Shown here in pieces: positions 1 through 64,000 of a stretch of DNA of 64,000 bases. The number at the start of each line of letters is the position of its first letter. Position 1 is the first letter of the stretch. The DNA is from Candidatus Microgenomates bacterium (GTDB lineage Bacteria; Patescibacteriota; Microgenomatia; UBA8517). Below the pieces are notes generated by a model. That model worked only from the letters and a program-made list of their open reading frames with translations. It searched no databases and was not told the origin of the DNA. Where the stretch lies: NCBI GenBank assembly GCA_049519355.1, contig JBEKQV010000003.1, positions 19,646-83,645 of the forward strand, read 5' to 3'. The translations under genes were made by a program, and so were the position numbers.

Positions 1-1172
1 TTCTGCCGATATTTTCCTCTCTGGTGAAAGCAGCATTGGTTATAATTAGTGTGGTTTTTTTAGGGAAAATTGCAGTTCCTTATTTTGTTCATAAACTTGC
101 AGGAACAAACTCACGCGAACTTCTTCTTTTGTCATCAATTGCAGCGGCTTTGGGTACAGCGGCTGTAACTTCATACTTTGGAATTTCACCTGCTCTTGGG
201 GCTTTTTTGGCGGGAGTGGTTATCTCTGAAAGTCAGGAAAATCATGCGGTTTTTGCGGAAATACGTCCCCTGAGGGACTTGTTTGTGGCTTTATTTTTTG
301 TAACATTGGGATTCCTGGTTAACCCTGCCGTAATTATATCAAAACTGTTTTTAATTGTAGCTTTGGCCTTGATTATCCTGGTTTTAAAGGCCGTTGTTGT
401 TTTTGGGGTAAGTACGGCATTTGGTTATAAGGGAAGGACTGCGATTTCCGAAAGCTTTGGTTTATCCCAGGTTGGCGAGTTTGCCTTTGTCATTTTTTCT
501 TCTGCAATGCTTTTAAAACTAATGAGTTCTCAGGAAACTTCCATTGGCATTTCCGTGACTTTATTGACGCTAATTATTTCTCCGATTCTTTATAACTGGG
601 CAACTCCGTTTTGGCAGAAAATGCGTACTATCACCTCCAAGTCAAAACTGCTTTCGGGACTGTTTCTTGCCGGGGAGAAGCGGCAGCAGGGAGACGCGGA
701 ATTTAGTGATCACATAATAATTTGCGGTTACGGAAGGGTGGGAAAATGGATTGGCAAGGCTTTCCAGGAATTCGGAATTCCATTTGTTGTAATTGATTAT
801 AACCAGAATATTGTCCGCGAGCTAAAAAACGAAAACACTCCGGTCTTGTACGGAGATCCTACCGAGCCGGAGATTCTTGAAGCCGCTGGAATCAGAAATT
901 CAAAAGCGGTAATTTTGGCAATTCCGGATAGAGTTGCTCAGGAAACTTTAATTGCTTATGTTCAGACAGTTGCCCCAAATACTAAAATAATTTCCAGGGC
1001 TCATCAAGATATTGATTGGGATAAGCTAAAAGGCTTAAGAGTTGATAAAGTTGTTCAACCTGAGTTTGAAGCGGCAATCGCAATTATCCGGAACGTTACC
1101 CAATCGATGGGCAAATCAAAAGAAGAAATATCTGCCGTAACAAAAAGTTTAAGATTGTCTCGTTCGCGTTAA
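1..1172 (+). CDS. Cation:proton antiporter (CPA2/KefB-like) with C-terminal TrkA-N/KTN domain. 5' end truncated by the window edge.
   Basis: The frame is open from the window start. Hydrophobic TM segments are followed by a Rossmann GxGxxG motif (IIICGYGRVGKWIGKAF) typical of KTN/TrkA_N regulatory domains of K+/H+ antiporters. Confidence 0.7.
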   Translation, partial: LPIFSSLVKAALVIISVVFLGKIAVPYFVHKLAGTNSRELLLLSSIAAALGTAAVTSYFGISPALGAFLAGVVISESQENHAVFAEIRPLRDLFVALFFVTLGFLVNPAVIISKLFLIVALALIILVLKAVVVFGVSTAFGYKGRTAISESFGLSQVGEFAFVIFSSAMLLKLMSSQETSIGISVTLLTLIISPILYNWATPFWQKMRTITSKSKLLSGLFLAGEKRQQGDAEFSDHIIICGYGRVGKWIGKAFQEFGIPFVVIDYNQNIVRELKNENTPVLYGDPTEPEILEAAGIRNSKAVILAIPDRVAQETLIAYVQTVAPNTKIISRAHQDIDWDKLKGLRVDKVVQPEFEAAIAIIRNVTQSMGKSKEEISAVTKSLRLSRSR

Positions 1173-1218
1173 ATTTCTTTGCCGCAACTTTCTTTTTTAA
1201 AGAAAGTGCGAAAGGTGT

Positions 1219-2148
1219 ATGAAATCTGCCCGAAGACGTGCGTTTATTGAACGAAAGAGAAAAAAGGGAAAATTCTTTGGAATTCTTGTCAAAGTTTTTA
1301 CCCCCGTTTTTTTGATTCTTGCGATCTTTGTCTTTATAAGGATCAGTACCCGCTATTGGAACGGACACGACAAAGTCAGCGTTGCATTCAGAGAGGCAAA
1401 TGGGGACGCGGCCATAACGGTAATGGATCCAAAGCTTGATGAAGTAACTACATTTACTATACCGGGCGATACGCAAGTTGAAGTAGCGCGGAATTTCGGG
1501 ACCTTCCGGATTAAAAATGTCTGGCAGCTCGGGATTGATCAAAAAGCCGGCGGAAGTTTGCTGCCGGAGACGATTAGAAATAATTTTCTTTTTCCGGTAT
1601 TTCTTTGGAGCGAGAGCAGTGCAGAAAGTTTAGGAACCGGAAACATGGGCGGAATTTTGCATTTTATTTTTCTTCCAAAAACAACAAATATTCCCTTTGG
1701 GGACAGACTTTCAATGGGAGTTTTTGCTTTTCGTATACAGGATCTTGGCAGAAGTGAGATAGATCTTGGCCAAAGTCAGTTTGTGACAAAGGAAACACTA
1801 AATGACGGGCAAATCGGTTATGTAATTAACGGCCCGATTTCTCAAAGATTAACTGTTTATTTTTCCGATAATGATATTGCGGATGAAAATCTTAGGGTCA
1901 ATATTGTTGATGCTACAGGGGCTCCAGGTGTTTCGGATAATGTCGGGGAAATTTTGGAGGTAATGGGAGGCAAGGTTGTATCGGTTGATAAGAAGTTAAG
2001 TGCCGAAAACTCGGACTGTAGTGTTACCGGAAACAACTCCGAGATTATCCGAAAAGTTTCAGATCTTTTTTCCTGCCGGGTCGTTAAAGGACAGACCGAT
2101 TTTGATCTTGAAATTCAGCTTGGGCAAAAGTTTGCCGCCAGGTTTTAA
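1219..2148 (+). CDS. Membrane-anchored LytR_C-domain protein (LCP/LytR cell-envelope related)
   Basis: N-terminal basic stretch plus TM helix. The C-terminal VNIVDATGAPGVSDNVGEILEVMGGKVVSV segment matches the LytR_C domain pattern. ATG at 1219. Confidence 0.45.
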   Translation: MKSARRRAFIERKRKKGKFFGILVKVFTPVFLILAIFVFIRISTRYWNGHDKVSVAFREANGDAAITVMDPKLDEVTTFTIPGDTQVEVARNFGTFRIKNVWQLGIDQKAGGSLLPETIRNNFLFPVFLWSESSAESLGTGNMGGILHFIFLPKTTNIPFGDRLSMGVFAFRIQDLGRSEIDLGQSQFVTKETLNDGQIGYVINGPISQRLTVYFSDNDIADENLRVNIVDATGAPGVSDNVGEILEVMGGKVVSVDKKLSAENSDCSVTGNNSEIIRKVSDLFSCRVVKGQTDFDLEIQLGQKFAARF

Positions 2149-2150
2149 AT

Positions 2151-2843
2151 TTACTCTGGAGTTTCTTCCGTAGCCTCGACGATGGGTGTATCTTTATGAA
2201 TCAGTTCTGGGGAAGTAAAGGCAACATAATCTATTTTTTCCGTTGGGAAAGAAGAAATATCCGGGGCTTTGGGGCCGCGTTCAATTTCTCTGATAAAAAC
2301 AGCGACCTCTTTCGGTTCAACTGATTTAATTAAGGTTTGGTATTTATTACCGGCCTTTATTAGATTTCTAAGCCTTGCGGCGATATCGTCGGGGAGGCTT
2401 CCGATGTGTTTCCCGTCAAGTGTGTTTATTGTAACTTTGTGGGGATAGGAAACTAGTTTTACTTCTTCCCCGGGATCGAGATTTGTAAAAACAGAACTAT
2501 CTCCCAAATTAAGGAGCGTTATAAGTCTGGTTTTTCCCGGCTCTTCCAGAAAAGATTCTGAAGAAGTAGGAGTAGAGAACTCACCACTGACTTTTTTTGC
2601 GGTTTTAAGTTTCTCAATAACTTTTAATGCTATCGGGTTAACCGCATCAATTTTTAAAACTTTTTTTGCCATTTCCCTTGCTTGGGAGATTTTTCCAAGT
2701 TCCGTGTAAGCTCGAGCAAGACGATTTAAGGCATCAACATCTTCGGAATTTTCCGAGAGTATTTCGAGATTAATTTTGACTGCCTCGGTCCAGTTTCCGG
2801 AGAGAGCTAAATTGATCGCAAGTTGGGCGGGAGAAGTATCCAT
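2151..2843 (-). CDS. TPR-like helical repeat protein
   Basis: N-terminal region has TPR-like helix-pair periodicity (ALNRLARAYTELGKISQAREMAKKVLKID). No catalytic motifs seen. Confidence 0.35.
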   Translation of the reverse strand: MDTSPAQLAINLALSGNWTEAVKINLEILSENSEDVDALNRLARAYTELGKISQAREMAKKVLKIDAVNPIALKVIEKLKTAKKVSGEFSTPTSSESFLEEPGKTRLITLLNLGDSSVFTNLDPGEEVKLVSYPHKVTINTLDGKHIGSLPDDIAARLRNLIKAGNKYQTLIKSVEPKEVAVFIREIERGPKAPDISSFPTEKIDYVAFTSPELIHKDTPIVEATEETPE

Positions 2844-2888
2844 GTATAAGTTAAGCTGTTATTGAGTATAGGGAGCGGGAGATTAATG

Positions 2889-3515
2889 TCAATAGGTTTT
2901 GAATAGGAGTTTTAGTGTAGATTTTGTCATAAGTATCAGGGTGAACCACATTATAGATAAGTCAGTAACGGCAGAGCCGTTTTCCACATAATTGCGGTCA
3001 AGTTTCATCCATTCCTTGAAAGAAAGCCTGTGTGATCCGTTTACAACCCAATTACTGGTTATACCGGGATTGACAAGTTCTCTAACTTTCTCTCCACGGT
3101 TAAGCTTTCGTGCCTCACCAATGGGGAATGGTCTCGGCCCAACGATACTCATTTCGCCCTTGAGGACGTTTATTATTTGGGGTAGTTCGTCAAAACCGGT
3201 TCTTGAAAGGGCCTTCCCAAATTTTGTAAACCTGGGATCATCTTTAATTTTAAAAACAGGTCCGTCAGCTTCGTTGAGTTTTTTGAGCAGGGATTGTTTT
3301 TGGGAAGCACTAGGCGTCATCGTCCTGAATTTGAATATTTTAAATATTTTTCCGTTTTTGCCAACACGGTTTTGAAGAAAAAAAATATCACCTTTCTCAG
3401 TGAGTTTAATTGCCAGTGATGTTAGAGACGCAATAGGAAGTGTAACAATGAGGATAATTATAGAAACCGAAACATCCAAAAACTTTTTTGCAAATGAGGT
3501 GTGATAATCATTCAT
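2889..3515 (-). CDS. Small PglC/WbaP-type initiating sugar phosphotransferase (polyprenyl-phosphate hexose-1-phosphate transferase)
   Basis: Single N-terminal TM helix followed by the hallmark bacterial sugar transferase motifs FKFRTM, DELPQ and GEMSIVGPRP. Length ~208 aa matches PglC-like monotopic PGTs. Confidence 0.85.
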   Translation of the reverse strand: MNDYHTSFAKKFLDVSVSIIILIVTLPIASLTSLAIKLTEKGDIFFLQNRVGKNGKIFKIFKFRTMTPSASQKQSLLKKLNEADGPVFKIKDDPRFTKFGKALSRTGFDELPQIINVLKGEMSIVGPRPFPIGEARKLNRGEKVRELVNPGITSNWVVNGSHRLSFKEWMKLDRNYVENGSAVTDLSIMWFTLILMTKSTLKLLFKTY

Positions 3516-3520
3516 TTAGG

Positions 3521-4510
3521 TCAGAATAAGTTGGCCCAGATAATCATTGCCTCTTTTAGTTTCTTGAAATATATTCCTTTCGGAAATTTAATTTTCTGAG
3601 CCAGTTCAATATAACATGATTTCGGGTTGTTTCCTTTCAAATTTAATTCCTCGACAGATTTCCATAGAATCTCATTAATTTTCATTCCTTTCAGCTCTTT
3701 TGTACGGTTATGTCCCGTGATTGAGGCTTTTTTGTGATTAACGAAAGGGGATCCATTGACAACACCGGTTTTCAGGTGATCCATTATTTTTTTTGAAAAT
3801 ATTCCGGCCCAAATGTCGTCGTATCTGTCATAACTCCATAGTTTTCCTTTGGGATCAGTTCCCATCATTGGGAAAAACATAATCGGTGTCACCTCCCGTT
3901 TAAACGCAAGGTTCATACTACACATCGGATAAAAAAGTCCAAATGGAATAAATTGGGTTAATGGTGGATAATTCTTCTCGTTCAAAATTTTTGGAAGTTT
4001 GATTTCTGTTTTTGCATCCAGGTCAAGTGCTCCGGACCATAGGCCGTGACTTACACTTACGGAATGAACATCTCTATTTTTGTAGGGGAAACCACGGGTG
4101 AACATCCATTTGGGGTTAGGATATGTTGCTTGCCAACCCACCGGTATTTTCCTTCTTAGATTCTCCAAGTGTTTTTTGACAAAATCTTTTTCGGCAGGGT
4201 AGCAGTCATCGTCAATCGTAATGATTACGTCCGCTCCGGCATTATAGGCTTCCCAGAAGCCAAAGGAACGAATTCCTGCATTTTTTCGGGAAAATATCCA
4301 CGATTTTTTACCAAATTCTTCTTCAATATCTTTGTGGGAGAAGACGGTAACTGAGGAAAACTTTAAATCTGGAATTTTGGCTTTTTTCTCCCACCGGTCT
4401 TCAACAATAATCAGGTGACAACCTGAAAATTCATTCTTCCATCTATTTAGAAATGACAAATTTCTTATTGTAGGAATAACAACGAATACTTTTATTCTTT
4501 CATTCTTCAT
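3521..4510 (-). CDS. GT75 family protein (reversibly glycosylated polypeptide / UDP-arabinopyranose mutase-like)
   Basis: VVIPTIRNLSFLNRWKNEF...HLIIVEDR and IITIDDDCYPAEKD align closely with plant RGP1 (IVIPTIRNLDFLEMWRPFF...HLIIVQDGD and IFTIDDDCFVAKD). The ORF-track start at 4531 is TTG; I use the internal ATG at 4510 (MKNERIKVF), which removes the overlap with the next gene. Confidence 0.7.
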   Translation of the reverse strand: MKNERIKVFVVIPTIRNLSFLNRWKNEFSGCHLIIVEDRWEKKAKIPDLKFSSVTVFSHKDIEEEFGKKSWIFSRKNAGIRSFGFWEAYNAGADVIITIDDDCYPAEKDFVKKHLENLRRKIPVGWQATYPNPKWMFTRGFPYKNRDVHSVSVSHGLWSGALDLDAKTEIKLPKILNEKNYPPLTQFIPFGLFYPMCSMNLAFKREVTPIMFFPMMGTDPKGKLWSYDRYDDIWAGIFSKKIMDHLKTGVVNGSPFVNHKKASITGHNRTKELKGMKINEILWKSVEELNLKGNNPKSCYIELAQKIKFPKGIYFKKLKEAMIIWANLF

Positions 4511-4522
4511 GGTATATATTCT

Positions 4523-5344
4523 ATGCACCAAGTTGGTAAACTTGATATAACACTTGCATTAGGCGAATTTATCATGACACGAATCGAAACACAACAATTT
4601 TTTGAGCTTCTCTGGGGGATGACCGAAAGAGAACTTCGGGCAAGGTATAAATATACTGTTTTCGGATTTTTGTGGATTGTATTGAACCCTGCATTTCAAA
4701 TGTTAATAATTGGTTTCATCTTCAGGTTTTTTATGAAAGAGCCAGTTCAGAATTATTACTATTTTCTTTTTATTGGACTTTTGATTTGGAATTTTTTCTC
4801 TTTATCTTTATCGAAAGCAACTCCCTCAATAGTTTTTGAAAGGACGCTTATAAAGAAAGCGAAGTTCTCGCGTTCGATTATCCCCCTGGCAATTGTTTTT
4901 TCTAATTTTGTTCATTTAATGGTCGCGATGGTTCTTCTTACCGTTCCGGTACTTTTTCTTAACACAATGACCATTACGAGTATTTTCTATATTTTAATCG
5001 CATTTGTTCTACTTCTTGTATTTACGTCGGGTATAAGCCTTCTTTGCGCAGCTTTAGATGTCAGATTTCGTGATGTTAATTTTTTTGTACAGGCATTTAT
5101 AATTTTTTGGTTTTATGCAACGCCGATAATATATCCATTATCAATTGTCCCTTATCAGTATTATTGGCTTTGGCGTTTTAATCCGATGACTGAGATGCTT
5201 CAATTTCTTCAGCACGGTTTCTTGGGGATGCCGCTTCCCGGAACGGCGATGATTATTATAAATACTATGCTAATAATAACCGTGGCGGCTGCGGGGATAT
5301 GGGTTTTCGGTAAAGAAAGTAAAAATTTTGACGATTGGGTATAA
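4523..5344 (+). CDS. ABC-2 type polysaccharide exporter permease (Wzm/TagG/KpsM-like)
   Basis: Six predicted TM segments and a conserved N-terminal ELLWGMTERELRARYKYTVFGFLW motif typical of Wzm/TagG. Immediately upstream of an ABC ATPase. Confidence 0.8.
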   Translation: MHQVGKLDITLALGEFIMTRIETQQFFELLWGMTERELRARYKYTVFGFLWIVLNPAFQMLIIGFIFRFFMKEPVQNYYYFLFIGLLIWNFFSLSLSKATPSIVFERTLIKKAKFSRSIIPLAIVFSNFVHLMVAMVLLTVPVLFLNTMTITSIFYILIAFVLLLVFTSGISLLCAALDVRFRDVNFFVQAFIIFWFYATPIIYPLSIVPYQYYWLWRFNPMTEMLQFLQHGFLGMPLPGTAMIIINTMLIITVAAAGIWVFGKESKNFDDWV

Positions 5345-5349
5345 ATAAT

Positions 5350-6060
5350 ATGAAAATAGATAAAGATTACGCTATTGAACTTTACGGAATTTCAAAAAAA
5401 TATACTATTCATCACGAAAAACCAACTCTTGTCGAGAAGTTTTTTAAGGGACGGGATGAAAAATTTTTGGCGCTTAATAATATTAATTTAAAAATAAATA
5501 GAGGAGAAAGTGTCGGAATAATCGGGGATAATGGTTCCGGCAAGACCACACTTCTAAAAATAATAGCCGGAATTACGGCTCCATCATCCGGTATTATAAA
5601 AGCCGGTGGCAGGGTTGTATCGATAATAGATCTCAATGCCGGTTTTCATGATGATTTGAGTGGGTTTCAGAATATATATCTGAATGGGATGTTTCTTGGC
5701 ATGACAAAAAAAGAAATTGATAGAAAATTAAGGGACATTATTATTTTTGCAGGAATCAGACAATTTATTGACGCGCCTCTTTTTACCTATTCTCAGGGGA
5801 TGAAATTACGTCTCGGTTTTTCCGTGGCCATACATAGCAATCCTGATATTTTACTTCTCGATGAGAATTTTTCTGTAGGAGATGAAAAATTCAAAAAAAA
5901 ATGCAGAGATATTATTAAAAAATTTAGAAAACAAAAGATGACATTATTAATCGCAAGTCACTGGAAACAGTTTATAGACCAAAACTGTGAACGGATAATC
6001 ACTTTAAAAAACGGAAAAATAATAAAAGATATCCATCCCGGTTTAAAGACAAAATCATGA
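5350..6060 (+). CDS. ABC transporter ATP-binding protein (Wzt/TagH/KpsT-like), short form without C-terminal carbohydrate-binding domain
   Basis: Walker A GDNGSGKTTLLKI, signature motif and Walker B LLLDE. The ORF-track start at 5335 is TTG; the ATG at 5350 follows the Wzm stop. Confidence 0.85.
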   Translation: MKIDKDYAIELYGISKKYTIHHEKPTLVEKFFKGRDEKFLALNNINLKINRGESVGIIGDNGSGKTTLLKIIAGITAPSSGIIKAGGRVVSIIDLNAGFHDDLSGFQNIYLNGMFLGMTKKEIDRKLRDIIIFAGIRQFIDAPLFTYSQGMKLRLGFSVAIHSNPDILLLDENFSVGDEKFKKKCRDIIKKFRKQKMTLLIASHWKQFIDQNCERIITLKNGKIIKDIHPGLKTKS

Positions 6061-6767
6061 AGGAGACAACTTTAAAAAAATTTCATTTGAGAAAGGCTTA
6101 TTCTATTTATCGAAACATAAAATGGTCCTTCTTCGACCACAGTTTAGTTAGAAAAGACATTGTTTATAGATTGATTAATCATTACGGAGGCGATTCAGGA
6201 CATAAGATAGAAACCCCCAGCGGCAATTTAGGTTTCGGGTTTATACATTATTGCATAATAAGGAATATCAGGCCGGCAAAAGTTTTATGTATAGGTTCAA
6301 GAATGGGTTTTGTTCCCGCGATATGTGCCTTAGCTTGTAAAGACAATCGATACGGTGTGGTGGAATTTGTTGATGCAGGGTTAGATGAGAGTGATAAGAA
6401 AAGCTGGTCGGGTATAGGTTTTTGGAAAAAAACGGATTTAAAGAAGCACTTCAATGTATCTAAGCTTAATAACTGGATTAATACTTACATAATGACATCA
6501 CAGTCTTTTGCGGATGCATACCCTAAGTGGAAATATGATTATATTTACATAGACGGTGACCATTCTTATGGTGGAGTAAAATTGGATTTCAAATTGTTTT
6601 GGCCGCGGCTTAATAAAAACGGGTTCATGGTGTTTCATGATGCAACAGTTAAAAATTGGGGATCTTTAAAAGGATTCGGTGTCTGGAAATTCCTTAAAGA
6701 AAATAAAAATAGACACAAAATAATTTTTCCTCTCAATGAATCCGGTCTGGCAATATTGCAAAAGTAA
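6057..6767 (+). CDS. Class I SAM-dependent methyltransferase, TylF/MycF-like (family 3 sugar O-methyltransferase; Methyltransf_24)
   Basis: SAM motif I VLCIGSRMGF and the YIDGDHSY motif characteristic of the TylF/MycF/CmcI family. Start ATGA overlaps the Wzt stop. Confidence 0.55.
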   Translation: MKETTLKKFHLRKAYSIYRNIKWSFFDHSLVRKDIVYRLINHYGGDSGHKIETPSGNLGFGFIHYCIIRNIRPAKVLCIGSRMGFVPAICALACKDNRYGVVEFVDAGLDESDKKSWSGIGFWKKTDLKKHFNVSKLNNWINTYIMTSQSFADAYPKWKYDYIYIDGDHSYGGVKLDFKLFWPRLNKNGFMVFHDATVKNWGSLKGFGVWKFLKENKNRHKIIFPLNESGLAILQK

Positions 6768-6776
6768 TGAATTAAA

Positions 6777-8027
6777 ATGTTCGGAATTAAAACTTTCATT
6801 CAAAAAAGAATTATTTACCCTTCGTATCTTTTTCCGGAAAAAAACGGTAAATTTCCGTCGAAGCCGGTTTCCCAAATAAAAATAAATTCCAGACTTTTTG
6901 CCTTAGAAAACAAACTAAAAGAACAAAGGAGTCTTTCGGGGTATGGCAATCTAATAACTTATCCGCGTCGAGATGCAATAAATGTTTGGAAAAGATTGAT
7001 TAACCTTAACCCCAACAATCTTGGTAATTGGTCTATTCGGGAAGTTGTTCCCGGACACGACGCGGCGGAAATTGAACGGGATTTAATTTTTAAAATGGTT
7101 GATCTTTATCATGGTGATAAGAAGAACCTTGAAGGATATGTAACCAGTGGAGGAACTGAAGCTAATATTTTTTCGGCTTGGGTCGGCTGCAAAAGTTTGC
7201 AAAAACGTGGTATCCAAAGACAACAAATGTGTTTAATAAAAACCAGCCTTACACATTATTCAGTCGGCAAAGCAGCAGATGTTGTAGGAGTACCAACCTA
7301 CGTAGTTGGTTTAGACGAGAAGGAGTGGTCCATGGACGTTAACGGTTTTGTTAAAAAGATCGAAAAGTTATCAAAAAGCGGTATGAAGGGTTTTCTCATT
7401 CCTTTGACACTGGGTTATACGGTTACGGGAACGGCGGACCCCTATGAAAGAATATGTATAGAGATCAAGAAACTTAAAGAACAATATGGAGTGGAGTTTT
7501 TTGTTTGGATGGATGCAGCCTTAAACGGGCTTATAGAACCATTTTTAAATAAAAAATTCAGCCCCTTTGAATTATCGGAAATTCAAATTTTTTTGACCGA
7601 TTTTCACAAATTTGGTTTTGTCCCGATTCCGTCCGGGGTAGTTTTATACCGGAGGAGACTACGAAATTTAATTGAAAAGCAAATTGACTATTTGGATGAA
7701 AAAGATAATACCTTGTTAGGATCGCGAAGCGGTATAGCTCCGGTTGCGTGTTGGACGATTATAAATACATTAGGCAAGAGTGGATTTAAGAAAATAATAA
7801 AACGTAATCTAAACAAGAAACAACAATTTATGAGTATATGCAAGAATAGACACCTTTCCATTATCAATAGTGAACGCAGTCTAAACTGTGGAATTATCTT
7901 AAAAGATATGGCTTTATTTGATAAGAAATTTTCAAATAAATACGGCCTTAACTTTAGGAAGATGAAGTTAATGTTTATATCAAAAAATTCTGAATATAAT
8001 ATTGCAAAAGCATTTTTTCTGAAGTAG
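6777..8027 (+). CDS. Group II PLP-dependent decarboxylase (MfnA / glutamate-decarboxylase-like)
   Basis: TSGGTEANIF matches the MfnA/GAD N-terminal motif. DFHKFGFVPIPSGVVLY matches the PLP-lysine region SGHKFGLAPLGCGWV of group II decarboxylases. Confidence 0.7.
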   Translation: MFGIKTFIQKRIIYPSYLFPEKNGKFPSKPVSQIKINSRLFALENKLKEQRSLSGYGNLITYPRRDAINVWKRLINLNPNNLGNWSIREVVPGHDAAEIERDLIFKMVDLYHGDKKNLEGYVTSGGTEANIFSAWVGCKSLQKRGIQRQQMCLIKTSLTHYSVGKAADVVGVPTYVVGLDEKEWSMDVNGFVKKIEKLSKSGMKGFLIPLTLGYTVTGTADPYERICIEIKKLKEQYGVEFFVWMDAALNGLIEPFLNKKFSPFELSEIQIFLTDFHKFGFVPIPSGVVLYRRRLRNLIEKQIDYLDEKDNTLLGSRSGIAPVACWTIINTLGKSGFKKIIKRNLNKKQQFMSICKNRHLSIINSERSLNCGIILKDMALFDKKFSNKYGLNFRKMKLMFISKNSEYNIAKAFFLK

Positions 8028-8059
8028 CTTAGCCATATTTCAAAAAGGCAATTATTATT

Positions 8060-8971
8060 ATGCTTATAACTTTCACAACGACTCAACCTAATATTCCCCT
8101 CAAAATCAAAGATTTAGAAAGAATCGGCAAGTTGGAAGTACTTAAAGGAGTTTATAATAAAAGTGCCAAAACAAAAGATATCCTTTCGAGAACAGAGATT
8201 TTACTTGCCAACCCTAAGTATTTTGGAGTTATTGACAGGAAGGTTATTAGTTTATTTAAAAATTTAAAATATCTTTTTTTAATGTCCTCGGGGTTTGACT
8301 GGGTGGATATCGATTATGCCAAATCCCGAAATATTATAGTTGGGGGAGCTAGGGGGACAACTTCTATAAGTGTTGCCGAACATGCTTGGGCTCTCGCTCT
8401 TACGTTGGCAAAATCTCTCCAAAATGTAACAACCAATTCCGCCGGAGTTATTAATACGCAGATTCATGGAAAAACAGTGGGGATATTTGGTTACGGATAC
8501 GTTGGAAAGGCAATAGCAAATATTGCACAAGGCTTCGGTGCCGAAGTTTGTTATACCTCAAGCCACAGATTAAAAGATTTGAGAAATAGACGATTTTTAA
8601 ATAAAGATGAACTATTAAGGAAATCCGACATAATATTTCTTTGTTTGCCATTAACAAAAGATACTAGAAATTATTTAAGTTCGGGTGAAATAGAATTATT
8701 AAAAAAGAATGCAATATTGATTAACACGGCAAGAGAAGATCTGGTAGAAAACAAACCGCTTTTTAAGGCATTGAAAACAGGTAGACTTTTTGGTTATGGG
8801 ATTGATACGGATAAACGAAATTCAACTTTCCTCAAAAAAAATAGGCAACTGCGCATTGTATCAACATTCCACGCGGCGTATCGGACCGCAGAAGCGCTTG
8901 AAGCAATATATTCCGATACTGCAAAAGATGTTGAAGCTTTTATAAAAGGGAAGCCGCTAAGTATTTTATAA
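8060..8971 (+). CDS. D-isomer-specific 2-hydroxyacid dehydrogenase (glycerate/phosphoglycerate dehydrogenase-like, no ACT domain)
   Basis: NAD-binding GKTVGIFGYGYVGKAIA...GAEV, catalytic Arg in ILINTARED and His in STFHAAYRT. Confidence 0.75.
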   Translation: MLITFTTTQPNIPLKIKDLERIGKLEVLKGVYNKSAKTKDILSRTEILLANPKYFGVIDRKVISLFKNLKYLFLMSSGFDWVDIDYAKSRNIIVGGARGTTSISVAEHAWALALTLAKSLQNVTTNSAGVINTQIHGKTVGIFGYGYVGKAIANIAQGFGAEVCYTSSHRLKDLRNRRFLNKDELLRKSDIIFLCLPLTKDTRNYLSSGEIELLKKNAILINTAREDLVENKPLFKALKTGRLFGYGIDTDKRNSTFLKKNRQLRIVSTFHAAYRTAEALEAIYSDTAKDVEAFIKGKPLSIL

Positions 8972-9683
8972 ATCTGGATCTCAGTAAATTTTCAAATCTC
9001 TTCAGATCGTGTATAAGAAGATTTATATTATTGTAGTTGAAATCACCAACATTATTTTTGCCCCAGTTATTTATAAAAATTGTTTTAAAACCGAGTTTAC
9101 CGGCAGGAACTATGTCCTGTTTTTCGGAGTCGCCGACATAAATTACATGGTCAGGAAGTATCCGGCCAAGGGATTTTAAAAGTAAATTAAAAGATTTTTT
9201 TGAGGGTTTAAGCTCGTCGAGGTCATTGGTGGTAATTATTTTGACGAAAACTTCCGACGGATTTTTTACTCCCAACTTATGAAGAGAGTTGAAAGTTTGT
9301 TGGATATCGGAATTTGTGAATAGAAAATTTTCCTTTGAACTTATTTTGAAATAGTTGGCCAATTTTAAGTTTTGACGAACGTATTTATCCTTTACGATTC
9401 CTTTTTCGATAGTAAACATAAGTTTTTTTGTATTTAAATTGCCGGTTTCCCGGATAATATCAATCCAATCCACCCCTTTTCTTTCGAGTTCAATAAAATT
9501 ATTTTTATTATTTTTGCTTTGCCTGACATAATACTGAATATATTTTTTACGAAGATGATTAATAAGCGAGGGATTAAAATACAAAGTACCGTCCAAATCC
9601 CAAACAATTATTTTTGCGTGCGAATAATCCTTCAGCAGCAAAAGCAAAGTTTTGTATCTTTTTAATTTTTTTGATAAAGTCAT
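8940..9683 (-). CDS. HAD-superfamily hydrolase (phosphatase)
   Basis: Motif I IIVWDLDGTL (DxDGT) and motif IV VIYVGDSEKQDIVPAGKLG. It is the lone minus-strand gene in a plus-strand run and overlaps the 3' end of the dehydrogenase gene by 32 bp. Confidence 0.65.
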   Translation of the reverse strand: MTLSKKLKRYKTLLLLLKDYSHAKIIVWDLDGTLYFNPSLINHLRKKYIQYYVRQSKNNKNNFIELERKGVDWIDIIRETGNLNTKKLMFTIEKGIVKDKYVRQNLKLANYFKISSKENFLFTNSDIQQTFNSLHKLGVKNPSEVFVKIITTNDLDELKPSKKSFNLLLKSLGRILPDHVIYVGDSEKQDIVPAGKLGFKTIFINNWGKNNVGDFNYNNINLLIHDLKRFENLLRSRFIKYLAASLL

Positions 9684-9802
9684 TTTTGCAAATCTGCCTA
9701 ATAATATTTGCTTCGCGGGAAATAAGCAAGAAAATGATTAATATAGAGATATAATGAGGTGGAAAATTTGCTCTCTCGGCGAGCATGCTAAATTATACAT
9801 AA

Positions 9803-10786
9803 ATGTCAGTGACTATAAAGCAAAAATTTAAAAAAATACTTGCCAGGCACTACGAAGATTTATCTGCAATAAAAAGCATTGAGACCTTTCTAAAGAAAAA
9901 AAGAGGCTATGTTATTCGTATGCCCAAGCCGGGATCAGACATAATACATTTGGTTTCAGGGGGAATGGATTCAATAACCACATGGGCGATTCTTATGGAA
10001 AAATATAAACTAAAGGTTCACCCCGTGGCTATAGAAACAGGCCAAGGTAAACACAAATCCGAACTAAGATCTCTTTCGTTTTATTCAAAAATGTTTAAGA
10101 AAAGATACCCCGATTTATACGTTGAGCCCTTTAAAATTACGTACCCCTCATCTCCTCCCGAGATAAAACAGATGCTAACGGTTGATTTAGAGAAAACCGT
10201 ACACCCGGATGTAATTAAAAAGTATTTTAATGCCAACAATAATACCGTTATATTAAAACGAAAATTTTTATATCCGGCATTTGTTGCCTTTCCAGCTGCA
10301 CGGGTTGCACTTTTCTTTGAAATGCAAAGGAATAAAAAAATCAGGGCTATTTCAACGGGAATTCTTCCGTCCGATGGTTATTACAATGAAAGCCAAACTT
10401 TGACAGCCTTACGTGGAGCCATGTTTGCTCTTTGTACATTTACTAATGATTACAATTGGCAGATATTCAGTTTGTGTTTTGAGAAAGAGATACACAGTCT
10501 TTATACAAAAGCCGATCTGGTTAAGTGGGCTTACGCAAACAATCTTCCGCTAGAAAACACATATAGCTGTCTGATGAACTTCGATAAAAACTGTGGGATT
10601 TGCGTCAATTGTCAGGTAAGAAAAAAAGCTTTTAAAAAAGCTGGCGTTAAGGATATCACTGAGTACGAAAGTGAAAGCATCTCCGTCCATAAGTTTATGA
10701 CACAAAAATTGGCAAAAACGCATAATCTGGTAAAATATAAACTTCTTCATAAAAAAAAGATAATTATTAAAGATTATACTCAATAA
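9803..10786 (+). CDS. QueC-like PP-loop ATP pyrophosphatase (ExsB/QueC/WbuX family; candidate sugar amidotransferase/amidoligase)
   Basis: PP-loop LVSGGMDS plus a C-terminal Zn-ribbon-like CLMNFDKNCGICVNCQVR, as in QueC. At 327 aa it is ~100 aa longer than QueC, with N- and C-terminal extensions. It sits in a glycan locus, not a queuosine locus. Confidence 0.6.
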   Translation: MSVTIKQKFKKILARHYEDLSAIKSIETFLKKKRGYVIRMPKPGSDIIHLVSGGMDSITTWAILMEKYKLKVHPVAIETGQGKHKSELRSLSFYSKMFKKRYPDLYVEPFKITYPSSPPEIKQMLTVDLEKTVHPDVIKKYFNANNNTVILKRKFLYPAFVAFPAARVALFFEMQRNKKIRAISTGILPSDGYYNESQTLTALRGAMFALCTFTNDYNWQIFSLCFEKEIHSLYTKADLVKWAYANNLPLENTYSCLMNFDKNCGICVNCQVRKKAFKKAGVKDITEYESESISVHKFMTQKLAKTHNLVKYKLLHKKKIIIKDYTQ

Positions 10787-10932
10787 AATATTGCGGCATT
10801 TTATGAAAGCGTACAGTTTACAATATGAATAAGAACTTAGGATATTTTACTGCTCTAGCTTTTTTTGACATAAACGGAAAAATTACGGCACGAGGGCTTG
10901 CATTTCAGAAGTTATTAGTTTATCCGTAAGTT

Positions 10933-11700
10933 ATGTCAAATTATTTTTTAAACATATTTGAAACCAGATTTAAAAAGTTATATGGCAATGGAATTTTCAA
11001 TTTAAACGACGATATATTGTCAAATGCTGAAGTATTGGATGCTATCGAAAAAATGCCTGATGACGGCACCAAGGAGATTGCTAAATTTGTTACGACCAGG
11101 TTTGGTTTAAACAAAAAAATAAAGAAAATAGTTATCTTGGGTTCCGGTAGCGGAAAATTAGGAACCCGACTGGCGGATTACTTTAAAAATTCAATAATTG
11201 TAGATATCGACAAAAGCAGTCCCGTTATAAAGAGATTAAAAAATATTTTTAATAGGGACAAATTAAGAATGCCAAAACTTGGTGACGCACGTAACATACC
11301 GCTTGAAAAGGGTAGCGTTGATTTAATAGTTGCCTATAGCACCCTGAGGTATATAAATGATAGACGCAAAGTAATAGAAAGTATCAATAAGATTTTAAAA
11401 TCTGGTGGCTATGCCGTAATTGTAGAGGCAAGAGCAATAGATGTGGTGGAGGATATTGAATCCACCCTGAAAAATAAAAGAATTGCTTTTACCCGTAATA
11501 CGGAAAATAATATTCTTTTTTCGAGAACAAGTTTTTTTTATTACCTGGTTCTGGAATCTTCTAAAAACAAGATTTTGAAAAACAGGATTGAAAAAGTTGA
11601 AAACAAGAACAATTCGAGTTTTTTGGAGGCGGCTTTGAAATGTGCAGGCAAGTATAAAGGCTCGCTTTATTATGTAAGCTGGCAAAAGAAAAATGGTTAA
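10933..11700 (+). CDS. Class I SAM-dependent methyltransferase (Methyltransf_11/25-like)
   Basis: Motif I VILGSGSGKLG, post-I acidic DID and motif II/III VDLIVAYSTLRYI...LKSGGYAVIVE. Confidence 0.7.
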   Translation: MSNYFLNIFETRFKKLYGNGIFNLNDDILSNAEVLDAIEKMPDDGTKEIAKFVTTRFGLNKKIKKIVILGSGSGKLGTRLADYFKNSIIVDIDKSSPVIKRLKNIFNRDKLRMPKLGDARNIPLEKGSVDLIVAYSTLRYINDRRKVIESINKILKSGGYAVIVEARAIDVVEDIESTLKNKRIAFTRNTENNILFSRTSFFYYLVLESSKNKILKNRIEKVENKNNSSFLEAALKCAGKYKGSLYYVSWQKKNG

Positions 11701-12799
11701 AGACTTTCACTTAAATTTTGTTGATATCGACAATAGGGAAGTAGAATCCGTTAGACGGGTGTTATTATCAAGGCACCTTGAACGGGGTTCTGTTACAAAA
11801 TTTGTTGAAAAAAAGTTAAAACATTTAATTAACGTTAAGAACGCAGTTTTAGTTAGTAATGCAACAGGAGCACTAATCGCTGGCCTAAAGGCATCGGGAA
11901 TAGGATTTGGAGATGAAGTTCTAACCACACCTTTTACATTCGCGGCCACAGTCAATGCGATTTCTTTAGTAGGAGCAGTTCCTGTTTATGTTGATATTGA
12001 CCCGGAGACTTTTAATCTGGACCCCGAAAAGATTGAAGAAAAAATATCCAGAAGGACGAAAGCAATATTGACTGTTGATCTTTTCGGACTTCCTTGCGAT
12101 TACGAAAAGATCGGCGTTATTGCCAAGAAACACAATTTGGTGGTTATTGCCGATTCGAGCCAAGCCTTCGGTTCTTTATTTAACAATAAGTACTTTTTTC
12201 CTAATGTAAGTTTGCAGGTTTTTTCATTCTTTATCTCGAAAGTTATAACTGCAGGGGAGGGAGGTTTGGCGATAACAAATAACAAGGAAATTGCCGATAA
12301 TTTCAATATATTTATCAACCATGGCCAGAAAAGAGGCAGTAAATATAAGTTCATTGCCTGTGGATGGAATTTCCGGCCAACCGATATCGAAGCGGCTATC
12401 ATTAAGAGCCAGTTGGGAAAATTAAACAGGATAATTTCAAAGAGGAAAAGGAACGCTAGATATCTTACGCAAAAACTTAAAAATACAAAAGGCCTTATTC
12501 TTCCCTCTGTTGGGATAAACCGGGAACATTCATTTTCCAGATATACGGTTAGGATTGGTAAAGATTTTAGGTCAACACGCGAACAAGTTATTAATTATTT
12601 GAGGAAAAATGGAGTTGAAACTGATGTTATCTATCCCAAACCTTTATATTTTTATAAACATTTATCTTTCGGGTTTGGCAAAGGAAGTTGTTTAGAATCC
12701 GAACGAGCTTCCCGTGAAGTTTTGACAATTCCTGTTCATCAAAATCTTACGAATAAGGATTTGGGCCACATTTGTAAATGCATTAAAGATAAAAGCTAG
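11693..12799 (+). CDS. DegT/DnrJ/EryC1/StrS-family PLP-dependent sugar aminotransferase
   Basis: N-terminal VLVSNATGALIAGLKA...GDEVLTTPFTFAATVNAI and the PLP-lysine region FSFFISKVITAGEGG. Start overlaps the preceding methyltransferase stop by 8 bp. Confidence 0.85.
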   Translation: MVKDFHLNFVDIDNREVESVRRVLLSRHLERGSVTKFVEKKLKHLINVKNAVLVSNATGALIAGLKASGIGFGDEVLTTPFTFAATVNAISLVGAVPVYVDIDPETFNLDPEKIEEKISRRTKAILTVDLFGLPCDYEKIGVIAKKHNLVVIADSSQAFGSLFNNKYFFPNVSLQVFSFFISKVITAGEGGLAITNNKEIADNFNIFINHGQKRGSKYKFIACGWNFRPTDIEAAIIKSQLGKLNRIISKRKRNARYLTQKLKNTKGLILPSVGINREHSFSRYTVRIGKDFRSTREQVINYLRKNGVETDVIYPKPLYFYKHLSFGFGKGSCLESERASREVLTIPVHQNLTNKDLGHICKCIKDKS

Positions 12800-12900
12800 T
12801 GAAATCGGGCGCCGGCTCCATTTTTGATACATCCGTCCGTGTTTGCCCGTAGATTGCATGCGAAATTGATTATATTTATAATGACGGATACCCGCGCGTG

Positions 12901-14004
12901 ATGTACAACAAAAAGACATTAATTCAGAAGTGCCCCATATTTTACAATTCGTTGTCTGTAACTAAATTTGACGGGTATTCATTTATATTTATTCACCACC
13001 TTACTCAAAGTAACGCTCCGTTTTTAGCGGCTTGGATAAAAAAGGTAAAAACAATTGGAGTTATTTCAATACCTTATTCGGAAGTAATGATGGTTAAAAA
13101 GAAGTTGGGCAGATTGGTTAAAGTATTTTCGCCAAAAAGCGTTGATCAAATTCCCAAATTGTTGTTGGAGCTTAGCCAAAGAAGTCCGAAGGAAAAAATT
13201 GTCCTTGTTGAAGTTGGCGGATATTCATCACTAGTTTCAGATAAGTTAAAAAATGTCGTTTTTGGAATTGAGGACACCTCACAAGGGCACTGGCTGCAAG
13301 TTAAAAACCACAATCTTAGGTATCCTGTTGTTAGTATTGCAGATACAAAAGCCAAAAGAATAGAAGATCGGTACGTAGGAGAGTCGATAGTAAGAACTAT
13401 CGATCACGTTTTAAAAAAGCATAATTCTGTTTTTGGAAACAAAGAGAAAATTTATTCGGTTTTGTCTTACGGAAGAATAGGCGAATCCGTTTGTCTTGCT
13501 CTGAGGGACAGAGGAGTGCGCCCTTACGTCTTTGACACAAATATTTTCAAAAGGGCCCTGGCTATCGCTGACGGATATTTGTCTTCGGAGCGAAGCAGGC
13601 TTCTTAGGATATCCGATGTAATAATAGGTTGTAGCGGTAGGCGAAGCATAACAAAAAACGATATTGGTCTACTTAAACCCGGAAGTTGTCTTTTTAGCGG
13701 TTCCTCCAAGCAAGTCGAATTTGAAGAGATTTTAAATTATATGGACCGCGACTCGGGCGATAACCAACTGAAAGTATTAGATTTCGGAAATAAAAAAAGT
13801 TGGATTGGATATTTTGGGCAACCGATCAACTTTTTAGATACCACAGATTCAGAGATGTTTGATGTACCGTTCGCCTTGCAGGTCGAGTGCTTCAACTACT
13901 GGAAATCAAGTAAGTTAGCGAATAAAGTTTACACTCTCCCGATGGTATATCAGCGAAAGATTCTGGATCTTTACGTTAAATTTAATAATCATAAACAGCT
14001 TTAG
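12901..14004 (+). CDS. Hypothetical NAD-binding Rossmann protein, distantly adenosylhomocysteinase-NAD-domain-like
   Basis: YGRIGESVCLALRDRGVRPYVFDTN...ALAIADGY...DVIIGCSGRRSIT resembles the SAHH NAD-binding domain pattern (GYGxVGKGxA...D...ALQA..G...DI.VT.TG). The first ORF-track codon is GTG; the ATG is at 12901. Confidence 0.3.
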   Translation: MYNKKTLIQKCPIFYNSLSVTKFDGYSFIFIHHLTQSNAPFLAAWIKKVKTIGVISIPYSEVMMVKKKLGRLVKVFSPKSVDQIPKLLLELSQRSPKEKIVLVEVGGYSSLVSDKLKNVVFGIEDTSQGHWLQVKNHNLRYPVVSIADTKAKRIEDRYVGESIVRTIDHVLKKHNSVFGNKEKIYSVLSYGRIGESVCLALRDRGVRPYVFDTNIFKRALAIADGYLSSERSRLLRISDVIIGCSGRRSITKNDIGLLKPGSCLFSGSSKQVEFEEILNYMDRDSGDNQLKVLDFGNKKSWIGYFGQPINFLDTTDSEMFDVPFALQVECFNYWKSSKLANKVYTLPMVYQRKILDLYVKFNNHKQL

Positions 14005-14006
14005 TT

Positions 14007-15395
14007 ATGTTTAAGAGTCAAAGAGTATTCAACAAAAAGATACAAATTTTTATATATATTGTCTATTTTACCTTTGCTTTTTTTGGTTTGAGGGAGATAT
14101 CAAATAAAACTGCCTATCAGCCAAATGAATATGATTATGTTGCTAGGGGAGCATACTTGGATTTATTTTCTCAGTACAACAACAAAAATTATCTATGGGA
14201 ATTGTACGATTCTTATGTTCAAGAAAAATTGCCTAGTTACATATACCAAATTTCATTAAAGGTCCAAAACGTACGCCCGATATTGGAAATTGACAACCTT
14301 AGCATAGCTCCGTCTTGGTGGTACGGAACTGGCAGCTGCCGCCCCCCTAATTATTCAGATATAAATTGTCAAACGATAACCTCAGGTAACTGGACGTGGT
14401 CTATAGACGGAGTTACGCCAAAAAAGGTCAGTCAAGAGATAAATGCCGGACTATTACCGTCACAGGCACCAACGGATTTGGTTTCGATTAATGCCGCGCG
14501 CAACGTTTCTTTAATATTTTCATTAGGATCTTTAATACTAATTTGCCTAATTGTGAACTATTTTTGGGGTTTCATTTCAAGTCTAATTGCGTCCAGTATT
14601 TTAATTTTTTCTCCTCTTTTTGAAACGTCGACGCTTAGGGCTCTTGGGGATACATTTCTTTTATTTTTTCTACTTTTATCCTTTTTTCTGACGGTGATTT
14701 GGTATAACAGGACAAAAAATCTGCGAATATCAAAAGCGGTGATGTTAAGTATTCCGATCGGTGTCAGCTTCGGTCTTGCTATGGCATCAAAATTAAATGG
14801 ATTTGTCAGTCTGATTTTCTTTTTTATATTATCGGTAATTTTATTTTACAAAATTCCAAAAATCAGGCTAAATTTATTTCTCTCTTTCATAACTGTTTCT
14901 GCGGTAATGCTTTCTGTTTTTGTAATTCTTAATCCCTTTGTTTGGAAAAATCCTATCGAAGGGACAGCTTTTATGGTTCAACACAGGTGGAATGAAACTT
15001 TATATTATCAGGTCCAGCCGGGTTTTAAACCGATTCTAACATTTGGAGAGCGTTTATATTTTCTATTGGCACGAACAATACTGCCGGGAGGAGACTATGT
15101 AATTCGAAATCATGGAACCCCTCTTGGTTTAATTTTGTTTTTGTTTGGCGGTTGGGGATTGTATTCCGATCTCAAATCCAAAAAAAATAAACTTAAAATT
15201 TTCGCAAAACTTATTCTGATTTATGGTCTGATGATGTGGATTGTAATGGGTATTTATTTGAAACTGGATTGGGATAGGTATTACTTACCATTTGTGCCCT
15301 TTGTTGTTATTGTTAGCTCCAGGGGGATTGTTAAAATTGTGGAATTTTTTAGGTGGTTTAAAAATAAATATCTGCAACGCGTCTTCCTAGAGTAA
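14007..15395 (+). CDS. Polytopic membrane protein, putative GT-C fold glycosyltransferase (ArnT/PMT_2-like)
   Basis: About 10 predicted TM helices. First extracytoplasmic loop has an NEYDYVARGAYLD motif resembling the DE..Y/ARE motif of ArnT/PMT GT-C enzymes. Confidence 0.45.
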   Translation: MFKSQRVFNKKIQIFIYIVYFTFAFFGLREISNKTAYQPNEYDYVARGAYLDLFSQYNNKNYLWELYDSYVQEKLPSYIYQISLKVQNVRPILEIDNLSIAPSWWYGTGSCRPPNYSDINCQTITSGNWTWSIDGVTPKKVSQEINAGLLPSQAPTDLVSINAARNVSLIFSLGSLILICLIVNYFWGFISSLIASSILIFSPLFETSTLRALGDTFLLFFLLLSFFLTVIWYNRTKNLRISKAVMLSIPIGVSFGLAMASKLNGFVSLIFFFILSVILFYKIPKIRLNLFLSFITVSAVMLSVFVILNPFVWKNPIEGTAFMVQHRWNETLYYQVQPGFKPILTFGERLYFLLARTILPGGDYVIRNHGTPLGLILFLFGGWGLYSDLKSKKNKLKIFAKLILIYGLMMWIVMGIYLKLDWDRYYLPFVPFVVIVSSRGIVKIVEFFRWFKNKYLQRVFLE

Positions 15396-16626
15396 CTGCG
15401 TAGTTTGTTTGACGGTCCCATGGATAAACTTGTTGTAAATTGGCAAGATAAACATTCTTAAGTGGGGTGACAAAAGGAAGGATCTTTCCGGAAAAGTTTA
15501 ATGTGACAACTGGTTGGGCGAACGGAACCTTAAATACCATTTTGTCGATAAGGTTGTCCTTAAAGTGCGGGTTAAGCATATTTAAATACGGCTCATACTC
15601 GTTTAGTAGGTCATCATCCGATAGCGAAAAATAGCGATGAGATGAACTTAGATAATTTCCTATGTATATTAAATGGTGATTATTGTAGTGTGACTTATCT
15701 ACAAAATTCGTATGTTCTACTACTGCTATAAATGGGTATTTTTTTTCGCACACGCTTAGCCAATAAACACCTGATGGGAAAAACGCTTTTTTGAGTTCAA
15801 TTATCATGGTTATTGCGCCAACTCCCTTAACGTCGAGCAGTTTTCGCTTATAGTCTTCAGGTAGTTGAGGAGACATTTTTGTAAAAGGCGCGTTTGGTAA
15901 AGTTATGATTAAACTGTCAAAGGAGTGTTCCCGGCTACTTGTATGTACAAGAACTTTGTTTTTTGGGATGTTAACAACTTTGATAACATTCGTATTATAG
16001 TGAATCAACCCACCCCTATCGATAATTTTTTCTGCTGTTTTGTTCGCTAAATTTTGGAATCCTCCTTCAGGATAGCCGAGACGGGCGGACCGGCTTTTAA
16101 TTCGAGCCCAGAACCAAGCCATGGAGATTTTCTTGGAGTTTTGGCCAAATTTAGAAATAAGGAGAGGCTTCCAAAATAGGTTGTAGGTGTGCCTGCCCAT
16201 CATTCTTGATAACCATTCTTCTGCCGAGACTTTCTCTAACGGCTTCCAGTTTGAAATAGATTTAAGATACCCGATAACAGCACCCATGCGGGATCGTTCA
16301 GATAAAGTTAGCTTCGGGAAACGTAGCAGTTTTAACGGTGAGTCAATTTGGAATATTTCCTTATCAATAAACCAAGATGTGTTGGGTAAAGAAAATGAAA
16401 ATTTTACGTTAACCTCATCGGCGAGTTTTTGTATATCCGTATCACCCGTAAAAATATGGTGGTAATGTTTTTCCAATGGCCAATTCCACCCCGCTTTTTT
16501 AAATCCGGTCGCCAAACCGCCGGGAAAGGATTCCTTTTCCAGTAGCGTAACTTTATGTCCTTTTTTTTGTAATTCTAAGGCTGCGCTGAGGCCGGTAAAA
16601 CCGGTTCCGATTATTCCTACATTCAT
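15358..16626 (-). CDS. FAD/NAD(P)-binding oxidoreductase (amine-oxidase / UDP-galactopyranose-mutase-like fold)
   Basis: N-terminal dinucleotide-binding MNVGIIGTGFTGLSAALEL...VTLLEK..FPGGL. A second in-frame ATG at 16626 avoids overlap with the upstream GT gene. The HHIF segment is loosely like the UGM GPHIFH motif. Confidence 0.55.
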   Translation of the reverse strand: MNVGIIGTGFTGLSAALELQKKGHKVTLLEKESFPGGLATGFKKAGWNWPLEKHYHHIFTGDTDIQKLADEVNVKFSFSLPNTSWFIDKEIFQIDSPLKLLRFPKLTLSERSRMGAVIGYLKSISNWKPLEKVSAEEWLSRMMGRHTYNLFWKPLLISKFGQNSKKISMAWFWARIKSRSARLGYPEGGFQNLANKTAEKIIDRGGLIHYNTNVIKVVNIPKNKVLVHTSSREHSFDSLIITLPNAPFTKMSPQLPEDYKRKLLDVKGVGAITMIIELKKAFFPSGVYWLSVCEKKYPFIAVVEHTNFVDKSHYNNHHLIYIGNYLSSSHRYFSLSDDDLLNEYEPYLNMLNPHFKDNLIDKMVFKVPFAQPVVTLNFSGKILPFVTPLKNVYLANLQQVYPWDRQTNYAVTLGRRVADIYF

Positions 16627-16630
16627 TTTT

Positions 16631-17788
16631 TTATAGTACATCTTTTTTTGGAGAGTTTATTTCCGGATTGCAGTATTTTAGAATCTCCTCGATCTTTCTT
16701 TGCCAGCTATTTTCTATAGCTAACCTTTTTTCTTGATGCTTGTATTTTTCTGGCCAAGGTTTGGATAAAAGATGCTTTATAGTTCTTTCCCAATCTTTGT
16801 AGTTGTTTTCTGTTTTAACGTAGTTGGGAAACTGTTTAAGTTCCTCGATGGGGGTAGAAATAACTGGTTTTCCTAGATAAAAATATTCAAAAAGTTTTGC
16901 AGGATAGCAATATTTATTAAAGTTTTGAGAAATATCATAGGGGATAATTCCGATGTCAAACTGTGAAATTATTTCGGGAATTTCTTCTTTTTTCCAACTT
17001 TCGCCCGCCGTTACATTTATTAGAGAAAGAATTTCTTTAATTTTTGGTTGGACTGTGGTGTCAGACTTGCCCCACTTTTGTATCGGACCCCAAATAACGA
17101 AATTCCATTTGGAATTATGTTTTATAAGTCGAAGTAATAAGTCAAAATTAAGTCTTTTGTTAACGCCTCCAACAAATCCAATAACTGGTTTTTTTAGTTT
17201 AAGGACAGTATGTTTATATTTCTTTTTTGCAAAATCTAAAATTCTAAACCCTTGAGGCACAAGTTTTACATTCTTTCTGAACTTCTGTAAATGGTTTTGA
17301 AGAATATGTGAATTGACAACTACCAAGTCAGCTTTTTTACAAAGCCACTGTTCATCATGCCCTCCAAAAAAATCGACACAATCATATAGAAGGAAATATT
17401 TTTTCCCAAAATATTTATAAATGGGGGAAAGATTTGGATCAAAGATCCAGAAAACTCTTTTTCTGCATTTTCTAAGGATGTAGACAATTTCGGTAAAAAA
17501 CCGCAAGAAAAGTAGGTTAGCGGAAAAATTTAATTTTTCAATAAATTTAAATCTGCGGAATGGGATAAAGTATATTGGGCGGACCAAGTAAATGTTCTTT
17601 GAATATTTACTTGTTTTTTTTGGAAAATCGTGGGCATGAATTTTTTCTTTTAAATATACAGTGTCTCCCCACAAATAACAGACGATAATGTTACCTTTTT
17701 TAGAGAGCTCGAAAGCTGTTTGATTTAAATAGTCTGTCGACCAATTCCAAGAGACATTAAACGGTATTACTATGATATTTTTTCTCAT
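16631..17788 (-). CDS. Glycosyltransferase, GT1/GT4-like (GT-B fold)
   Basis: C-terminal domain IGFVGGVNKRLNFDLL...FVIWGP and the EX7E-like AKLFEYFYLGKPVIST. Confidence 0.5.
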   Translation of the reverse strand: MRKNIIVIPFNVSWNWSTDYLNQTAFELSKKGNIIVCYLWGDTVYLKEKIHAHDFPKKTSKYSKNIYLVRPIYFIPFRRFKFIEKLNFSANLLFLRFFTEIVYILRKCRKRVFWIFDPNLSPIYKYFGKKYFLLYDCVDFFGGHDEQWLCKKADLVVVNSHILQNHLQKFRKNVKLVPQGFRILDFAKKKYKHTVLKLKKPVIGFVGGVNKRLNFDLLLRLIKHNSKWNFVIWGPIQKWGKSDTTVQPKIKEILSLINVTAGESWKKEEIPEIISQFDIGIIPYDISQNFNKYCYPAKLFEYFYLGKPVISTPIEELKQFPNYVKTENNYKDWERTIKHLLSKPWPEKYKHQEKRLAIENSWQRKIEEILKYCNPEINSPKKDVL

Positions 17789-17928
17789 TTTAAAGTTAAG
17801 TTTGCAAATCGTACCACTTTATACAATTAGGTGTAAAGATTTTCAAAATTTTTGGCATTTCAAGAAAACCATGCTTATATAGCATTTATATTGGATTATC
17901 TGTAAAATATAACCGCACAAAAATAGGT

Positions 17929-18081
17929 ATGGTTGAATCGATAAAACAACTTCTTTTATTGGTTAAGAACACAAAGAAAGACTGGTTAATTCCGGTTATT
18001 TTATTTTTTATTATCGTGGCTATGCTTATCATTGCTTCTCAAATTGTGCCAATACCATTCTTTATATATCCAATTGTATGA
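17929..18081 (+). CDS. Tiny membrane protein (50 aa), not in the ORF track
   Basis: ATG at 17929; translation MVESIKQLLLLVKNTKKDWLIPVILFFIIVAMLIIASQIVPIPFFIYPIV with one TM helix. Its stop overlaps the next start (ATGA). Such small ORFs commonly precede carbamoyltransferase genes. Confidence 0.4.
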   Translation: MVESIKQLLLLVKNTKKDWLIPVILFFIIVAMLIIASQIVPIPFFIYPIV

Positions 18082-18263
18082 AAAGATTAATCACAGCCAT
18101 AAATACTTTTATGATTCAAGTTATTTTGTTCTTCGTATATTTTGTAGCCATTGGAATCGCAGCCGCACTTTATAGACTACAGAAAGCAAGTTCAAAGAAT
18201 CACGGTTTATGGAATAAGAAAAATTTCCCAGCAAATCGAGATTATTTCCTGTCTCCTTATTGA
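18078..18263 (+). CDS. Small membrane protein (61 aa)
   Basis: One TM helix (VILFFVYFVAIGIAAALY). Translationally coupled between the 50-aa ORF and the carbamoyltransferase (stop at 18263, next ATG at 18265). Confidence 0.4.
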   Translation: MKRLITAINTFMIQVILFFVYFVAIGIAAALYRLQKASSKNHGLWNKKNFPANRDYFLSPY

Positions 18264-18264
18264 T

Positions 18265-19950
18265 ATGTATATTCTTGGAATCTCCGCGTTTTATCATGAT
18301 AGTGCAGCATCCTTACTAAAAGATGGAGTGGTAATAACTGCAGTAGAAGAGGAGAGGTTTACAAGAATTAAACATGACAATTCTTTTCCATACAAAGCCA
18401 TTGAATATTGTCTTGTTAGTAATAATCTATCTATTAAGGATATTAATTATGTGGCTTATTATGAAAAACCACTTTTGAAATTTGAGAGGATTTTGGAAAC
18501 TTTTGTTGAAACCTATCCTTTTTCATTATATCCGTTTATAAAAGCTATACCGGAATGGTTGGGTGAAAAGATAAAGGTTGGTGCAATTATAAAGAAGAAA
18601 CTTGGATATAAAGGTGAAATATATTATATTCCCCATCATTTATCTCACGCTTCTGCAGCATTCTTTACCTCTCCTTTCAAGAGAGCGGCGATATTAACTG
18701 TGGACGGGGTTGGAGATGTATCAACCACGGATATGTGGATGGGGGAGTTAGGTAAAATAACAAATGTTGGCGAAATTTTCTTCCCAAACTCTTTAGGACT
18801 TTTTTACTCTACATTAACTGCCTTTTTGGGTTTTAGAGTAAATAGTGATGAATACAAAGTGATGGGTCTCGGTGCTTACGGTAATCCTACCTATAAACAA
18901 AAACTAGCACGATTGATTAAAATTAATGACGATGGCAGTTTCGAATTAGATTTAAGCTATTTTGCATTTCGGGAATCTTTTCGGATGTGGAGCAGAAAAT
19001 TTGAATCAGAATTTGGAAGCCATCGAAATCCGGGGGAACCAATAACTCAGCGACATAAGGATATGGCTGCCAGTTTACAAGTAGTTACTGAGGACGTTTA
19101 TTTTGGAATTCTCAATAATTTGTATAAAAAAACGCATATCAAAAACTTATGTATAAGTGGAGGTGTTGCATTAAACTCTCTTGCAAACGGGAAGATTTAT
19201 AAAAATACTAAATTTAGAAATATTTACGATTTTGGACCCGCCGGGGACAGTGGAACTTCTCTTGGCGCGGCACTCTTTTTATATACAAGTGTTTTGAAAC
19301 ATCCAAGACCAAAAGCTGTCAAAACGCTTTGCTTAGGATCCGAATATGCCGAGAGTTATATAGAGCATGTTTTGGAAAAAAATGGTCTGAAGTATGAGAA
19401 AATTGACAACCAAAAGATGTTAATTGACAAAGTTGCGCATAACCTTAAAAAGAACGACGTAATCGGATGGTTTCAAGGAAGAATGGAGTTTGGCCCGAGG
19501 GCTTTAGGATCCCGATCCATTTTAGCAAACCCGAAATCTGCAGGCATGAAGGATGTTGTTAATAAAATTAAGAAACGCGAAAGCTTCCGTCCATTTGCGG
19601 CATCAGTGCTTCAGGAGAAAGTTCAAGAACTCTTTGATGTACCAGAAAAGAACCACAAGTCACCCTATATGAACTTTTGTTTTGAGGTAAAAGATGAAGC
19701 AAAAAGAAATATTGCGGCAATAGTTCATGAAGATGGTACATGCAGGATCCAAACGGTTTGTGAGGATAACGGCTTGTTTTATAAGTTAATAAAGCGATTC
19801 TATTTTCTAACTGGCATACCCTGCCTTTTAAATACAAGCTTTAATTTATCCGTTGAACCGATCGTTGAGAAACCGGAGCAGGCAATATATGATTTTACTA
19901 ATAGTTCTTTGGATGTGTTGGTGATAGGTAATTTTATTGTTACAAAGTGA
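18265..19950 (+). CDS. Carbamoyltransferase (NodU/CmcH/NovN family)
   Basis: N-terminal ILGISAFYHDSAASLLKDGVVITAVEEERFTRIKHD is the canonical Carbam_trans_N signature. ATG at 18265 (MYILGIS) rather than the upstream in-frame extension. Confidence 0.85.
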   Translation: MYILGISAFYHDSAASLLKDGVVITAVEEERFTRIKHDNSFPYKAIEYCLVSNNLSIKDINYVAYYEKPLLKFERILETFVETYPFSLYPFIKAIPEWLGEKIKVGAIIKKKLGYKGEIYYIPHHLSHASAAFFTSPFKRAAILTVDGVGDVSTTDMWMGELGKITNVGEIFFPNSLGLFYSTLTAFLGFRVNSDEYKVMGLGAYGNPTYKQKLARLIKINDDGSFELDLSYFAFRESFRMWSRKFESEFGSHRNPGEPITQRHKDMAASLQVVTEDVYFGILNNLYKKTHIKNLCISGGVALNSLANGKIYKNTKFRNIYDFGPAGDSGTSLGAALFLYTSVLKHPRPKAVKTLCLGSEYAESYIEHVLEKNGLKYEKIDNQKMLIDKVAHNLKKNDVIGWFQGRMEFGPRALGSRSILANPKSAGMKDVVNKIKKRESFRPFAASVLQEKVQELFDVPEKNHKSPYMNFCFEVKDEAKRNIAAIVHEDGTCRIQTVCEDNGLFYKLIKRFYFLTGIPCLLNTSFNLSVEPIVEKPEQAIYDFTNSSLDVLVIGNFIVTK

Positions 19951-19951
19951 T

Positions 19952-20947
19952 ATGAAATTAAACCGCAAAAAACTTGTAGGTATAATTACCGTCATTGAGA
20001 TTTTGGCGATTATAGGAATAGGCTTTTACATGTATAAACGGTGGGAGGCTGCAAAGTATGTTTTAAGTAAGGTGGTAGTTACGCCGATATCTAAAAACGT
20101 CCTACTTGATGAACCGACCTCTGAACTCAAATACTTTTATGAGTTGACGCCAAATAACAGTTGGAGCGATGAACCTTCGTGGTTGGGTTATAAAGCAGTA
20201 TATACGATTAATACAGATACGTTGAATGAACGTTACGATTATCAGTTGAAAAAACAGGACGGTGTTTTCCGGATTATAACTCTTGGAGACTCTTTTACTT
20301 TTGGGCAATATGTGAGTACGGCTGATAACTGGTCGGAGGTATTGGAAGACAGTTTAAACAGGTTGAACTGTAAAGGGATAAAAAAGTTTGAAGTAATTAA
20401 TTTAGGAGTACCAGGTTATGATGTTGAGTATATTGCACAAAGGTATGCAATAAGAGGGGAGAAGTATAACCCCGATTTAATTATTTGGCTCGAATCTGGC
20501 TCTGGTTTCAATCGGATTAATGAACTCCGTGTTCCCTATGAGCAGAAAATCGCCCAGACATTGACGCAACAGGAAATAGCTAACGCGCAAAAGCAGGGTG
20601 ATTACTGGTTAGCTTGGACTAAGGCAGATGGGGAAGTGTTTAAAAATTATACTGGTAGTCAGATAGCGGAAATTATTGGTAGGGCATGGCAAAAATTCTT
20701 TCTGTCGCGTGGAGATACGAAGGTTTTGGTTGCCACATTCCCCTACGTTACTACCGAACAACTGAAACAGTTGAATTTTTGGTTTCAGGGTCAGAAGAAT
20801 GTGTCAATATTTAACGATTTGCCCGATGTCCGTCTGTCAAATTTGCACGTAGCCGATGGCCATCCGAGTATAGAGGGTCATCAAATGATAGCGGAGAGCA
20901 TTCTAAATTACCTGAAGAATAGTTCTATTATTTCCTGCTCACCTTAA
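19952..20947 (+). CDS. SGNH/GDSL-family hydrolase, membrane anchored
   Basis: N-terminal TM helix, block I ITLGDSFTFG (GDS) and C-terminal DGHPSIEGH (DxxH catalytic dyad). The ORF-track start is TTG; the ATG is at 19952. Confidence 0.55.
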   Translation: MKLNRKKLVGIITVIEILAIIGIGFYMYKRWEAAKYVLSKVVVTPISKNVLLDEPTSELKYFYELTPNNSWSDEPSWLGYKAVYTINTDTLNERYDYQLKKQDGVFRIITLGDSFTFGQYVSTADNWSEVLEDSLNRLNCKGIKKFEVINLGVPGYDVEYIAQRYAIRGEKYNPDLIIWLESGSGFNRINELRVPYEQKIAQTLTQQEIANAQKQGDYWLAWTKADGEVFKNYTGSQIAEIIGRAWQKFFLSRGDTKVLVATFPYVTTEQLKQLNFWFQGQKNVSIFNDLPDVRLSNLHVADGHPSIEGHQMIAESILNYLKNSSIISCSP

Positions 20948-20951
20948 ATTT

Positions 20952-23900
20952 TTAATCAAGCTTAAATGATACATCAGTTGTAAAAGATGGGGATGTGACA
21001 TTGCATCTTATTGCCGGGCATTCTTCTGTCTTAATGATATTCCCGGTTGATGGATTAAACCACTGTATTTCTCCCTCACTTTTTGTGGATATTGTTAAAG
21101 TAAACGTTGTAGGGGTAAACGGGCTAGAATAGTGATAAAAATACCCCGCATTAATACTGTCTGAAATTAGTCCGTATCCTCTTACTCCAAATTTATCGAG
21201 TGCATATTGAACACTTTTTGAATCTAATGGAAATGATTGTGAGAAATTTTGGAGTATGCGGGTATATGACCGCTCTACATCTCCTAAATAAATATTTGCG
21301 TTTAAATTTTCCCCCACTTTTATGTTGGTGGAGTCGGATTGATTCCAAAACATAAGTATGCCTTGTTGAAAGAAAGCTGTCCATGCACGAATTCGCATAC
21401 GATCTGCAGACGTTTGATCGTCGTTGGATTGGTAATTGCCCTGCTCTGCAAAGACCACTGGCTTTGGATAATTTTCGAATTGTTGAATGTGCTGGACAGT
21501 CGTTAAATCGGACTGCGATATGTTTTCGGTTTCATACCAGTGTGGGGCGATAATGTCCGAATCTCCGTAGTTATAAGGTTCTGAGCTTATGCTTATTGGT
21601 CTGTTTTCATAGTCAAGTGACCTTATTTCATCGGTAAGAAGCGTTGAAGTTGAGTCGGGGACGATAACCTCGTTAGCCAATTCCCAAATGTCAACATATG
21701 CGCCATATCTTGCAAAAACATAACGTATGTAAGACGTAAGTAAATATTGGGTGGCGGGATCTTGTGAACCTTTGAAGGGTATATCAAATCCAAAAAGGGT
21801 TAACCATACGTGGATATCATTATTTCTTAAAGATTCGACAAGGGTATCTCCGATTTTACCCTGAAGAATTGAATATTCAGTTGGAAAACCGAATTCATTC
21901 CAAAGTCCCATAGATGAGTTCAGCAAACTCCAACGAAACATGTTGAACCCCGCGCCGGCCGGGCCGTATGCGGAAATGTAATCATTCAAAGAGTTAATTT
22001 TGTCGCTTCTAAAAGAATTTGTGTAGCCGAATCCGTTTGGATTGGCGAGTGGAGTGCTGTTTCCGATTGCCCAATCGTCTAGTGGGGTACCGTCGTAATT
22101 GAAATCAATCATCGTATCTCCTATGCCCAATCCGTTAAATATGGTTTTACCATCAGTTGTCAAACGTTTAGGATTTGTAAGATTTGTACGTAGGTAGAAA
22201 TTTGAGGTATCAGTTGTTGATGTCAATTCACCGGTTTTTGTTAAGGTTTTACCATGAGGCACCCAAATTATTTTCCACGTCCATTTTCCTTTAAGTGGAG
22301 GGTTGAAGCGGACTTTCCATATATTTTGATCGTAATAAAATCCCGGTATTTCAACCACTCTTCCTGATTCATGAGTAAATACTGCTGTTAAGTCCGCCTC
22401 CCGCCACGGATTTACAAAAGTTCCACTCGATTTTAACGTCAACTCAAAAACGTTAACACTTGCAATTTTTGTGAATGATTGGGAAACTTCAAATTGCTGA
22501 TCACCGGAAGTTAAATCCGGTAAGCCGGTATTATCATTGATCTTGTAAATTACGCCATCGGAAGTGGCAAAAAATATGTATTTGCCGCTTAGATACGGGT
22601 CTATGTTAGAACTTGTAGGGGCATTTGCAGAAAATTCCCAAGATGTTTTCCCTGTACCCCCGTTTATATAAAAAAGATCACCAGACTGATTGCTTACAAA
22701 ATAATCTGGTGTAAACGGGTTTAACCACCCAGGTATAAGTCCCGCTAACACGGGTTTAATAAGTGCTGGGCTATTAACAAAACCCAGGCTTGGTACTTCT
22801 GCTGATTTTTTCCCGGATGCAAGGGATAATGTGATAGCTTTTCCGTCTTGACTTGTCAGCATCGCTTTGGATTTCCAGAATGAGGGATAATTTAAACCTT
22901 GTCCGAGCTCGTCTGACTGCCAGATAATTGCTCCAGTTTTACCGTCTCTTCTAACAACCGTTCCGTCTTCATGCACCTCAAAATATGCAATTGGTCCTAT
23001 TGAAAACCAATTGTGAATATAGTTGTTTATATTGGCTAGGTATTGCAATATCGGGTTATCAGAGGTTGAGAAAGATGACATTACTGTTGTGGATGAAATC
23101 GGGGATCCGCTTGTAACTTCCCAGAGGATTTTACCGGTATATTTATCAAGGGCTATAGATTTGTTGGAATTTGTGGCTATAAAAAGATATTTGCCGTAAA
23201 GTTCAGGGCCGTTGGTCATAAGGTCACCAATATCGGTTTTCCATAAAATCTTGCCTGTATTTAGGCGAAGCGCATAAAGTGTTTTATCGCGGCTGGCAAC
23301 GTAAACAGTATTGTTTGCTACAGTTAAATCGCCGAAGTAATATATTCCCCAACCGTTAATTACGGAAGAGAGGGTATATAAAGGTTTTGGGGTAAATTTC
23401 CATAAGAGTTTTCCGTCGCTTAGTCTCAGAGCGCTTAATGAGCCGTCTTCGCTTGCAGCAAGGACGTAGTTTTTATAGATTGTAGCTTTTTGAAAAAAGT
23501 ACTGATTGTCTGTCGAAACCTGCCAAATCACTTTTTGATTTCCAATATTTATAAGCCAGACCTTATCGTCAGAAATTGCCAGGATGTTATTTCCGGATAT
23601 TGCTTGTGGTGTTACATTACCGTTTAGATCAAGAATTTGTGTTTTTCCTTGTATTGAGGTATTCGTGAAGTATAGTTTTTTATCATTCGTTCCAAAAATT
23701 AAAGTGTTATCCTTTTTAAACAGCTGACCTTGTATTTCACCATCAGCGACGAACGAGGACCATGTGTTTGAAGATCTTTCATGTATAAATAAAAATATAC
23801 CAAATAGGAGTAGACAAAATCCAAGAAGTGCAAGTATTTTATTATTGTACCTTTTGAAAAAGGTTGAGGTTTTGCGAGGCTTAGACATAAGGGTATTATA

Positions 23901-24974
23901 AACTGACAAGGTTTGCGTTGCCATTCTTTTCCAACTGAATTCTTTAGCTCTTTTTTTACCTCTGGTTATAAGTTTATTTCTTAAGGGTTGATCTGTGGTA
24001 ATTTTTAACATAGCGCTAAAGATTTCGCGGGTTGATGTGGGATTTATCAAGATGGCGGCGTTGCCAGCGACCTCTTTCGTGGCGCCATAGTTTGAAGTAA
24101 TGACGGGACAACCGCAATTCATTGCTTCCAAGATAGGAAGACCAAATCCTTCGTAAAGAGAGGGGTATAAAAAGCAAGTGGCTGATTGATACATTTTTTT
24201 TAATTCATTATCGTTGGGAGCTATTATTATTTTTATCCAATCAGATATTGAATAAATTTTAGCTTGTCGCAGAAAGTGCGCTGCCTCTTTTTTCGTTGAG
24301 ACTATTACTTTCAGTTTCTGTTTGTTTTTAAAATCTGGTGGAAATTGTGAATATGCGGAAAAAATGGTTTTTAAATTTTTTCTGGGAGAAAAATCGCCCA
24401 TGCATAAAAAGTACTTATTTTGAATTGCTTTACTTCCGGTGTCTGTAAAAATAGGGGAGACTGCTTCATGTATGACCCGTATATTTTTTCGCATTTTCCA
24501 TTTGCTTAGATATTTTTTCAAATCGCCCAGTGTATTTTTAGAAACAGAGATAAGAACTTTCGAATTTCGGAATAGAAAATATCTTGTTAACTCCGAATAA
24601 TATCTTTGTAGAAAATATTTAATACTTCTAAATGTAGGGTACACGGTTCCCAAATCCAGGTCATGTACCGTGGTAACTGTGTTTGGATATTTCCACAAAA
24701 TTGAGCCATATGGTTCGGTGTTGTGAAACACGTCTACCATTTCTTTTCGTACAGCAATCGGTAAAAAGAACTGACGTTTTAGTATTGGGAAATTTGGTAT
24801 CTTTACAGTTCTGAAATTCTTTTGATCGGGAATAACTATATTTTTTGATGCAAAAAGAATATATGTATTTATTTTATCTATAGAGGCGAGACCGTTTATA
24901 AGTTCTTCTACATAGCGTTTTGTCCCATGTTGATAAGGTCTTGTTAAAGCGTTTACATCTATACCTATTTTCAT
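20952..24974 (-). CDS. Multidomain 1340-aa protein: N-terminal GT4 glycosyltransferase, TM helix, PQQ-like beta-propeller repeats, C-terminal GH-A (GH5-like/DUF4038-like) glycoside hydrolase fold
   Basis: GT4 E-X7-E region YEGFGLPILEAMNCGCPVITS. Hydrophobic helix ILALLGFCLLLFGIFLFI. Repeated GK(I/L)LW(K/E) propeller blades. GH-A acid/base-like VDIWELANEV and nucleophile-like VVFAEQG motifs. Confidence 0.7.
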   Translation of the reverse strand: MKIGIDVNALTRPYQHGTKRYVEELINGLASIDKINTYILFASKNIVIPDQKNFRTVKIPNFPILKRQFFLPIAVRKEMVDVFHNTEPYGSILWKYPNTVTTVHDLDLGTVYPTFRSIKYFLQRYYSELTRYFLFRNSKVLISVSKNTLGDLKKYLSKWKMRKNIRVIHEAVSPIFTDTGSKAIQNKYFLCMGDFSPRKNLKTIFSAYSQFPPDFKNKQKLKVIVSTKKEAAHFLRQAKIYSISDWIKIIIAPNDNELKKMYQSATCFLYPSLYEGFGLPILEAMNCGCPVITSNYGATKEVAGNAAILINPTSTREIFSAMLKITTDQPLRNKLITRGKKRAKEFSWKRMATQTLSVYNTLMSKPRKTSTFFKRYNNKILALLGFCLLLFGIFLFIHERSSNTWSSFVADGEIQGQLFKKDNTLIFGTNDKKLYFTNTSIQGKTQILDLNGNVTPQAISGNNILAISDDKVWLINIGNQKVIWQVSTDNQYFFQKATIYKNYVLAASEDGSLSALRLSDGKLLWKFTPKPLYTLSSVINGWGIYYFGDLTVANNTVYVASRDKTLYALRLNTGKILWKTDIGDLMTNGPELYGKYLFIATNSNKSIALDKYTGKILWEVTSGSPISSTTVMSSFSTSDNPILQYLANINNYIHNWFSIGPIAYFEVHEDGTVVRRDGKTGAIIWQSDELGQGLNYPSFWKSKAMLTSQDGKAITLSLASGKKSAEVPSLGFVNSPALIKPVLAGLIPGWLNPFTPDYFVSNQSGDLFYINGGTGKTSWEFSANAPTSSNIDPYLSGKYIFFATSDGVIYKINDNTGLPDLTSGDQQFEVSQSFTKIASVNVFELTLKSSGTFVNPWREADLTAVFTHESGRVVEIPGFYYDQNIWKVRFNPPLKGKWTWKIIWVPHGKTLTKTGELTSTTDTSNFYLRTNLTNPKRLTTDGKTIFNGLGIGDTMIDFNYDGTPLDDWAIGNSTPLANPNGFGYTNSFRSDKINSLNDYISAYGPAGAGFNMFRWSLLNSSMGLWNEFGFPTEYSILQGKIGDTLVESLRNNDIHVWLTLFGFDIPFKGSQDPATQYLLTSYIRYVFARYGAYVDIWELANEVIVPDSTSTLLTDEIRSLDYENRPISISSEPYNYGDSDIIAPHWYETENISQSDLTTVQHIQQFENYPKPVVFAEQGNYQSNDDQTSADRMRIRAWTAFFQQGILMFWNQSDSTNIKVGENLNANIYLGDVERSYTRILQNFSQSFPLDSKSVQYALDKFGVRGYGLISDSINAGYFYHYSSPFTPTTFTLTISTKSEGEIQWFNPSTGNIIKTEECPAIRCNVTSPSFTTDVSFKLD

Positions 24975-26128
24975 AAATAAATATTCTTTATAACTTTTCC
25001 GAAAGAAGCTAAAGCCTGGGCTTCGGAAAATCTTTTAGCGAGTTTAATGGATCTCTTTCCCAATACTTTTCTGTTATTGGTCGGCATACTAAAAAATGTA
25101 TTTAGCTTAAGTAGGATTTCCTCCGGGGAATCGTTTTTAAGAATAAGGGTGCTGTCTAGTTTGCCGAGTAATTCCTTAAGATTTCCTACGGGTGTCCCAA
25201 TTACGGGAGTTCCTGAAGCAAGCGATTCTAAAACGACAAGCGGCGAATTTTCCAACTTTGACGGAAGTACTAATACATCTGAGTTTTTGTAGTATTGAAT
25301 TAAGTTGTGCTTCGGTGGATCTTTTTTAATTCTTGTGTTTTTTTTGACTCCAAGATGTTTGATTAGGGAAATCATCTTTCTTTCCATCCCCGGTTCGGCA
25401 CTTGAGGAAGGGTACACTACAAAGAGTAGAGCTTTTGAGTTTGTCTGAATAAATTTAGCGAAAGCTTTGATTAAATTGAGTACACCCTTATATTCAAACA
25501 GTCTTCCGGCATATAGAATTACGTGACGGCCCACCGGTACTTTGTTATTCCTGGAATAAAAACAATTGGTTACTATATTCTGAACTATATATATTTTTTT
25601 AGGATTTAGCAGTGGGTTATTGGTCAAAAGATATTGCTTTGCGTATAAGGACGGGACGATGACGGCATTTGAAAATGACCATGAGAATTTTTCAAAAAGT
25701 TTTGTAAAAATTTGTCGATAGTTATATTTTTGTATTCCGAGATCGGACACACTTCTTGTTCCGTGGAATGTAAATATCACCTTTGCATGTTTTCCTGAAA
25801 CGCTTATTGCCGACAACGCCGTTAGGTAATCGGCGCTCATAATAAAATTAATATTGTTTTGTTTAAGCGTTTGCTTTATTTGTTTTCGAACTTCTAAAAA
25901 ATTGTTGACGTTGTTTGGAAGAAAAGTAAACCTACCTTTTGAGTTAATTTTTTTTAGAAACGATTTTTCTCTGAAAAGCTTGAGATCCGGTTTAAATTTT
26001 TTCTTAAAGGCAATTAGATAAAAGTTGGATCCTGGGTTAGCTGCTTTAAATGCCTCATAAAGTCTTGTTAATGCCACCCATTCACCTCCTTCAGTCAGCT
26101 CGGCTAGAACAAGAAAATTATATTTCAT
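24971..26128 (-). CDS. GT4 glycosyltransferase (GT-B)
   Basis: PSKLENSPLVVLESLASGTPVIGTPVGNLKEL E-X7-E motif and typical N-terminal GT4 domain. Confidence 0.8.
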   Translation of the reverse strand: MKYNFLVLAELTEGGEWVALTRLYEAFKAANPGSNFYLIAFKKKFKPDLKLFREKSFLKKINSKGRFTFLPNNVNNFLEVRKQIKQTLKQNNINFIMSADYLTALSAISVSGKHAKVIFTFHGTRSVSDLGIQKYNYRQIFTKLFEKFSWSFSNAVIVPSLYAKQYLLTNNPLLNPKKIYIVQNIVTNCFYSRNNKVPVGRHVILYAGRLFEYKGVLNLIKAFAKFIQTNSKALLFVVYPSSSAEPGMERKMISLIKHLGVKKNTRIKKDPPKHNLIQYYKNSDVLVLPSKLENSPLVVLESLASGTPVIGTPVGNLKELLGKLDSTLILKNDSPEEILLKLNTFFSMPTNNRKVLGKRSIKLAKRFSEAQALASFGKVIKNIYL

Positions 26129-26152
26129 TGCGATATAATGCCCCTAGCATAA

Positions 26153-27676
26153 ATGAAGTCGGCAATTTTAACAAGTTTAAAAAGGCGAATTCTATCAAGT
26201 TCTGAAAACTATATTTTATTTGTTTTTTTTCTTGCGGACCTAACTTTTCTTATAAAAATTGTTGGCGGAAATGCATGGGTGACTATTTTTTTCTTTCTTC
26301 TTCTTATTGTATTGATTTGGATAAAAATACGTGACTGGGCGCTTAGTTCGTTACTTGTTACAATTTTCTCTTTTCAATTTTATCTACCGAATAAATATTA
26401 TCCCATTGAGGTTTTTAGACCATATGAACTGCAGCCGGGTTTTGGACCTTATTTTTTGAGTTACGGCATAAATTTGGAAAATATTTTTTTGTTAATTACG
26501 CTAATCCTGATTATCAGGAATCTAATTTTAAAAAAGTCGGTTTTTCCAAAAAAAAGTATAACTTACATTTTACCGGCGATATTTTCCGCGATATTGTTTT
26601 TTCTTATTTCTCTTTATTCCTCTCTTAGATTTTCGCCATATTCAAGTTTGTCAGTAACATGGCTTTTACAGGACATACAGTTGTTTTTAGTTGGTTTTTC
26701 GGTATTTTATGTATTTTTTAAAAAACGCAGTGATTTAAAATTGATTTCTCCTGTAATTCTTTCATCCATAGTTCTTCAATCAGCCGTTTCGATTATCCAA
26801 TTTGTAAAACAATCTTGGGCGGGTTTACCTATTGAGAGCTTTATTGTTGAAACGATTTATTACGGGTCTCCTGATGCTGTGCATTCGTATTTTCGTGTTG
26901 CCGGAACATTCGGACATCCGAATCAATTGGCATTAATTCTTTGCGCAATGCTTGTTTTAATTCTCCCGCAAGTTATAGGAGAGAGAAAACCTGTTTATAT
27001 ATTGGGGTCATTTATTACCGTTTTGGTAATTCTTTTGACCCAAAGCCGTTCGGGGTGGTTGGCTCTTTTTGTGGTTATTCTTCTTACGACAATCATTTAT
27101 AGAAATGAATTGTTAAAACCCGTTTCCAAACTGGCGATTAGACGAATAGCTGTCTCGATTACACTTGTGATTGCGGTGACGCTTGCGGTTGCTGTTCCCC
27201 GGATTGTTGCAAGTTTTAACGCGTTTTATCAAAATGCCGGTTTTCCTCTAAGAATTGAAATGGCTAAAGAAGCAATCTTGGCAATAGCTCAAAACCCTTG
27301 GCTGGGGTATGGGATGGGTACCAATGAACCGGTTTTGTTCAGGTTATTTCCAATGGGTTACATTTATTCATTTCCAGCACCCATTCATATGGCATATTTA
27401 CAAATGATTTTGGAGAGTGGTATTCTTGGATTTCTTTTCTTTATGTTTCCTTTTGTTTATATAATCAGGTGTATAATCAACCGGTTCTTGTTATACGGAG
27501 CTAAAAAAATAGCAAGGGCCAAAAATTATATTTTTATTACACTCGCGGGGATTTCAGCTTTTGGTTCTTTTTATCTTTTCCTCCCATATGAGGGATTCAG
27601 GGAGTTTGCATATCTGGGGATAATATTCGGTTATGGTATGATATGTCTCCAGCCATTTAAAGCTTTTCCAAAATGA
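26153..27676 (+). CDS. O-antigen ligase / Wzy-like polytopic membrane protein
   Basis: About 12 TM helices and the Wzy_C-type motif LTQSRSGWLALFVVILL in a periplasmic loop. Confidence 0.55.
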   Translation: MKSAILTSLKRRILSSSENYILFVFFLADLTFLIKIVGGNAWVTIFFFLLLIVLIWIKIRDWALSSLLVTIFSFQFYLPNKYYPIEVFRPYELQPGFGPYFLSYGINLENIFLLITLILIIRNLILKKSVFPKKSITYILPAIFSAILFFLISLYSSLRFSPYSSLSVTWLLQDIQLFLVGFSVFYVFFKKRSDLKLISPVILSSIVLQSAVSIIQFVKQSWAGLPIESFIVETIYYGSPDAVHSYFRVAGTFGHPNQLALILCAMLVLILPQVIGERKPVYILGSFITVLVILLTQSRSGWLALFVVILLTTIIYRNELLKPVSKLAIRRIAVSITLVIAVTLAVAVPRIVASFNAFYQNAGFPLRIEMAKEAILAIAQNPWLGYGMGTNEPVLFRLFPMGYIYSFPAPIHMAYLQMILESGILGFLFFMFPFVYIIRCIINRFLLYGAKKIARAKNYIFITLAGISAFGSFYLFLPYEGFREFAYLGIIFGYGMICLQPFKAFPK

Positions 27677-28506
27677 AACACATAACTATCTTTAAGAGAA
27701 AAGTGACGTATTTTGATTTTATTTTGGGAGGCGTATTTATAATAGTAATGCTTGGGGTTTTCCTGTTTTTATATAGAAAAAACGAATACGTAAATATCCG
27801 TGTAAAAGTAACGGATCAGGATGTTCTTTACGCATCTACCGATCCAAAAAGCTGGTATGCTAACCGATTTGAAGTGGGGGATATTGAATTGGACGAACTT
27901 GGGAGGACGATAAGCCAGATAACCGGCGTTGAAACTTTTAATATGAGTCCGGATACAAAAGCTGTTTATCTGGACATTAAGATTAAAGCGGTTTATGACA
28001 GACGTACAAAATTGTATTCGGCGCGGGGAATCAATCTAACTTTTGGAAACACGATCAGATTTAATTTTTCTAACGCCTCTTTTTATGCATTGATTACAGA
28101 ATCGCCTGGCACATTAAATCAAAAAGATCTAACGGTTGAGGAAAAGGAAATAACCGTTTTGGAACGGGGGCCTGCTTTAAACTCTTCAGCCGATTCGATT
28201 GAACCCGAAGTTTTGGAAAAGATTAAAAAGGGAGATGAGATTACCGATTCAAACGGAGATACCTTGGCGGAGGTCGAAAACGTGGTCCTTAGGCCCGGCC
28301 AACGGGTTGTACAAAACGCTGCTGGAAACCTTCTTCTCAGATATGACCCTTACTACAAGGATGCAATAATTACACTTAAAATACGGGTTGAAAAATATAA
28401 AGGAGATGAATTTGTTTTTGATAATGTTCCTTTAAAGCTCGGTTCCTATTTACCGTTAAATTTCACTTATGAAAGTATCTGGCCTGTTATAACGGATATT
28501 AAATAA
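27673..28506 (+). CDS. Hypothetical membrane-anchored protein
   Basis: N-terminal TM helix, no recognisable catalytic motifs. Embedded in the GT locus and start-stop coupled to the preceding gene. Confidence 0.3.
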   Translation: MKHITIFKRKVTYFDFILGGVFIIVMLGVFLFLYRKNEYVNIRVKVTDQDVLYASTDPKSWYANRFEVGDIELDELGRTISQITGVETFNMSPDTKAVYLDIKIKAVYDRRTKLYSARGINLTFGNTIRFNFSNASFYALITESPGTLNQKDLTVEEKEITVLERGPALNSSADSIEPEVLEKIKKGDEITDSNGDTLAEVENVVLRPGQRVVQNAAGNLLLRYDPYYKDAIITLKIRVEKYKGDEFVFDNVPLKLGSYLPLNFTYESIWPVITDIK

Positions 28507-29637
28507 CTCTTCCAGAATTTTAATATACTTTGTGAGGATTTTTTCTTGGAGAAAGTCGGCCGCCCTAATTTTTGCCATGTTAGAGTAATGTTTGCGCTTC
28601 GTTCCGTCGCTTAGAAGTTTAACAATCGCTTCAGCTAGGGCGTTAGAGTTGCCGACGGGGACTAAGATACCGTATTTATTCTTGCCAATAATTTCAGAGG
28701 GCCCGTAATTGCAGTTTGAAGCAACTACCGGGATTCCTCCTGCCATTGCTTCCAAGATAGAAAGGGGAAGTCCTTCCCATTTTGTTGAAAGAACAAAAAC
28801 TTTTGAGCTGTCCAGTAGTTTTGTCGGATTTTGCACCCAACCGAAAAACTTAACTCTCTGGGATATACCGAGTTTTTCGGCTAGGGACTTTAACTGATTT
28901 TTTAAAGGACCATCCCCAACTAACCACAATTCCGAATTGGGTATTTTATTTGCAACAATTTTAAACGCCCTAAGAAGCGTCACGTGGTCTTTTTGCACAT
29001 CCAATCTGGCTGTTGAAATAACAATTTCTTTCCCGCGGGTTTCAACTGCCGTTCTCTTTTCAAAGTAGCGTGCAGGTAATATTTCTCCGATTGAGGTAGG
29101 GATTTTCCTCAATTTTAAGTCTCTGGAAAGGTCGCGCGACATTTTTTTTGCGACTGTCACAACAGCATCTGACTTATTCAGAAAAAGTGCCAAAGAATAT
29201 TTTACGGGTTTGCGTAAGTACTTACCCAGTCTGATGTTTATCACCTTTGTCAGGTTGTTGTGGATAACACTTATTGTTTTATATTTGAGATTGAACAGAG
29301 ACCTAACTGCTTCTGAAATTAGGATTGAATGCGGGTCTGAAGAAAGTACAATATCTGGCTTAAAATTTTGAACCGCTTTCTTGAACCACATTCCTTCTCT
29401 GATAAACATCTGTATATTTTTCCGGTTAAGACTGTATTTATCGGGAATTTCCCGTTTTTGTGAGAAAAACGAATATTCTCGGATATTGATAGTTCTAAAT
29501 AAGGGTTTTTCCAGAACAAGGACCTTCATAATTAGTTGACCCGGCTTAAACATTTTCTTTAGACCAAGGAGGCCTTCCGCATACGTTCCGGTTCCTCCGT
29601 CAACACTTCTTTGAAGAACTAATAGTTTTAACTTCAT
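28456..29637 (-). CDS. GT4 glycosyltransferase (GT-B)
   Basis: WEGLPLSILEAMAGGIPVVASNCNYGPSEII E-X7-E motif. Confidence 0.8.
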   Translation of the reverse strand: MKLKLLVLQRSVDGGTGTYAEGLLGLKKMFKPGQLIMKVLVLEKPLFRTINIREYSFFSQKREIPDKYSLNRKNIQMFIREGMWFKKAVQNFKPDIVLSSDPHSILISEAVRSLFNLKYKTISVIHNNLTKVINIRLGKYLRKPVKYSLALFLNKSDAVVTVAKKMSRDLSRDLKLRKIPTSIGEILPARYFEKRTAVETRGKEIVISTARLDVQKDHVTLLRAFKIVANKIPNSELWLVGDGPLKNQLKSLAEKLGISQRVKFFGWVQNPTKLLDSSKVFVLSTKWEGLPLSILEAMAGGIPVVASNCNYGPSEIIGKNKYGILVPVGNSNALAEAIVKLLSDGTKRKHYSNMAKIRAADFLQEKILTKYIKILEELFNIRYNRPDTFISEI

Positions 29638-30308
29638 TGACGGATTATATAATGTCCTTCCACTTCACTGTGTAAGTAACCGACCGGCTTGGGAATATTA
29701 AGTCTAATACTGTCGTTGCGGTATGCTTCACACAAAATATTTGCCCAGCCCTTGGTGAATTTCAGACAGTAATTCATTTCGCGGCTTACATCATCCGATT
29801 TGCCGACAGAAAAATAATAATTAATAAGCTCTGCATGAAACTCAGGGAATTCGGGATTATTATAGATGGCCTTGCTAAGTAGAGTAGGGGTTAACTCAGG
29901 GTGACCATTATTGTATGCGATTAAGGCTAAATTGTAATAAATTCGGCCCAGTCCCTGATCTTCGTTGTTTTTTAGATCACTGGCAGTAAGGCTCCCGAGA
30001 TAGTTTGTAAAAAGAATTTTAAGACTGTCATCGTTGGGAATTGTGAGGGCTTTGTCAAAATCTGCTGGAAGAAGATTACGGTATGGATCATATTCTCCAT
30101 ATATATTTATCCGCGATGCCAAAGACAACTCAGTCATTGCCTTTTCGAAGTTTCCGTTTTTGGCGTCGGATATTGTGTTTTCGATAAAATATTTATTTAA
30201 GAATATTGAGCTTTGTGAAGCGGGATCCGATAAATAATTGACGATTTCGGACACAAAAAAAAGGAGGGTAATACCCAGGATAATAAGGAATATTTTCATT
30301 TTAGTCAT
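29634..30308 (-). CDS. Hypothetical signal-anchored protein with helical (TPR-like) repeats
   Basis: N-terminal TM/signal MKIFLIILGITLLFFV. The rest is helical-repeat-like with no catalytic motif. Confidence 0.3.
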   Translation of the reverse strand: MTKMKIFLIILGITLLFFVSEIVNYLSDPASQSSIFLNKYFIENTISDAKNGNFEKAMTELSLASRINIYGEYDPYRNLLPADFDKALTIPNDDSLKILFTNYLGSLTASDLKNNEDQGLGRIYYNLALIAYNNGHPELTPTLLSKAIYNNPEFPEFHAELINYYFSVGKSDDVSREMNYCLKFTKGWANILCEAYRNDSIRLNIPKPVGYLHSEVEGHYIIRQ

Positions 30309-30333
30309 TCCAGCTATACTATACTTTAGTTAA

Positions 30334-31395
30334 ATGAGAATCCAATCGCGAATACATCCTTGGGACCACTTCTTTCTTGTCAGCACATTCATAATTTTAA
30401 TATTAATTGGAATCGGAATCGATACAAGTTTTATTTTGGTCCTGGTATTATTGAATGTTTTGGCTGCCCTTATTTATAAATATATAAATATTGGGAAAAT
30501 AGAAATTCCCAAAAACTACTTTCTTTACGTGATCTTTTTGTTGGTTTTGCTGGTTCATACTCGGCTTTTCCATGGCAATATCCTTTTTCTCCAGCTTTTG
30601 TCTATAGGCGGCTTATTGTGGCTTGAGGTTTATAATTTCAGAAGATTATTTGCGAAATATTTTGCTCCGATATTAATTACTCTGGGAATGCTGATGAGCG
30701 GAATATATATTTATTCTCTTAGATTTCCGGTAAATTTGCCCAATTTGTTGGCTTTATTCAAAGCGCCTCCAGATTTAGCCAGGCATGTTGTTATCGGTGA
30801 TCTCTGGGCCGTAATTTTGGTGGCAGTTTTTTATTTATTTTTTAGAAAGAAATCGTATTTTTACTTACCCCTTATTGGTTTGGGGCTGTACTTCCTGGCA
30901 ATTTCATATTCCCGCTCGGCGCTTCTTGCACTCGCTGTCGGGATTTTCTATATTTTTCAAAAGTCGGTAAACCGGAAAAAACTTAAGAATATAATTTTGG
31001 TTTTGTTTGTTATTATTACGGCTCTTTTTGTTTATTTCGCTACTGTAAAAAGTCTTTTGTTCTCACGCGTATACTTTTTTCAGGCAATAATCGGATTTTT
31101 CCGTTTTCCACTTGGAACGGGGATTGGTAACTTTACTTATTTGACCAACTTGGCGGATTTGGTGCATGATTTACCCCTCGAGGTATTTTCGGGGATGGGA
31201 ATTTTTTCGGTGGTTTTTCTGGTCTGGCTTTACAAGATTTTGAAGCAAATGTTAACGGTTAAGAAAATTAACGTAGAAGCGGTAGCTATATTTCTGGCGA
31301 TTTTAATTGATTTTTGTTTTTATACAACCTATACGATCCCTATATTTATCGGGATATGGTTCCTAAGTCTGGCGCTTACAGAAAATACCACCTAG
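30334..31395 (+). CDS. Second O-antigen ligase / Wzy-like polytopic membrane protein
   Basis: Multiple TM helices and ISYSRSALLALAVGIFY, similar to the Wzy_C motif in 26153..27676. Confidence 0.5.
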   Translation: MRIQSRIHPWDHFFLVSTFIILILIGIGIDTSFILVLVLLNVLAALIYKYINIGKIEIPKNYFLYVIFLLVLLVHTRLFHGNILFLQLLSIGGLLWLEVYNFRRLFAKYFAPILITLGMLMSGIYIYSLRFPVNLPNLLALFKAPPDLARHVVIGDLWAVILVAVFYLFFRKKSYFYLPLIGLGLYFLAISYSRSALLALAVGIFYIFQKSVNRKKLKNIILVLFVIITALFVYFATVKSLLFSRVYFFQAIIGFFRFPLGTGIGNFTYLTNLADLVHDLPLEVFSGMGIFSVVFLVWLYKILKQMLTVKKINVEAVAIFLAILIDFCFYTTYTIPIFIGIWFLSLALTENTT

Positions 31396-31404
31396 AGTGG
31401 GGGA

Positions 31405-31971
31405 CTAAGGATTAACTTTTAAAGGAATGATTTTTTCGGAGATTCCTTGCTCACCTTGGGTAGAAAGACCAAAAGTTATGTTAAAATCTCCGGCTTCTGT
31501 AGGAATACCCCCGATTGTACAAGTTACGTAAGAGTTTTTGGCTGCTATTTGTGAAATATCAGGGCTATTAAATACGGTTTGACATGAGGTTATTTGCAAA
31601 CCCTGAGGATATCCTGATATCAAACTGCCCGAAAGTTGTACATTGAGATTATAAATTGCACCAGATATTGTTGTCTCGTATTGTTGATTAACTGTTGCGG
31701 TTTGGAGTTGCGATGTGTACACAAAAGGGCCGTTATCACTAAGATTATTATTACTTTGAGGTACCGCGACCGGGGTTGGGTTATTTTGGCTCGTTGTGTT
31801 TTGATTTATAGCAGGTTTGCCGGTTCCGGTTCCTTTAATTTGGGTCAACAAGTAAAACGACACCAAAATCAGGACAATGACTAGAATGCCTAATAAAATA
31901 TATAGCCATTTTCTGTTGTTCCCGTTGCCGCTTTCTGTCGTATTCATTGGAGTGGGGTAGGTGTTTTCCAT
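31405..31971 (-). CDS. Hypothetical secreted/signal-anchored protein
   Basis: N-terminal Asn-rich segment then TM helix WLYILLGILVIVLILVSFYLL. Extracellular domain without recognisable motifs. Confidence 0.3.
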   Translation of the reverse strand: MENTYPTPMNTTESGNGNNRKWLYILLGILVIVLILVSFYLLTQIKGTGTGKPAINQNTTSQNNPTPVAVPQSNNNLSDNGPFVYTSQLQTATVNQQYETTISGAIYNLNVQLSGSLISGYPQGLQITSCQTVFNSPDISQIAAKNSYVTCTIGGIPTEAGDFNITFGLSTQGEQGISEKIIPLKVNP

Positions 31972-32056
31972 AACTTCCTACTAATAATATAGCACAACCA
32001 CATCTTTTTCTACCCAGCTTGCGCTACGTGCTTTAGGTTTGTATTATAAGAGTATA

Positions 32057-33439
32057 ATGTCTGGTGTTATGACCAAGGAGGAAGAGTCGGTTACTATCCA
32101 ACCAATCAGGAGGATGGACGCCTTCGGCTTTGTGCCTGATATAATTCTTGAGCTTCCGGCACCGGAGAAAAAGGTGTCTGCCGCTATTGATAAAGAAGCC
32201 GGTAAATTGTCCCGAGCCATCGATCCCAACCCTGTTTTAATGTATCTGGTTCTAGAATCTAACCCCACACTTAGGGGATTGATGGAATCCGTAGGGAAAG
32301 TAGACCGTCCTCCAGAGTTTCAAAATCTGGACTTAATGAGTCCCAAAGATCGTGCTCAAAATGCGGCCTTTGCTTTAGGAACAATACGTGCAGCGGTAAA
32401 CTCAACTGCAAACACGGATTTTAAAAAAGAGCTAGAAGCGGTTGATAAAGAAATAACAGCAGGAACCGGAGCCGTAGTTTCCGGAACGAATATTGAAACT
32501 CACAAAAAAGGATCGGGTTTTATGAATAGAGCTCTTCGTAAATTACCCATAAAAGTTTTGGGTTTGACTACCATTGCAGCTTTTCTGGCAGGATGTGCCG
32601 GAACCGCGGTAGCATCAAAGACCCATGAACCTGGAGGAACGAGTACACAAACTAGTGAAGTTTCATTAACCCCAACGGGTGTTGCGACAACTCCGGCCCC
32701 CAGTGAAACGCCAACTAATACATCTACTCCACCTTCTACGGAAACTTCAACTGCGACAGAAGTACCATTTGAACAACTGGTTTTGCAAACAAACCCGGAA
32801 AATTTTGCTAATTATACTGAAATTACACTCGACGATATTCAATCCGGCCGCGCAAGTTATTGGGAACATCAAGCTTATACAAAAGGCGAGCTTAAACAAT
32901 TTGGGCCAGATGTAAACTTCACGCCAATAATTTCATCCGAATATGACAATAGTGACTTGGGTGGGGGAAAATTTGATGAAGCAGTGCCAAACCCTGACGC
33001 TCTCAAGGGAACACCAGAACTTTTTACAATGATACCTGAAACATTTTATGTTATGAAAACTGACAAAGGTGATATGTGGGTTATGGGTATGGCTGTTTTA
33101 AACCAAGATAATTCCGTTTCTTTTATGCATCTCCTGTTCGATCCTAAAGTTTGGAATGGATCGGATGTAATGAAGCAGCAGTATTTAAATGTTGCTAAAG
33201 GCACGAGAATGGTAAGTATTTATTACCGCCCAACTAATTGCGATAAGGCTCCCTCAACATGGATAGCTTTTCATCCAATTTATGGTAGCTACGATCTTTC
33301 TAGGACTTGCCCTGTGTATCAGAGTCAAGATAATCATGAAAGTATAGATAATGCGCTTGACTCCTGGGCTTCATCAGGACAAGTATCCTCTGATATGGAA
33401 AAAGACCTCTTCATTGCGGGGTGGGCTTTTCAGCCATAA
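32057..33439 (+). CDS. Hypothetical Thr/Pro-linker protein with an internal lipoprotein-like signal (possible true start at 32522)
   Basis: The long ORF has an internal MNRALRKLPIKVLGLTTIAAFLAGC lipobox-like signal preceded by AAAGGA. Upstream 160 codons are open but lack convincing start context (TTG at 32039; ATG at 32057/32069). Confidence 0.35.
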   Translation: MSGVMTKEEESVTIQPIRRMDAFGFVPDIILELPAPEKKVSAAIDKEAGKLSRAIDPNPVLMYLVLESNPTLRGLMESVGKVDRPPEFQNLDLMSPKDRAQNAAFALGTIRAAVNSTANTDFKKELEAVDKEITAGTGAVVSGTNIETHKKGSGFMNRALRKLPIKVLGLTTIAAFLAGCAGTAVASKTHEPGGTSTQTSEVSLTPTGVATTPAPSETPTNTSTPPSTETSTATEVPFEQLVLQTNPENFANYTEITLDDIQSGRASYWEHQAYTKGELKQFGPDVNFTPIISSEYDNSDLGGGKFDEAVPNPDALKGTPELFTMIPETFYVMKTDKGDMWVMGMAVLNQDNSVSFMHLLFDPKVWNGSDVMKQQYLNVAKGTRMVSIYYRPTNCDKAPSTWIAFHPIYGSYDLSRTCPVYQSQDNHESIDNALDSWASSGQVSSDMEKDLFIAGWAFQP

Positions 33440-33472
33440 AAATTTGCTTCAAAAAGTGCTAATATTTAGCTG

Positions 33473-35665
33473 ATGACCACTGCCAAAAATATACTAAAAT
33501 CATTCAATCTGGTAAGATCTTCAGTAATTTTTCTGGTAGTTATTTGTTTATTTGTACTTTATAGCCTGAGCAGTTCATCTTTAGTTTATAGTTGCGGTCC
33601 TCTTCATTGCAGTCAAGGATCTCAATGCTCCAGCTGTTGCACCGGTAAAGCAAGCTGTACTTATGCTTGCAATACTAATACAGGAAATTGTTCCTGGAGT
33701 GTCGGTAACGCATGCACGAGTTGGTGTGCTTGTGGTGCGTGCAGTGGTGGTTATTGCGGGGAATTTTGCTGTGACGGTGTACATAACGCTGACTATCGAA
33801 TTCTGACATGTTGTGTACCGAAATGGGGTAATTGCAGTGTTTCTTGTGGCGGGGGAACGGAAAGCGATGGTTGCGGGCACTCCAGAGGGTGTAATCCTCA
33901 ACCATGTTGTACTGCTCCCTCCACCCCTACCGTGACTCAAGTTTCAACGAATAACTGGACGGTAACCTGGACAAAAGGAGCCTCGGGTAAAAACCAGGCG
34001 ATTTATATCGGAACGGATGAAACCGCTGTTTCAAAAAGTTGTCCTAATGGCACGGGAGAGGGGACGGGTTGTGTAGTCAAGAACGAAAGTTTGGATCCAA
34101 ACGCCCAGAGTTACAGTGTAACCGGTTTAGCGGCGGGGACATTTTACTATTTTATGTTGAAAGAGTCCTGTGGCAGTGCCTCCGCAGTTACCTCTTTGCT
34201 TACCTCTTGTGATTTATCTCCAAGTAGTTTGACGCTTAATTTTGGACAAACAGCTACAGTTTATACAAACGTTGTTTCCTCTCCAAACATTACAGAGGTT
34301 GACTATTCCGTTTCTACAGTAAAGCAGACGGTAGATCCGAATTGTGGTCAGTATTCAGATGCCCACAGTTGTTCGCAAAACACTCACTGTAATTGGGTAA
34401 CAACAGGTGGATCATGTTCAGGACCTCAGAATTGTACGAACTACATGGATTCAACTTCATGCCAGAATCCGCCCGCAATTTGTTCGGGTACAACCGGGAC
34501 GTGCATCGGCGGGGGAACGTGCAGTTCCCAGCGGACTTCGGTTTCCTGCACTAGTGTTAAAGGTTGTAATTGGGAAATAATGGACTGTGGTGTTTATCGG
34601 GGAAGTCAGGCAACATGTATTCAACATCAATCATGTCAATGGTTAGCCAATTATTGTCAATGGCACGCCACAAGTGATTGTGAGGGAAACCCATATTCGG
34701 TTCAGGTACCTGGTGCTGTCAGTGTTAGTCCGACTGCCGACCGATCATATGCTTATCAAACCACAGCAACAGGGGTAAGAGTCGATCCTAGCGGTTCAAA
34801 CACAATCACGAGCTATGTTTATAACGGGGTTACTCCTATTTGTTCCAGTGTTATACACGTAAGCGTTTTACCGCCCAACGCTTGGTGGCAAGTCAAAGAC
34901 GGAGACGTAATAACAAACGGAGATCTAAAAGCTAGCCTTCCTGATTATGGGAATCCATTATTTGATGTTGCCGGCGGAGGAGGCTTTCCGGGGGTTCCAA
35001 GTTATGGTGGTTCGACAGATTTGACTGCTGCAAATGTATCTTCAAAAAGTTGGTTAGTAAATTCAGATTATTCTTCGACCAAACTTTATAATTCGACTTT
35101 CTTTTTGAACGCTATTCCCCCCGACGTAAAAATAAATAATCTTGGTTCAACGTTCGATCAAATAGCATTTAATAATGCAACCGCTGATTCGGACGGCTAT
35201 GTTTGGTTTGAGTACGACGGTTCTCAAAACGGGGGGCTCGACTTGACTATACCTTCGAATTTGGATTTCGGAAGCAATAAAGTGGTTTTGCTTGTGAAAA
35301 ACGCAGATCTTGATATTAGCGGAGATATTAATTATACCGACGGGCAGGGATTTTTCCTTGGAGTTACGACGGGAAATATCGTTGTTGATCCTTCTGTCGG
35401 GGGTGGGGGAGCACCCAACCTCGAGGGGGTTTATGTTGCTGATGGGGAGTTTGTCACGGGAACAACAGGCGCCCAGGACGATTCTCAACTTTGGATTCGA
35501 GGTAGTGTCGCCGCATATGGGGGTTTCAATTTGGAAAGAGACCTTGGCCCTGATCTTAACGGAACGACTCCATCCGAACTTTTTGAATATGCTCCCGAGG
35601 TGGACTTGATGTTTCCAGCCAAACTCGGGGGATACATTATTAACTGGAGAGAAGCGGCTCCATAG
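33473..35665 (+). CDS. Secreted Cys-rich surface protein with TSP1-like repeat, FN3-like domain and Cys-rich modules
   Basis: Signal-anchor, then a Cys-dense region including KWGNCSVSCGGGTESDGCG (W-x2-CS-x-SCGGG, as in thrombospondin type-1 repeats). An FN3-like segment follows (WTVTWTKG...YSVTGLAAGTFYYF), then further CxxxC-rich repeats. Confidence 0.5.
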   Translation: MTTAKNILKSFNLVRSSVIFLVVICLFVLYSLSSSSLVYSCGPLHCSQGSQCSSCCTGKASCTYACNTNTGNCSWSVGNACTSWCACGACSGGYCGEFCCDGVHNADYRILTCCVPKWGNCSVSCGGGTESDGCGHSRGCNPQPCCTAPSTPTVTQVSTNNWTVTWTKGASGKNQAIYIGTDETAVSKSCPNGTGEGTGCVVKNESLDPNAQSYSVTGLAAGTFYYFMLKESCGSASAVTSLLTSCDLSPSSLTLNFGQTATVYTNVVSSPNITEVDYSVSTVKQTVDPNCGQYSDAHSCSQNTHCNWVTTGGSCSGPQNCTNYMDSTSCQNPPAICSGTTGTCIGGGTCSSQRTSVSCTSVKGCNWEIMDCGVYRGSQATCIQHQSCQWLANYCQWHATSDCEGNPYSVQVPGAVSVSPTADRSYAYQTTATGVRVDPSGSNTITSYVYNGVTPICSSVIHVSVLPPNAWWQVKDGDVITNGDLKASLPDYGNPLFDVAGGGGFPGVPSYGGSTDLTAANVSSKSWLVNSDYSSTKLYNSTFFLNAIPPDVKINNLGSTFDQIAFNNATADSDGYVWFEYDGSQNGGLDLTIPSNLDFGSNKVVLLVKNADLDISGDINYTDGQGFFLGVTTGNIVVDPSVGGGGAPNLEGVYVADGEFVTGTTGAQDDSQLWIRGSVAAYGGFNLERDLGPDLNGTTPSELFEYAPEVDLMFPAKLGGYIINWREAAP

Positions 35666-36455
35666 AATCAAGAAATTTTGCTAAAACTTTAACTTCATTG
35701 TTATTCAATTGGGAGAAGGATTTATTTAGAATTTCATCCGGTAGGCCAATGGCCCTTACTTTTCTCCGTGCCTCATTTTTGGTAATATTTTTGTCGAAAA
35801 CTTTCATCAAAACATTTTTAATCATGCCGCCGTACTTTTGGGATAGAATTAATTTTTGATTTACGGAGATTTGGGCTTTTGGCGAGAATTTCAAGATAAT
35901 TGAATCAGTTCCGGGTACAGGCCAAAAAGCTTCTTTGGTAACTTCGGCAATTTTGGATATATTAAAAAAAGCGTTGCAGACGAAGGACAATTCACTATAA
36001 TTAGGATCTTCAGGGTTTTTTAGTTGAGATTGAATTCCAAATTTCTTTCCGACCATTAGAATCATTTTAATTTTCGGAAAGCGTACGATTTTATTAATGA
36101 ACGGCTCCGTGATGTGGTAGGGGAGATTGGATACAATCCAGACGTTTTTACCGGATTCCTTTTTGATAACTCCGTCGAGAATTCCCGATAACGCATCGCC
36201 GAAAAGGACCTCGACATTATTATGCTTTTTAGCCAGTTCTTCCAGAGGTTTTTCAAACCTTTTATCAATTTCTGTTGCTATTACCTTTTTGGCATTTTGC
36301 GATAAAACTTCGGTTAAACGCCCCGTTCCTGCACCGATTTCAATAACTGTCGAATCCTTTTCAACAGTCCGAGACAAGATATTTAGGACTGAGTTATCGC
36401 TAATAAAATGCTGGCCCAAAAGCGGGTTCGGTTTGAAATTTTTGTCAGTTTTCAT
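35640..36455 (-). CDS. ksgA: 16S rRNA (adenine1518/1519-N6)-dimethyltransferase KsgA/RsmA
   Basis: LLGQHFISD, SAM motif VIEIGAGTGRLT and the NLPY motif (VSNLPYHITEP). The ORF-track N-terminal 165-aa extension is rejected; the start is the internal ATG at 36455 (MKTDKNFKPNPLLGQHF). Confidence 0.85.
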   Translation of the reverse strand: MKTDKNFKPNPLLGQHFISDNSVLNILSRTVEKDSTVIEIGAGTGRLTEVLSQNAKKVIATEIDKRFEKPLEELAKKHNNVEVLFGDALSGILDGVIKKESGKNVWIVSNLPYHITEPFINKIVRFPKIKMILMVGKKFGIQSQLKNPEDPNYSELSFVCNAFFNISKIAEVTKEAFWPVPGTDSIILKFSPKAQISVNQKLILSQKYGGMIKNVLMKVFDKNITKNEARRKVRAIGLPDEILNKSFSQLNNNEVKVLAKFLDSMEPLLSS

Positions 36456-36489
36456 TCCACCAGTATAGTCTATTTTGCAGCCAAAATTC

Positions 36490-36498
36490 TGATATAAT
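36490..36498 (+). promoter_or_regulatory. Extended -10 promoter element (TGaTATAAT) 8 nt upstream of the yebC ATG; possible leaderless transcript
   Basis: tgatataat at 36490..36498, ATG at 36507, and no SD sequence in between. Confidence 0.35.
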
Positions 36499-36506
36499 AC
36501 AAATCG

Positions 36507-37247
36507 ATGAGCGGACATTCTCACTACGCCACAATCAAAAGACAGAAGGCTACTAATGATGCGGCCAAAGGAAATCTTTTTTCCAAAATGGCCAGGGCAA
36601 TCATGATTGCCGCCAAGGGCGGACCGGATCCCGATATGAACTTCAGGCTCCGCTTTGAAATAGATAAAGCGAGGGCTATAAGCATGCCCAAAGAAAATAT
36701 CGAAAGAGCAATTGCTAAAGCAACTACCGAGGCAGCAAACCTTGAGGAAATTACCTATGAAGGTTTCGGACCGGGTGGAATATCCGTAATGGTAGAGGTA
36801 ATGAGTGATAATAAAAATAGAACCGCCCAGGAAATAAAAAATGTTTTTGAGCGGGGTGGGGGTACACTTGCCGGACCTAATGCTGTTGCATTTAACTTTG
36901 AGAGTAGGGGCTTTATGCTTGTCAAAAAGGCCGCCGATGCCGATGCACAAATGCTTTCATTGATCGATTCGGGGGCAGACGATATTCAAGAGTCGGACGG
37001 GGAGCTTGAGGTCTATGTTGCTCCAGGTATGTTGGCTCAAATTCACAAGAAAATTACGGAAAGCGGTTTTGAAGTTACAAGCGCCGAACTAATCATGAAA
37101 CCCAAGATTTTTCAGGAGATTACCGACCCGGCAACTGCAGGAAAGGCTATCAAATTTATTGAGGAGATTGAAAGTCACGATGATGTTCAGAACGTTTTTA
37201 CAAATTTAGATATTCCGGATAGTGTGATGCAAAAAATTCCTGCTTAA
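36507..37247 (+). CDS. yebC: YebC/PmpR-family transcriptional regulator
   Basis: MSGHSHYATIKRQKATNDAAKGNLFSKMARAIMIAAKGGPDPDMNFRLRFEIDKAR is the highly conserved YebC/TACO1 N-terminus. Confidence 0.9.
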   Translation: MSGHSHYATIKRQKATNDAAKGNLFSKMARAIMIAAKGGPDPDMNFRLRFEIDKARAISMPKENIERAIAKATTEAANLEEITYEGFGPGGISVMVEVMSDNKNRTAQEIKNVFERGGGTLAGPNAVAFNFESRGFMLVKKAADADAQMLSLIDSGADDIQESDGELEVYVAPGMLAQIHKKITESGFEVTSAELIMKPKIFQEITDPATAGKAIKFIEEIESHDDVQNVFTNLDIPDSVMQKIPA

Positions 37248-37248
37248 A

Positions 37249-38019
37249 ATGACCAAACGCCGCCGTTTCGTTATAATTTCAATACTCCTTTCGCTAGGTT
37301 TTATAGGTATTCAGTTTTTAACCGATCAGAACAGATTCTGGGCAATTGGGGGATTAGGAATTGTAACGGCAATTCTTTTTTATTGGGCGCTTTTTGAAAC
37401 AATCGGAAAGAACATGACTGTCTTGACTTTGGTTCTTCCCGTAATTTTTACATTGGGTGTAGGAGTTTTCTGGTTTCTTCTCCCCGCCAATATTTTTGCC
37501 CGGATCCCGGTCGTCATTTTTTATGCCATCGGAATTTATATTTTATGTCTGACTGCAAATATTTATTCCGTTGCATCAGTTCGGACGATTGCTCTTCTTA
37601 GGGCGGCTAGGGGAGTTGGTTTTGTACTCACACTACTCACTTCTTTTCTTGTTTACGACGCGTTGTTGTCACTAAGAACGGAGATTTATATTCTCATTCC
37701 TTTGGTTCTTGCTATCTCCTTTCCTTTATATCTTCAGGGTTTCTGGACTACTTTACTTGAACCTAATTTATCGAGGGATTTGCTGGTTCTTTCCGGATGC
37801 GCATCCTTAATTACTGCTGAAGCCGTGGCGACTTTATATTTTTGGCCGGTAACAGTAACAGTGGGTTCGCTTTTTCTGACGGTCAGTTTCTATATGCTTT
37901 TGGGCCTCGGGCAGGCAAAAATTGACGGCAGGCTTTTTGCCTCAACGGTTAGGGAACACCTTACTGTGGGAGGCCTGGTTTTTATTGCCATGTTCGTGGC
38001 TACTCACTGGGGCGTTTAG
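37249..38019 (+). CDS. Hypothetical polytopic membrane protein
   Basis: About 7 predicted TM helices, no motifs. Start-stop coupled to yebC. Confidence 0.4.
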   Translation: MTKRRRFVIISILLSLGFIGIQFLTDQNRFWAIGGLGIVTAILFYWALFETIGKNMTVLTLVLPVIFTLGVGVFWFLLPANIFARIPVVIFYAIGIYILCLTANIYSVASVRTIALLRAARGVGFVLTLLTSFLVYDALLSLRTEIYILIPLVLAISFPLYLQGFWTTLLEPNLSRDLLVLSGCASLITAEAVATLYFWPVTVTVGSLFLTVSFYMLLGLGQAKIDGRLFASTVREHLTVGGLVFIAMFVATHWGV

Positions 38020-38116
38020 CTTCAAAATATTAAATAATAAGTTAATATACAGAAAAATTTATGAGATGCCCAGGCAGGGGAGGAGGGTGGTACATACCCG
38101 TAATTATAGGGTAGTG

Positions 38117-38139
38117 TCCGTGCCTAGGCACGATTTTTT
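38117..38139 (+). terminator. Rho-independent terminator-like hairpin downstream of the membrane-protein gene
   Basis: Perfect palindrome cgtgcctaggcacg (38119..38132) followed by a ttttttc run. Confidence 0.4.
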
Positions 38140-38826
38140 CACGAAAATTATAGGGTGTTTTCACGATTTGCGACATAGGAATCAAGACGAAGAAAAACCG
38201 AACACAAAATTTACAGAGGATATGTATAGTTTGATATAGTTGTCAATCTTGAAGAGATGATTATTATGGCTCTTCCCAAGCGTGTGTGGATAACTAATTA
38301 GTGACACATGTAGTTAAGACAGCGCCCTACGAGAGAAGGGGTCTCCCGGAACCTTGAGGTAATGTGGACATCGATGAACCCCCCTAGAAGCATAAGTGGT
38401 AATGTGGACACAGAAGTCCCTGGGGAAGCTATTTATACTAGGTCGCACAATGTAACTTTTGCGACGCAAACCAAAGCTGGTGCCGGAGTGTAGTGTTTTT
38501 ATTAATCTCTTACGGACGCCATGGTTTTTATTTTTTATGGCAAGTTATTTTTATTTAATTACCCCTTTTTAGATATACGTCGAAAATTGTCCTTCCGAAC
38601 AAACACCGTAACGAATTTTTCGCTTATTTCGCCACTTCCCCGCTTTTCATTAAATGTTTAGGAAAATCAAGAATTTAAGGTAATTATTTTTATTCCGTAT
38701 TTTCGGCTTAAAGGAAGACGACCTCTTATATGTCTTTTTATTTAGACAGGCCTTAAAATCGATTTGGTGAAGCCACTTTTTGAGTTGATTTTACTGTGCT
38801 ATAGAGATTAGACTTAGCTTATACAA

Positions 38827-39051
38827 ATGGAGATAAACGAAAGCGTTGAATCTGTTGAACCGTCAGAAGGAATATCTTTGTCCGACAAATTACAAAACAT
38901 TGCATTAAAAGTGCATGTCGATAAAGATATGCTGATTGCAACCACAGCGGTCGTAGTGGCAGTTGCAGTAGGAATAAACGCGCACCTAAGTCTTTTATGG
39001 CTTCAGCAAGGTATCAGTATATTTGAGGATAGACTTAAAGGAAACCACTAG
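38827..39051 (+). CDS. Hypothetical small protein (74 aa)
   Basis: ATG start, acidic N-terminus, one hydrophobic stretch (TTAVVVAVAVGINAHL). No homology recognised. Confidence 0.25.
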   Translation: MEINESVESVEPSEGISLSDKLQNIALKVHVDKDMLIATTAVVVAVAVGINAHLSLLWLQQGISIFEDRLKGNH

Positions 39052-39099
39052 CCCGTATTAACTTAATGTCGTACAATATTGCTCTTGTCCCCAAATATT

Positions 39100-39987
39100 A
39101 TGTCGATAGAAAATAAATACCTTCAGACTGTTCGATCAATATATCGTGGTATAACTTCTCCGAAAGATGATCATCTTAAAGAGATTGTCGGTATGCGTAC
39201 ACCCAGAGAAGAATGTACAAGATTTAATCCCCCACCCGAGCGACTCTTACCGGAAATTGTGAAAGTACTCGAATCGAGAAAAGATATTAGTTTGTCTAAT
39301 CTTAAGTCAGATTTGGGAATAAAGAGATCGGATGTAATGACTCTTTTTGCAAGTTTTATCGATCACCATAAGATTGAGCGTGTTAAAGTTTTTTCGCCGT
39401 ATACGGAAGGCGCCGTCGCAGTTATTAATGGGGTTATGGAAAAGCAATTGCCGGTTACAATACCCGAACAATTTGGTATGGCTCTAGGCCGTTCAGAAGG
39501 TAATATCAGTTTAGCCGTAATATACCTTTCATTGGCAACCAGAATGATGGCAAGGAATTCAGATTCCCGGATTTTCCCTATTAGTTTTAGTGATAACGCC
39601 ATATTTTTATGGAAAAATAAAGTTGCACCGTTCGGTTGGGTAGAAAATGATTCCGATGAGGATCCGGCCGGTGACACATATCATCTTTGGCTTGCGGCGC
39701 TTGCCGGAATCAGTCGGGAAGAAAAATCCGATCCGGGACCAATTAATAAAGCAAAACAATTTGTGTGTGACAATACTTATCCTCATGTAGCCGGGGTAAC
39801 TCAAATTTTAAGACACGAATTTTTCTTTGGTATTCAGGGTTTGGTTGGGCATAAGACGGATGATAGTGAATTGCAAGATAAGATTGAATGGCCCACCCAC
39901 GGAGTAGTTGATAGGGTTGGTTATAATCTCGGACGCTACACGGTAAATTTTTATGAGTCGCACAATCATATTGACAACCCTCTCTAG
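39100..39987 (+). CDS. Hypothetical protein (295 aa) of unknown function, upstream of the recombinase
   Basis: The ORF-track start at 39079 is TTG; the ATG is at 39100 (MSIENKYLQ). No recognisable motifs. Confidence 0.35.
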   Translation: MSIENKYLQTVRSIYRGITSPKDDHLKEIVGMRTPREECTRFNPPPERLLPEIVKVLESRKDISLSNLKSDLGIKRSDVMTLFASFIDHHKIERVKVFSPYTEGAVAVINGVMEKQLPVTIPEQFGMALGRSEGNISLAVIYLSLATRMMARNSDSRIFPISFSDNAIFLWKNKVAPFGWVENDSDEDPAGDTYHLWLAALAGISREEKSDPGPINKAKQFVCDNTYPHVAGVTQILRHEFFFGIQGLVGHKTDDSELQDKIEWPTHGVVDRVGYNLGRYTVNFYESHNHIDNPL

Positions 39988-40016
39988 CCGAGCTACATTG
40001 AATTAATTAACATTTA

Positions 40017-40970
40017 ATGCCTGCGCCCACAACTAATCATTCCGAGATAGCCCAAAAGGCTAACGAGTTTTTAGAATATCTTCAAGTTGAGCGTGGTGCC
40101 TCTCCCCTAACGATTCGAAATTACCGGCATTATTTGACGAGATTTATGAATTGGATGGAATCGCAAGGAATCCGTGAGGATCTAAAAGATATTAACCCCG
40201 ATGTTGTCAGGAGTTTCAGAGTTTATCTTTCCAATCTTCCCGGAGAAAATAAGGCGCAGATGGCGAGGCGGACTCAGGGCTATCACGTTATTGCCATGAG
40301 GAGCTTTCTCAAGTGGCTAATCAAAAACGATTATTCGGTTATGGCGCCTGACAAAATCGAACTGCCGAAAGTTGAGGAAAGGCAGGTTAAGTTTTTAAAC
40401 GGCGAACAGGTGGACAGACTCCTAAATGCACCGAGTTTATCGACAATTCAGGGTAAAAGGGATAAAGCAATTCTGGAAGTTCTTTTTTCAACAGGGCTTC
40501 GTGTTTCGGAGTTAACTAAACTTAACCGCGACACAATTGATCTTGACCGTCGGGAGTTTGGAATAATCGGAAAAGGTGGAAAAGCCCGGGTTGTATTTCT
40601 ATCCCAAAGGGCGGCCGACTGGCTGATTAAATATATTAATGGACGCGATGATCACTTTAAACCACTCTTTATTCACCACAAGGGTATTGCCGGTCCGGGT
40701 ACGCCTGATGAAAAAATGCGTCTTACTCCCCGATCGGTTCAAAGAATGGTGAAAAAGTATTCCCATAAAATGAAACTACCGGTTGAAGTGACTCCCCACG
40801 TAATGCGCCATAGTTTTGCAACGGACTTGCTTATGGCCGGGGCGGATATTCGGTCGGTTCAAGAAATGTTGGGACATAAAAACATCTCTACAACCCAAAT
40901 CTACACTCATGTTACAAACAAGCAATTAAGAGATGTCCATGAAGCATTCCATGGAAAAGGAGGAAACTAA
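40017..40970 (+). CDS. Tyrosine site-specific recombinase, XerC/XerD type
   Basis: N-terminal SAM-like core-binding domain. C-terminal catalytic R...HxxR...Y: GLRVSEL, HVMRHSFATDLLMAGADIRSVQEMLGHKNISTTQIYTHV. Confidence 0.85.
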   Translation: MPAPTTNHSEIAQKANEFLEYLQVERGASPLTIRNYRHYLTRFMNWMESQGIREDLKDINPDVVRSFRVYLSNLPGENKAQMARRTQGYHVIAMRSFLKWLIKNDYSVMAPDKIELPKVEERQVKFLNGEQVDRLLNAPSLSTIQGKRDKAILEVLFSTGLRVSELTKLNRDTIDLDRREFGIIGKGGKARVVFLSQRAADWLIKYINGRDDHFKPLFIHHKGIAGPGTPDEKMRLTPRSVQRMVKKYSHKMKLPVEVTPHVMRHSFATDLLMAGADIRSVQEMLGHKNISTTQIYTHVTNKQLRDVHEAFHGKGGN

Positions 40971-42028
40971 TCTTCAATTTTTTCCCAGGGAAATCCTGGC
41001 CGGCCGAAGTGACCGTATGAAGCGGTAGCTTGGTAAATCGGATTTCTTAAACCAAGTCTTTGAATAATAGCAAGCGGCCTGAAGTCATAATTTTTAGTAA
41101 CATACTTCGACATATCTTTTCCTTTTTCATCCGTTGCCGTAAGCATTAATGGTTCAGCTTTTCCAATTGCATAAGCAACCGAGACCAAACAGCTTTTTGC
41201 TAAGCCTTTTGCTACAATATTTTTGGCGACAAACCTGCACATATAGGCGCCACTTCTATCAACCTTTGTCGGGTCTTTTCCGGAGAAGCACCCACCTCCG
41301 TGCGGAATAAGCCCGCCGTAAGTATCAACCATAATTTTTCTTCCGGTTAAACCAGTATCGGCAACAAATCCACCAACCTCAAATTTCCCCGTCGGATTAA
41401 CCAAAATATCAATCCCCTTTATATTCCCCACTACTTTTTTAATTAATTTATCGGCAATTTCGCGTCTGATGGTTTCAATGGGAATCCCCTTTTTGTGCTG
41501 GGCCGAAACCAAGACGGTTTTAATTTTTCCGTTTTGCATAGTTATCTGGGCTTTGCCGTCGGGAAGAAGCCAACTAATTTTTTTGCTTCTTCTTAAATCT
41601 TCCAATCCTTTGGTAAGTTTGTGAACCATAGCCACCGCTTTAGGTAGATATTCCGGGGTTTCGTTAGTGGCAAAGCCGTACATTATTCCCTGATCGCCCG
41701 CCCCCCCGGTATCAACCCCCATGGCAATGTCGGGAGATTGTTTAACAATATTTGTGATAATACGCAGTTTATCGGTATGTCCGATATCTCTATAAACTTT
41801 TCTGGCAATTTTGGCGGCATCGAACTTTGCATGGGTTGTAACTTCCCCGCCGATAACAAAAAGGCCATGAGCTCCAAAACTTTCTATGGCAACCCTGGAT
41901 TTTGGGTCTTGAGTCAAACACGCGTCAAGAATTGCATCCGAGACCTGGTCGCAAATTTTATCGGGATGTCCGCTGGTTACGGATTCAACTGTATAATTTT
42001 TGAAGGAATTTGAAAAAATATTACTCAT
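40967..42028 (-). CDS. metK: S-adenosylmethionine synthetase
   Basis: ESVTSGHPDKICDQVSDAILDA, GGGAFSGKD and the other MetK signature blocks. The ORF-track start is GTG; the ATG at 42028 (MSNIFS) matches the usual MetK N-terminus spacing. Confidence 0.9.
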   Translation of the reverse strand: MSNIFSNSFKNYTVESVTSGHPDKICDQVSDAILDACLTQDPKSRVAIESFGAHGLFVIGGEVTTHAKFDAAKIARKVYRDIGHTDKLRIITNIVKQSPDIAMGVDTGGAGDQGIMYGFATNETPEYLPKAVAMVHKLTKGLEDLRRSKKISWLLPDGKAQITMQNGKIKTVLVSAQHKKGIPIETIRREIADKLIKKVVGNIKGIDILVNPTGKFEVGGFVADTGLTGRKIMVDTYGGLIPHGGGCFSGKDPTKVDRSGAYMCRFVAKNIVAKGLAKSCLVSVAYAIGKAEPLMLTATDEKGKDMSKYVTKNYDFRPLAIIQRLGLRNPIYQATASYGHFGRPGFPWEKIED

Positions 42029-42114
42029 ATCGTTTGTCAGCTTTAGCACCTTTCCTGAACTTTTACTTCAGGGGGCTGTTGGCGGATCATTAGGCTGACT
42101 CCCTCCCCGCGCTC

Positions 42115-42693
42115 TTGATACTAAAACCTATTTTAAACGCAATAGGACCTGAGTCAATAGGAATTTGCTATAATAATTCCGTGGTAACGATAATTCTTCC
42201 CGGAGCATCAGTGCAGAATAAGGAATGGCTGGAAGAAACGGCAAAGAAAATTAACGTTGATGGTGAAATCAGGCCGATTTATTGGGATCACTGGACAGAC
42301 CCTTCAAAAGAATTTAACAAGGAAGAGAAAGCAAGACTGATTAATGATATTGTCGGAATGAGAGTAGTCGATATTGTCGCCAAATCAATCGGAACTCTGG
42401 TTGCAGCTTACATGATTCAGAAAGCTCCCGAAAAGATCCATAAAATAGTTTTTAACGGTATTTGCCTAAACGATTTGAACGAGGATGAAAAGGAAGTAAT
42501 TAAATCCGCTCTAAAACTGATTTCCCCTGAAAATATTATGTGTTATCAGAATGAAGAAGATCCCCATGGGAGCTTTGATCAGGCGAAAAAGTTTTTGTCC
42601 GAAGTTAGTCCGGATATAAAAATAATTTCAAAGGAGAGAGGTGATCACGAATATCCATACTTTGAAGAGTTCCACAATTTTCTTCTGGAGTAA
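42115..42693 (+). CDS. Hypothetical small alpha/beta-hydrolase-like protein (start uncertain)
   Basis: AKSIGT nucleophile-elbow-like motif and C-terminal GDHEYPYF. TTG at 42115; an in-frame GTG at 42181 is an alternative start. Confidence 0.3.
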   Translation: MILKPILNAIGPESIGICYNNSVVTIILPGASVQNKEWLEETAKKINVDGEIRPIYWDHWTDPSKEFNKEEKARLINDIVGMRVVDIVAKSIGTLVAAYMIQKAPEKIHKIVFNGICLNDLNEDEKEVIKSALKLISPENIMCYQNEEDPHGSFDQAKKFLSEVSPDIKIISKERGDHEYPYFEEFHNFLLE

Positions 42694-43452
42694 TTATCTA
42701 ATCTCGTAGGATAGCGAAATTGTTACGTCTATTTCCGTTGTCCCGGGCTGAACGCTCGGAGGTGTAACCGATTTTTGTGTAACTCCCCCGCCGGAAACTG
42801 GAAAGGCAAGGGGCTGAATATTGGAAGGAGTTTCTTCGGATACATTAATTATTTTTCCAAGTGAAATTCCTGCTGCTTTTGCAAGGCCTTCGGCATCAGT
42901 TTTTGCCTGGCTGACAGCCTGTTCGCGTGCGGTCTGAAGCGCCTGGTTCTTGGCTGTCTCGCTTAAGTCAAAACTTACTCCGCTTATATTATTCGCTCCG
43001 TAACTCGTTGCCGTTGCCAGGAGGTCGTTAATTTTAGTGAAATCACGGATGGTGACTTCATAATTTGTCGAAACGTCGTAACCCGTTATCCTTTGAGTCG
43101 GGGTCGTATAGTCGTATTGTGGATTAACTGAGTAAGAAGTTGTCTGAATGTCGGCTGCCGCAATCCCCAACTTTTTTATCTGGTTTACGAGGTCTTGGGA
43201 CTTTTGGTTTACGGAATTTTGAACGGTTTTCAAATCGGTTCCCGTTTGCTCAATTCCGAAGTCTATTTTGGCAATATCTGGGGTAACAATTATCTTTCCA
43301 GTTCCCTGAACAACAAACGGTTGACCGACTGTTTGTGTACTTGTTGAGAAATTAATCGATGGTCCATATTTGGCAAAGATAAAAAGAAGGATGAAGAATG
43401 AAAGCATTAAGACTAATGCATGACCAAAGGGGTCGTGAAGTTTATTTTCCAT
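42694..43452 (-). CDS. SIMPL-domain (DUF541 / BP26-like) periplasmic protein
   Basis: N-terminal signal-anchor, then GTGKIIVTPDIAKIDFGIEQTGTDLKTVQNSVNQKSQDLVNQIKKLGIAAADIQTTSYSVNPQYDY, typical of SIMPL/BP26. Confidence 0.65.
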   Translation of the reverse strand: MENKLHDPFGHALVLMLSFFILLFIFAKYGPSINFSTSTQTVGQPFVVQGTGKIIVTPDIAKIDFGIEQTGTDLKTVQNSVNQKSQDLVNQIKKLGIAAADIQTTSYSVNPQYDYTTPTQRITGYDVSTNYEVTIRDFTKINDLLATATSYGANNISGVSFDLSETAKNQALQTAREQAVSQAKTDAEGLAKAAGISLGKIINVSEETPSNIQPLAFPVSGGGVTQKSVTPPSVQPGTTEIDVTISLSYEIR

Positions 43453-43461
43453 TACTATTTA

Positions 43462-46110
43462 TTATACTCCCTCTTCCTCTTCTTCCCCGCCTTTTTCAAG
43501 TACGGCGGCTGCGGCAACAGAATCGGCCTTATCGGCAAAGCGCATAAGAATAACACCTTGAGTAGCACGACCAAGCTGGGGAATATTTTTAAGCGGAAGC
43601 TTAATTACTTGTCCCATCTTGCTGGTAATAATCACTTGGTCAAAACTTTGGGTGACCATAATTGCTGTTTTAAGATTTCCGGTTTTCGGGCTGACGACGG
43701 AAGCCTTAACGCCCTTACCGGCGCGTTTTTGTACAGGGAAAAGATGAATCGGGGTGCGCTTTCCCAAGCCCTTTTCCGCAATTGTCAAAATATCCCTGAA
43801 CACTTTCTTTCTTTTATCGGCGGGAATCGTTTCTTTGCCCGGGAAAACCTCCATATCTATAAGTTCGTCACCCTTTTCCAGTTTTATTCCCGTAACTCCC
43901 GTGGTGGCACGTCCCATCGGTCTGACATTCGCTTCAGGGAATCTTATCGATTTTGCATTCCTGGTTAAAAGAATAATATGATCATTTCCTGTTGTCGGAT
44001 GGACAGAAACGAGCTCGTCACCTGTCCTAAGCTTTATGGCGATTAATCCCGAAGCTCTCAAATTGTCAAATTCGGAAATGGATGTCTTTTTTATTACACC
44101 AGTCATGGTTGCCATAATCAGGTGTTTTACTCCGGATTCTTTGGACAAAGGAAGCATGCTTCGTATTTCTTCCCCTTGTTCAAGATTCAAAAGATTTACG
44201 AGTGCCTGACCTTTTGCCTGGCGGGAGCTCTCCGGGATTTCCCAGGCTTTGAGTCCGAAAACACGGCCTTTATTGGTGAAGAATAAAATTGTATCGTGTG
44301 TTGTGGCGTCAATCAAATGTTCAATTTCGTCTTCTTCTTTTGTAGCCATTCCGATGACACCCTTGCCTCCCCTTCTCTGGGCCCTATAGGCGCCGGCCGA
44401 AAGCCGTTTAATGTATCCCGTTTTGGTAACAGTTATTAAGGTTTCCTCTTTGGCGACCAAGTCTTCTTCACTGAACTCTCCTATGGCGTGTTTATAAATT
44501 TTTGTTCTACGGGCATCGCCGTATTTTTCTTTCAACTCTGCAAGTTCTTTAACAATAATTTCCAGAACTTTTTGGGGATCTCTCAAAATTGCGGTTAGAT
44601 CATCAATAATTTTCTTAATTTCTTGATATTCTTTTTCAATTTTTTCGCGCTCCAGTGCAGCAAGACGCCGTAATTGCATATCCAAAATTGCGGTTGCCTG
44701 AATATCACTTAAGCCGAATTTTCGGATTAAGTTGGACTTGGCATCTTCCTGGGTTTTACTTTCCCTGATGGTTTTTATTACGGCATCAAGGTTATCAAGA
44801 GCAATTTTAAGTCCTTCCAAAATGTGGGCTCTCTTTTTGGCTTCGGTAAGATCAAAAATAGTTCTTCGGGTAACAACTCGTTGTCTATGTTTAACATACT
44901 CAACTAAAATCGTTTTTAGATTCAAGGTGTGAGGAGTACCGTCGACTAGGGCAACAAAGTTTGCGGGGAAACTGCTTTGAAGTTTGGTATGTTTGAAAAT
45001 ATTGTTAAGGACCGCTTTTGGTTTTGCGTCGCGCTTAAGATCAACAACAACTCTCATTCCGTCTTTATCGCTTTCATCCCGGAGGTCGGCAATTCCCACA
45101 ATCCTTTTATCCCTGACAAGTTCGGCGATTTTGGCGACAAGTTCGGCCTTATTTACTTGGTATGGAAGTTCGGTTATTACAATTTGCTGTTTGCCTTTGG
45201 CGCCTTCGGTAATTTCCGCAATACCTCGGACTACTATTCGGCCCCGCCCGGTTGCATAAACTTCATTCATGGAAGCGGCATCATAAATTGCTCCTCCGGT
45301 TGGGAAATCAGGCCCAGGAATAAATTTAATAAGATCTTCAATCGTGGTGTCACTTTCAAAACTGATTTCACTGGGTGTTACTTCCTCTTGAGTCAAAGCC
45401 TTTTCGGCACCGCTTGCGACGAGATTGATTTTTTTGATTATAAAATCGGTGTGAGTTTCCTGATTTTTGGTTTCGGGAGTTTCAGGTTGAGTCCTAATTA
45501 CATGACCTTTATTAATGACTTCAACTATTGCATCAACGACTTCCGTTAAGTTGTGAGGAGGAATTTTGGTGGCCATTCCGACCGCAATCCCTTCGGAACC
45601 CATTAAAAGCAAATTGGGAAGAAGCGCCGGTAGATAGACAGGTTCTTTAAGAGTCGCGTCGAAATTGTCTATGAAATCGACCGTTTCCTTTTCGATATCG
45701 GTTAAGACAAAGTCGGCAATTTTGGCAAGTTTCACTTCGGTATAACGCATAGCTGCTGGCGGATCCCCATCAACTGAGCCAAAGTTACCTTGACCATGAA
45801 CAAGCGGGTAACGCATGGAGAAATCCTGCGCCAAACGAACCATTGCATCATAAACCGCCATGTCTCCGTGCGGATGGTATTTTCCTAAAACCTCTCCGAC
45901 AACTTTAGCGGATTTCGTGGTTCCCGATTGTGAATAATGAAGCCCCATAAGGTGCATTGCGTAAAGAATGCGTCTGTGAACAGGTTTCATTCCGTCACGT
46001 ACATCCGGAAGTGCCCGGGCAACGATAACGCTCATTGCGTAATCAAGATATGAAGTTGAGAGTTCGGAAGTTATTTCAGTTGATAGTAATTTACCGATTT
46101 CTGTAGACAT
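43462..46110 (-). CDS. gyrA: DNA gyrase subunit A
   Basis: N-terminal [29 protein letters not shown], active-site Tyr region, C-terminal beta-pinwheel repeats and an acidic tail. Contains a lineage-specific insertion (~aa 200-260). Confidence 0.9.
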
Positions 46111-46218
46111 AAAATGAGGCTAATTCAGCCTCAACACATTTTACCCTCTTGGAAACCAAGAAGCAATGGCTATTGAGGAAGGACTTGACATTCCATTTCA
46201 CAAGATTGAATATTAGTT

Positions 46219-46941
46219 ATGGATTCATCATTAGCTGCCAAAAAGAAAAGTCTGACCACACTTATATTGGTTATAGGACTATTAGTAATAGCTGGCGGAA
46301 CAATAATTTTAAGTAAGACCGGACTATCTTTCATTTTTCAAAACAAGGCTGCTGCTCCGCCTACAACTGCTACGGGTTTACTTCAAACAATGAATACGTC
46401 GAATTGTAGAACAATAGTTCCTAAGCAGTTTGCGGTTGCTCCCTATGTGCTTGAGGGAAATTTTCTTTATCTAACACCGGCCAAACCGGCTCCTACTCCC
46501 AATTCTTTACCAAAGACAAGTTTTATCGGTATAGCTGAGGCAGCTTCTCTTCCGACACCGGTTACAAAACCGATGCCAATCTCGGTTCCTGTCAGGACCC
46601 CAGTTCCTGTTAAGACCTCGGTTCCAACACCAACTCCGATGCCGACTCCGAATTATAGTTACCTCCGTAATTGTCTGCCGGTTTACGCAAATAATTCTAT
46701 GGTTTCGGGTTTGATCGGTAGAATGGTTATTGTTACAGGGCCTTTTGATAATGGCTCTATCTACGCTTCAAGCATTAGATTAGTTGCTACTCCGTCTCCC
46801 AGGACTCCTCCTCCCCCGACTCCTATACCTAATCCAAAAAAGACTCCTGTGATAGTAATTGGAACGCCGATCCCGGTTCCTTATCACCCAACTCCAACTC
46901 CGATTCGCGCGACACCAAACACAAGGGCTTATAATTATTAA
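46219..46941 (+). CDS. Secreted Pro/Thr-rich hypothetical protein
   Basis: N-terminal TM/signal LTTLILVIGLLVIAGGTIIL. Low-complexity PTP-rich regions. Confidence 0.3.
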   Translation: MDSSLAAKKKSLTTLILVIGLLVIAGGTIILSKTGLSFIFQNKAAAPPTTATGLLQTMNTSNCRTIVPKQFAVAPYVLEGNFLYLTPAKPAPTPNSLPKTSFIGIAEAASLPTPVTKPMPISVPVRTPVPVKTSVPTPTPMPTPNYSYLRNCLPVYANNSMVSGLIGRMVIVTGPFDNGSIYASSIRLVATPSPRTPPPPTPIPNPKKTPVIVIGTPIPVPYHPTPTPIRATPNTRAYNY

Positions 46942-46967
46942 AAGTTAAAGCTTACTAAAAAGAAGTT

Positions 46968-47270
46968 TTACTCTTCCTTGGGGGTTTGGTCGTTTGAAGA
47001 TGTTTGCTCTTCGGCTTTAGGTGGCTCTTCCGATTTAGTTTCGTTTGTTGGAGGAGAATTTTTGCCTTTCTTGGCAGCTAAATAAATTATGTAAGCGACA
47101 ACCAAAACTACTACAATGATTCCCAAGTCGATTTTCTTATGTGTCATTATCCAGTTTTGTGGAACGGGGGTTGGAACCGGTGTTGCAGCAATTGTAGGAA
47201 TTGCGCTGGGTGTTGGGCTTAGGGAAGGTGATGCTTTAGTTGTTGCTGCCAAAACCGTAAAAGTTGTCAT
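46968..47270 (-). CDS. Small Pro/Thr-rich membrane-anchored protein
   Basis: ATG start. TPVPTPVP low-complexity region, one TM helix followed by a KKGK tail, acidic C-terminus. Confidence 0.25.
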   Translation of the reverse strand: MTTFTVLAATTKASPSLSPTPSAIPTIAATPVPTPVPQNWIMTHKKIDLGIIVVVLVVAYIIYLAAKKGKNSPPTNETKSEEPPKAEEQTSSNDQTPKEE

Positions 47271-47321
47271 TTAATTTAGAACTAACTAGGATTATACATG
47301 CGAAGATGAGTCTGTCAAGTT

Positions 47322-47909
47322 TTATGTCGGTTTGGCTTTGATTACCGCTCTTTCGCTGTCAAAGAGTCCCCAGCAGGTATAAATTGTAAGTTCCGATGTA
47401 TTTGTCGGGGAAACCAAGTCTACCCTATCCGGACCGACGAAGAATTTTTGATCGGCAATGTAATTATAAATTTTCCCGCTTTTGGTTTTGACAATTATCT
47501 TTTGTCCGAGACTTAAATACGGGAGGCTGCCGAAGATTGCTTTTTTGTTATGTCCGTAAATAACGGTGTTTCCCTCACCTCCCGGAGCTACCGATGTATC
47601 AAGAAAAGTTGCGGTCGAATCTGAGATTTGCCAAACGCCGTCTTTGATTTGTCCCTGCTCGACTTTCAAGTCAACATTGATTGAAGGAATGATGATTTCG
47701 ACGGGGATATCAATATTTTGCGTTGCATTGGCTGCCGCTTCCGGAACTTTTGAAAAAGAAAGAATCCTGACTCTGTAATAATTAATTGCCCCAAAAGAAA
47801 AAATTACAAGCCCTATAAAAATCAATAGAAGTGAGGAGCCGTTATTTTGAAGAAACTTTCCTAACCTTTTTGAAACTTTTGATACCTTTGAATGTGAATA
47901 TTCCACCAA
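47322..47909 (-). CDS. Sortase (cysteine transpeptidase)
   Basis: N-terminal membrane anchor, catalytic His region VIYGHNK and the TLxTC-type motif ELTIYTCWG. The start codon in the track is TTG. Confidence 0.75.
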   Translation of the reverse strand: MVEYSHSKVSKVSKRLGKFLQNNGSSLLLIFIGLVIFSFGAINYYRVRILSFSKVPEAAANATQNIDIPVEIIIPSINVDLKVEQGQIKDGVWQISDSTATFLDTSVAPGGEGNTVIYGHNKKAIFGSLPYLSLGQKIIVKTKSGKIYNYIADQKFFVGPDRVDLVSPTNTSELTIYTCWGLFDSERAVIKAKPT

Positions 47910-48528
47910 TACCCATTATAGCTTGATAGAAAGTCAGATCAAAGCTTCCCGTGCCTGCCATTGTTGAGGCGCCTAAAACTTGTCCTTGGGGAGGAGTTGG
48001 GTGGGTGCTGCAATCGTGAACGGCACATCCTAATCCGTCGCCACCATCGTTGCCGCCACTACTATTATTGTCAGTCGGAACCGGTGTTACGGTTGCCTCT
48101 GGTGTGGCTATCGGGCTTTCTGAGGGCACAGGAGTTGCTGTCGGGCACTGGTGGTCTTCATTGGGTATGCAAGGTGTAGACGTAGGAGTTGGGGTTATGG
48201 TTGGCGTTGGCGAAGGACTTTGACAATCTTTGTCGCCGTGGTCTTCGTCATGATCGTAATCCTTTTTATCACATGGATCGTGTGTTGGGGTTGGTGTAGG
48301 TGTTGGAGTTGGGGTAGATTTATGGCAATCTTTATCATCCCAGTTATTGCCATAGCCATGATTATCACAGGGCTTTTGGGTGGGAGTTGGTGTAGGTGTG
48401 GGAGTGCTATGGTGGTCATTATCGTGAGCAAACGCAGAAGTTAGAGTTTTGCTCAGAAGTATAGAAACAACTCCTGTAACGATTATTAAGCCTAGAAGCG
48501 AAGCTTTTCCTGCATCAAATTTAATCAT
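47842..48528 (-). CDS. Secreted Thr-Pro-repeat / Cys-pair protein with a C-terminal sorting-signal-like tail
   Basis: Signal peptide. Three (TP)n-C-x12-16-C units rich in His/Asp. C-terminal MAGTG followed by hydrophobic AIMGIGGIFTF and basic KGIKSFKKVRKVSSK resembles an LAxTG-type sortase signal. 3' end overlaps the sortase ORF. Confidence 0.45.
   Translation of the reverse strand: MIKFDAGKASLLGLIIVTGVVSILLSKTLTSAFAHDNDHHSTPTPTPTPTQKPCDNHGYGNNWDDKDCHKSTPTPTPTPTPTHDPCDKKDYDHDEDHGDKDCQSPSPTPTITPTPTSTPCIPNEDHQCPTATPVPSESPIATPEATVTPVPTDNNSSGGNDGGDGLGCAVHDCSTHPTPPQGQVLGASTMAGTGSFDLTFYQAIMGIGGIFTFKGIKSFKKVRKVSSK
48168..48423 (-). repeat. Tandem low-complexity (ACN-CCN)n repeats encoding TPTPTP linkers
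   Basis: Three runs of Thr-Pro codons separating Cys-pair modules. Spurious antisense ORFs (48151..48444 and 48195..48431) arise from this repetitiveness. Confidence 0.5.
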
Positions 48529-48579
48529 ATTTTTGAGCAGGTAGAGGCAGTCTATCAGCGTTTTCTCAGGTTGTCAAAT

Positions 48580-50232
48580 CTAACCTAAGAACCTCTTCCA
48601 GAAGATCACGGCGGTCGCGACGACCACAAGGAGTCCTCCTGCAAATGCCGTCCTTCTCTTTTTGAAGAATCCTATTAATGTTGGAGAAACGAGCGGTTGG
48701 CCTTGCAGCCTTCTTCTGGCGATGACTATCAGCAAATATGTAAGTGTGAGTGACGGAAATATAAAGGCATTAAAATTTTTTACATTTATAGGTGTATTTT
48801 GGGTGCTGAGGCCTAAGACTGCGGGGGAACCGCCCGAACCCTGACTGATTGTGCTACCGATAACGGGAGGTGTAATAAATCCTCCGGCGCCTGCGGGTAA
48901 TTCTACCAGGAAATCGGACTGGGCGAGGTTTGAGGTCGAAGAATCCCCCGATTCGGATTTTCCCGTCGCTGAGGCCTCAAAAATATATTTTCCGGCAACG
49001 GAATCTTTGGGAATTGTCACATTAAAACTGATTTTTACTTTACCGCTTGGTTTAATATCCCCCACCTGCCAGGAAAGAGGCGCAATAATTTTTCCGTCCG
49101 GATCTTTGATGCCGCCGTTGACAACTAAGCTGCGGGCAAATACCGAACTATTATTGTGTACGGTAATGGTTGCCCAAAAAGTATCACCTGGATAAATGAA
49201 TGCTCCCACACTATCCCAAATATCCGTTTCCAGACTTGGAGTTTGGGTATTTGGACCGGGATCGGCGGGCAGTATTACATTTGTGGTGTCGGTACCCGTA
49301 TCGCCGTTTGAGGAGTCCTGTGTGTCGGTTGTTGAACCGGTGGCACTTGCCAGAAGGTCGGTACCGATAGGCGCCGAATCTGAAACATGTCCGGCCAAAT
49401 TAAATGTTTGAGTTTGCCCAGGGTTAAGATTTCCTAAATTCCAAAAAGTGTTAATTGGACCATCCGGAATCACAAGACCCGGAAAGTTAAAGTTAAGATT
49501 AACTCCATTTGCAATTGCGTGTCCCGCATTTGTAATCGTGACGGTATAGTTTTCGGCTCCTCCCGGATAAACGGTATCTTGGTTATCAGTTACCGAGACT
49601 CGGAGTTCAGGATAGGCTGCAATTATATTTCCGCCCCAGTTGCCCAAAATATTAATAATTCCAAAGAAGAATCCTCCTCCAACGCCTGTGAGGTTAGCCA
49701 GAGTAAAGTTATTTGCCAAAGATACGGCATTGCCGGTTAGTAAACTCAGGTTTTTTCCTGTTTGCGAATTGCCGCCGGTATTGGCATTTGAAGATACGTT
49801 GGTAGTGACGGTTGCTTCCTGATTGGAAGTTACGTTGGTTGTTCCCTCTCCCCCCGTAGTTCCCGGGTTTCCGTATTCCGTGGTAAGGTTATAAGTTCCC
49901 GGATCAAAAGTTTGGCTACTTCCCGGTGTACTCCAATTTATAAGACTTCCGGTCCAGTTTCCCGAATAATTTATAATCAGAAAACCTAAACCGTTGCCGA
50001 TTTCTACGACGTTTGCGACTGTTCCGGAACTTGCGGACGAAACGGAATTGCCCGTTGTGATAGTTGTACTTCCTCCGGTTTGATAATTACCTCCCGTGCT
50101 GGCTGTACTTGTGGTTGTTGATGAAACCTCCGCAATTTGGTTCGAATTTACGTTGACATTTCCTGAAGATTCTGTCGGGAGAGAGAGCTGAGTTCCGTTT
50201 GGGAGGATTATATTTCCGTTCCAATCGGCCAA
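48580..50232 (-). CDS. Large repetitive cell-surface protein (DUF11-like beta-sandwich repeats), possibly 5'-truncated
   Basis: Gly/Thr/Asn-rich repeats (NPGQTQTFNLAGHV) and C-terminal hydrophobic segments with an ARRR tail. The first codon is TTG and the N-terminus has no signal peptide. The 5' end abuts the IS200-like element. Confidence 0.45.
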   Translation of the reverse strand: MADWNGNIILPNGTQLSLPTESSGNVNVNSNQIAEVSSTTTSTASTGGNYQTGGSTTITTGNSVSSASSGTVANVVEIGNGLGFLIINYSGNWTGSLINWSTPGSSQTFDPGTYNLTTEYGNPGTTGGEGTTNVTSNQEATVTTNVSSNANTGGNSQTGKNLSLLTGNAVSLANNFTLANLTGVGGGFFFGIINILGNWGGNIIAAYPELRVSVTDNQDTVYPGGAENYTVTITNAGHAIANGVNLNFNFPGLVIPDGPINTFWNLGNLNPGQTQTFNLAGHVSDSAPIGTDLLASATGSTTDTQDSSNGDTGTDTTNVILPADPGPNTQTPSLETDIWDSVGAFIYPGDTFWATITVHNNSSVFARSLVVNGGIKDPDGKIIAPLSWQVGDIKPSGKVKISFNVTIPKDSVAGKYIFEASATGKSESGDSSTSNLAQSDFLVELPAGAGGFITPPVIGSTISQGSGGSPAVLGLSTQNTPINVKNFNAFIFPSLTLTYLLIVIARRRLQGQPLVSPTLIGFFKKRRTAFAGGLLVVVATAVIFWKRFLG

Positions 50233-50239
50233 TATATTT

Positions 50240-50760
50240 ATAATGTCTTAAGCGGCTATCCACCGCGTTATCAACGCGGGGCAGCAAAGCTCTTTGACGA
50301 TTAATCACTAAATGCGTAGACTGAAGGCATGAAATGCCTGAAGTCTACAGCTCATACTAGGTACGATCTAAGATATCACTTTGTCTTTCTCCCGCATTAC
50401 AGAAAGCGAGTACTGACAGGCAAAGTGGCAAGAAGTATTGAGGGAATGATTAGGTTTGCATCTCAAATCAATGATTGGGAAATATACGAGCTTGCTGTAA
50501 TGCAAGATCACGTACATTTATACCTTGGGGCAAGCCCAAAATGGAGCCCATCCCAGATTATGAAAATAGTTAAAGGTGGGACAAGCAAAAAAATTACAAA
50601 AATGTATCCAAATCTCGATGAAATATACTGGGGCTCCAACTTTTGGGCCGTTGGTTATATGGTTAAATCAGTTGGTGAGGCGACAGACAAAGTGATATCT
50701 GACTACGTTAGAAAACAGAAAGGAGAAATCCTTACGAAAACAACGGACTTTTAGTCCGTT
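50240..50760 (+). mobile_element. IS200/IS605-family insertion sequence (tnpA only); boundaries approximate
   Basis: Y1 HuH transposase gene, preceded by two subterminal hairpins (50263..50279 ccgcgtt-atc-aacgcgg; 50316..50348 gtagac...gtctac). The tnpA ATG sits in the second hairpin's loop, as in IS200. Confidence 0.6.
50329..50754 (+). CDS. tnpA: IS200/IS605 family transposase TnpA (Y1 HuH)
   Basis: YDLRYHFVFLPHYRK, HuH motif HVHLYL, and the catalytic Tyr region near the C-terminus. Length 141 aa. Confidence 0.85.
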   Translation: MKCLKSTAHTRYDLRYHFVFLPHYRKRVLTGKVARSIEGMIRFASQINDWEIYELAVMQDHVHLYLGASPKWSPSQIMKIVKGGTSKKITKMYPNLDEIYWGSNFWAVGYMVKSVGEATDKVISDYVRKQKGEILTKTTDF

Positions 50761-50790
50761 GAAGTTTATTTGCTCCAAGAGGAACATAAC

Positions 50791-50994
50791 ATGAGTTTTC
50801 AACAAGATATAGCCAAAATTTTTAAAGAAGCCAGAGAAAAAGCCGGTCTTACTCAGGCTGAAGTAGCAAAAAAGGCAGGAATTCATGCTAATTATTATGC
50901 CCGCGTTGAAAGAGCAGATCCAGCGGCTAGTGGGGTTATCCTAAATAAGATAGCAAAAGCGTTAGGACTTAAAATTAAACTGCCTCTCGAGTAA
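50791..50994 (+). CDS. XRE-family helix-turn-helix DNA-binding protein (67 aa)
   Basis: KAGLTQAEVAKKAGIHANYYARVERADPAASGVILNKIAKALG is a classic HTH_XRE. ATG at 50791 preceded by AAGAGGA; the ORF-track start is TTG. Confidence 0.6.
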   Translation: MSFQQDIAKIFKEAREKAGLTQAEVAKKAGIHANYYARVERADPAASGVILNKIAKALGLKIKLPLE

Positions 50995-51172
50995 ACAGAT
51001 TTTCGCTTCTGAATCTATCTTTTAGTTCAATTTTTTCGTATAATAAGCTTCGGAAAACCCAGTGTGTTTTGGTTGAAAGAGATTGTTTTCTAGCTCTTTT
51101 TGATCTTGGTACGCAAGCATGAGGTTGTGAATCCAAGGCAGAAAAAGTTCGACCAGAAATGCACCCTGGGCA

Positions 51173-52498
51173 CTACTCTTTGTGTTTTTCTTCCCTTCCG
51201 TAGAACTTAATTCTGTCCCCCTTGAAGTGAAGAGGAATACTTTTCAAAGGACCATTTCTATGCTTGGCGATATCAAGCATCATGTTTTCGGAGTTATCAT
51301 CATCTTCTCGCCAAAGAAACATAACCACGTCAGCATCTTGTTCAATTGATCCCGAATCCCGGAGGTCCGAAAGTTGGGGCTTTTTACCACCTCTGGTTTC
51401 AACCGCACGGGATAGCTGTGATATTCCAAGTACAGGAATCTTGAGTTCGCGCGCAAGGTTTTTAAGCCCCTGGGAAATTTCCGAGACTTCCTGGACCCTG
51501 TTTTCCAAATTCCGGCTCCTCGCCAACTGCAAATAATCGACAACAAGAAGATCCAATCCGTTCTCAACCTGAAGTCTCCTGGCTTTTGTTCTCATTTCAA
51601 GAATCGAAAGGGCCGGAGTATCGTCGATAAACAATGGCGCTTCAGCAAGTTCTCCCATAGCATTACTTAACTTTGTAAAATCCTCCTCGGAAAGTTTGCC
51701 AGTTTTAAGCTTCCAGGCATCGATGTCCGCTTGCGAAACCAAGAGTCTGTCTACAAGTTCTTCCCGGCTCATCTCAAGCGAGAAAAATCCAACCGGCCGC
51801 TTAAGCTCTACAGCAACATATTGGCAAATATTCATAGCAAGCGAAGTCTTTCCGACTCCCGGACGGGCCGCCAAAACAATGAGGTTGCTTTTCTGCATTC
51901 CGGCAAGGGCGTCATCGAGGTCGGGAAACCCGGTGGCAACGCCGCGGATACCTTCCCCGCTTTTATGAAGTTCATCAAGCCTATCAAAGCTTTCGGCAAG
52001 AGTATCCCTGACCGAAGTAAAGGCTTTAGTCAAACTCTTCTGGCTAAGTGAAAATATTTCCCTTTCGGCTTCATCCAGCACCTCGGTTGCCCCCATCCCT
52101 TCATCCATCGAAATTTCAACCAACCGGGTGGCCGCACTCATTAAGGCACGTTTTGTTGCGGTATCTTTTACAATCCGGCCATAGTGTTCAACATGCGCGG
52201 CGGTAGGAACTTTATTAGCCAAATCCGCCAGAAATGAAGATGACCCGACCGACTTAAGTGACTTTCTTTTCTTAAGCCTTTCCGTAACAGTGAGGACATC
52301 AATAGGAAGCCTTTCTTCATATAAAGTCAGACAAGCTTCATAAACCTCTTTCAGCCGCTCGTCATAAAAATTTTCTGGAAGTAAAAACTCTGCAACAGCG
52401 ATAACCGCATCCTTATCAATAAGCATTGCCCCAATTACGCTTTCTTCGGCTTCTTGCGAGTGAGGCGGAACCCTAGCTTGATTCGGTTGTGCTGCCAT
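51173..52498 (-). CDS. dnaB: Replicative DNA helicase
   Basis: N-terminal PHSQEAEESVIGAMLID, Walker A LAARPGVGKTSLAMN, RecA-like C-terminal domain. Confidence 0.9.
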   Translation of the reverse strand: MAAQPNQARVPPHSQEAEESVIGAMLIDKDAVIAVAEFLLPENFYDERLKEVYEACLTLYEERLPIDVLTVTERLKKRKSLKSVGSSSFLADLANKVPTAAHVEHYGRIVKDTATKRALMSAATRLVEISMDEGMGATEVLDEAEREIFSLSQKSLTKAFTSVRDTLAESFDRLDELHKSGEGIRGVATGFPDLDDALAGMQKSNLIVLAARPGVGKTSLAMNICQYVAVELKRPVGFFSLEMSREELVDRLLVSQADIDAWKLKTGKLSEEDFTKLSNAMGELAEAPLFIDDTPALSILEMRTKARRLQVENGLDLLVVDYLQLARSRNLENRVQEVSEISQGLKNLARELKIPVLGISQLSRAVETRGGKKPQLSDLRDSGSIEQDADVVMFLWREDDDNSENMMLDIAKHRNGPLKSIPLHFKGDRIKFYGREEKHKE

Positions 52499-52543
52499 AT
52501 TTATTACTTATATAGACTTCCCCGGGCAGCGTGTAAAGAAGGA

Positions 52544-53197
52544 CTATTTTTTCTCCAGGACAATTACCTTTGTGCTTTGATCTTCCAAAATATCTTCGCG
52601 CCTCAACGTAAATTTCGGTAGATTCTCAACTGTCATACCGATTTCTTTCAAAAATGTATCGAGCGGTTCAACACCGGAAAAAGCCTGAGCATTCATTTCG
52701 GCAGTTTTATAATGCATCGGGATAATAAAATACGGATCAATCTTCCCCACAACCTCAACCGCCTCTTTTGGTCCGATTGTGAACTTTCCGCCGACCGGAA
52801 CCATAAGAACATCAACTGAACCTATCTGATTGACCAGATCGTCACTAAGTGTATGGCCGAGATCCCCAAGATGTGCAACTCTAAGTCCTTCCGATTCGAT
52901 TATGTAAATAGTGTTCTTGCCTCTTTCCGCTCCTTCTTTAGCATCGTGAAACGACGGATAACCAATTATTGAAACTCCCATTATCTCGTACTCGCCCGGA
53001 CCCTCGACAACTTTTTTAACACCCGCAACTTTATCAACTGCGTTATGATCACGGTGAGCATGAGAAACTGTTACTATTTCGCCTTCCACTCCGGAATATT
53101 TGAGACCGACCATTTGAGGATCAAAAGGATCTGTAATAACCGTCGCGGTTTTTGTTTTAATTTTAAAAGAAGAGTGTCCTAAATAAGTAATATCCAT
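52544..53197 (-). CDS. MBL-fold metal-dependent hydrolase (UPF0173-like)
   Basis: MDITYLGHSSFKIKT...DPF and the HxHxDH motif VSHAHRDHNAV. Confidence 0.75.
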   Translation of the reverse strand: MDITYLGHSSFKIKTKTATVITDPFDPQMVGLKYSGVEGEIVTVSHAHRDHNAVDKVAGVKKVVEGPGEYEIMGVSIIGYPSFHDAKEGAERGKNTIYIIESEGLRVAHLGDLGHTLSDDLVNQIGSVDVLMVPVGGKFTIGPKEAVEVVGKIDPYFIIPMHYKTAEMNAQAFSGVEPLDTFLKEIGMTVENLPKFTLRREDILEDQSTKVIVLEKK

Positions 53198-53255
53198 TAC
53201 TCATGCACTCTATCAAATTGACAAAAATTTGGCAATAACGTATATTGACGGCTGC

Positions 53256-54269
53256 ATGAGAAAAGAAGTTTATTGGGCTATCGCAATTGGAATTTTATTT
53301 GGACTTGCGGTGGCGTTCGGCGCATGGCGCATTAATTACTCATTAAAATCAAAAACTCCGGCTCCAACTCCAACACCCGGCATTCAAAACACCAACACGT
53401 CCTCAATCACGCTTGATAAACCCGAAAATAATGACGTCGTAACCGTAACTCCACTAACCGTTACCGGAATTACAAAACCTCTTAGCTGGGTTACCGTTTC
53501 CGGAGAAAAGGGAGATTACATTACCCAAAGTGATGAAACAGGAGTTTTTTCGCAAGATGTTGATTTGACACCTGGTGCAAATCAAATTAAAGTCACTTCT
53601 TTGGACTCTCAGGGAAATGAGTCTTCTCAAAAAGTATTGGTTGTTTATTCGGCATCCTTTCAACTAACCCCAAGTTCATCCCCCGTTCCGACAAGCGCAA
53701 CAAGCGAATCCGAGATAAATCAGGAAGTAGCTCAGCAAGTTGCCGAGGCATCAAAAAACCCCAAAGCTTACATCGGAACCGTTACCGATATCGCCGATTC
53801 CACAATACAAATAAAATCAACCGACAGCCAGATACAACAAATATCAATTAGTGCCCCCGGCATCGGTGTCGTAAATCTTAAAGGAACAAATAATAATCAG
53901 ATAAAACTAACTGACATCGCCATTGGAGATTTTATCATCGCGATGGGATATGTTAATTCAAACTCCGTTCTTGATGCACAACGTATCCTGGTTACAGACC
54001 CCCTGGCTCAAGCCCAAATCAACGCGTCCGTAGCCGAGGTTGCAGGCATTTCTAAAAAAACCATAACCGTAACCGATATTAAAAGCGGTACTCAAAGTAC
54101 GCTTACTCCCGACAAAAATACGGATATCGAGTCGTATACCAATGGGAAGGAAAGAGGCTTAAAGATTGCCTCGATAAATCAAAACGACTTGGTAATTATT
54201 GTTCTTGATCAATCGGGTACTCCCGTAATCCTCCGTTCCGTTTTTGACATCGGCGCCTCACAAGGTTAA
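53256..54269 (+). CDS. Signal-anchored hypothetical protein with Ig-like/beta-rich extracellular region
   Basis: ATG at 53256 gives MRKEVYWAIAIGILFGLAVAFGAW (TM), then a PTPTP linker and beta-rich sequence. The ORF-track start is TTG. Confidence 0.3.
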   Translation: MRKEVYWAIAIGILFGLAVAFGAWRINYSLKSKTPAPTPTPGIQNTNTSSITLDKPENNDVVTVTPLTVTGITKPLSWVTVSGEKGDYITQSDETGVFSQDVDLTPGANQIKVTSLDSQGNESSQKVLVVYSASFQLTPSSSPVPTSATSESEINQEVAQQVAEASKNPKAYIGTVTDIADSTIQIKSTDSQIQQISISAPGIGVVNLKGTNNNQIKLTDIAIGDFIIAMGYVNSNSVLDAQRILVTDPLAQAQINASVAEVAGISKKTITVTDIKSGTQSTLTPDKNTDIESYTNGKERGLKIASINQNDLVIIVLDQSGTPVILRSVFDIGASQG

Positions 54270-54274
54270 GCGAC

Positions 54275-54302
54275 TTGACAGGCCGAAATATCGGCATATA
54301 AT
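54275..54302 (+). promoter_or_regulatory. Sigma70-like promoter (TTGACA - 16 bp - TATAAT)
   Basis: ttgaca at 54275..54280 and tataat at 54297..54302, both consensus hexamers. Confidence 0.4.
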
Positions 54303-54319
54303 ACCTTTTGTTAGTCCAG

Positions 54320-54374
54320 CCTCTCGTTCCTTGCTCACCTATATTGGGTGAGCAACGACCGGGAGGTTTTTTTG
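54320..54374 (+). terminator. Strong intrinsic-terminator-like hairpin plus U7 (terminator of the upstream gene and/or leader attenuator or small RNA)
   Basis: Inner stem ttgctcacc / ggtgagcaa (9 bp). Outer stem cctctcgttcc / cgaccgggagg (~9 of 11 pairs). Followed by ttttttt at 54367..54374. It lies between the promoter at 54275 and the hisS-like ATG at 54399. Confidence 0.45.
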
Positions 54375-54398
54375 TTTGCGAAATGTTAGAATATTGCT

Positions 54399-55310
54399 AT
54401 GTCAGCTAAGGGTCCGGTTACACCAAAAGGCTTCGGCGACATTATGCCGGAGGAAGCTCTGAAGCGGCGTGTTATGATAAACGCCATTGTTCCCGTGCTT
54501 GAAAAATACGGGTTTAAACCTCTCGAAACTCCTACCGTTGAGTTCGCCGAGACTCTCCTTGGAAAATACGGCGAAGAAGAGAAACTCGTTTACCAATTTG
54601 AAGATAAAGGCGGAAGAAAGTTGGCCTTAAGATACGACCTAACCGTTCCCCTGGCCCGATTCGTAGCCAATAATTTAGGGCTTTTAAAACCGACATTTTC
54701 CCGCTACCAAGTTGGACAATGCTTCCGTGCCGAGAATCCTCAAAAAGGCAGACGGCGTGAGTTTACACAGTTTGATTTCGATACGGTTGGTTCGGATAGT
54801 GTTGGTGAGGATATTCGCGTAATTTCGGCCGCAATTGAAGGAGCCCGTGCAATTGGTTTGAAAGATGCAGTTATGCAAATAAACGACAGAGGGCTTTTTG
54901 ACAAAATCGGTTTTTCTAAAGAAGCAATAACTGCCATAGATAAAATCGATAGAATTGGTAAAAATGCAGTTATCGAGCTTCTCAAAACTATTGATCTGAA
55001 GGAAGCTGAAAGCAAGTTTGAAAAGTTGGAAATGGCCAAGGAAACAGATAGACTCTCACAAATCTTTATGGAGTTGGCAGCCAGGGGTTTTAAAAAGGGT
55101 GAAGATTTTACTTTTGATCCTTACTTAGCCCGTGGACTAAATTACTACACCTCGACAATTTTCGAATTGAAACTTGATAAAACTCCGGGTGGGCTTTCGG
55201 TTGGCGGCGGTGGAAGATATGATGATTTGATCGGAATGTTTGCAGGCAAACCTATCCCCGCTGTAGGATTTTCATTTGGAATTGACCGAATTATCGATCT
55301 TATACCCTAG
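54399..55310 (+). CDS. Histidyl-tRNA synthetase-like class II catalytic domain protein lacking the anticodon-binding domain (HisZ-like / HisRS paralog)
   Basis: Motif 1 LRYDLTVPLARFVA, motif 2 CFRAENPQKGRRREFTQFDFD and motif 3 GGGRYDDL are all present. The protein ends ~30 aa after motif 3 (303 aa versus ~420 for HisRS). Confidence 0.7.
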   Translation: MSAKGPVTPKGFGDIMPEEALKRRVMINAIVPVLEKYGFKPLETPTVEFAETLLGKYGEEEKLVYQFEDKGGRKLALRYDLTVPLARFVANNLGLLKPTFSRYQVGQCFRAENPQKGRRREFTQFDFDTVGSDSVGEDIRVISAAIEGARAIGLKDAVMQINDRGLFDKIGFSKEAITAIDKIDRIGKNAVIELLKTIDLKEAESKFEKLEMAKETDRLSQIFMELAARGFKKGEDFTFDPYLARGLNYYTSTIFELKLDKTPGGLSVGGGGRYDDLIGMFAGKPIPAVGFSFGIDRIIDLIP

Positions 55311-55312
55311 TT

Positions 55313-56236
55313 ATGAATCCTGCCAGAAAGCGTGCCTATCTTGAACTAATTTTGGTTGCCGCAATTTGGGGTATTGCCTCCGCCGTAATAAAATTCGGCC
55401 TTCGGGAGCTCACTCCATTTCTATTTCTGACTTACAGATTTTTTCTGACAATCTTAATCTTGCTGCCTTTTTATCTTTTTTCCAAAAACAAAAGTTTCGG
55501 CGGAATAAAAAAACTTCCTCTCATTCTTTTAATCTCGGTTTTGACAACGACCCTAAACCTTGGCCTCCTCTTTCTGGGTACTAATTTGACTACTGCCCTT
55601 GATCAATCAATAATCGCCGCCTCTTCCCCGATTCTTGTAATATTCGGCGGCTGGTTAATTCTCCACGAACACGTAACCAAGCGTGAACAGTTGGGAATTC
55701 TAATTACGATTCTCGGCACAATAATTATCACAATCCAACCACTCTTGCATACAACCAGCGAAATGGGAAACCTATTGGGAAATTTATTGGTTTTCGGCTC
55801 AAACTTTGCCTGGGTCGGCTACGCCCTTCTGGCCAAGAAAGCTCTGAGAGAGGGCATCTCACCTTTTAACTTGACCTTTGTTTCTTTTATTGTGGGTTTC
55901 ATCACCTGCCTACCCTTGGCTTTTTTGGAAGTCAAAAACTTTAATCTTATAGCACCAATTGTAAAAATTACCCTCTCGGCCCATTTGGCTGTCTTATATA
56001 TGGCGGCTTTGTCCGGAGGGCTGGCATACTATCTTTACACCAAGGCTCAAAAGACTATCGAAACCTCGGAAGCCTCACTTTTTATATATTTGCAGCCGAT
56101 TTTTACTGCACCCGTGGCCTTCTTCTGGCTGGGTGAGAAATTTACCTGGGTATTTATCCTGGGATCGGTAATAGTTGCCGCAGGTGTTATTCTTGCCGAA
56201 TGGAAGAAAAAAAGGTATAATTCTTCCTCAGTATAA
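55313..56236 (+). CDS. EamA/DMT-family transporter
   Basis: Ten TM helices in two EamA repeats. N-terminal [21 protein letters not shown]. Confidence 0.8.
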
Positions 56237-56243
56237 GAAACAT

Positions 56244-56552
56244 ATGAAAGCTAAAATCCATCCTACATGGTTCCCGGAAGCGAAGGTTATTTGTGCCTGT
56301 GGAAATACATTCACGACAGGGGCAACCGTGCCGGAAATTCATGTTGAAATTTGCTACAACTGCCATCCTTTTTATACAGGCACAATGAAATTTGTTGACA
56401 CTGCCGGACGCGTTGATGCCTTTAAGGCTAAAATGGCCGGCGCCGTAAAACATATCAGCAAAACCGAAAAAAGGAGAGCCAAAAAGCTTAAGAAACTTGC
56501 AGAAGAGGCAGCTCGTCCGGAGTCGCTTGCTGAGCTCAGAAAGCAAGTTTAA
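56244..56552 (+). CDS. rpmE: 50S ribosomal protein L31 with a basic C-terminal extension
   Basis: [23 protein letters not shown]...[10 protein letters not shown] is the canonical L31 zinc-ribbon signature. ATG at 56244; the upstream in-frame ORF-track extension is rejected. Confidence 0.85.
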
Positions 56553-56562
56553 TTAACCGTTC

Positions 56563-57255
56563 ATGGAACCTCAAACTGCATACTTGGAAATAAGAGGTGC
56601 GACAGGTGGCGATGAAGCCAAACTTTGGGGACAGGATCTTCTCCGCATGTACATCCGCTTTGTTCAGAAAAAAGGCTGGAAAGTGCTCCAAGTGGCCGAT
56701 TCGGTAATAAAAATAACGGGCCCCGGAGTCTTTGACAGTCTTAAAAATGAATCGGGAGTTCATAGAGTCCAGCGCGTGCCGGTAACTGAAAAACGCGGTA
56801 GAATCCACACCTCCACAGCCACGGTTGTTGTTCTTCCCGAAATTAAGGAAAACGAAATCCAAATTAGTCCAAATGACCTTGAGTGGAGTTTCACCAGAGC
56901 TGGAGGTCATGGAGGTCAAAATGTAAACAAAGTTTCGACTGCAGTCAGACTAATTCATAAACCAACCGGTACCGTTGTAGAAGCCCGCGAGGAACGTTTC
57001 CAGGAGCAAAACCGCCAGATAGCCCTTTCGCTACTTAGATCCAAGCTTTGGGAAAAACAGGAAGAGGAAAAAATGCAGACAGTTGCAGGCTACAGAAGCG
57101 TAATCGGGCACGGAATGAGAGCCGAAAAGATACGCACTTACAACTTCCCGCAGGACAGGGTTACCGACCACCGGATAGGCAAAAGCTGGGGCAAGCTGGA
57201 AACAATAATGGATGGGAATTTAGACCGTGTTATAGAGCTTACCAAGAACATTTAA
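56563..57255 (+). CDS. prfA: Class-I peptide chain release factor, RF1-type (PVT motif), lacking N-terminal domain 1
   Basis: GGQ motif [12 protein letters not shown] and codon-recognition tripeptide PVT (RF1 PxT type). The protein begins at the equivalent of E. coli RF1 residue ~105 ([12 protein letters not shown]). There is no room upstream for domain 1, since rpmE ends at 56552. Confidence 0.75.
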
Positions 57256-57363
57256 CCCTCAAAGAATTGACTTTTGACTCCAAATTTGTTACTATAGGGC
57301 AGATTCAAATTGCTGGAATCACAACTTTTTATTCTGTTCACACTAACCTAAGGAGGCGGTGTA

Positions 57364-57795
57364 ATGAGAAGGCTGATCGGTTTGCTCGTTATCACGGTAC
57401 TTGGTTTATTTTCAACGGGGTGTGCTACGGTGAAGCAGGACATAAAAACAGACGAGGCGCTCAACCATGTCATTATTACCATGGATCCTTGCCCCGCCGG
57501 CTCGGGCCTGAAAGGCATCTGCATTCACAGACACACAGCGGAAAGTCTGGTCCTGAACTCTGGAGATTTAATCGGACTTACTGCTACGGGTTTCCCCTAC
57601 GCAGTCATTTCCGGACCATCAGGATCGGATTTCGGTTTCTTGAGAGACCAAGGCAATACGGCCGTAGTTTCGTCTGACGGTAAGCTCGTTCTTACTCACA
57701 AAGATGGAATTGAGTCCGTCAGCTTCTGGGTTACCAAATGCCCGGAAGATTGTCCGATCATCGTGGACATAGACAACTACGGTCCATCGAAGTGA
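57364..57795 (+). CDS. Putative lipoprotein (143 aa)
   Basis: Strong SD AAGGAGG 7 nt upstream of the ATG. Signal peptide with lipobox-like LFSTGC. The overlapping out-of-frame ORF 57048..57677 is rejected. Confidence 0.5.
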   Translation: MRRLIGLLVITVLGLFSTGCATVKQDIKTDEALNHVIITMDPCPAGSGLKGICIHRHTAESLVLNSGDLIGLTATGFPYAVISGPSGSDFGFLRDQGNTAVVSSDGKLVLTHKDGIESVSFWVTKCPEDCPIIVDIDNYGPSK

Positions 57796-57801
57796 GAAAC
57801 A

Positions 57802-57858
57802 GGGCGTACCTGGCATGCAATTATTTTTTATTTTTGCAATTATCCGCCAGGTACGCCC
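57802..57858. terminator. Bidirectional terminator-like perfect 13-bp inverted repeat between convergent genes
   Basis: gggcgtacctggc (57802..57814) and gccaggtacgccc (57846..57858), separated by a 31-nt AT-rich spacer. It sits between the lipoprotein gene (+) and htrA (-). Confidence 0.4.
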
Positions 57859-57885
57859 AGCTCCACCCACTTTTTGCTTCAAAAT

Positions 57886-59034
57886 TTATTGAGGAGATTC
57901 CGAAAGAGTAACTTTAATAGTAACAGTTTGACCGTTTCTCCAAACCGTAAGCGTTAGAGTATCTCCGGGTTTTTTTGCCGAAATTATTGTCCCTAAGCCA
58001 CCCGAGGAATCATTAATCGAATTTCCGTCAACTTTGTAAATAACGTCCCCTACTTCTATCCCCGCCTTTTCCGCCGGAGACCCCGAAACTACACTAACCA
58101 CATCCGCTCCCTGCGGAACCGAATTCAAAAGTGCAATTTGTTGAGTCAGCATTTGATACTCAACTCCCAAGTAGGCTTTAACAGGAAACTTCCCTGTTGC
58201 AGCGTAAGAGGCCACATCGGACTTAACAGTATTAATCGGAATGGAAAAGCCGATATTTTGTGCGCCTTGGGCAACAGCAACATTAATTCCTATAACCTGG
58301 CCTGCGGAATTAAGAAGAGGGCCACCAGAATTACCCGGGTTAATCGCGGCATCAGTCTGGATTACATTATCAAGCTGCTCAACATAACCTTGAAACTCAT
58401 CCCCTGCCGAAATTCCCCTCCCGAGTCCCGAAATAACCCCAGTTGTAACCGTATTTCTAAACTGCCCCAAAGCTGTACCTATGGCAATTACATATTGCCC
58501 TACTTGTAAATTCGACGAGTCGCCAAGCTGAACCGGTGTAAGCCCTGTAGCGTCAATCTTTATAACGGCAATGTCATTATTCGGATCCCTGCTAATTTGT
58601 TTTGCATCGTAAGTTTTTCCATCCGAAGTTGAGACTTTATATGTAAGAGTCGTATCGGCCACTACATGTTTATTGGTCACAATAAGTCCGTCGGAAGAAA
58701 CCACAAATCCGCTTCCGATATCAGACACGGTTCCACCCTGGGTCCCCTGAGTAAAACCGCCAAAAGGAGAAAATTGAATCACCTGTTGAGCAGGCGTCTG
58801 GGCCGAAACGGTAACCACAGAAGGACCGACATTTTTTACAACATCTATTACGTCACTTTGTTCATTGACAACCTTCTCCTGAAGAATTGTATTTGCTCTC
58901 GGGAAGAACTTATCAAGAGGTGCAAAACCATAAAGCCGATCAAGAGTCGCGCCGGAAAGTAAAACCGCAACAAGAAAAACCAAAACTGCAACTGCTATAG
59001 CCAACTTTTTCAAATTGACCTTTGCCTTCTTCAT
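57886..59034 (-). CDS. htrA: HtrA/DegP-family trypsin-like serine protease with C-terminal PDZ domain
   Basis: N-terminal TM anchor. Catalytic His (LIVTNKHVV), Asp and Ser (GNSGGPLLN). C-terminal PDZ (GAEKAGIEVGDVI). Confidence 0.85.
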   Translation of the reverse strand: MKKAKVNLKKLAIAVAVLVFLVAVLLSGATLDRLYGFAPLDKFFPRANTILQEKVVNEQSDVIDVVKNVGPSVVTVSAQTPAQQVIQFSPFGGFTQGTQGGTVSDIGSGFVVSSDGLIVTNKHVVADTTLTYKVSTSDGKTYDAKQISRDPNNDIAVIKIDATGLTPVQLGDSSNLQVGQYVIAIGTALGQFRNTVTTGVISGLGRGISAGDEFQGYVEQLDNVIQTDAAINPGNSGGPLLNSAGQVIGINVAVAQGAQNIGFSIPINTVKSDVASYAATGKFPVKAYLGVEYQMLTQQIALLNSVPQGADVVSVVSGSPAEKAGIEVGDVIYKVDGNSINDSSGGLGTIISAKKPGDTLTLTVWRNGQTVTIKVTLSESPQ

Positions 59035-59069
59035 ATTAATATATTTACTTCAGCTCTCTGAAAATTTAC

Positions 59070-60305
59070 TTAAAATGTATTTATTGCTCCCTGGAGCTGG
59101 GTATCGGTTGTATCCGTGTCCTTTGGAACAATTGTAACGTCGGGTGTCAAACCTACTCCGTGTACCCAAGTTCCGTCAGGTGTCAGCCACTTGGCGGTAG
59201 TAACATGCAGGCCGCTTCCTCCTGTAATATCAATCGGTTCCTGAATTGTACCCTTACCAAAACTTTTTTGGCCGATTAGTTTTATTCCCCTGTCATCACG
59301 GAGTGCTCCCGATAAAATTTCTGAAGCCGAAGCGCTTCCGCCATTTATCAGAACTACAACTTTATAATTCAAAAGTCTGGGAGCTCTATCTGAATTATAA
59401 TCCTGCTTACTTCCGTCACCGTTTTGCTGAATAACAACTGTCGCACCCGAAGAAACAAAGTCGGAGGCAATATCAACCGCCGATTGTAAATATCCACCGG
59501 GGTTATTTCTAAGGTCAACGATAATTCCTTGGACGTTTTGTTTGGCCAGAATTTGTGTTACCGCTTTATTCCACTCATCACTGGAAGTCGAATCAAAAGT
59601 AGAAATTCTAACATCAGCAATATTTGAATTCTTGCCCACCCATGAAAGTGTGACGGACGGGACAATAAGTTTGGCCCGCGTTAAAGAAACCACAATCGGA
59701 TTAGGGTCGCCATCGCGCATGATGGTTAAAGTCACAACAGTCCCCGCCGTTCCGCGGATATCATCAACTGCCGTCGAAAGATCCATGGTTTGAGAATCAA
59801 CGTTAATTCCTTTTTGGGTATCTGTAATGTGAACAATATAATCTCCTGGTTTAATTCCCGCTTTTTCGGCAGGAGAATCAGGCAGAGGTGCAATAACGGC
59901 AAGACGGGTATCCTTATAGCCAATTTCAATTCCCACCCCTTCAAAAGAGCCGCTTAGGTCGTCATTAACAATTTTATTTTGATCCGGCGGCAAATACATT
60001 GTGTATGGGTCCCCTACGGCAGCAACCATTCCCTGGATAGCACCATAAATCATCTTGGAAGGAACAAGTTTAGATTTGTCGTAATACTTGGCACTTAACG
60101 TGTCCCAAACCTGCCAAAAAAGCGAGAAGTCTACTTTTTGATCTTCCGGAGGAACCTGACGGGAAAAACTTATTTGAAGACTTTTGGTTACCCCCGCTTT
60201 ATAACCCTGAACTCCTAGAAAGTATCCGCCTGTAAAAATTGCGGCTACGACGATCACTCCTAAAATCAAATTCCGCACTTTGCCAAAACTCAATTTAATA
60301 CGCAT
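59070..60305 (-). CDS. ctp: C-terminal processing peptidase (S41 family) with PDZ domain
   Basis: PDZ PAEKAGIKPGDYI. S41 catalytic region GIIVDLRNNPGGYL and GGSASASEILSGALRD...KSFGKGTIQ. The ATG at 60305 is used; the ORF-track start is TTG. Confidence 0.85.
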   Translation of the reverse strand: MRIKLSFGKVRNLILGVIVVAAIFTGGYFLGVQGYKAGVTKSLQISFSRQVPPEDQKVDFSLFWQVWDTLSAKYYDKSKLVPSKMIYGAIQGMVAAVGDPYTMYLPPDQNKIVNDDLSGSFEGVGIEIGYKDTRLAVIAPLPDSPAEKAGIKPGDYIVHITDTQKGINVDSQTMDLSTAVDDIRGTAGTVVTLTIMRDGDPNPIVVSLTRAKLIVPSVTLSWVGKNSNIADVRISTFDSTSSDEWNKAVTQILAKQNVQGIIVDLRNNPGGYLQSAVDIASDFVSSGATVVIQQNGDGSKQDYNSDRAPRLLNYKVVVLINGGSASASEILSGALRDDRGIKLIGQKSFGKGTIQEPIDITGGSGLHVTTAKWLTPDGTWVHGVGLTPDVTIVPKDTDTTDTQLQGAINTF

Positions 60306-60344
60306 ATGAAAGATGATACTCAGTGAAAACGGTATACTCAAGCG

Positions 60345-60605
60345 TTAATTTAACGACGGGATGTAAGGAAGAAGGCCAAGGTGCCTTGCACGCTTTATCG
60401 CTTGAGACAACCTTCTTTGGTGTTTGGAACAAATTCCGGTTCTATCCTTACCCAAAACTTTGGCTCTGTCGCTCATATATCTTGACAGTGTCTCAACATC
60501 TTTATAATCCGGCTCGGTTCCGTTTTTATCAAACGGACAATTTACCGGTACCGGCTGTTCCTTAACCACCCTTCGTCTTTTTTTATTGTCTTTTTTCTTT
60601 GCCAT
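60345..60605 (-). CDS. rpsR: 30S ribosomal protein S18
   Basis: Conserved C-terminal ICSKHQRRLSQAIKRARHLGLLPY. Confidence 0.9.
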   Translation of the reverse strand: MAKKKDNKKRRRVVKEQPVPVNCPFDKNGTEPDYKDVETLSRYMSDRAKVLGKDRTGICSKHQRRLSQAIKRARHLGLLPYIPSLN

Positions 60606-60608
60606 TTT

Positions 60609-61112
60609 TTAAAAGGGTATATCTTCCTCACTTGGCTCTTCCGCTTTTTCCTCTTTTTCCTCTTCTTTTTTCTCTTCAGTCTTCTTTACCTTCTTTGCCG
60701 GTTTTTCGGCAACTTCCTCCGGCGAAACTTGCGGCTCGGTTCCAACTTCAGGAATTTCAATTCCCCCTTCGGATTGATCTTTCTTATCAAGAATCACCAT
60801 ATCGTTTATTACAACTTCAGTACGCTGTTTTTGGGTTCCGTCCTGCCCTTGCCAGCTTCGGGTCTGAAGTCTGCCTTCCACATAAACTTTTCTGCCTTTC
60901 TTCAAAAGTTGGGCACAAATCTCAGCAAGTTTATTCCAGGCAACAACGTTATGAAACTCCACATCTTCCTTTTTCTCACCGCTTTCGGTGGTCCAACTTC
61001 TATTTGTGGCGACACCAAAAGTACAGACTGCCGTTCCTTGTGGTGTGTAGCGCATCTCAGGATCTCTTGTGAGATTCCCTATAAGCATTACTTTGTTTAA
61101 ACTCCGTGCCAT
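60609..61112 (-). CDS. ssb: Single-stranded DNA-binding protein
   Basis: OB-fold N-terminus LNKVMLIGNLTRDPEMRYTPQG, acidic tail ending DIPF. Confidence 0.9.
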   Translation of the reverse strand: MARSLNKVMLIGNLTRDPEMRYTPQGTAVCTFGVATNRSWTTESGEKKEDVEFHNVVAWNKLAEICAQLLKKGRKVYVEGRLQTRSWQGQDGTQKQRTEVVINDMVILDKKDQSEGGIEIPEVGTEPQVSPEEVAEKPAKKVKKTEEKKEEEKEEKAEEPSEEDIPF

Positions 61113-61399
61113 TATTTGTCTTTTCTAATTAAAAGAAATCTTATCAAATCAGGATCGGTTCTGAGCTTATCATTCAAGGCCTTTACTCCGGCCGGGTCGA
61201 GTTCAATCTCAAAATAAAGGTAAAGCCCTGTGTCACTTTTGCCGATTTTATAAGCCAATTCCTTTACTCCCCACTCTTTAGTCTCTGTAACTACTCCCTT
61301 GAAAAGTTTCAAAACTTTGTCCAAATTTTCGGTCACTTTTTTCTTCTTGGCGGCTCCGGCTTTGCCATCCAGAACCAAGGTCAATTCGTATTTATTCAT
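61112..61399 (-). CDS. rpsF: 30S ribosomal protein S6
   Basis: MNKYELTLVLD... is a typical S6 N-terminus. The internal ATG at 61399 is used; the upstream extension is rejected. Part of the conserved rpsF-ssb-rpsR operon. Confidence 0.85.
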   Translation of the reverse strand: MNKYELTLVLDGKAGAAKKKKVTENLDKVLKLFKGVVTETKEWGVKELAYKIGKSDTGLYLYFEIELDPAGVKALNDKLRTDPDLIRFLLIRKDK

Positions 61400-61415
61400 A
61401 TCAGGGGAAATTATA

Positions 61416-62519
61416 TCAGCTTCCAATCTTGAACTCAACCACATCCCCGTCTCTCATTATGTAGTCACGGCCCTCAGACCTAACTTTGCCGAGCTCGCGG
61501 CAGGCTTTCCAACCGCCTGCCATAATGAACTCCTCAAAGTCAACAACGTCAGCCATAATAAAATTTTTGATAAAGTCGGTATGGATTACTCCGGCGGCTT
61601 CCTGGGCATTAATTCCCTTTTTGATAGTCCAAGCCCTGACTTCCTTCTCCCCTGCCGTAAGGAATGTAATCAGTCCCAGGGTCGCAAAAGCTTTTTGGAT
61701 TAATCTTTCTAAACCCGATTTTTTAATTCCCAGATCCTGCATATAAACTTTTTGGTCCTCTTCCGACAGTTCAGAAAGCTCGGACTCGGTTTTGGCACAA
61801 ATGGCCACAATTTGGTTTTTTTCGACCTTAAACTCTTCCGCATATTTGCTTTCCAGAAAGTCAGCGTCCTTAAGGGTACTTTCATCAACATTCAAAACGA
61901 CCAGAATCGGTTTACTGGTGAGAAGACTCAAACTTTTTGCAATTTTCTCTTCCTCCTCCGTTAATCCCGCCTCCCTGGCAGGAATCCCTTTTTGCAAAGC
62001 GTCTTTTAGTTTAATCACCACAGCCCACCATTTAATTAAATCCTTATCGGGAGTATTACCCGGATCTTTTTGCTTTTCCAAAGTTTGGAAATCGGCAAGA
62101 GCCAGTTCAGTTTCTACAACTTCAAAATCGGTTTTTGGATCCGTTACTCCTTGCTTAACAATATCGGGGTCGGTAAAAGCTCTGACAACATGACAAACCG
62201 CAGAAGTTTCGCGTATGTGAGAGAGGAATTTATTTCCGAGACCCTCGCCTTTGCTCGCCCCGGCAATTAGACCCGCAATATCTACAAACTCAACCGTTGC
62301 GGGAACTTCGGGTGGAAGACTTGTCATATTTTCGGCTTTTTTTGTCACCTCAGCAAGTTTTTTTAACCTTTCGTCAGGTACCGGCACAACTCCGATATTC
62401 GGCTCAATTGTGGCAAAGGGAAAGTTTGCCACATACGCCTGCTGCTTTTTCAGAAGTGCATTAAAAAGCGTTGACTTGCCTACGTTTGGTAAACCCACGA
62501 TTCCGACAGATAAACCCAT
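61416..62519 (-). CDS. ychF: Ribosome-binding ATPase YchF (Obg-family GTPase)
   Basis: G1 GIVGLPNVGKSTLFNAL, the YchF-specific region and a TGS domain at the C-terminus. Confidence 0.9.
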   Translation of the reverse strand: MGLSVGIVGLPNVGKSTLFNALLKKQQAYVANFPFATIEPNIGVVPVPDERLKKLAEVTKKAENMTSLPPEVPATVEFVDIAGLIAGASKGEGLGNKFLSHIRETSAVCHVVRAFTDPDIVKQGVTDPKTDFEVVETELALADFQTLEKQKDPGNTPDKDLIKWWAVVIKLKDALQKGIPAREAGLTEEEEKIAKSLSLLTSKPILVVLNVDESTLKDADFLESKYAEEFKVEKNQIVAICAKTESELSELSEEDQKVYMQDLGIKKSGLERLIQKAFATLGLITFLTAGEKEVRAWTIKKGINAQEAAGVIHTDFIKNFIMADVVDFEEFIMAGGWKACRELGKVRSEGRDYIMRDGDVVEFKIGS

Positions 62520-62588
62520 GAAGCTATTTTAACATTTTGCTTTCAATAAAACATTGAACTGGTGTGGATGTATAATCGGAATAAATAA

Positions 62589-63242
62589 ATGAACAAAATT
62601 AAACTGGCTACCTTATCTTCGTTGCAAAACTTATCACCAACATTTGCAACACTTTTACAACAGTTACAAATAATAAACCCTCAGTGGGTTTTGCTAGTAA
62701 GCTTCGGTGCGGGATTACTGGGAGTTTTCAGGGATCTGGCTGATGAGCGGGGTGTGGAATTGCTTGAATTCATAAAGCAATATAAAAGTGAGTTCTCGAA
62801 ATCTGTAATTTCAACGCCAGAATTTAAAGATGCTTTTGTCAACGTCTGGGAAATGCAAATACGGGAAAGTTCTAGCAGTAAAAGAAAAAGACTTCGGAAC
62901 TTTCTTTTAAATTTGGGGCGCGGTAAAACAATTGAATCTGACTTGCACACCAAAATATATACTATAGTTGAACAGATGACCGATGATGAAGCGAAAGTTT
63001 TTGGAATAATAATTCGAAACTCAAATCCAGAAAGTTTCAAGCAAATGAACTTAAATCCAACGGGCATAAATGAACTAAAAGGTTATCCTGAATACAATTT
63101 AATAGATATATGCAACTCTCTTAACGCATATCGGCTAATAACGATTCGGGACAATGCCACGATAGGATCTATGGTTTCAATTCAACAAATTACTCCTTTT
63201 GGGGAACTTTTTTATAATTTTGTTTGTAACGAAGGTTGCTAA
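62589..63242 (+). CDS. Hypothetical protein (217 aa)
   Basis: ATG start, one N-terminal hydrophobic segment, no recognisable motifs. Confidence 0.3.
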   Translation: MNKIKLATLSSLQNLSPTFATLLQQLQIINPQWVLLVSFGAGLLGVFRDLADERGVELLEFIKQYKSEFSKSVISTPEFKDAFVNVWEMQIRESSSSKRKRLRNFLLNLGRGKTIESDLHTKIYTIVEQMTDDEAKVFGIIIRNSNPESFKQMNLNPTGINELKGYPEYNLIDICNSLNAYRLITIRDNATIGSMVSIQQITPFGELFYNFVCNEGC

Positions 63243-63250
63243 AGTCAATA

Positions 63251-63706
63251 TTAATTTTGTTGAATTAATAATTGAGTTTTTTCAGCTTTCAATTGTTGAT
63301 CTTGATTTAGAAGGTTCTCTAGCATATTAGCAAGATCGGTCATACCAACCAGGCATGAGGTAGTTTTACAATTCTGGCCCTGTTGCATAGAACTTGATAT
63401 TTTTTGTTCCGCTTGAGAGTTTGTTACTAACTGCTGATCAATTTCATTAATCCTGTTTTGAATTGCTGGATTCGGTGTTGATGTTGCCTTATAAACTACC
63501 TTAATAGTAGGTTTTGGACTAGGTGTGGGGGTAACCTCAGGAGTTTGGGTAGGAGAAATAGCGGTTGGAGTTGGTGTTGGCTTAAATATACTTATACCGA
63601 AGACAAAGCCTTGATTGCTAATTAGGTTAGCAAAAAGCAACACAATAACTATTATCAGAAGTATTTGAGTCAGATGCTTCTTTACAAACTTCAACGTCTT
63701 TTTCAT
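63251..63706 (-). CDS. Hypothetical signal-anchored Pro/Thr-rich protein with C-terminal coiled-coil
   Basis: TM helix ILLIIVIVLLFANLI, PTPTPT linker, Q-rich helical C-terminus. Confidence 0.3.
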   Translation of the reverse strand: MKKTLKFVKKHLTQILLIIVIVLLFANLISNQGFVFGISIFKPTPTPTAISPTQTPEVTPTPSPKPTIKVVYKATSTPNPAIQNRINEIDQQLVTNSQAEQKISSSMQQGQNCKTTSCLVGMTDLANMLENLLNQDQQLKAEKTQLLIQQN

Positions 63707-64000
63707 CTCATTTTACATAGTTTACCACTATATCGCCTACTTAAATCATCTACGAAGACTGTTTACGGCAACTATACAGAAATAACATCTATTCATTTCT
63801 CATATTCTAGGATTCATAGCCGCTTTTTTAGCATATATAGTAGGAGTTTTTCTCTCAGAATAATCACATTTCTTCCTTGACATCTTTTCACGGATATCTT
63901 ATAAATAATTAAGGTTACGAATTTGTAACACTCGTTAATCTGATCTGTAGAGGGGGTGATTTAAATGAAAGATGAACAGATGATGGGAAAGCACCACGGA

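Follow-up and report, generated by a model that had tools for sequence, protein, structure and literature searches.

PP-loop ATP pyrophosphatases of PF06508 were surveyed in 2026 and comprised QueC, QatC, Cap9, LarE, a PfkB-linked group, WbpG-type proteins, GMP synthase and three small archaeal clusters. Three of these, QueC, Cap9 (type IV CBASS) and QatC (QatABCD), have been described as enzymes that activate a carboxylate and form an amide. QueC works with free ammonia, whereas Cap9 and QatC are protein-deazaguanylating ligases that modify protein N-termini. The signature of QueC (PF06508 cluster 1) consists of YxQxHxxE, VPxRN, YPDC and a tyrosine in the zinc region. Residues Y35, R99, Y131 and Y189 are indispensable in the E. 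coli enzyme, and alanine mutants of Y35, Y131 and Y189 abolish QueC function. Cap9 has been described as a minimal QueC core of ~185 aa that retains the canonical pocket. The WbuX/WbpG family (PF06508 cluster 5) is characterized by an SGGxDSxY loop, a CxxC(x)6CxC cluster and a YDC triad, the order being reversed relative to QueC. Amide decoration of a glycan is known from the HS:2 capsule of C. jejuni, in which glucuronate carries a serinol or ethanolamine amide. There, the transaminase Cj1437 or the decarboxylase Cj1436 makes a phospho-amine. The amidoligase Cj1438C, the C-terminal part of Cj1438, uses ATP to ligate this phospho-amine to the C6 carboxylate of GlcA, and only then does the HAD phosphatase Cj1435 act. 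In lasso peptide systems, the B1 protein is a PqqD-type RRE, the role of which has been described in the literature.

The QueC-like gene reported here lies in the window, that is, the whole 64-kb stretch of DNA analysed. It is an ATG-to-stop ORF encoding 327 aa (Table 1), with the SGGxDS PP-loop and the cysteine cluster exactly as quoted in the original prediction. The Pfam QueC match (49.1 bits against a gathering cutoff of 22), full-length homologues at E-values of 1e-137 to 1e-54 and the 229 representatives of its family indicate that this ORF is a real gene rather than a chance one. An identical protein is recorded as NCBI MGA2910851.1 from a Candidatus Microgenomates MAG, and the NCBI and JGI records label the gene as QueC (7-cyano-7-deazaguanine synthase). 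That label is almost certainly wrong.

The protein belongs to a family that is not among the groups of the 2026 PF06508 survey and that adds a further repurposing of the scaffold. An exhaustive profile search against 50% identity representatives recovered 229 cluster representatives at E ≤ 1e-30, overturning the picture of a tiny family of 14 members given by a word-indexed search. The named members are CPR/Patescibacteria. The window protein has all hallmarks of the family: an N-terminal extension of ~44 aa with E18, R34 and P41, the PP-loop, D191, R204, K236, four cysteines with R273, and the motif D-x-T-x-Y. Conservation of these hallmarks (invariant or at least 90%) was computed over 149 members. 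In the PP-loop, G54 and D56 show no variation, and conservation is at least 90% at S52, G53 and S57, as it is at E18, R34 and P41. The four cysteines and R273 (in full, C256-LMNFDKN-C264-GI-C267-VN-C270-QV-R273) are invariant and spaced as in the reference QueCs used, and K236, which aligns with K165 of QueC, is invariant or nearly so.

Relative to QueC, an N-terminal excess of ~45 aa had been proposed, which our alignments bear out (~44 aa), together with a C-terminal excess of ~60 aa, which is too large: the net gain is ~25-36 aa there, and ~29 aa are internal insertions, mostly at residues 105-160 and including low-confidence stretches of the structural model. The N-terminal extension falls outside the QueC alignment, and its helices are predicted at residues 3-13 and 20-34 with pLDDT values of 85-97. 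The secondary structure of the C-terminal tail comes from parts of the model with moderate or low confidence. This type of tail is limited to lineages with the Methyltransf_11/DegT cassette described below (clade A and P0034) and is absent in PqqD-linked relatives; its final residues are variable (Q or Y, with or without T).

Alignment with canonical QueC by hhalign gave a probability of 99.5% (E 1e-22) over residues 45-291, matching residues 2-219 of the ~231-aa QueC reference. Judged by its sequence, the protein is a true QueC-fold homologue, yet not QueC. Among the QueC models only the broad Pfam domain model was passed, and the scores against the TIGR00364 equivalog (38.8 bits, cutoff 150.3) and PRK11106 (13.9, cutoff 378) were far too low. 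The substrate residues of QueC are replaced (Y35 by T79, H39 by K83, Y131-P-D-C by E196-S-Q-T199 and N100 by K153), and the tyrosine following the first zinc cysteine (Y189) is L257. Signature residues that are kept are E42 (E87) and, in clade A only, R99 (R152), the latter in a low-confidence region, as the middle of the QueC alignment is generally. In a neighbour-joining tree without support values, the family formed a separate clade outside canonical QueC, monophyletic with respect to it. Searches of the 64-kb window and the family loci with phmmer gave no homologue of QueD or QueE, and Pfam annotation of most of the larger ORFs of the window gave no Tgt, QueA, QueF or FolE, in agreement with the proposed lack of queuosine genes nearby. 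Canonical QueC identity is therefore rejected on score, substrate motifs, phylogeny and gene context. The two observations that had been named beforehand as decisive both point away from QueC, as the residues are replaced and the clade is separate. This corroborates the view of a PP-loop protein of the QueC superfamily whose function is not in queuosine synthesis. The gene encodes a PP-loop ATP pyrophosphatase of the QueC fold in which the pocket for 7-carboxy-7-deazaguanine is lost.

Table 1. Positions of the QueC-like gene, the features of its product and the neighbouring genes in the 64-kb window.
Feature	Coordinates	Strand	Basis or remark
ABC-2 exporter pair: Wzm-like permease (4523-5344) and Wzt-like ATPase (5335-6060)	4523..6060	+	Pfam
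Methyltransf_24 SAM methyltransferase	6057..6767	+	Pfam; paired with decarboxylase in most loci
Group II PLP decarboxylase	6777..8027	+	Pfam, NCBIfam
D-isomer-specific 2-hydroxyacid dehydrogenase (phosphoglycerate/glycerate/lactate dehydrogenase type)	8060..8971	+	Pfam, NCBIfam
HAD-IA phosphatase-like hydrolase	8940..9683	-	Pfam, NCBIfam
QueC-like PP-loop ATP pyrophosphatase gene	9803..10786	+	Clade A of undescribed CPR family
N-terminal extension, residues 1-44, two predicted helices, conserved E18, R34, P41	9803..9934	+	
PP-loop S52-G-G-M-D-S57	9956..9973	+	ATP alpha/beta-phosphate binding; aligns with QueC and Cap9 PP-loops
Zinc-ribbon-type cluster C256-x7-C264-x2-C267-x2-C270, then R273	10568..10621	+	
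Hallmark motif D284-x-T286-x-Y288 beyond zinc ribbon	10652..10666	+	At least 90% conserved, 149 members
C-terminal tail, residues 292-327, predicted helix and terminal beta-strand, ending K-I-I-I-K-D-Y-T-Q	10676..10783	+	
Class I SAM methyltransferase (Methyltransf_11)	10933..11700	+	Pfam; always directly downstream of QueC-like gene, 8/8
DegT/DnrJ/EryC1-family PLP aminotransferase	11693..12799	+	Pfam, 321.9 bits; always third in triad, 8/8

The gene is embedded in a polysaccharide locus, as the original prediction stated, and this glycan context is real. Polysaccharide genes extend from ~2.9 to 31 kb and encode Bac_transf and RGP-like proteins, the Wzm/Wzt exporter, several GT1 and GT4 glycosyltransferases, a PMT-like protein, a carbamoyltransferase, and Wzy_C with DUF4330. 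The exporter is of the ABC-2 type, is contiguous with the genes around the QueC-like gene and lies on the same strand; in NCBIfam it comes closest to galactan Wzm/Wzt and teichoic-acid TagH, with every score below cutoff. Such an exporter stands beside the QueC-like gene in loci L001, L005-L008, L010, L011, L041 and L042 of the family. No Wzx-type (Polysacc_synt) flippase was present among the ORFs annotated up to ~37 kb, and no uronic-acid-forming enzyme, e.g. a UDP-sugar 6-dehydrogenase, in the glycan region of the window.

The genes surrounding the QueC-like gene form a conserved cassette, which we call type 1 and which was found in eight loci (clade A and P0034). The order QueC-like, Methyltransf_11, DegT is the same in all eight; the 2-hydroxyacid dehydrogenase, the decarboxylase and Methyltransf_24 are each present in six, and a phosphoesterase in seven. 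The window shows the type-1 traits, namely this gene order (9803-12799), a tail of the form ...K/N-D/H-Y... (KIIIKDYTQ) and no PqqD. The cassette is kept across lineages in which identity to the window protein is 37-66%. All seven genes recur in locus L043, where housekeeping genes precede them and the contig ends shortly after them. Scans for promoters and terminators gave promoter-like sites at chance level and no information on operons, and no conserved small ORF was found near the type-1 cassettes.

None of the cassette partners attains an equivalog cutoff. The DegT aminotransferase is PseC-like, though below the cutoff, and its closest structures are perosamine synthetase, Gln:scyllo-inosose aminotransferase, WbpE and NtdA; the 2-hydroxyacid dehydrogenase stays below the cutoff of every equivalog. 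The group II decarboxylase has 7erv and 8jij as PDB neighbours. Among solved structures it is nearest to two kinds of enzyme that produce primary amines, histidine and serine decarboxylases, and it is likely the source of a primary amine. Decarboxylases occur in 10 of the 13 short-form loci and belong to two unrelated folds (group II or Orn/Arg-type). The phosphatase is likewise exchanged, being of the HAD type in the window and L043 and a Metallophos protein in L001, L003, L006, L007 and L008. Such non-orthologous swaps suggest that it is these activities that are required. Methyltransf_24 is also found in 10 of the 13 short-form loci, and its relatives are domains of proteins that synthesize glycans: tblastn against plasmids recovered homologues within, or next to, glycosyltransferases and rhamnan-synthesis-F proteins. 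We also considered whether Methyltransf_24 and the decarboxylase might form an aminopropylation pair like MccD/MccE of microcin C; this was rejected because the plasmid search gave only glycan-associated methyltransferases and no MccD.

We propose, on computational evidence and with a probability of roughly 40%, that the window enzyme acts on an exported glycan as a decorating amide ligase, one that uses ATP to adenylate a carboxylate. The enzyme would perform the ATP-dependent amide-bond step of a conserved and largely self-contained cassette (Methyltransf_24, PLP decarboxylase, 2-hydroxyacid dehydrogenase, phosphatase, QueC-like enzyme, Methyltransf_11 and DegT aminotransferase), which would be co-transcribed with the Wzm/Wzt exporter within a surface-glycan locus. 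The PP-loop would bind ATP, a carboxylate would be adenylated as in QueC, Cap9 and QatC, and an amine would displace AMP to give the amide. The nucleophile would be an amine built by the cassette rather than free ammonia from a glutaminase. It may arise by decarboxylation of an amino acid or, by a second route, from a phosphorylated 2-hydroxy acid that is oxidized and then transaminated by DegT; the phosphatase would trim and the methyltransferases would tailor it, and Wzm/Wzt would export the decorated glycan or its precursor. The source of ammonia or amine had been regarded as unclear. The cassette is the likely answer, since the conserved neighbours include a PLP decarboxylase and the DegT/2-hydroxyacid dehydrogenase/phosphatase set. 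The substrate of the DegT enzyme could also be a nucleotide sugar made elsewhere, because this enzyme is nearest to sugar and inosose aminotransferases and not to those acting on small keto acids. Some amide-type chemistry other than that of QueC, in a glycan locus, is still the best reading, in line with the original prediction. A sugar substrate is not to be assumed, as other branches of the family are tied to PqqD domains and RiPP machinery.

A C-terminal PqqD domain is found in about a quarter of the top family matches. Pfam confirmed it in seven of the eight long forms tested, and one further long form has an S24/S26 peptidase domain; in L005, L010 and L042, PqqD is encoded by a gene of its own beside a short form. 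In five of six PqqD loci, short ORFs with the register K-K-Y-x-x-P-x-[VLI]-x4-h-x-h lie 4-391 bp from the QueC-like gene. The core of this register, Y-x-x-P-x-[VLI], resembles the leader motif of lasso peptides. The extended register occurred 15 times, compared with 5.4 on average in shuffled sequences, and the bare Y..P.[VLI] motif was not enriched (55 observed, 55-94 in shuffles); only the extended register combined with position carries meaning. Partners in the PqqD branch include SagD-type YcaO, a lasso-type PqqD chaperone, HprK-related ScmC and signal-peptidase-like proteins. The distant relatives thus appear to work on small ribosomal peptides, and the ties of the wider family to PqqD, leader-type peptides, YcaO and signal-peptidase-like proteins suggest that the ancestral substrate may be a peptide.

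These observations raise the alternative that the window enzyme, too, modifies a peptide or protein, either by coupling a ribosomal peptide or protein with a carboxylate or by activating a peptide carboxylate, with the cassette as the source of the small-molecule partner. The gene for the target would lie elsewhere, or the target would be the enzyme's own C-terminal tail. The PqqD fusions and flanking PqqD genes of its relatives, their leader-register ORFs and their RiPP-type partners are consistent with this alternative, as are the protein N-termini modified by its closest solved relatives, Cap9 and QatC, and the conserved tail specific to the cassette type of the window. However, no PqqD gene or domain is present in the 64-kb window or any of the eight type-1 loci, no leader-motif ORF was found anywhere in the window, and the type-1 cassettes have no conserved small ORF. 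In the window clade the PqqD link is replaced by Methyltransf_11, DegT, 2-hydroxyacid dehydrogenase and phosphatase, which suggests a change of substrate class. The variation in the last residues of the tail would be unusual for a C-terminal-carboxylate substrate. As a fused precursor peptide, the clade-A tail is an idea of low probability: besides this variation, leader resemblance is weak (P at +2, not +3) and absent from the window's own tail. Taken together, peptide or protein modification by the window enzyme is unlikely.

A broader, tentative scenario combines both substrate classes in one new CPR-centred amide-ligase family with two branches, and we regard it as possible but doubtful. 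The PqqD branch would act as a lasso-like RiPP ligase or cyclase, in which the QueC-like enzyme may replace the Asn-synthetase-like cyclase and a signal-peptidase-like enzyme the leader protease. The window branch, with its glycan-decorating seven-gene cassette, may have dropped peptide recognition and may link an amine made from central metabolites, as an amide, to an ABC-exported surface glycan.

The glycan ligase reading has a second competitor in an ammonia-dependent sugar amidotransferase, which would convert a uronate or sugar carboxylate into a primary carboxamide, or an N-acetyl into an acetamidino group, the neighbouring amine-forming enzymes then serving other steps. Conversions of this kind are attributed, in O-antigen and flagellin-glycan pathways, to AsnB-like enzymes of the WbpS type and to PP-loop enzymes of the WbpG/WbuX/PseA type. 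PP-loop chemistry is compatible with such a role, and ammonia may be the nucleophile, given that QueC uses it in free form. The gene also sits in a glycan locus with a sugar-type DegT aminotransferase two genes downstream, and N-acetyl-sugar amidotransferases related to PF06508 are already known in O-antigen loci. The window protein, however, gave no NCBIfam match to TIGR03573 (WbuX/WbpG) at E ≤ 1, its loop is SGGMDSIT rather than SGGxDSxY, and its cysteine cluster is C-terminal and of the QueC type. Structure 8wex, an N-acetyl-sugar amidotransferase, is only remotely similar in fold (rank 46, TM ~0.3), and HisH/HisF-like partners of the WbuY/WbuZ type (GATase and HisF domains) were absent among the annotated ORFs of the 64-kb window, as had been predicted. 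Membership of WbuX/WbpG is rejected on the missing model match and the wrong motif architecture, and the parallel drawn with that family survives as an analogy only. An ammonia-dependent enzyme would leave unexplained why decarboxylases and phosphatases, whose folds can be exchanged, are so closely and repeatedly coupled to it, as well as the PqqD link in relatives, and no uronate-forming enzyme is seen nearby. We consider this alternative rather improbable.

Structural comparison bears on the remaining candidates. By sequence, the closest proteins are Cap9, QueC and QatC, and among solved chains Cap9 superposes best (TM 0.73 on target). The lowest Foldseek E-values were obtained with the tRNA thiolases TtuA, NcsA and ThiI, whose superpositions are poor (TM 0.24-0.35, rmsd 11-19 Å); an Fe-S thiolase is rejected on this ground and on the lack of a three-Cys site. 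ATP-dependent sulfur transfer of the TtuA/NcsA/ThiI/LarE type, on a nucleoside or cofactor-like substrate, is correspondingly very improbable. Besides the E-values, it would be consistent with a distant relative (L012) that lies amid a nucleoside phosphorylase, a PRTase and an HD hydrolase and with one relative fused to a Ham1 domain, but the window protein has a QueC-type Cys4 ribbon and one extra semi-conserved cysteine (C211) instead of a three-Cys [4Fe-4S] site, and sulfur-carrier and cysteine-desulfurase genes are absent from the cassette.

QueC-like proteins of the defence type were likewise rejected, as matches are weak and partial and partner genes are absent. The QatC model NF041925 scored 34.6 bits (cutoff 280), in the zinc-ribbon region only, and PADLOC QatC 26.4 bits; neighbours of the QatA/B/D type (KAP ATPase, TatD) were absent among the annotated window ORFs. 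The PADLOC QueC/Cap9 model matched partial stretches with 48.6 bits, the same ORFs included no CD-NTase or Cap10/TGT-like neighbour, and the window protein, at 327 aa and with a remodelled pocket, departs from the minimal core of Cap9. DpdC belongs to a gene cluster for deazaguanine modification of DNA, in which it hydrolyses preQ0 to ADG. Among the NCBIfam and PADLOC matches of the window protein there was no Dpd-type model, and no dpd-like neighbours were seen. A genuine but divergent QueC, as in the public annotation, is scarcely credible: the Pfam score and the conserved PP-loop and zinc cluster favour it, but the equivalog scores, the loss of Y35, Y131 and Y189 with a match to R99 in clade A only, the separate clade, the missing queuosine genes and a conserved gene context of quite another kind all argue against it.

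The correction of the label is of practical importance, since a wrong QueC label, if propagated, would imply a queuosine or deazaguanine pathway in CPR genomes. CPR bacteria rely on the cell surface for their epibiotic lifestyle, and the glycan chemistry there is essentially unknown. A portable cassette with its own precursor supply offers a concrete, clonable handle on this chemistry. If our proposal is true, the window branch would represent the first QueC-fold enzyme in glycan decoration. CPR bacteria are generally thought to be poor in natural products; the PqqD-linked relatives and their leader-motif peptides point to an unexplored class of ribosomal peptides.

Compared with QueC, the window protein shares the fold, the SGGxDS PP-loop, the lysine (K165 in QueC, K236 here), the C-x7-C-x2-C-x2-C ribbon with its arginine, and the glutamate of YxQxHxxE (E87). 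It differs by the 44-aa N-terminal extension, the internal insertions of ~29 aa and the C-terminal tail, and by the lack of substrate motifs and que-gene context, its sub-cutoff equivalog score and its other clade. With Cap9 and QatC it would share the repurposing of the QueC fold for coupling a carboxylate with an amine that is not ammonia, and the wider CPR family is, like them, linked to peptide or protein recognition; the canonical pocket, kept by Cap9, is lost in the window family, and no deazaguanine pathway is nearby. WbpG, WbuX and PseA are also PP-loop enzymes of surface-glycan loci, thought to amidate sugars with ATP, whereas the window protein has its cysteines in the arrangement and at the position seen in QueC, and HisH/HisF-like partners are missing. 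The likeness to lasso systems concerns the relatives only, which combine a PqqD-type RRE, a PP-loop ATP enzyme, a separate protease and short precursor ORFs with a leader-like motif. Their PP-loop enzyme is of the QueC fold instead of the AsnB fold, their protease is signal-peptidase- or S24-like and not transglutaminase-like, and the window clade has neither RRE nor precursors.

The pathway nearest in its logic to our proposal is that of the C. jejuni capsule: an amine provided by a PLP decarboxylase or aminotransferase, ATP-dependent ligation to a sugar carboxylate, a phosphatase and ABC export would be common to both. Cj1438C is an ATP-grasp enzyme, with a fold unrelated to that of the QueC-like enzyme; the term 'ATP-grasp' is not used in the paper describing the Cj1438 pathway. 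The window ligase, by contrast, has a QueC-fold PP-loop, its cassette adds a 2-hydroxyacid dehydrogenase and two methyltransferases, and a uronate-forming enzyme was not found in its glycan region. We infer that the similarity between the two systems is probably one of working logic and not of ancestry.

The QueC-like gene of the window is a real gene, as its product has a Pfam QueC match of 49.1 bits (cutoff 22), full-length homologues (best E-value 1e-137) and an identical database protein, NCBI MGA2910851.1, titled 'MAG: 7-cyano-7-deazaguanine synthase [Candidatus Microgenomates bacterium]'. From this record, the host belongs to the CPR/Patescibacteria. The open reading frame, PP-loop and cysteine cluster agree exactly with those quoted in the original prediction, which had also placed the gene in a polysaccharide locus. 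Pfam annotation bears this out: 2.9-31 kb of the window is a surface-glycan locus containing Bac_transf, an RGP-like protein, a Wzm/Wzt ABC-2 exporter, several GT1/GT4 enzymes, a PMT-like GT-C, a carbamoyltransferase, and Wzy_C with DUF4330. The G+C content is ~0.34-0.36 across most of the glycan locus (4-32 kb) and 0.42-0.47 across most of the remaining window, the two regions standing at ~0.35 and ~0.43. No Wzx-type flippase was found among the annotated ORFs of the locus, and no uronate-forming enzyme in the glycan region of the window. Queuosine genes and HisH/HisF-type partners, which had been reported missing near the gene, were likewise not found within 64 kb.

Several neighbouring genes are noted here in their own right. 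The product of the RGP gene is a bacterial protein homologous to the plant 'reversibly glycosylated polypeptide' family (PF03214, 176.7 bits), whose plant members are UDP-arabinopyranose mutases. The gene adjoins that for the priming enzyme Bac_transf, and two loci of relatives, L039 and L041, have an RGP gene in their glycan regions too. For the 368-aa protein encoded directly 3' of DegT, Pfam gave no match and NCBIfam only a weak adenosylhomocysteinase-like one (48.7 bits), which spans much of the protein; the other family loci encode no counterpart. Small ORFs resembling the predicted 50-aa membrane peptide occur in L008 (beside a carbamoyltransferase homologue) and L039, and a beta-propeller gene related to the 1,340-aa fusion follows Wzy_C/DUF4330 in L041. 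The pair of Wzy_C (O-antigen ligase/polymerase-like) and DUF4330 recurs near the QueC-like gene and its partners in L006, L041 and L042, and may represent a glycan-to-protein or glycan-to-wall transfer step, the cell being without an outer membrane.

In a profile-profile alignment, the profile of the family (14 sequences) matched that of ten canonical QueCs with a probability of 99.5% and an E-value of 1e-22, window residues 45-291 corresponding to QueC 2-219. The reference QueCs, taken from genome loci, all have the VPxRN, YPDC-type and CY...CGxCxxC motifs, and one of them is encoded beside a QueE-like gene. We conclude that the window protein is a true homologue of the QueC fold, enlarged in three ways: by 44 aa at the N-terminus, by ~29 aa of internal insertions, mostly within residues 105-160 and including low-confidence model stretches, and by a C-terminal excess that amounts to ~25-36 net residues rather than the ~60 predicted originally. 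The QueC signature was set experimentally in a 2026 study (E. coli numbering) as SGGxDS, Y35xQxHxxE, VPxR99N, Y131PDC, K165 and a zinc motif with Y189; the mutants Y35A, R99A, Y131A and Y189A were all inactive. From the mapping of these residues (see table), we conclude that the ATP and zinc scaffolding is retained and the deazaguanine pocket lost.

Positions of the features discussed, in the window, the window protein and the loci of relatives
Feature	Position	Strand	Remark
QueC-like gene	9803-10786	+	ATG-to-stop ORF, 327 aa
PP-loop	S52-G-G-M-D-S57		window protein
Cysteine cluster	C256-LMNFDKN-C264-GI-C267-VN-C270-QV-R273		window protein
QueC Y35	T79		replaced
QueC H39	K83		replaced
QueC E42	E87		retained; invariant in 14-sequence alignment
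QueC R99	R152		retained in clade A only; region of low confidence
QueC N100	K153		replaced
QueC Y-P-D-C	E196-S-Q-T199		replaced
QueC K165	K236		retained
Tyr after first zinc Cys of QueC	L257		replaced
RGP homologue	3521-4531	-	window
368-aa protein	12898-14004	+	window
Predicted membrane peptide, 50 aa	17929-18081	+	window; directly upstream of carbamoyltransferase
Carbamoyltransferase	18151-19950		window
1,340-aa fusion	20952-24974	-	window; GT4/GT1 glycosyltransferase, PQQ-like beta-propeller, DUF5060
Wzy_C, then DUF4330	26153-28506		window
Tyrosine recombinase (integrase)	40017-40970		window; adjoins MetK
MetK	40967-42049	-	window
Sortase	47322-47909		window
Tandem QueC-like paralogues	L005 10001-11898		320 and 322 aa
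Nucleoside-type neighbourhood	L012 6896-12192		Saccharibacteria
QueC-like gene with fused PqqD (type 3)	L038 8001-9248		
QueC-like gene with fused PqqD (type 3)	L039 7421-8566		
QueC-like gene with fused PqqD (type 3)	L040 8001-9224		
Register ORF	L005 9494-9601	-	register ORFs, 23-51 aa
Register ORF	L010 3951-4061	-	
Register ORF	L038 7796-7930	-	
Register ORF	L039 7090-7245	-	
Register ORF	L040 7661-7765	-	
193-aa protein	L038 7209-7790	-	beside QueC-PqqD gene
193-aa protein	L039 6478-7059	-	beside QueC-PqqD gene

The window protein scored 38.8 bits against the QueC model TIGR00364 (cutoff 150.3) and 34.6 bits against the QatC model (cutoff 280), had no match to WbuX/TIGR03573 among the curated models, and gave only partial QueC(Cap9) and QatC matches in PADLOC. 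Sequence comparison with solved chains put Cap9, QueC and QatC nearest, with matching confined to the PP-loop and zinc ribbon, and the AlphaFold model (pLDDT 83, pTM 0.78) superposed best on Cap9 (TM 0.73 on target). The protein is neither a QueC nor a WbuX-type enzyme. This indicates that the label 7-cyano-7-deazaguanine synthase, carried by public records (NCBI, JGI), is a misannotation, which is likely to spread across CPR genomes.

Only 14 relatives were returned by a word-indexed search. When 1.84 billion representatives were searched exhaustively with an HMM, 5,867 matched at E ≤ 1e-3, and 229 of these at E ≤ 1e-30. Family matches mostly start at about profile position 2 and thus include the N-terminal extension. 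Invariant or at least 90% conserved across 149 members are E18, R34, P41, the PP-loop, P74, D191, R204, K236, the four cysteines, G265, R273 and D284-x-T286-x-Y288. Neighbour-joining analysis of the core, without support values, placed the family in one clade separate from canonical QueC. Conservation of the QueC residues and grouping within the QueC clade, which the original prediction had named beforehand as counting against it, were thus not seen: key residues are replaced and the clade is separate. Its interpretation is supported in part: QueC is excluded, as is a WbuX-type identity, and the protein falls into an undescribed family with other branches that are RiPP-associated. Named members belong to Microgenomates, Shapirobacteria, Parcubacteria and Saccharibacteria, and a few MAGs carry the record label 'uncultured Gammaproteobacteria'. 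The published PF06508 survey contains no group corresponding to the family, and a full-text literature search found no paper on a QueC-PqqD or QueC-RRE link. The scaffold and general chemistry were already known, but in the literature searched no description was found of the family and its hallmarks, of the seven-gene cassette or of the PqqD-linked branch. One Saccharibacteria member (L012) lies in a markedly different, nucleoside-type setting, among genes for a decarboxylase, a nucleoside phosphorylase, a PRTase, an HD hydrolase and a B12-binding radical SAM enzyme, and another member, P0132, is fused to a Ham1/ITPase domain, from which some branches may act on nucleobase-like substrates.

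Genes around the QueC-like gene were annotated, with Pfam and with phmmer using seed proteins, in 16 independent loci where the context was usable and in two short contigs, and three context types were found among the 16. Type 1 comprises clade A, which is the branch of the window protein, and its sister P0034 (8 loci). Here the QueC-like gene is followed in fixed order by genes for a methyltransferase (MT_11) and an aminotransferase (DegT) in 8/8 loci. The 2-hydroxyacid dehydrogenase, the methyltransferase MT_24, Wzm/Wzt and a PLP decarboxylase (group II in three loci, Orn/Arg-type in three) each occur in 6/8, a phosphoesterase in 7/8 (metallophosphoesterase in five, HAD in the window and L043), and PqqD in none of the eight. 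L043 holds exactly the same seven cassette genes as the window; housekeeping genes lie upstream of them, and the contig ends directly past the decarboxylase. L041 repeats the wider gene set, including Wzy_C, DUF4330 and the beta-propeller protein. Type 2 comprises the other short forms (5 loci), with a decarboxylase and MT_24 in four loci each, Wzm/Wzt in most and a separate ~90-aa PqqD gene in three; MT_11, DegT and the 2-hydroxyacid dehydrogenase are absent from these five loci. The tandem paralogues of L005, 35-38% identical to the window protein, are preceded by a PqqD gene and followed by Wzm/Wzt. Type 3 consists of forms of ~400-430 aa in which a PqqD domain is fused to the C-terminus. 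Pfam confirmed this domain in 7 of 8 long forms tested, and two further members have other fusion partners, an S24/S26 peptidase in one and Ham1 in the other. All three type-3 loci examined also encode a second PqqD, an HprK-related 'ScmC' and NTP_transf_5, and L038 and L039 additionally a signal-peptidase-I-like protein, a SagD-type YcaO and a nitroreductase-family dehydrogenase.

The link to PqqD in these relatives is strong. Short ORFs beside the QueC-like/PqqD genes share a common register, K/R...Y(0)-x-x-P(+3)-x-[VLI](+5)...h(+10)-x-h(+12). Its extended form (K-K-Y-x-x-P-x-[VLI]-x4-h-x-h) occurred 15 times in 336 kb versus a shuffled mean of 5.4, with five occurrences 4-391 bp from a QueC-like gene, in 5/6 PqqD loci; the bare six-residue motif showed no enrichment over shuffled sequence. 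The register resembles the lasso-peptide leader motif Y-x-x-P-x-L, which is bound by PqqD-type B1 proteins. The role of these proteins in lasso-peptide systems is documented. Based on the PqqD link and the leader-register ORFs, the ancestral substrate of the family may be a peptide, and the RiPP-like clusters of L038-L040 may represent a hitherto undescribed class of ribosomal peptides in CPR bacteria. The conserved 193-aa proteins of L038 and L039, with a leader-like KRKY[IK]xPK start, GVWGGSG, a Cys-rich stretch and a region of weak intein-N-terminal (Hint-like) match, look like an unusual precursor-like protein. Although the same evidence from relatives favours a protein or peptide as target of the window enzyme, the window contains neither PqqD nor a leader-motif ORF in its whole 64 kb, nor a conserved small ORF near the cassette, and we regard such a target as rather unlikely. 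The type-1 C-terminal tail '...K-I-x-I-K-D-Y-(T)-Y/Q', found in clade A (divergent in P0001 and P0002) and P0034, is absent from the PqqD-linked relatives examined; as its last residues vary, docking to a cassette partner seems likelier than a role as substrate.

For the window protein, we tentatively propose (probability roughly 0.4) a carboxylate-adenylating amide ligase for glycan decoration. Wzm/Wzt is closest to galactan and teichoic-acid exporters and the relatives of MT_24 are domains of glycan-synthesis proteins, which, together with the lack of a Wzx-type flippase in the annotated locus, supports a glycan setting. In QueC, Cap9 and QatC alike, ATP is used to activate a carboxylate, which then passes to a nitrogen nucleophile, so that this chemistry lies within the known range of the scaffold. 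The non-orthologous swaps between HAD and metallophosphoesterase, and between group II and fold-type-III decarboxylase, indicate that the cassette needs dephosphorylation and amine production. From these replacements and the partner set, the amine, the source of which had been called unclear, is probably supplied by the cassette itself; an ammonia-dependent amidotransferase, with NH3 as the nucleophile, is improbable. No cassette partner reached an equivalog cutoff. Among solved structures, histidine and serine decarboxylases come nearest to the window decarboxylase. DegT most resembles sugar and inosose aminotransferases, and the sole cassette oxidoreductase is the 2-hydroxyacid dehydrogenase, of the phosphoglycerate/glycerate/lactate type. 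Starting from a glycolytic intermediate, the dehydrogenase, aminotransferase and phosphatase could yield an amino acid or amino alcohol in phosphorylated form. The polarity could also be reversed, a small acid being attached, as in Cap9, to an amine made by DegT. Sulfur transfer is very improbable, since TtuA, NcsA and ThiI, which gave structure matches of lower E-value, superposed poorly. Least probable of all is a true QueC, given the replaced substrate residues, sub-cutoff TIGR00364 score, separate clade and lack of que genes in 64 kb. The remaining probability falls to explanations outside those considered.

The logic proposed for the cassette has been demonstrated for the HS:2 capsule of Campylobacter jejuni, also made by an ABC-transporter pathway. 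There, Cj1437 converts DHAP to serinol-P by transamination and Cj1436 converts Ser-P to ethanolamine-P by decarboxylation. The C-terminal domain of Cj1438 then carries out the ATP-driven amidation of the C6 carboxylate of GlcA on the growing chain, after which the HAD phosphatase Cj1435 removes the phosphate. In the pathway proposed here, the part played in C. jejuni by this domain of Cj1438 would fall to the QueC-fold PP-loop enzyme as ligase.

Follow-up and report, generated by a model that had tools for sequence, protein, structure and literature searches.

The question raised by this locus is whether one bacterial polypeptide can indeed join a glycosyltransferase of the cytoplasm to a glycan-cleaving enzyme on the outer face of the membrane, and what such a union might do for the cell. 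Within the window (the whole stretch of 64,000 nucleotides of DNA that was analysed), the initial annotation had described a single open reading frame combining a GT4 glycosyltransferase, a transmembrane (TM) helix, a propeller and a glycoside hydrolase, and the frame is indeed uninterrupted from its ATG start over 1340 residues (Table 1). An error of sequencing or assembly, in which a frameshift or chimera merged two genes, has to be considered given that the closest relatives (53-59% identity) have split orthologues. However, an identical 1340-aa protein is encoded on 15 contigs, and the four contigs among the matches listed, which come from three independent assembly sources (JGI, ENA and Logan), all translate to the query protein. 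Furthermore, two diverged orthologues, P0001 (52% identity) and P0002 (47% identity), carry the same fusion, the junction between the GT4 domain and the ectodomain is in frame without a linker, and analogous fusions to GT26 and GT2 glycosyltransferases exist. Split orthologues everywhere else had been named as the mark of an artefact; this picture holds in part, as the fusion is conserved in P0001 and P0002 and is lacking in the closest relatives. An artefact is extremely unlikely, and the frame is a true gene fusion that occurs naturally in a Candidatus Microgenomates (Patescibacteria) bacterium, within an operon for the biosynthesis of a surface glycan. Its NCBI entry (MGA2910860.1) bears the name 'glycosyltransferase' and nothing more, and our literature searches found no published description of the GT4-TM-propeller-DUF5060-GH5-like architecture, in agreement with the earlier impression that it was undescribed.

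Table 1. Positions of the fusion gene, its predicted parts and neighbouring genes in the window.
Feature	Residues	Coordinates	Strand	Basis or remarks
Whole ORF, 1340 aa	1-1340	20952..24974 (stop codon included)	-	GT4, TM helix, propeller, DUF5060, GH5-like barrel, beta-sandwich
Predicted cytoplasmic GT4 domain (GT-B, retaining-type)	1-362	23889..24974	-	Pfam and PDB relatives
EX7E motif, E275-GFGLPIL-E283	275-283	24126..24152	-	read from sequence
Junction Met363, basic stretch MSKPRKTSTFFKRYNNK, predicted single TM helix ILALLGFCLLLFGIFLFI	TM core 380-397	23784..23888	-	hydropathy, flanking charges
PQQ_2/BamB-like beta-propeller, predicted extracytoplasmic	~407-813	22536..23756	-	Pfam, AlphaFold2, Foldseek
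DUF5060 beta-sandwich	~828-919	22218..22493	-	Pfam, alignment with ManDH5 N-terminal domain, models
GH5-like (beta/alpha)8 barrel, clan GH-A	~944-1244	21243..22145	-	AlphaFold2, Foldseek, profile
N1101-E1102, predicted acid/base Glu, end of beta-4	WELANE, 1097-1102	21669..21674	-	ManDH5 alignment, model
E1177, predicted nucleophile, beta-7	FAEQGN, 1175-1180	21444..21446	-	ManDH5 alignment, model
C-terminal beta-sandwich	~1249-1340	20955..21230	-	models
Upstream GT4 gene, 385 aa		24971..26128	-	stop codon overlaps fusion start codon (ATGA)
Wzy_C (O-antigen ligase/polymerase family, 507 aa), then DUF4330 (277 aa)		26153..28506	+	
385-aa protein, weak GT-B-like matches		16631..17788	-	
Bac_transf phosphoglycosyl transferase		2889..3515	-	same glycan cluster (2889..6060)
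RGP		3521..4531	-	same glycan cluster
ABC-2 permease and ATPase		4523..6060	+	same glycan cluster

The N-terminal domain is matched by both Pfam halves of its family, Glyco_transf_4 (aa 17-172, 30.1 bits against a cutoff of 28.5) and Glycos_transf_1 (aa 185-342, 1.7e-28, 99.8 bits against 26.4), and its sequence relatives in the PDB are MshA, PimA, BshA and GlgA. The EX7E motif of GT4 enzymes, which lies in the C-terminal Rossmann domain, is taken here as an intact GT4 signature, and by family the domain is predicted to be a retaining-type transferase. Beyond it lies the only hydrophobic segment in the 1340 residues (Kyte-Doolittle 2.7), and AlphaFold2 predicts a helix over aa 372-400. The N-terminal flank of this helix holds six K/R and no D/E, and the C-terminal flank one K/R and two D/E, for which an N-in/C-out orientation is predicted, with the GT4 domain inside and the remainder outside; the topology is assigned by hydropathy and the positive-inside rule only. 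The cytoplasmic GT4 and the inside/outside layout about one helix had both been proposed at the outset, and both stand on these grounds. Membrane-acting GT4 enzymes such as PimA, MshA, BshA and the WbaZ-type proteins share with this domain the Pfam and PDB matches, the two-domain GT-B form and the EX7E motif. However, the known examples are soluble or peripheral membrane proteins, unlike the window GT4, which would be tethered by a C-terminal TM helix that leads into a 940-residue ectodomain.

The ectodomain was modelled as a whole with high confidence (pLDDT 94.0, pTM 0.90), and its first part matches PQQ_2 in four stretches (3.1e-31, 109.3 bits against 27.6), so that Glycos_transf_1 and PQQ_2, both suggested earlier for a domain search, each score above the Pfam cutoff. 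The propeller model has 36 strands and a helical insertion (aa ~634-653), and in Foldseek comparisons it superposes best on the nine-bladed designed protein Cake9 (TMt 0.87 for Cake9/Cake10 versus 0.62-0.71 for BamB). It is thus probably made of about nine blades; the PQQ-like propeller of the initial annotation is borne out by Pfam and by the confident model, but its count of about six blades is not. Five G(x)1-3 hydrophobic-hydrophobic-W motifs are recognisable (aa 478, 521, 574, 614 and 681). Equivalence to the eight-bladed BamB was considered and rejected, as the TIGR03300 (BamB) profile reaches 8.9e-26 and 90 bits, far under its cutoff of 285, and Cake9 gives the better fit. Fold and sequence family are common to both proteins, but BamB is a lipoprotein of the outer-membrane protein-insertion machine, whereas the window propeller has a TM helix on one side and a glycanase on the other. 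The group to which the Microgenomates belong is generally regarded as monoderm.

The three-module layout first proposed named its domains correctly but overlooked two others, the DUF5060 sandwich (Pfam match at aa 841-902, 1.5e-16, 60.8 bits against 27.2) and the C-terminal beta-sandwich, which has a weak match to Collagen_bind_2 (E 0.032). Between them lies a (beta/alpha)8 barrel which, like the propeller, is present in confident AlphaFold2 models, as had been anticipated (C-terminal module pLDDT 92.1, pTM 0.92). GH5 enzymes have eight conserved residues (R, H, N, E, H, Y, E and W), and seven of these hallmarks fall on the expected strands of the barrel: R1014 on beta-2, N1101-E1102 on beta-4, H1145-x-Y1147 on beta-6, E1177 on beta-7 and W1210 on beta-8; no conserved His after beta-3 was seen in the strand mapping. 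N1101-E1102 aligns with E303 of the mannanase ManDH5 (mutated in the E303Q entry 9gpc), and E1177 with the glutamate of its GEFG motif. Across 64 relatives, reaching down to 24% identity, N1101, E1102, H1145, E1177 and W1210 are kept without exception, and Y1147 in 63. The NE and FAEQG signatures reported at the outset are therefore present on the appropriate strands, and the barrel is predicted, from sequence and model, to bear the clan GH-A/GH5 signature of an acid/base Glu after beta-4 and a nucleophile Glu on beta-7. That the domain is instead a non-catalytic, glycan-binding pseudo-enzyme, with the ecto-region merely anchoring or sensing a polymer, is very improbable in view of this retention of the catalytic pair and the GH5 hallmarks.

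The closest solved structure is the DUF5060-GH5 beta-mannanase ManDH5 of Dictyoglomus thermophilum (PDB 9gmj, 9gpa, 9gpc, 9gpe), which is the top Foldseek match of the C-terminal module (E 2e-26, TM 0.71-0.73) and is matched by profile with E 2.6e-29 overall. The family profile matches its catalytic region with an i-E of 6.2e-10, and the GH5 mannanase 3ziz with 1.5e-5. ManDH5 shares with the window protein the DUF5060 sandwich, the barrel, the C-terminal sandwich, and the NE and nucleophile glutamates; it is, however, a soluble degradative protein of 568 aa at ~15% identity, without TM helix, propeller or GT domain. This free mannanase is the only characterised relative. A DUF5060 domain ahead of a clan GH-A barrel is also found in BVU_0362 (PDB 4n0r; profile 1.6e-16, Foldseek 3e-20), which is uncharacterised, and in the GH140/DUF4038 'apiosidase-like' proteins. 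The window protein has no match at E<=1 to Pfam Cellulase (PF00150), nor to PF13204 (Apiosidase-like, formerly DUF4038), to which some relatives have matches below threshold only; membership of GH140/PF13204 was rejected for want of such a match in the window protein.

What the outer module might act upon is suggested by its surroundings. The ATGA overlap of stop and start codons places the upstream GT4 gene and the fusion in one operon, and the window cluster comprises Bac_transf, RGP, an ABC-2 transporter, DegT, four GT4 genes, Wzy_C, DUF4330, a carbamoyltransferase and an SGNH protein. The Wzy_C-DUF4330 pair comes immediately before the propeller-GH gene in two further loci (L024 and L030), orthologues of the protein at 16631..17788 adjoin that gene in five related loci, and L005 and L092, where the genes are split, both carry orthologues of the Bac_transf/RGP/ABC-2 core. 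Of the 105 ORFs that flank 14 propeller-bearing loci, 19-20 were GT4-type, 10 GT2 and 8 Wzy_C, versus three GT4-type, two GT2 and no Wzy_C listed among the 105 flanking 15 module-only loci; propeller-bearing forms thus occur in glycan-biosynthesis clusters (GT4, GT2, Wzy_C, ABC-2) and module-only forms do not. Furthermore, the same ecto-module is joined to GT26 in P0161 and P0180 and to GT2 in P0169 and P0209, in similar clusters, which argues that the GT and the outer module act on one surface glycan; fusion to three unrelated GT families has apparently taken place several times over.

These observations bear on the possibility that the propeller-GH5 module is a glycanase for nutrient scavenging, or for attack on the cell wall of a host or partner, in which case the fusion to a GT would be neutral, a chance outcome of the genes lying side by side, and would be tolerated since a protein with an N-in signal anchor can take a cytoplasmic one in front of it. 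Microgenomates are thought to be epibionts, the sole characterised relative is degradative, the nearest relatives are unfused, and the module-only relatives in Bacteroidota carry PF18962 secretion tails and sit in non-biosynthetic contexts. However, we hold this to be unlikely, in that glycan-biosynthesis clusters consistently surround the propeller-bearing forms, genes for sugar uptake or catabolism were not seen adjoining the fusion or propeller-GH genes in the neighbourhoods surveyed, and the module has been joined to three GT families.

We lean instead towards a biosynthetic role, in which the fusion would be a glycan-processing enzyme, tethered to the membrane, with a glycosyltransferase covalently attached to it. 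The GT4 domain, which the one TM helix keeps at the inner face of the membrane, would use a nucleotide sugar to place an alpha-linked residue on a glycan that is bound to the membrane, probably through polyprenyl phosphate. This glycan may be begun by the Bac_transf of the cluster and lengthened by its other GT4s; it would then be exported, probably via the ABC-2 transporter, and on the outside be handled by the Wzy_C protein. There the propeller would face outward as a binding or docking platform, and the DUF5060 and GH5-like retaining glycanase may cleave, trim or transfer a beta-type linkage of the exported glycan, in the role of PslG, BcsZ or plant KORRIGAN, here tied covalently to a GT of the pathway. 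We infer in this scheme the substrate, hydrolysis as against transglycosylation, the propeller ligand and the export route, and, from gene context, hydrolysis of the cell's own polymer by the outer domain. GT4 enzymes form alpha-linkages and GH5/clan GH-A enzymes cut beta-type linkages, so the two domains cannot simply make and break one and the same bond; the earlier view of synthesis inside and hydrolysis outside survives as topology.

The comparison first drawn with PelA/PgaB-type systems is a poor structural analogy, because these lack GH5-like barrels, and the membrane-anchored PslG is closer. PslG (GH39, Pseudomonas Psl) belongs to clan GH-A, and BcsZ (GH8), the hydrolase domains of PelA and PgaB, and plant KORRIGAN (GH9) are likewise glycoside hydrolases encoded or working with polymer-making machinery, KORRIGAN being anchored by an N-terminal helix with its catalytic domain outside. 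The window protein shares with such biosynthetic hydrolases that it is encoded among glycan-biosynthesis genes, and on prediction it would also be membrane-anchored with its catalytic domain outside the cytoplasm, as is PslG through its N-terminal helix. The analogy is one of function and not of family membership, as PslG, BcsZ, the PelA/PgaB hydrolase domains and KORRIGAN belong to other GH families, and they are not known to have either the propeller or the covalent cytoplasmic GT found here. The membrane association of PslG is required for Psl biosynthesis (PMC6813494).

A further possibility is that the GH5-like domain is mainly a transglycosylase, moving the exported glycan to another glycan, wall or S-layer acceptor, in which case the protein would have a synthetic activity at either end. 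Transglycosylation is within the reach of retaining glycoside hydrolases (e.g. the GH16/GH72 enzymes of the fungal wall and plant XTH), the Glu/Glu pair of the retaining mechanism is intact, and the module shows close linkage with Wzy_C and DUF4330 and is repeatedly joined to GTs. We nevertheless consider this improbable; no sequence or structure feature that we examined separates transglycosylation from hydrolysis, and the characterised relative ManDH5 is a hydrolase.

With respect to origin, the window fusion is a lineage-specific joining of neighbouring genes, because the closest relatives have two genes, with the GT4 orthologue adjoining or one gene away. In locus L005, 115 nt separate the split orthologue from an upstream GT4 gene that shares 55% identity with the fused domain; in L091 the distance to the GT4 orthologue is one gene, and in L011, L012 and L069 the propeller-GH gene is directly adjoined or overlapped by GT4 genes. 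In a neighbour-joining tree of the outer module, built on one alignment, the window protein clusters with the unfused P0302 and P0303 (bootstrap 100) and P0001 and P0002 cluster with the unfused P0003 and P0159 (bootstrap 84), and the GT4 fusions do not form a single clade. The fusion may have arisen through loss of a stop codon between two abutting genes, and is topologically permitted because the downstream protein starts with an N-in signal anchor. It could be a neutral result of adjacency and compatible topology, and since the nearest relatives operate as separate proteins, covalent coupling is not required. Unfused orthologues have their start at the residue that corresponds to Met363 and share the basic stretch and signal anchor that follow it, and the Met363 codon could in principle permit a stand-alone ecto-protein from the same gene.

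The open reading frame coding for the 1340-aa window protein is uninterrupted, as had been recognised in the initial annotation, and begins with ATG; its coordinates are collected with those of other features in the table. Domain models for both halves of a GT4 glycosyltransferase were matched and the EX7E motif is present, upholding the GT4 assignment made at first sight, and the NE-type and FAEQG-type motifs quoted at that time are found as WELANE and FAEQGN within aa 900-1340, a region with no significant Pfam match. NCBIfam domain calls were consistent with those of Pfam, with no match for the protein at the equivalog level. Hydropathy analysis revealed exactly one membrane-spanning segment, in agreement with the single helix proposed earlier; its N-terminal flank holds six Lys/Arg and no acidic residue, and its C-terminal flank one Lys/Arg and two acidic residues. 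On the basis of these flanking charges, the positive-inside rule predicts a cytoplasmic GT4 domain, with everything beyond aa ~400 outside.

Features of the window, of the 1340-aa window protein and of related loci (L-numbers denote loci of homologous proteins)
Feature	Sequence	Position	Strand	Remark
Bac_transf phosphoglycosyl transferase, paired with RGP	window	2889..4531	-	
QueC-like gene	window	9803..10786	+	inside glycan cluster
Protein with weak GT-B matches	window	16631..17788	-	385 aa; Glyco_trans_1_4
DUF5989 ORF	window	~17929..18081	+	50 aa; L001 16894..17046
Fusion ORF	window	20952..24974	-	
Met363 codon	window	23886..23888	-	
Promoter-like hexamers	window	23924..23895	-	sigma-70-like
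Wzy_C, then DUF4330 genes	window	26153..28506	+	
Two large ORFs	window	32039..35665	+	466 and 730 aa
Glyco_transf_4	protein	aa 17-172		Pfam
Glycos_transf_1	protein	aa 185-342		Pfam, E 1.7e-28
EX7E motif	protein	E275...E283		
TM helix core	protein	aa 380-397		
PQQ_2/BamB-type propeller	protein	four stretches		Pfam, E 3.1e-31
DUF5060	protein	aa 841-902		Pfam, E 1.5e-16
GH5 hallmark	protein	R1014		beta-2
WELANE motif	protein	aa 1097-1102		
GH5 hallmark	protein	N1101-E1102		end of beta-4
GH5 hallmark	protein	H1145-x-Y1147		beta-6
FAEQGN motif	protein	aa 1175-1180		
GH5 hallmark	protein	E1177		beta-7
GH5 hallmark	protein	W1210		beta-8
Wzy_C, then DUF4330 genes, next to propeller-GH gene	L024	2042..4452		gammaproteobacterial MAG
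Wzy_C, then DUF4330 genes, next to propeller-GH gene	L030	2040..4398		gammaproteobacterial MAG
QueC-like gene adjoining small PqqD-like gene	L005	9267..10720		
QueC-like gene adjoining small PqqD-like gene	L092	5546..6926		
GT26-fused P0180 and unfused paralogue	L094	8001..11441 and 17228..19441		

The identical 1340-aa protein is encoded on 15 contigs, the longest of 846 kb, and the four of these that are listed, from JGI, ENA and Logan assemblies, each translate to the query; at NCBI the protein is MGA2910860.1, a 'glycosyltransferase' of a Candidatus Microgenomates MAG. The full architecture is also found in two diverged homologues, P0001 (1342 aa, 52% identity) and P0002 (1313 aa, 47%), as would be expected of the conserved fusion that had been sought. 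Split orthologues everywhere else had been put forward as the mark of an assembly artefact, and the closest relatives are indeed split; however, the independent assemblies and the fused orthologues contradict such an origin, which has a negligible likelihood and is for practical purposes ruled out.

For the ectodomain, these closest relatives are P0302 and P0303 (59% identity) and P0003 (53%), which are not fused, measure 966-968 aa and start with a signal anchor; the two closest came from a whole-ectodomain homology search with a candidate limit, which gave four proteins. The P0003 contigs carry a separate GT4 gene 115 nt upstream, the product of which shares 55% identity with residues 1-365 of the window protein, and on the P0302 contig the GT4 orthologue (43% identity) sits one gene further upstream, with SGNH and carbamoyltransferase genes downstream that correspond to those of the window. 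Since the first residue of the unfused proteins corresponds to Met363 and the last of the free GT4s to aa ~365, practically no linker is present in the fusion. In other Patescibacteria (L011, L012, L069) the GT4 gene directly adjoins or overlaps the propeller-GH gene, which encodes a TM helix, a PQQ_2-type propeller and a DUF5060/GH5-like module, and the loss of a stop codon between abutting genes is the simplest account of the origin of the fusion. Such an event would be tolerated because a cytoplasmic protein and an N-in signal-anchored protein each keep their proper side of the membrane. Promoter-like hexamers lie just upstream of Met363, inside the GT4 coding region, and translation from this codon could conceivably also yield a separate ecto-protein; no Shine-Dalgarno sequence is evident before it. 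Since sites predicted as promoters or terminators near the gene were no more numerous than in shuffled sequence, and promoter-like ones were fewer, the match does not constitute evidence of an internal transcript.

Nine is an uncommon blade number for propellers. A model of aa 367-1340 built from a 64-sequence alignment (pLDDT 94.0, pTM 0.90) consists, in order, of a long helix (aa 372-400), a 36-strand propeller with one helical insertion, and a three-part glycanase module. The propeller superposed best on the designed Cake9/Cake10 (TMt 0.87, rmsd ~3 Å), Cake being nine-fold (bioRxiv 10.1101/2021.04.12.439409), and eight-bladed BamB fitted less well (TMt 0.62-0.71). Judged from secondary structure, pTM and these superpositions, the propeller is probably nine-bladed, such that the fold named in the initial annotation is borne out by the AlphaFold2 model while its estimate of about six blades is not, and the window protein points to a probable natural example of a nine-bladed propeller.

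An AlphaFold2 model of the C-terminal module, built on 40 aligned relatives of aa 835-1340 (pLDDT 92.1, pTM 0.92), places the (beta/alpha)8 barrel anticipated earlier between a beta-sandwich and a C-terminal beta-sandwich. The top Foldseek match in the PDB was ManDH5, the GH5 beta-mannanase of Dictyoglomus thermophilum, which likewise begins with DUF5060 (E 2e-26, TM 0.71-0.73, ~15% identity), followed by the uncharacterised BVU_0362 (4n0r), with generic TIM-barrel glycosidases ranking far lower. The family profile matched ManDH5 at E 2.6e-29 (6e-10 for the catalytic region alone) and the GH5 mannanase 3ziz at 1.5e-5. E1102 aligns with E303 of ManDH5, the residue altered in the deposited E303Q entry 9gpc, and E1177 with its GEFG glutamate; the hallmark residues mapped on the model occupy the positions expected for GH5, and no counterpart of the customary GH5 His after beta-3 was seen in this mapping. 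Across 64 aligned sequences, the most distant of them 24% identical, N1101, E1102, H1145, E1177 and W1210 are kept without exception and Y1147 in 63. Such invariance of the catalytic residues speaks against a pseudo-enzyme, a reading that we considered and rejected as highly improbable. That the domain is a transglycosylase instead of a hydrolase is an unlikely reading, which the same observations would nonetheless fit. The Pfam Cellulase and GH140 'Apiosidase' models gave no match to the window protein, and for this reason membership in GH140 was rejected and the barrel is termed GH5-like, of clan GH-A, short of a formal CAZy placement.

When aa 367-1340 were searched exhaustively with HMMER, 249 cluster representatives scored E<1e-30; many are proteins of ~900-1000 aa that combine TM helix, propeller and GH module, and four longer ones have GT26 or GT2 in front. 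Of the family members retrieved, 122 have the GH module only and 50 the propeller and module, while cytoplasmic glycosyltransferases precede the propeller and module in few: GT4 in two plus the window protein, GT26 (WecG/TagA) in two (P0161, P0180), and GT2 in two (P0169 and P0209, the propeller of the latter as detected by Pfam). The lone module is widespread (180 matches confirmed across GTDB species representatives), and some copies bear a secretion tail. Twenty-four ectodomains were placed in a neighbour-joining tree (953 columns, 100 bootstraps, numpy distance/NJ). There the window protein clusters with P0302/P0303, which are unfused (bootstrap 100); P0001 and P0002, both fused, form a pair (100) that joins the unfused P0003/P0159 (84). 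Because fused forms group separately with unfused ones, the GT4 fusion appears to have arisen at least twice, or once with later fissions; the four GT26 and GT2 fusion proteins are dispersed across the tree. One relative of the GH module, P0154 (844 aa), also bears an annotated UbiA prenyltransferase domain (PF01040), and would be a further fusion of the module to a membrane enzyme.

An ATGA overlap joins the stop codon of a GT4 gene upstream to the start codon of the fusion gene, which places the two in one operon. The surrounding glycan cluster spans about 28 kb of the window and includes genes for a Bac_transf phosphoglycosyl transferase, RGP, an ABC-2 permease and ATPase, methyltransferases, a DegT aminotransferase, a PMT-like GT-C enzyme, four further GT4-type proteins, a carbamoyltransferase, an SGNH protein, Wzy_C and DUF4330. 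Many of these are common to the split loci, and the GT26- and GT2-fusion genes sit in similar clusters. A Wzy_C and DUF4330 gene pair neighbours the propeller-GH gene in the window, and in two distant gammaproteobacterial MAGs the gene order is Wzy_C, DUF4330, propeller-GH, which suggests a conserved functional trio. We surveyed the ORFs within 5 kb of 14 propeller-bearing loci and of 15 module-only loci (Chloroflexota, Acidobacteriota, Planctomycetota and others). The former gave 105 ORFs, with 19-20 GT4-type, 10 GT2 and 8 Wzy_C, the others including ABC transporter, GDSL, epimerase and DUF4330 genes, whereas the latter, also with 105 ORFs, gave three GT4-type, two GT2, no listed Wzy_C and 158 mixed families. 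By this comparison the propeller-bearing subfamily is specifically linked to glycan biosynthesis. A scavenging or attack glycanase, its fusion to a glycosyltransferase being a neutral accident, is at odds with this biosynthetic context and with the repeated fusion to three GT families, and we think it improbable.

On balance we lean towards the window protein being a membrane-tethered glycan-processing enzyme coupled to a glycosyltransferase in glycan assembly. This reading has as its basis the predicted cytoplasmic GT4 domain with intact motif, the one TM helix, the outward propeller, the strictly conserved retaining-type GH5-like centre and the glycan-assembly operon. The GT4 domain would lengthen a lipid-linked glycan at the inner membrane face; the glycan would be exported, with the ABC-2 transporter as candidate exporter; the outer module, by way of its propeller, may bind the exported glycan or dock to partner proteins; and the GH5-like domain would then cut, trim or transfer a beta-type linkage. 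The linkages made by GT4 enzymes are alpha and those attacked by clan GH-A enzymes are of beta type, so the two domains must have different glycan bonds as targets, and a make/break pair on one bond was rejected. Roles comparable to that proposed here are known for BcsZ and plant KORRIGAN. The proposed role would also resemble that of PslG, for which membrane association and activity are both required for Psl production (PMC6813494). It is a rather doubtful possibility that the TM helix, nine-bladed propeller and DUF5060/GH5-like module form an unrecognised, dedicated extracytoplasmic part of surface-glycan assembly in Patescibacteria, acting with Wzy_C, DUF4330 and the ABC-2 exporter in one trans-membrane complex with the glycosyltransferases, as repeated covalent fusion to three unrelated cytoplasmic families, GT4, GT26 and GT2, would imply; the GH5-like domain would then be a transglycosylase or chain-release enzyme needed for assembly, not degradation.

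Many polysaccharide-secretion operons encode a glycoside hydrolase, the synthetic role of which is debated. The parts of the window protein (GT4, PQQ_2-type propellers, DUF5060 and the GH5-like branch of clan GH-A) are known, as is the functional class of biosynthetic membrane-tethered glycan hydrolases. In keeping with the early remark that the combination was not a recognised one, we found no description in the literature of the propeller-GH family or the GT-TM-propeller-GH architecture, nor of a biosynthetic hydrolase joined via one TM helix to a cytoplasmic glycosyltransferase, of an interposed, probably nine-bladed propeller in such a union, or of its recurrence with GT4, GT26 and GT2. 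A glycoside hydrolase joined across the membrane, apparently several times, to three GT families is 'Rosetta-stone' evidence for the hydrolase as a stoichiometric part of an assembly machine, and the architecture and its recurrence are informative on how polysaccharide machines are organised. The sizeable, uncharacterised DUF5060 and GH5-like barrel family thereby gains a context, surface-glycan assembly in Microgenomates, and candidate catalytic residues for mutation; the practical impact is moderate, as the organisms are uncultured.

The glycan cluster (4001..32000) has a G+C content of about 34-40%, against about 40-47% in the gyrA/dnaB housekeeping region (32001..62000); lowered G+C is frequent in variable surface-polysaccharide loci. 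No tRNA or Rfam elements were found within the 64-kb window, and the two large ORFs directly after the cluster had no Pfam match at E<=1e-4. The DUF5989 ORF, just upstream of the carbamoyltransferase gene, was called in all four assemblies listed. RGP (reversibly glycosylated polypeptide / UDP-arabinopyranose-mutase-type) belongs to a family known mainly from plants and is unusual in a bacterial glycan cluster; its pairing with Bac_transf is kept in L005 and L092 (55-69% identity). The 385-aa protein with weak GT-B matches only is a conserved third partner, since its orthologues (37-55% identity) directly adjoin the propeller-GH gene in L005, L009, L010, L091 and L092. On Gottesmanbacteria contig_74641 (L094, also L013), the GT26-fused P0180 and an unfused propeller-DUF5060 paralogue lie ~6 kb apart, and the locus also holds two Wzy_C genes and one RGP gene.

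Follow-up and report, generated by a model that had tools for sequence, protein, structure and literature searches.

A predicted secreted, Cys-rich modular protein of a Microgenomates bacterium combining a short thrombospondin-repeat-like module with a family-defining C-terminal domain

The window analysed is a 64,000-nucleotide stretch from a Candidatus Microgenomates bacterium (GCA_049519355.1, JBEKQV010000003.1:19646-83645), and all coordinates are counted from its first letter. On the plus strand, an open reading frame with an ATG start (33473..35665) encodes a protein of 730 aa, whose features are collected in Table 1. The 3′ end of the frame overlaps the convergent ksgA gene by 26 bp (ksgA stop at 35640), as the first-pass annotation of this DNA had stated, and the same 26-bp overlap recurs at the orthologous locus L001. 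The ksgA orthologue there (271 aa, PF00398) is 69.7% identical, and the orthologue of the query at L001, 85% identical to the 730-aa protein, shows that the query frame is coding over its full length. Nearby lie genes for two further predicted surface proteins, together with an envelope cluster of the glycosyltransferase/Wzy type. A 466-aa membrane protein encoded upstream is conserved in the close orthologue only, and a conserved cassette with this partner was rejected on that ground; at L007 a gene of similar layout, without sequence similarity, occupies the same place. No conserved gene partner was found beyond close relatives, and the window contained neither a second copy of the gene nor an Rfam RNA element.

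Table 1. Features of the 730-aa protein and the convergent gene (window coordinates).
Feature	Residues	Coordinates	Strand	Remarks
N-terminal leader	1-40	33473..33592	+	probably cleavable Sec signal peptide
N-terminal Cys-rich region	41-112	33593..33808	+	
Short-form thrombospondin type-1-repeat-like module	113-146	33809..33910	+	CCVPKWGNCSVSCGGGTESDGCGHSRGCNPQPCC
Fibronectin type III domain	147-245	33911..34207	+	
Ig-like (Big_2-type) beta-sandwich, first half	246-290	34208..34342	+	pLDDT 87-96
Cys-rich insertion inside Ig-like domain	291-403	34343..34681	+	113 aa
Ig-like domain, second half	404-467	34682..34873	+	includes conserved C457; pLDDT 82-96
Family-defining C-terminal domain	468-730	34874..35662	+	263 aa; predicted beta-solenoid
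ksgA/RsmA (RrnaAD)		35640..36455	-	convergent gene from the ORF list; context, not part of the protein

Public gene models of this locus are shorter. The NCBI model (P0001) and the Logan-called orthologue (P0002) both comprise 577 aa, start at the internal V154 and omit both signal peptide and Cys-rich N-terminus. Comparison of the query with its L001 orthologue, which keeps a 727-aa ORF in frame, gave a dN/dS of 0.05 for residues 74-153, with every Cys retained, and of 0.14 for residues 41-153, at dS > 1 upstream of V154. Because of the conserved frame and this purifying selection, the 730-aa gene model is, by sequence comparison, the correct one despite the 577-aa calls, in agreement with the translation reported in the first-pass annotation. 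It is extremely improbable that the database model is right and that a 577-aa cytoplasmic protein is made from V154, the upstream Cys-rich stretch being untranslated: two independent annotation pipelines picked this start, and the ATG at 33473 is not preceded by an obvious Shine-Dalgarno sequence, but the frame is open from 33473 and kept in the orthologue, the upstream part evolves at a dN/dS of 0.05-0.14, P0003, P0004 and other relatives join signal peptide, Cys-rich region and FN3 in one ORF, and the shorter product would have 21 Cys but no export signal. The omission of the Cys-rich, signal-bearing N-terminus by gene callers in both the query and its orthologue is an annotation problem, and surface-proteome surveys of these organisms may therefore miss such regions.

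The leader consists of a basic n-region (K5, K9 and R15), a hydrophobic core of ~15 aa (residues 18-32), and the polar segment SSSSLVYS, after which the mature protein's first Cys follows. According to the hydropathy scan, residues 18-32 are the sole hydrophobic stretch of the whole protein; there is no C-terminal hydrophobic segment, the chain ending in WREAAP. Cleavage would probably occur at VYS↓CG in the query and at VYA↓IGC in its orthologue. Complete leaders are available for 116 family members, and in 84 of these the first Cys comes within a few residues after an [AV]-x-A site. The hydrophobic leader had previously been read as a signal-anchor; its presence was confirmed, but the AXA-type sites of the family make it more probably a cleavable Sec signal peptide, which would leave the mature protein free of this segment. 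VYS↓C makes a poor lipobox. Nor was a lipoprotein leader accepted as typical of the family, since in most members the Cys lies 1-3 residues beyond a leader that ends in AXA (AXA, then Q/x, before the Cys). A type IV pilin reading, prompted by the ComZ match described below, was also rejected, because the query has no pilin leader: the class III signal peptide (G↓F-T-L-x-E) is absent from its N-terminus (MTTAKNILKSFNLVRSSVIFLVV...). Sequence inspection and Pfam/NCBIfam searches of the query protein found no LPXTG, lipobox, SLH, LysM or C-terminal TM segment, and if the leader is cleaved no anchor of a known type is visible.

The protein contains 45 Cys, all N-terminal of W471. One of them (C25) lies inside the hydrophobic leader, so that 44 remain; elsewhere in the window the Cys count per protein is 0-8, and no disulfide-forming enzyme was seen in these 64 kb. 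The Cys-dense N-terminal region described in the first-pass annotation was thus borne out; it holds 23 Cys and has the thrombospondin type-1-repeat (TSR)-like module at its end. An 8-Cys module at residues 61-116 runs into the TSR-like part (CxWSxGNxCTxWC..G.C..GYC..CC) and could be aligned across the query, L001, P0019, P0020 and L007, with no relative in Pfam or PDB. A homology search with the 129-aa N-terminal region gave no candidate, probably because public gene models leave out such N-termini. Residues 41-112 were modelled by AlphaFold without alignment depth (pLDDT 31-59). Together, residues 36-115 and 291-411, about half of the ectodomain, combine low pLDDT with almost no alignment depth, and both segments are under purifying selection between query and orthologue.

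A TSP1-like motif had been proposed in this region, and the corresponding sequence, KWGNCSVSCGGGTESDGCGHSRGCNPQPCC, was located at residues 117-146 of the translation. The module has six family-conserved Cys (113, 121, 125, 134, 140 and 145) and the core W118-G-N-C121-S-V-S-C125-G-G-G, a C-S-x-[ST]-C-G-x-G turn preceded by Trp. This core is real and not a product of chance: the strict motif W..CS.SCGGG never arose in 300,000 composition-preserving shuffles of the ectodomain, and a loose version arose in 146. The profile search suggested along with the motif was negative for the query, as PF00090 (TSP_1, gathering threshold 21.6 bits) had no match at E ≤ 10 to either the whole protein or the isolated segment. 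AlphaFold modelled residues 113-146 at pLDDT 89-90, with a two-strand beta-hairpin (128-131/137-140).

In the TSRs of TSP-1, a WxxW(xxW) ladder and an RxR(xR) strand form a Cys-Trp-Arg layered core. The query module shares with TSRs, including the single-Trp alpha-TSR of the Plasmodium circumsporozoite protein, the W-x2-C-S-x-[ST]-C-G-x-G core with a short strand after it, as well as six Cys, and its C-N-x-Q-x-C end is comparable to their C-x4-C end. It differs in length, with 34 aa against ~50-60 (~60% of a canonical TSR), and has one Trp instead of WxxW(xxW). Alignment placed the ~14-18 absent residues between Cys3 and Cys5 (alignment A2). There is no RxR strand, strand B reading GTESDG without Arg, and therefore the Trp-Arg layered core cannot form.

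The kinship with TSRs was shown through paralogues. The same module was found in 15 of 198 family members, in short and long forms that are 43-66% identical and occupy the same place in the architecture. Long-form modules carry WGxWS and RT(R), and all six of them (P0015, P0034, P0214, P0225, P0005 and P0103) exceeded the TSP_1 cut-off with 22.2-25.2 bits, that of P0005 matching the whole 49-position model; the short-form module of P0057 reached 15.2 bits. When module profiles, including one built from short forms only, were searched against PDB, only TSR-containing proteins were retrieved (37/37 and 25/25), the segment from W118 to GGG driving these matches. Judged from these comparisons, the query module is homologous to the TSR modules of its paralogues. 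It is very unlikely that the resemblance is convergent or coincidental and that the module is one more bacterial Cys-rich knot unlinked to eukaryotic TSRs. The negative PF00090 search of the query would fit such an origin, as would the short span of the profile matches (~15-17 residues, W..CS.(S/T)CG.G.Q), the missing Trp-Arg layers and the fact that MAFFT places another Cys-rich segment (CTWSTGNTCTDWC) onto the TSR-like module. However, convergence does not readily explain why every long-form module passes a curated Pfam threshold, one of them over the full model, why short and long forms are so similar at one architectural position, why the PDB matches are exclusively TSR proteins, and why the strict motif is never produced by shuffling. 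In the literature, TSP1 is treated as an animal/apicomplexan adhesion domain (PMC3417536); the query module is bacterial.

The next domain had been annotated as FN3-like. On the query, Pfam fn3 (PF00041) gave 20.2 bits (E 7e-4, residues 148-230), below the 25-bit cut-off, whereas the fold upheld the assignment; in paralogues the fn3 E-value fell to 4.8e-7. The region was modelled with pLDDT 85-96 and seven strands between residues 153 and 243. Foldseek returned 176 PDB matches to this model at E ≤ 1e-3, the top 50 all being FN3 (best 3.7e-6), and the matches included the FN3 of bacterial chitinase A1 (1k85, TMt 0.58). The family profile of the region (A9) likewise matched FN3 chains only. The presence of an FN3 domain is thus confirmed by its modelled fold. 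Its family-conserved Cys are 190, 200, 233 and 246, the last being the first residue of the Ig-like part.

Residues 246-290 and 404-467 are, according to the model and alignment, the two parts of an Ig fold interrupted by a Cys-rich insert. The Ig-like domain runs without interruption in P0003, P0007, P0009 and others, and both halves of the query domain can be aligned with it (alignment A8); the second half contains strands 416-419, 429-434, 442-451 and 454-466 in the AlphaFold model as well as C457, which is nearly invariant in the family. Pfam detected Big_2 (PF02368) in 6 of 20 and 10 of 74 paralogues and had no match in the query, whose domain is split by the 113-aa insert. The 16 Cys of the insert fall into four units, each with the spacing C-x8-C-x5-C-x6/8-C (consensus C-x2-Y-x5-C-x5-C-x-W). 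These include the further Cys-rich units announced earlier, which were located in the translation at residues 300-308 (CSQNTHCNW) and 359-373 (CTSVKGCNWEIMDCG). P0004 has a single Cys unit at the same insertion site (alignment A8), and the alignment of Cys units (A13) takes in P0080 and P0126. With only 2 sequences in its alignment, the insert was modelled at pLDDT 28-39; its dN/dS was 0.13, and all Cys are kept in the orthologue.

The remainder of the protein, previously noted as a beta-rich region, is indeed beta-rich and predicted to form a beta-solenoid; what that description had missed is that it constitutes a conserved, family-defining domain. It lacks Cys and is acidic (pI 4.05 in the query, family median 4.4), begins with PxWWQVKDGDVxTNGDL and ends with WREAAP, for which the family consensus is W-x-E-V-A-P. 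The terminal hexapeptide W-x-E-[VI]-[AST]-P was present in nearly all of 194 members examined. A profile of the domain retrieved at least 3,723 cluster representatives (50% identity) at E ≤ 1e-3, of which 752 at E ≤ 1e-30, and among the best 150 of these at least 3,723 clusters the match extended to the last residue in 146. Across the family, the C-terminal part is 40-60% identical, while the N-terminal part varies by module shuffling. Six charged residues of the domain are invariant (D478, K603, R689, E702, E705 and E727). The family is found mostly in Woesebacteria/Microgenomates/Patescibacteria, its members are all annotated as 'hypothetical' or 'Ig-like domain-containing', and in 74 representatives the accessory domains were limited to Ig-like, FN3, Hint and TSP_1, none of which is a catalytic or CBM family.

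The domain had no sequence relative in Pfam, NCBIfam or PDB. At E ≤ 10, Pfam searches of the query and 16 relatives gave only one marginal match to DUF7305 and one to NfeD1b_N; DUF7305 was dropped as a remote relative because it appeared in 2 members only, at E 0.07-0.13, and there is no literature on it. Pfam/NCBIfam searches of the whole protein, six sub-segments and neighbouring genes yielded nothing beyond the sub-threshold fn3, and PDB sequence searches with the whole protein and the C-terminal profile gave no match. A phage or viral origin was considered, and no relative of the domain was found in IMG/VR or GenBank phages. On this sequence evidence, the C-terminal domain is the true family signature and is described by no domain database.

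AlphaFold modelled the C-terminal domain with high confidence (pLDDT 93.7, pTM 0.91). Its first ~105 residues form a confident, mostly non-repetitive subdomain, and the model contains only short helices of 5-7 residues. In the structure search there was no PDB match at E ≤ 1e-3. The top Foldseek matches, in PDB and BFVD alike, were the DUF3494 ice-binding beta-helices, a weak similarity (E 1.7e-3 to 6e-2, TM 0.3-0.48, 8-12% identity), with E 1.7e-3 to 7.8e-3 for the best neighbours in the two libraries. These type-1 ice-binding proteins (6eio, 4nu3, 6bg8; Hyperionvirus) contain a beta-solenoid of similar size and, as predicted for the query, are secreted bacterial proteins, often fused to Ig-like domains. 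In the IBP-1 fold, a long alpha-helix packs against a right-handed beta-helix. The predicted secondary structure of the C-terminal domain has no long flanking alpha-helix, and Pfam DUF3494 had no match to the domain at E ≤ 10. The pilus-tip protein ComZ of Thermus thermophilus (6qvi) and the tapirins of Caldicellulosiruptor (6n2b, 4wa0) also carry a polymer-binding beta-solenoid (for DNA and cellulose), C-terminal or inserted, but at marginal scores (E 0.13-1, ComZ 0.13), and the query lacks the pilin-type N-terminus of ComZ. The nearest structures to the domain (DUF3494, ComZ and tapirins) are all non-enzymatic surface-binding beta-helices.

At the level of the whole protein, fibrillar adhesins of monoderm bacteria offer a parallel, with a signal peptide, a stalk of FN3 and Big_2-type domains and a distinct terminal domain; the query differs in having no LPXTG, SLH, LysM or other known anchor, and disulfide-rich modules in place of long tandem repeats. 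Large Cys-rich extracellular proteins of Peregrinibacteria (CPR), proposed to serve attachment or rigidity, have a mean length of ~1,650 aa and were compared with the Cys-rich repeats of Myxococcus (PMC4736985). By their description, they share with the query a signal peptide, a very high Cys content and CPR origin, but they are longer (~1,650 aa against 730), and a domain like the C-terminal one of the query is not mentioned in that paper (PMC4736985).

We propose, with a probability of about 0.5, that the protein is a Sec-exported, disulfide-stabilised, modular extracellular protein with adhesin-like surface binding. After export the leader would be removed, and up to 22 disulfides could stiffen an array of small modules: the 8-Cys module, the shortened TSR-like module, FN3 and the Ig-like domain with its four-unit Cys-knot insert. 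The array would be connected to the beta-solenoid, which is conserved, acidic and devoid of Cys. In the family, this C-terminal domain stays the same and keeps its terminal place, whereas the N-terminal modules are shuffled from one protein to the next, so the beta-solenoid would be the part that carries the shared function, and the Cys-rich, Ig, FN3 and TSR modules would supply variable length and specificity. The most likely shared function would be non-catalytic binding to a repetitive surface, namely the cell envelope of a host or the cell's own. The conserved domain could be either a distal head or a cell-proximal foot.

The adhesin idea can also be turned round in polarity: the beta-solenoid would anchor or sort the protein to its own wall, S-layer or assembly machine via W-x-E-V-A-P, and the N-terminal modules would form the outward binding surface of a display platform. 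The strict terminal position, the invariant last six residues and the probable removal of the sole hydrophobic segment with the signal peptide, after which there is no other anchor, are consistent with this arrangement, as is the contrast between a shuffled N-terminal part and a C-terminal part of 40-60% identity, usual for a variable passenger on a conserved anchor. However, the passengers are small structural modules and never enzymes, the median pI of 4.4 is unlike that of most wall-binding domains, the structural neighbours are all ligand-binding heads, and no candidate sorting enzyme is encoded nearby. We consider such a platform unlikely.

Invariant D478, K603, R689, E702, E705 and E727 could equally mark an active site, in which case the protein would be a secreted enzyme whose beta-solenoid acts on host surface glycans or peptidoglycan as a lyase or hydrolase, with the N-terminal modules for targeting or spacing. 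Pectate-lyase-like beta-helices and phage depolymerases are the models for such an enzyme. Carbohydrate-active enzymes typically pair a conserved domain with accessory modules that vary, such enzymes often use right-handed beta-helices as scaffolds, and pectinases, GH28 and tailspikes do occur among the matches, though low in the lists; the acidic and basic residues D478, K603, R689, E702 and E705 are invariant. Nevertheless, enzymatic beta-helices were matched only at E > 1 and TM < 0.2, the best matches being non-catalytic, no catalytic Pfam or NCBIfam family was found at E ≤ 10, none of 74 family members has a CBM, and there are no phage relatives. A catalytic role is therefore distinctly unlikely on these grounds, and adhesin-like binding is retained as the main reading.

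The presumed lifestyle of Patescibacteria is one of attachment to other cells, and to our knowledge few attachment factors are known outside Saccharibacteria. A family of at least 3,723 clusters, in which a constant beta-solenoid is combined with reshuffled disulfide-rich, Ig-like, FN3, Hint and TSR-like modules, shows the pattern expected at a host-symbiont interface. A broader suggestion, which we regard as rather unlikely, is that the beta-solenoid with its W-x-E-V-A-P end represents a Patescibacteria-specific surface-attachment system (chiefly of Microgenomates/Woesebacteria), with TSRs as an indigenous bacterial module class. If so, a very large set of disulfide-rich proteins with shuffled modules would make contact with host cells, and the beta-solenoid would serve all of them as an unvarying 'foot' or 'head'. 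The graded TSR forms (full-length, 40-aa and 34-aa) would then imply that TSRs are not purely an animal/apicomplexan invention, and indigenous bacterial TSRs would bear on the source of eukaryotic extracellular-matrix domains. Within this bacterial family, TSP_1 domains that are genuine by Pfam standards do occur beside stepwise shorter derivatives, an unusual finding for a domain considered eukaryotic, and structural studies could use the short module as a minimal TSR scaffold.

The 730-aa Cys-rich protein belongs to a large uncharacterised Patescibacteria family, which, together with a series of bacterial thrombospondin type-1 repeats (TSRs), is the main interest of this analysis. Its ORF (see the table) overlaps the convergent ksgA/RrnaAD gene by its last 26 bp, and an equal overlap is found at the orthologous locus L001. 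The protein contains 45 Cys residues, every one N-terminal of W471, versus 0–8 per protein in the rest of the window. The ORF, the overlap and the strings quoted in the first-pass annotation, KWGNCSVSCGGGTESDGCG (residues 117–135), CSQNTHCNW (residues 300–308) and CTSVKGCNWEIMDCG (residues 359–373), are all present in the sequence, and its observation of a Cys-rich N-terminal part holds. The DNA comes from a Candidatus Microgenomates MAG. On an 846-kb contig lies the gene of an identical protein, which is annotated as hypothetical.

Database models of the protein (P0001, NCBI) and of its 85% identical orthologue (P0002, Logan) are both 577 aa long, starting at the internal V154. They drop codons 1–153 (L001 positions 5551–6004), so that 23 Cys are lost along with the TSR-like module and the export signal. 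Sequence evidence shows that these codons are coding and that the 730-aa model is right: L001 has an uninterrupted 727-aa frame; codon comparison with the orthologue gave dN/dS values of 0.05 for residues 74–153 and 0.14 for residues 41–153 (dS > 1), with all Cys kept; and the homologues P0003 and P0004 carry leader, Cys-rich region and FN3 domain within a single ORF. Cys-rich N-termini may be systematically under-called across the family. A homology search with the N-terminal 129 aa returned no match, probably because public models omit that N-terminus. The Logan annotation of the orthologue contains an additional, spurious 81-aa ORF in a different frame.

The only hydrophobic stretch is a 15-aa core (residues 18–32), followed by SSSSLVYS and the first Cys. 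Complete leaders are available for 116 members of the family, which is defined by the C-terminal domain (residues 468–730); an [AV]-x-A site occurs in 84 of them, usually with the first Cys 1–3 residues further on. The hydrophobic leader reported in the first-pass annotation is real; its reading as a signal anchor is replaced by that of a cleavable Sec signal peptide, which the [AV]-x-A sites of the family suggest. The 44 Cys other than C25 could form up to 22 disulfides. The protein is most readily interpreted as an exported, modular surface protein stiffened by disulfides, with a conserved β-solenoid as the carrier of a common function and N-terminal modules as the variable part.

The TSR-like module spans residues 113–146. 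In 300,000 shuffles of the ectodomain that preserved its composition, the strict motif of the module, W..CS.SCGGG, did not occur once, and the loose form occurred 146 times. Pfam TSP_1 (PF00090) gave no match at E ≤ 10 to the whole protein or to the excised segment, so by the HMM search proposed in the first-pass annotation direct support is absent for this protein. Such modules are present in 15 of 198 family members examined, sometimes in tandem, and in all 15 carriers of this census they lie 29–36 residues ahead of the C-terminal domain. They occur in two forms. All six long forms (WGxWSxCSxxCGGGxQxRTNxCG...CNTQxC; P0005 has a full-length 46-aa module) scored 22.2–25.2 bits, above Pfam's gathering threshold of 21.6, whereas short forms, including the present one, stayed below it (15.2 bits for P0057, no match for the remainder). 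The two forms share 43–66% identity and invariant C, S, C, GGG, C, CN and C. Searched as one profile, nine modules matched 37 PDB sequences, all TSR proteins (CSP, thrombospondin-1, CCN3, F-spondin, ADAMTS13, isthmin, TRAP/SSP2, MIC2, properdin, BAI1 and UNC5D). With 13 short forms only, all 25 matches were again TSR proteins, the match spanning only W..CS.(S/T)CG.G.Q. AlphaFold modelled the module as a β-hairpin (pLDDT 89–90). Unlike a canonical TSR, it has neither Trp ladder nor Arg strand and is ~14–18 residues shorter. Kinship with TSP1, as claimed earlier, therefore appears real but indirect, given that paralogues pass PF00090 and the PDB matches are all TSRs: the module is best regarded as a genuine but truncated TSR derivative, not to be filed as a TSP_1 member, while the paralogue modules can be. 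TSP1 is treated in the literature as an animal and apicomplexan adhesion domain (PMC3417536), and our literature search found no paper linking thrombospondin repeats with CPR bacteria.

The FN3 domain (residues 147–245) scored 20.2 bits in Pfam, under the 25-bit cut-off, but was confirmed by its predicted fold: the AlphaFold model (pLDDT 85–96) gave 176 PDB matches at E ≤ 1e-3 in Foldseek, the top 50 all FN3. The family profile of this region matches FN3 chains only, and Cys 190, 200, 233 and 246 are conserved across family members. An Ig-like domain follows in two halves (residues 246–290 and 404–467); it is continuous in P0003 and others, and Pfam found Big_2 in paralogues. The 113-residue insert between the halves contains 16 Cys in four C-x8-C-x5-C-x6/8-C units; one such unit occurs at the equivalent site in P0004, and others elsewhere in P0080 and P0126. 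An 8-Cys module, CxWSxGNxCTxWC..G.C..GYC..CC (residues 61–116), is conserved in five proteins (the present one, P0019, P0020 and those of loci L001 and L007); searches of Pfam and the PDB gave it no relative. In alignments by MAFFT its CxWSxGNxCTxWC part repeatedly fell on the TSR-like module, a hint that the two may be very distantly related. Residues 36–115 and the insert were modelled at pLDDT 28–59, which is no evidence of disorder because alignment depth was essentially nil; purifying selection argues that they are structured.

The C-terminal domain is the sole part common to all homologues. At E ≤ 1e-3 its profile matched the representatives of 3,723 clusters (50% identity), and at E ≤ 1e-30 those of 752; among the best 150 matches, 146 extend to the last residue, and nearly all of 194 members examined end in W-x-E-[VI]-[AST]-P. 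The domain is Cys-free and acidic (median pI 4.4; here 4.05). Searches of Pfam, NCBIfam and PDB sequences yielded no relatives. Its opening has an invariant WWQ followed by K-D-G-D-V-x-T-N-G-D-L, an Asp/Asn-rich loop reminiscent of Ca2+-binding motifs. AlphaFold (73 sequences; pLDDT 93.7, pTM 0.91) modelled ~105 confident yet mostly irregular residues and then a β-solenoid. Foldseek against PDB found nothing at E ≤ 1e-3; the best matches were DUF3494 ice-binding proteins (6eio, E 7.8e-3; 4nu3, probability 0.97, TMt 0.48), followed by the ComZ β-solenoid and tapirins. Independently, three DUF3494 proteins ranked top in BFVD (best E 1.7e-3).

The common function of the β-solenoid is most likely non-catalytic binding, and an adhesin role for the protein is plausible; Cys-rich extracellular proteins encoded by CPR genomes have been proposed to serve attachment (PMC4736985). 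As to placement, two features favour a self-anchoring role of the C-terminal domain: its constant terminal position in the family and the predicted removal of the sole hydrophobic segment. Its structural neighbours point instead to a distal head, as do the stalk-like FN3/Ig modules. The invariance of several charged residues makes an enzymatic β-solenoid possible; enzymatic β-helices gave far poorer fold scores than DUF3494 proteins, and no catalytic or carbohydrate-binding Pfam family was found in 74 family representatives. The first-pass interpretation as a whole is partly supported. None of the libraries searched appears to describe the family or its C-terminal domain, nor the 8-Cys module or the shortened TSR.

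Accessory Pfam domains in the 74 representatives were Big_2 (10), fn3 (7), Hint-type (6), TSP_1 (1) and Laminin_G_3 (1). The last, concanavalin-like, lies within the C-terminal β-solenoid of P0133 (731 aa), splitting the profile match into two stretches. The Hint/PT-HINT domains (intein-like autoprocessing; ~8% of those sampled: P0008, P0103, P0112, P0128, P0135 and P0136) number one or two near the N-terminus, upstream of stalk and C-terminal domain, which suggests autoproteolytic release or ligation for part of the family.

Named or titled relatives belong to Woesebacteria, Microgenomates or the "Patescibacteria group"; some records carry Gammaproteobacteria or Chloroflexi labels. No viral relatives were found in IMG/VR or GenBank phages. 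Several loci titled "uncultured Gammaproteobacteria" show CPR-like synteny. Contigs labelled Chloroflexia, Chloroflexi or Pelolinea (L007, L022 and L024) also carry members; either the family reaches beyond Patescibacteria or these bins are mislabelled. The GC content of L007 (51.5%) and L022 (47.9%) is above that of Patescibacteria loci, and the L007 copy (2788–4711), which has the 8-Cys module, is frameshift-split and C-terminally truncated. The Woesebacteria chromosome OY970314.1 has two C-terminal-domain matches (L023 and L027) ~8 kb apart, the second of only 22 residues and adjoining homologues of window genes 29634–31971, which suggests paralogues or remnants grouped in one envelope locus.

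Coordinates of the gene, its parts and its neighbours in the window
Feature	Position	Strand	Description
Cys-rich protein ORF	33473–35665	+	ATG start, 730 aa
Codons 1–153	33473–33931		predicted signal peptide, 23 Cys
8-Cys module	33653–33820		residues 61–116
C-terminal domain opening	34874–34930		residues 468–486
466-aa gene	32039–33439	+	~160-aa conserved N-terminal part, single TM, Thr/Pro-rich linker, C-terminal globular part
188-aa protein	31405–31971	−	N-terminal TM helix, small extracellular domain
Cell-envelope glycan cluster	20952–29637		GT4 ×3 (one in fusion), Wzy_C, DUF4330
Tyrosine recombinase	40017–40970	+	Phage_integrase and SAM-like N-terminal domain, E 2e-42

Synteny with yebC, DUF5656 and ksgA is confined to close relatives, and no conserved partner gene was found in the compared loci. 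Two more proteins predicted to be at the surface are encoded upstream, as is a GT4 glycosyltransferase cluster with a Wzy_C-type gene. The 466-aa protein has no Pfam family and shows a lipobox-like FLAGC near residue 185, at the TM; its L001 orthologue is 58% identical, and L007 has a protein of the same layout and position without sequence similarity. The 188-aa protein has no reliable Pfam match and has homologues in L001 (76% identity) and L027 (34%). The glycan cluster includes a 1,339-aa fusion of a GT4 glycosyltransferase, a PQQ-like β-propeller and DUF5060, besides two more GT4 genes, an O-antigen-ligase-like (Wzy_C) membrane protein and the DUF4330 protein. The tyrosine recombinase, probably XerC/D-like, lies 4 kb downstream.
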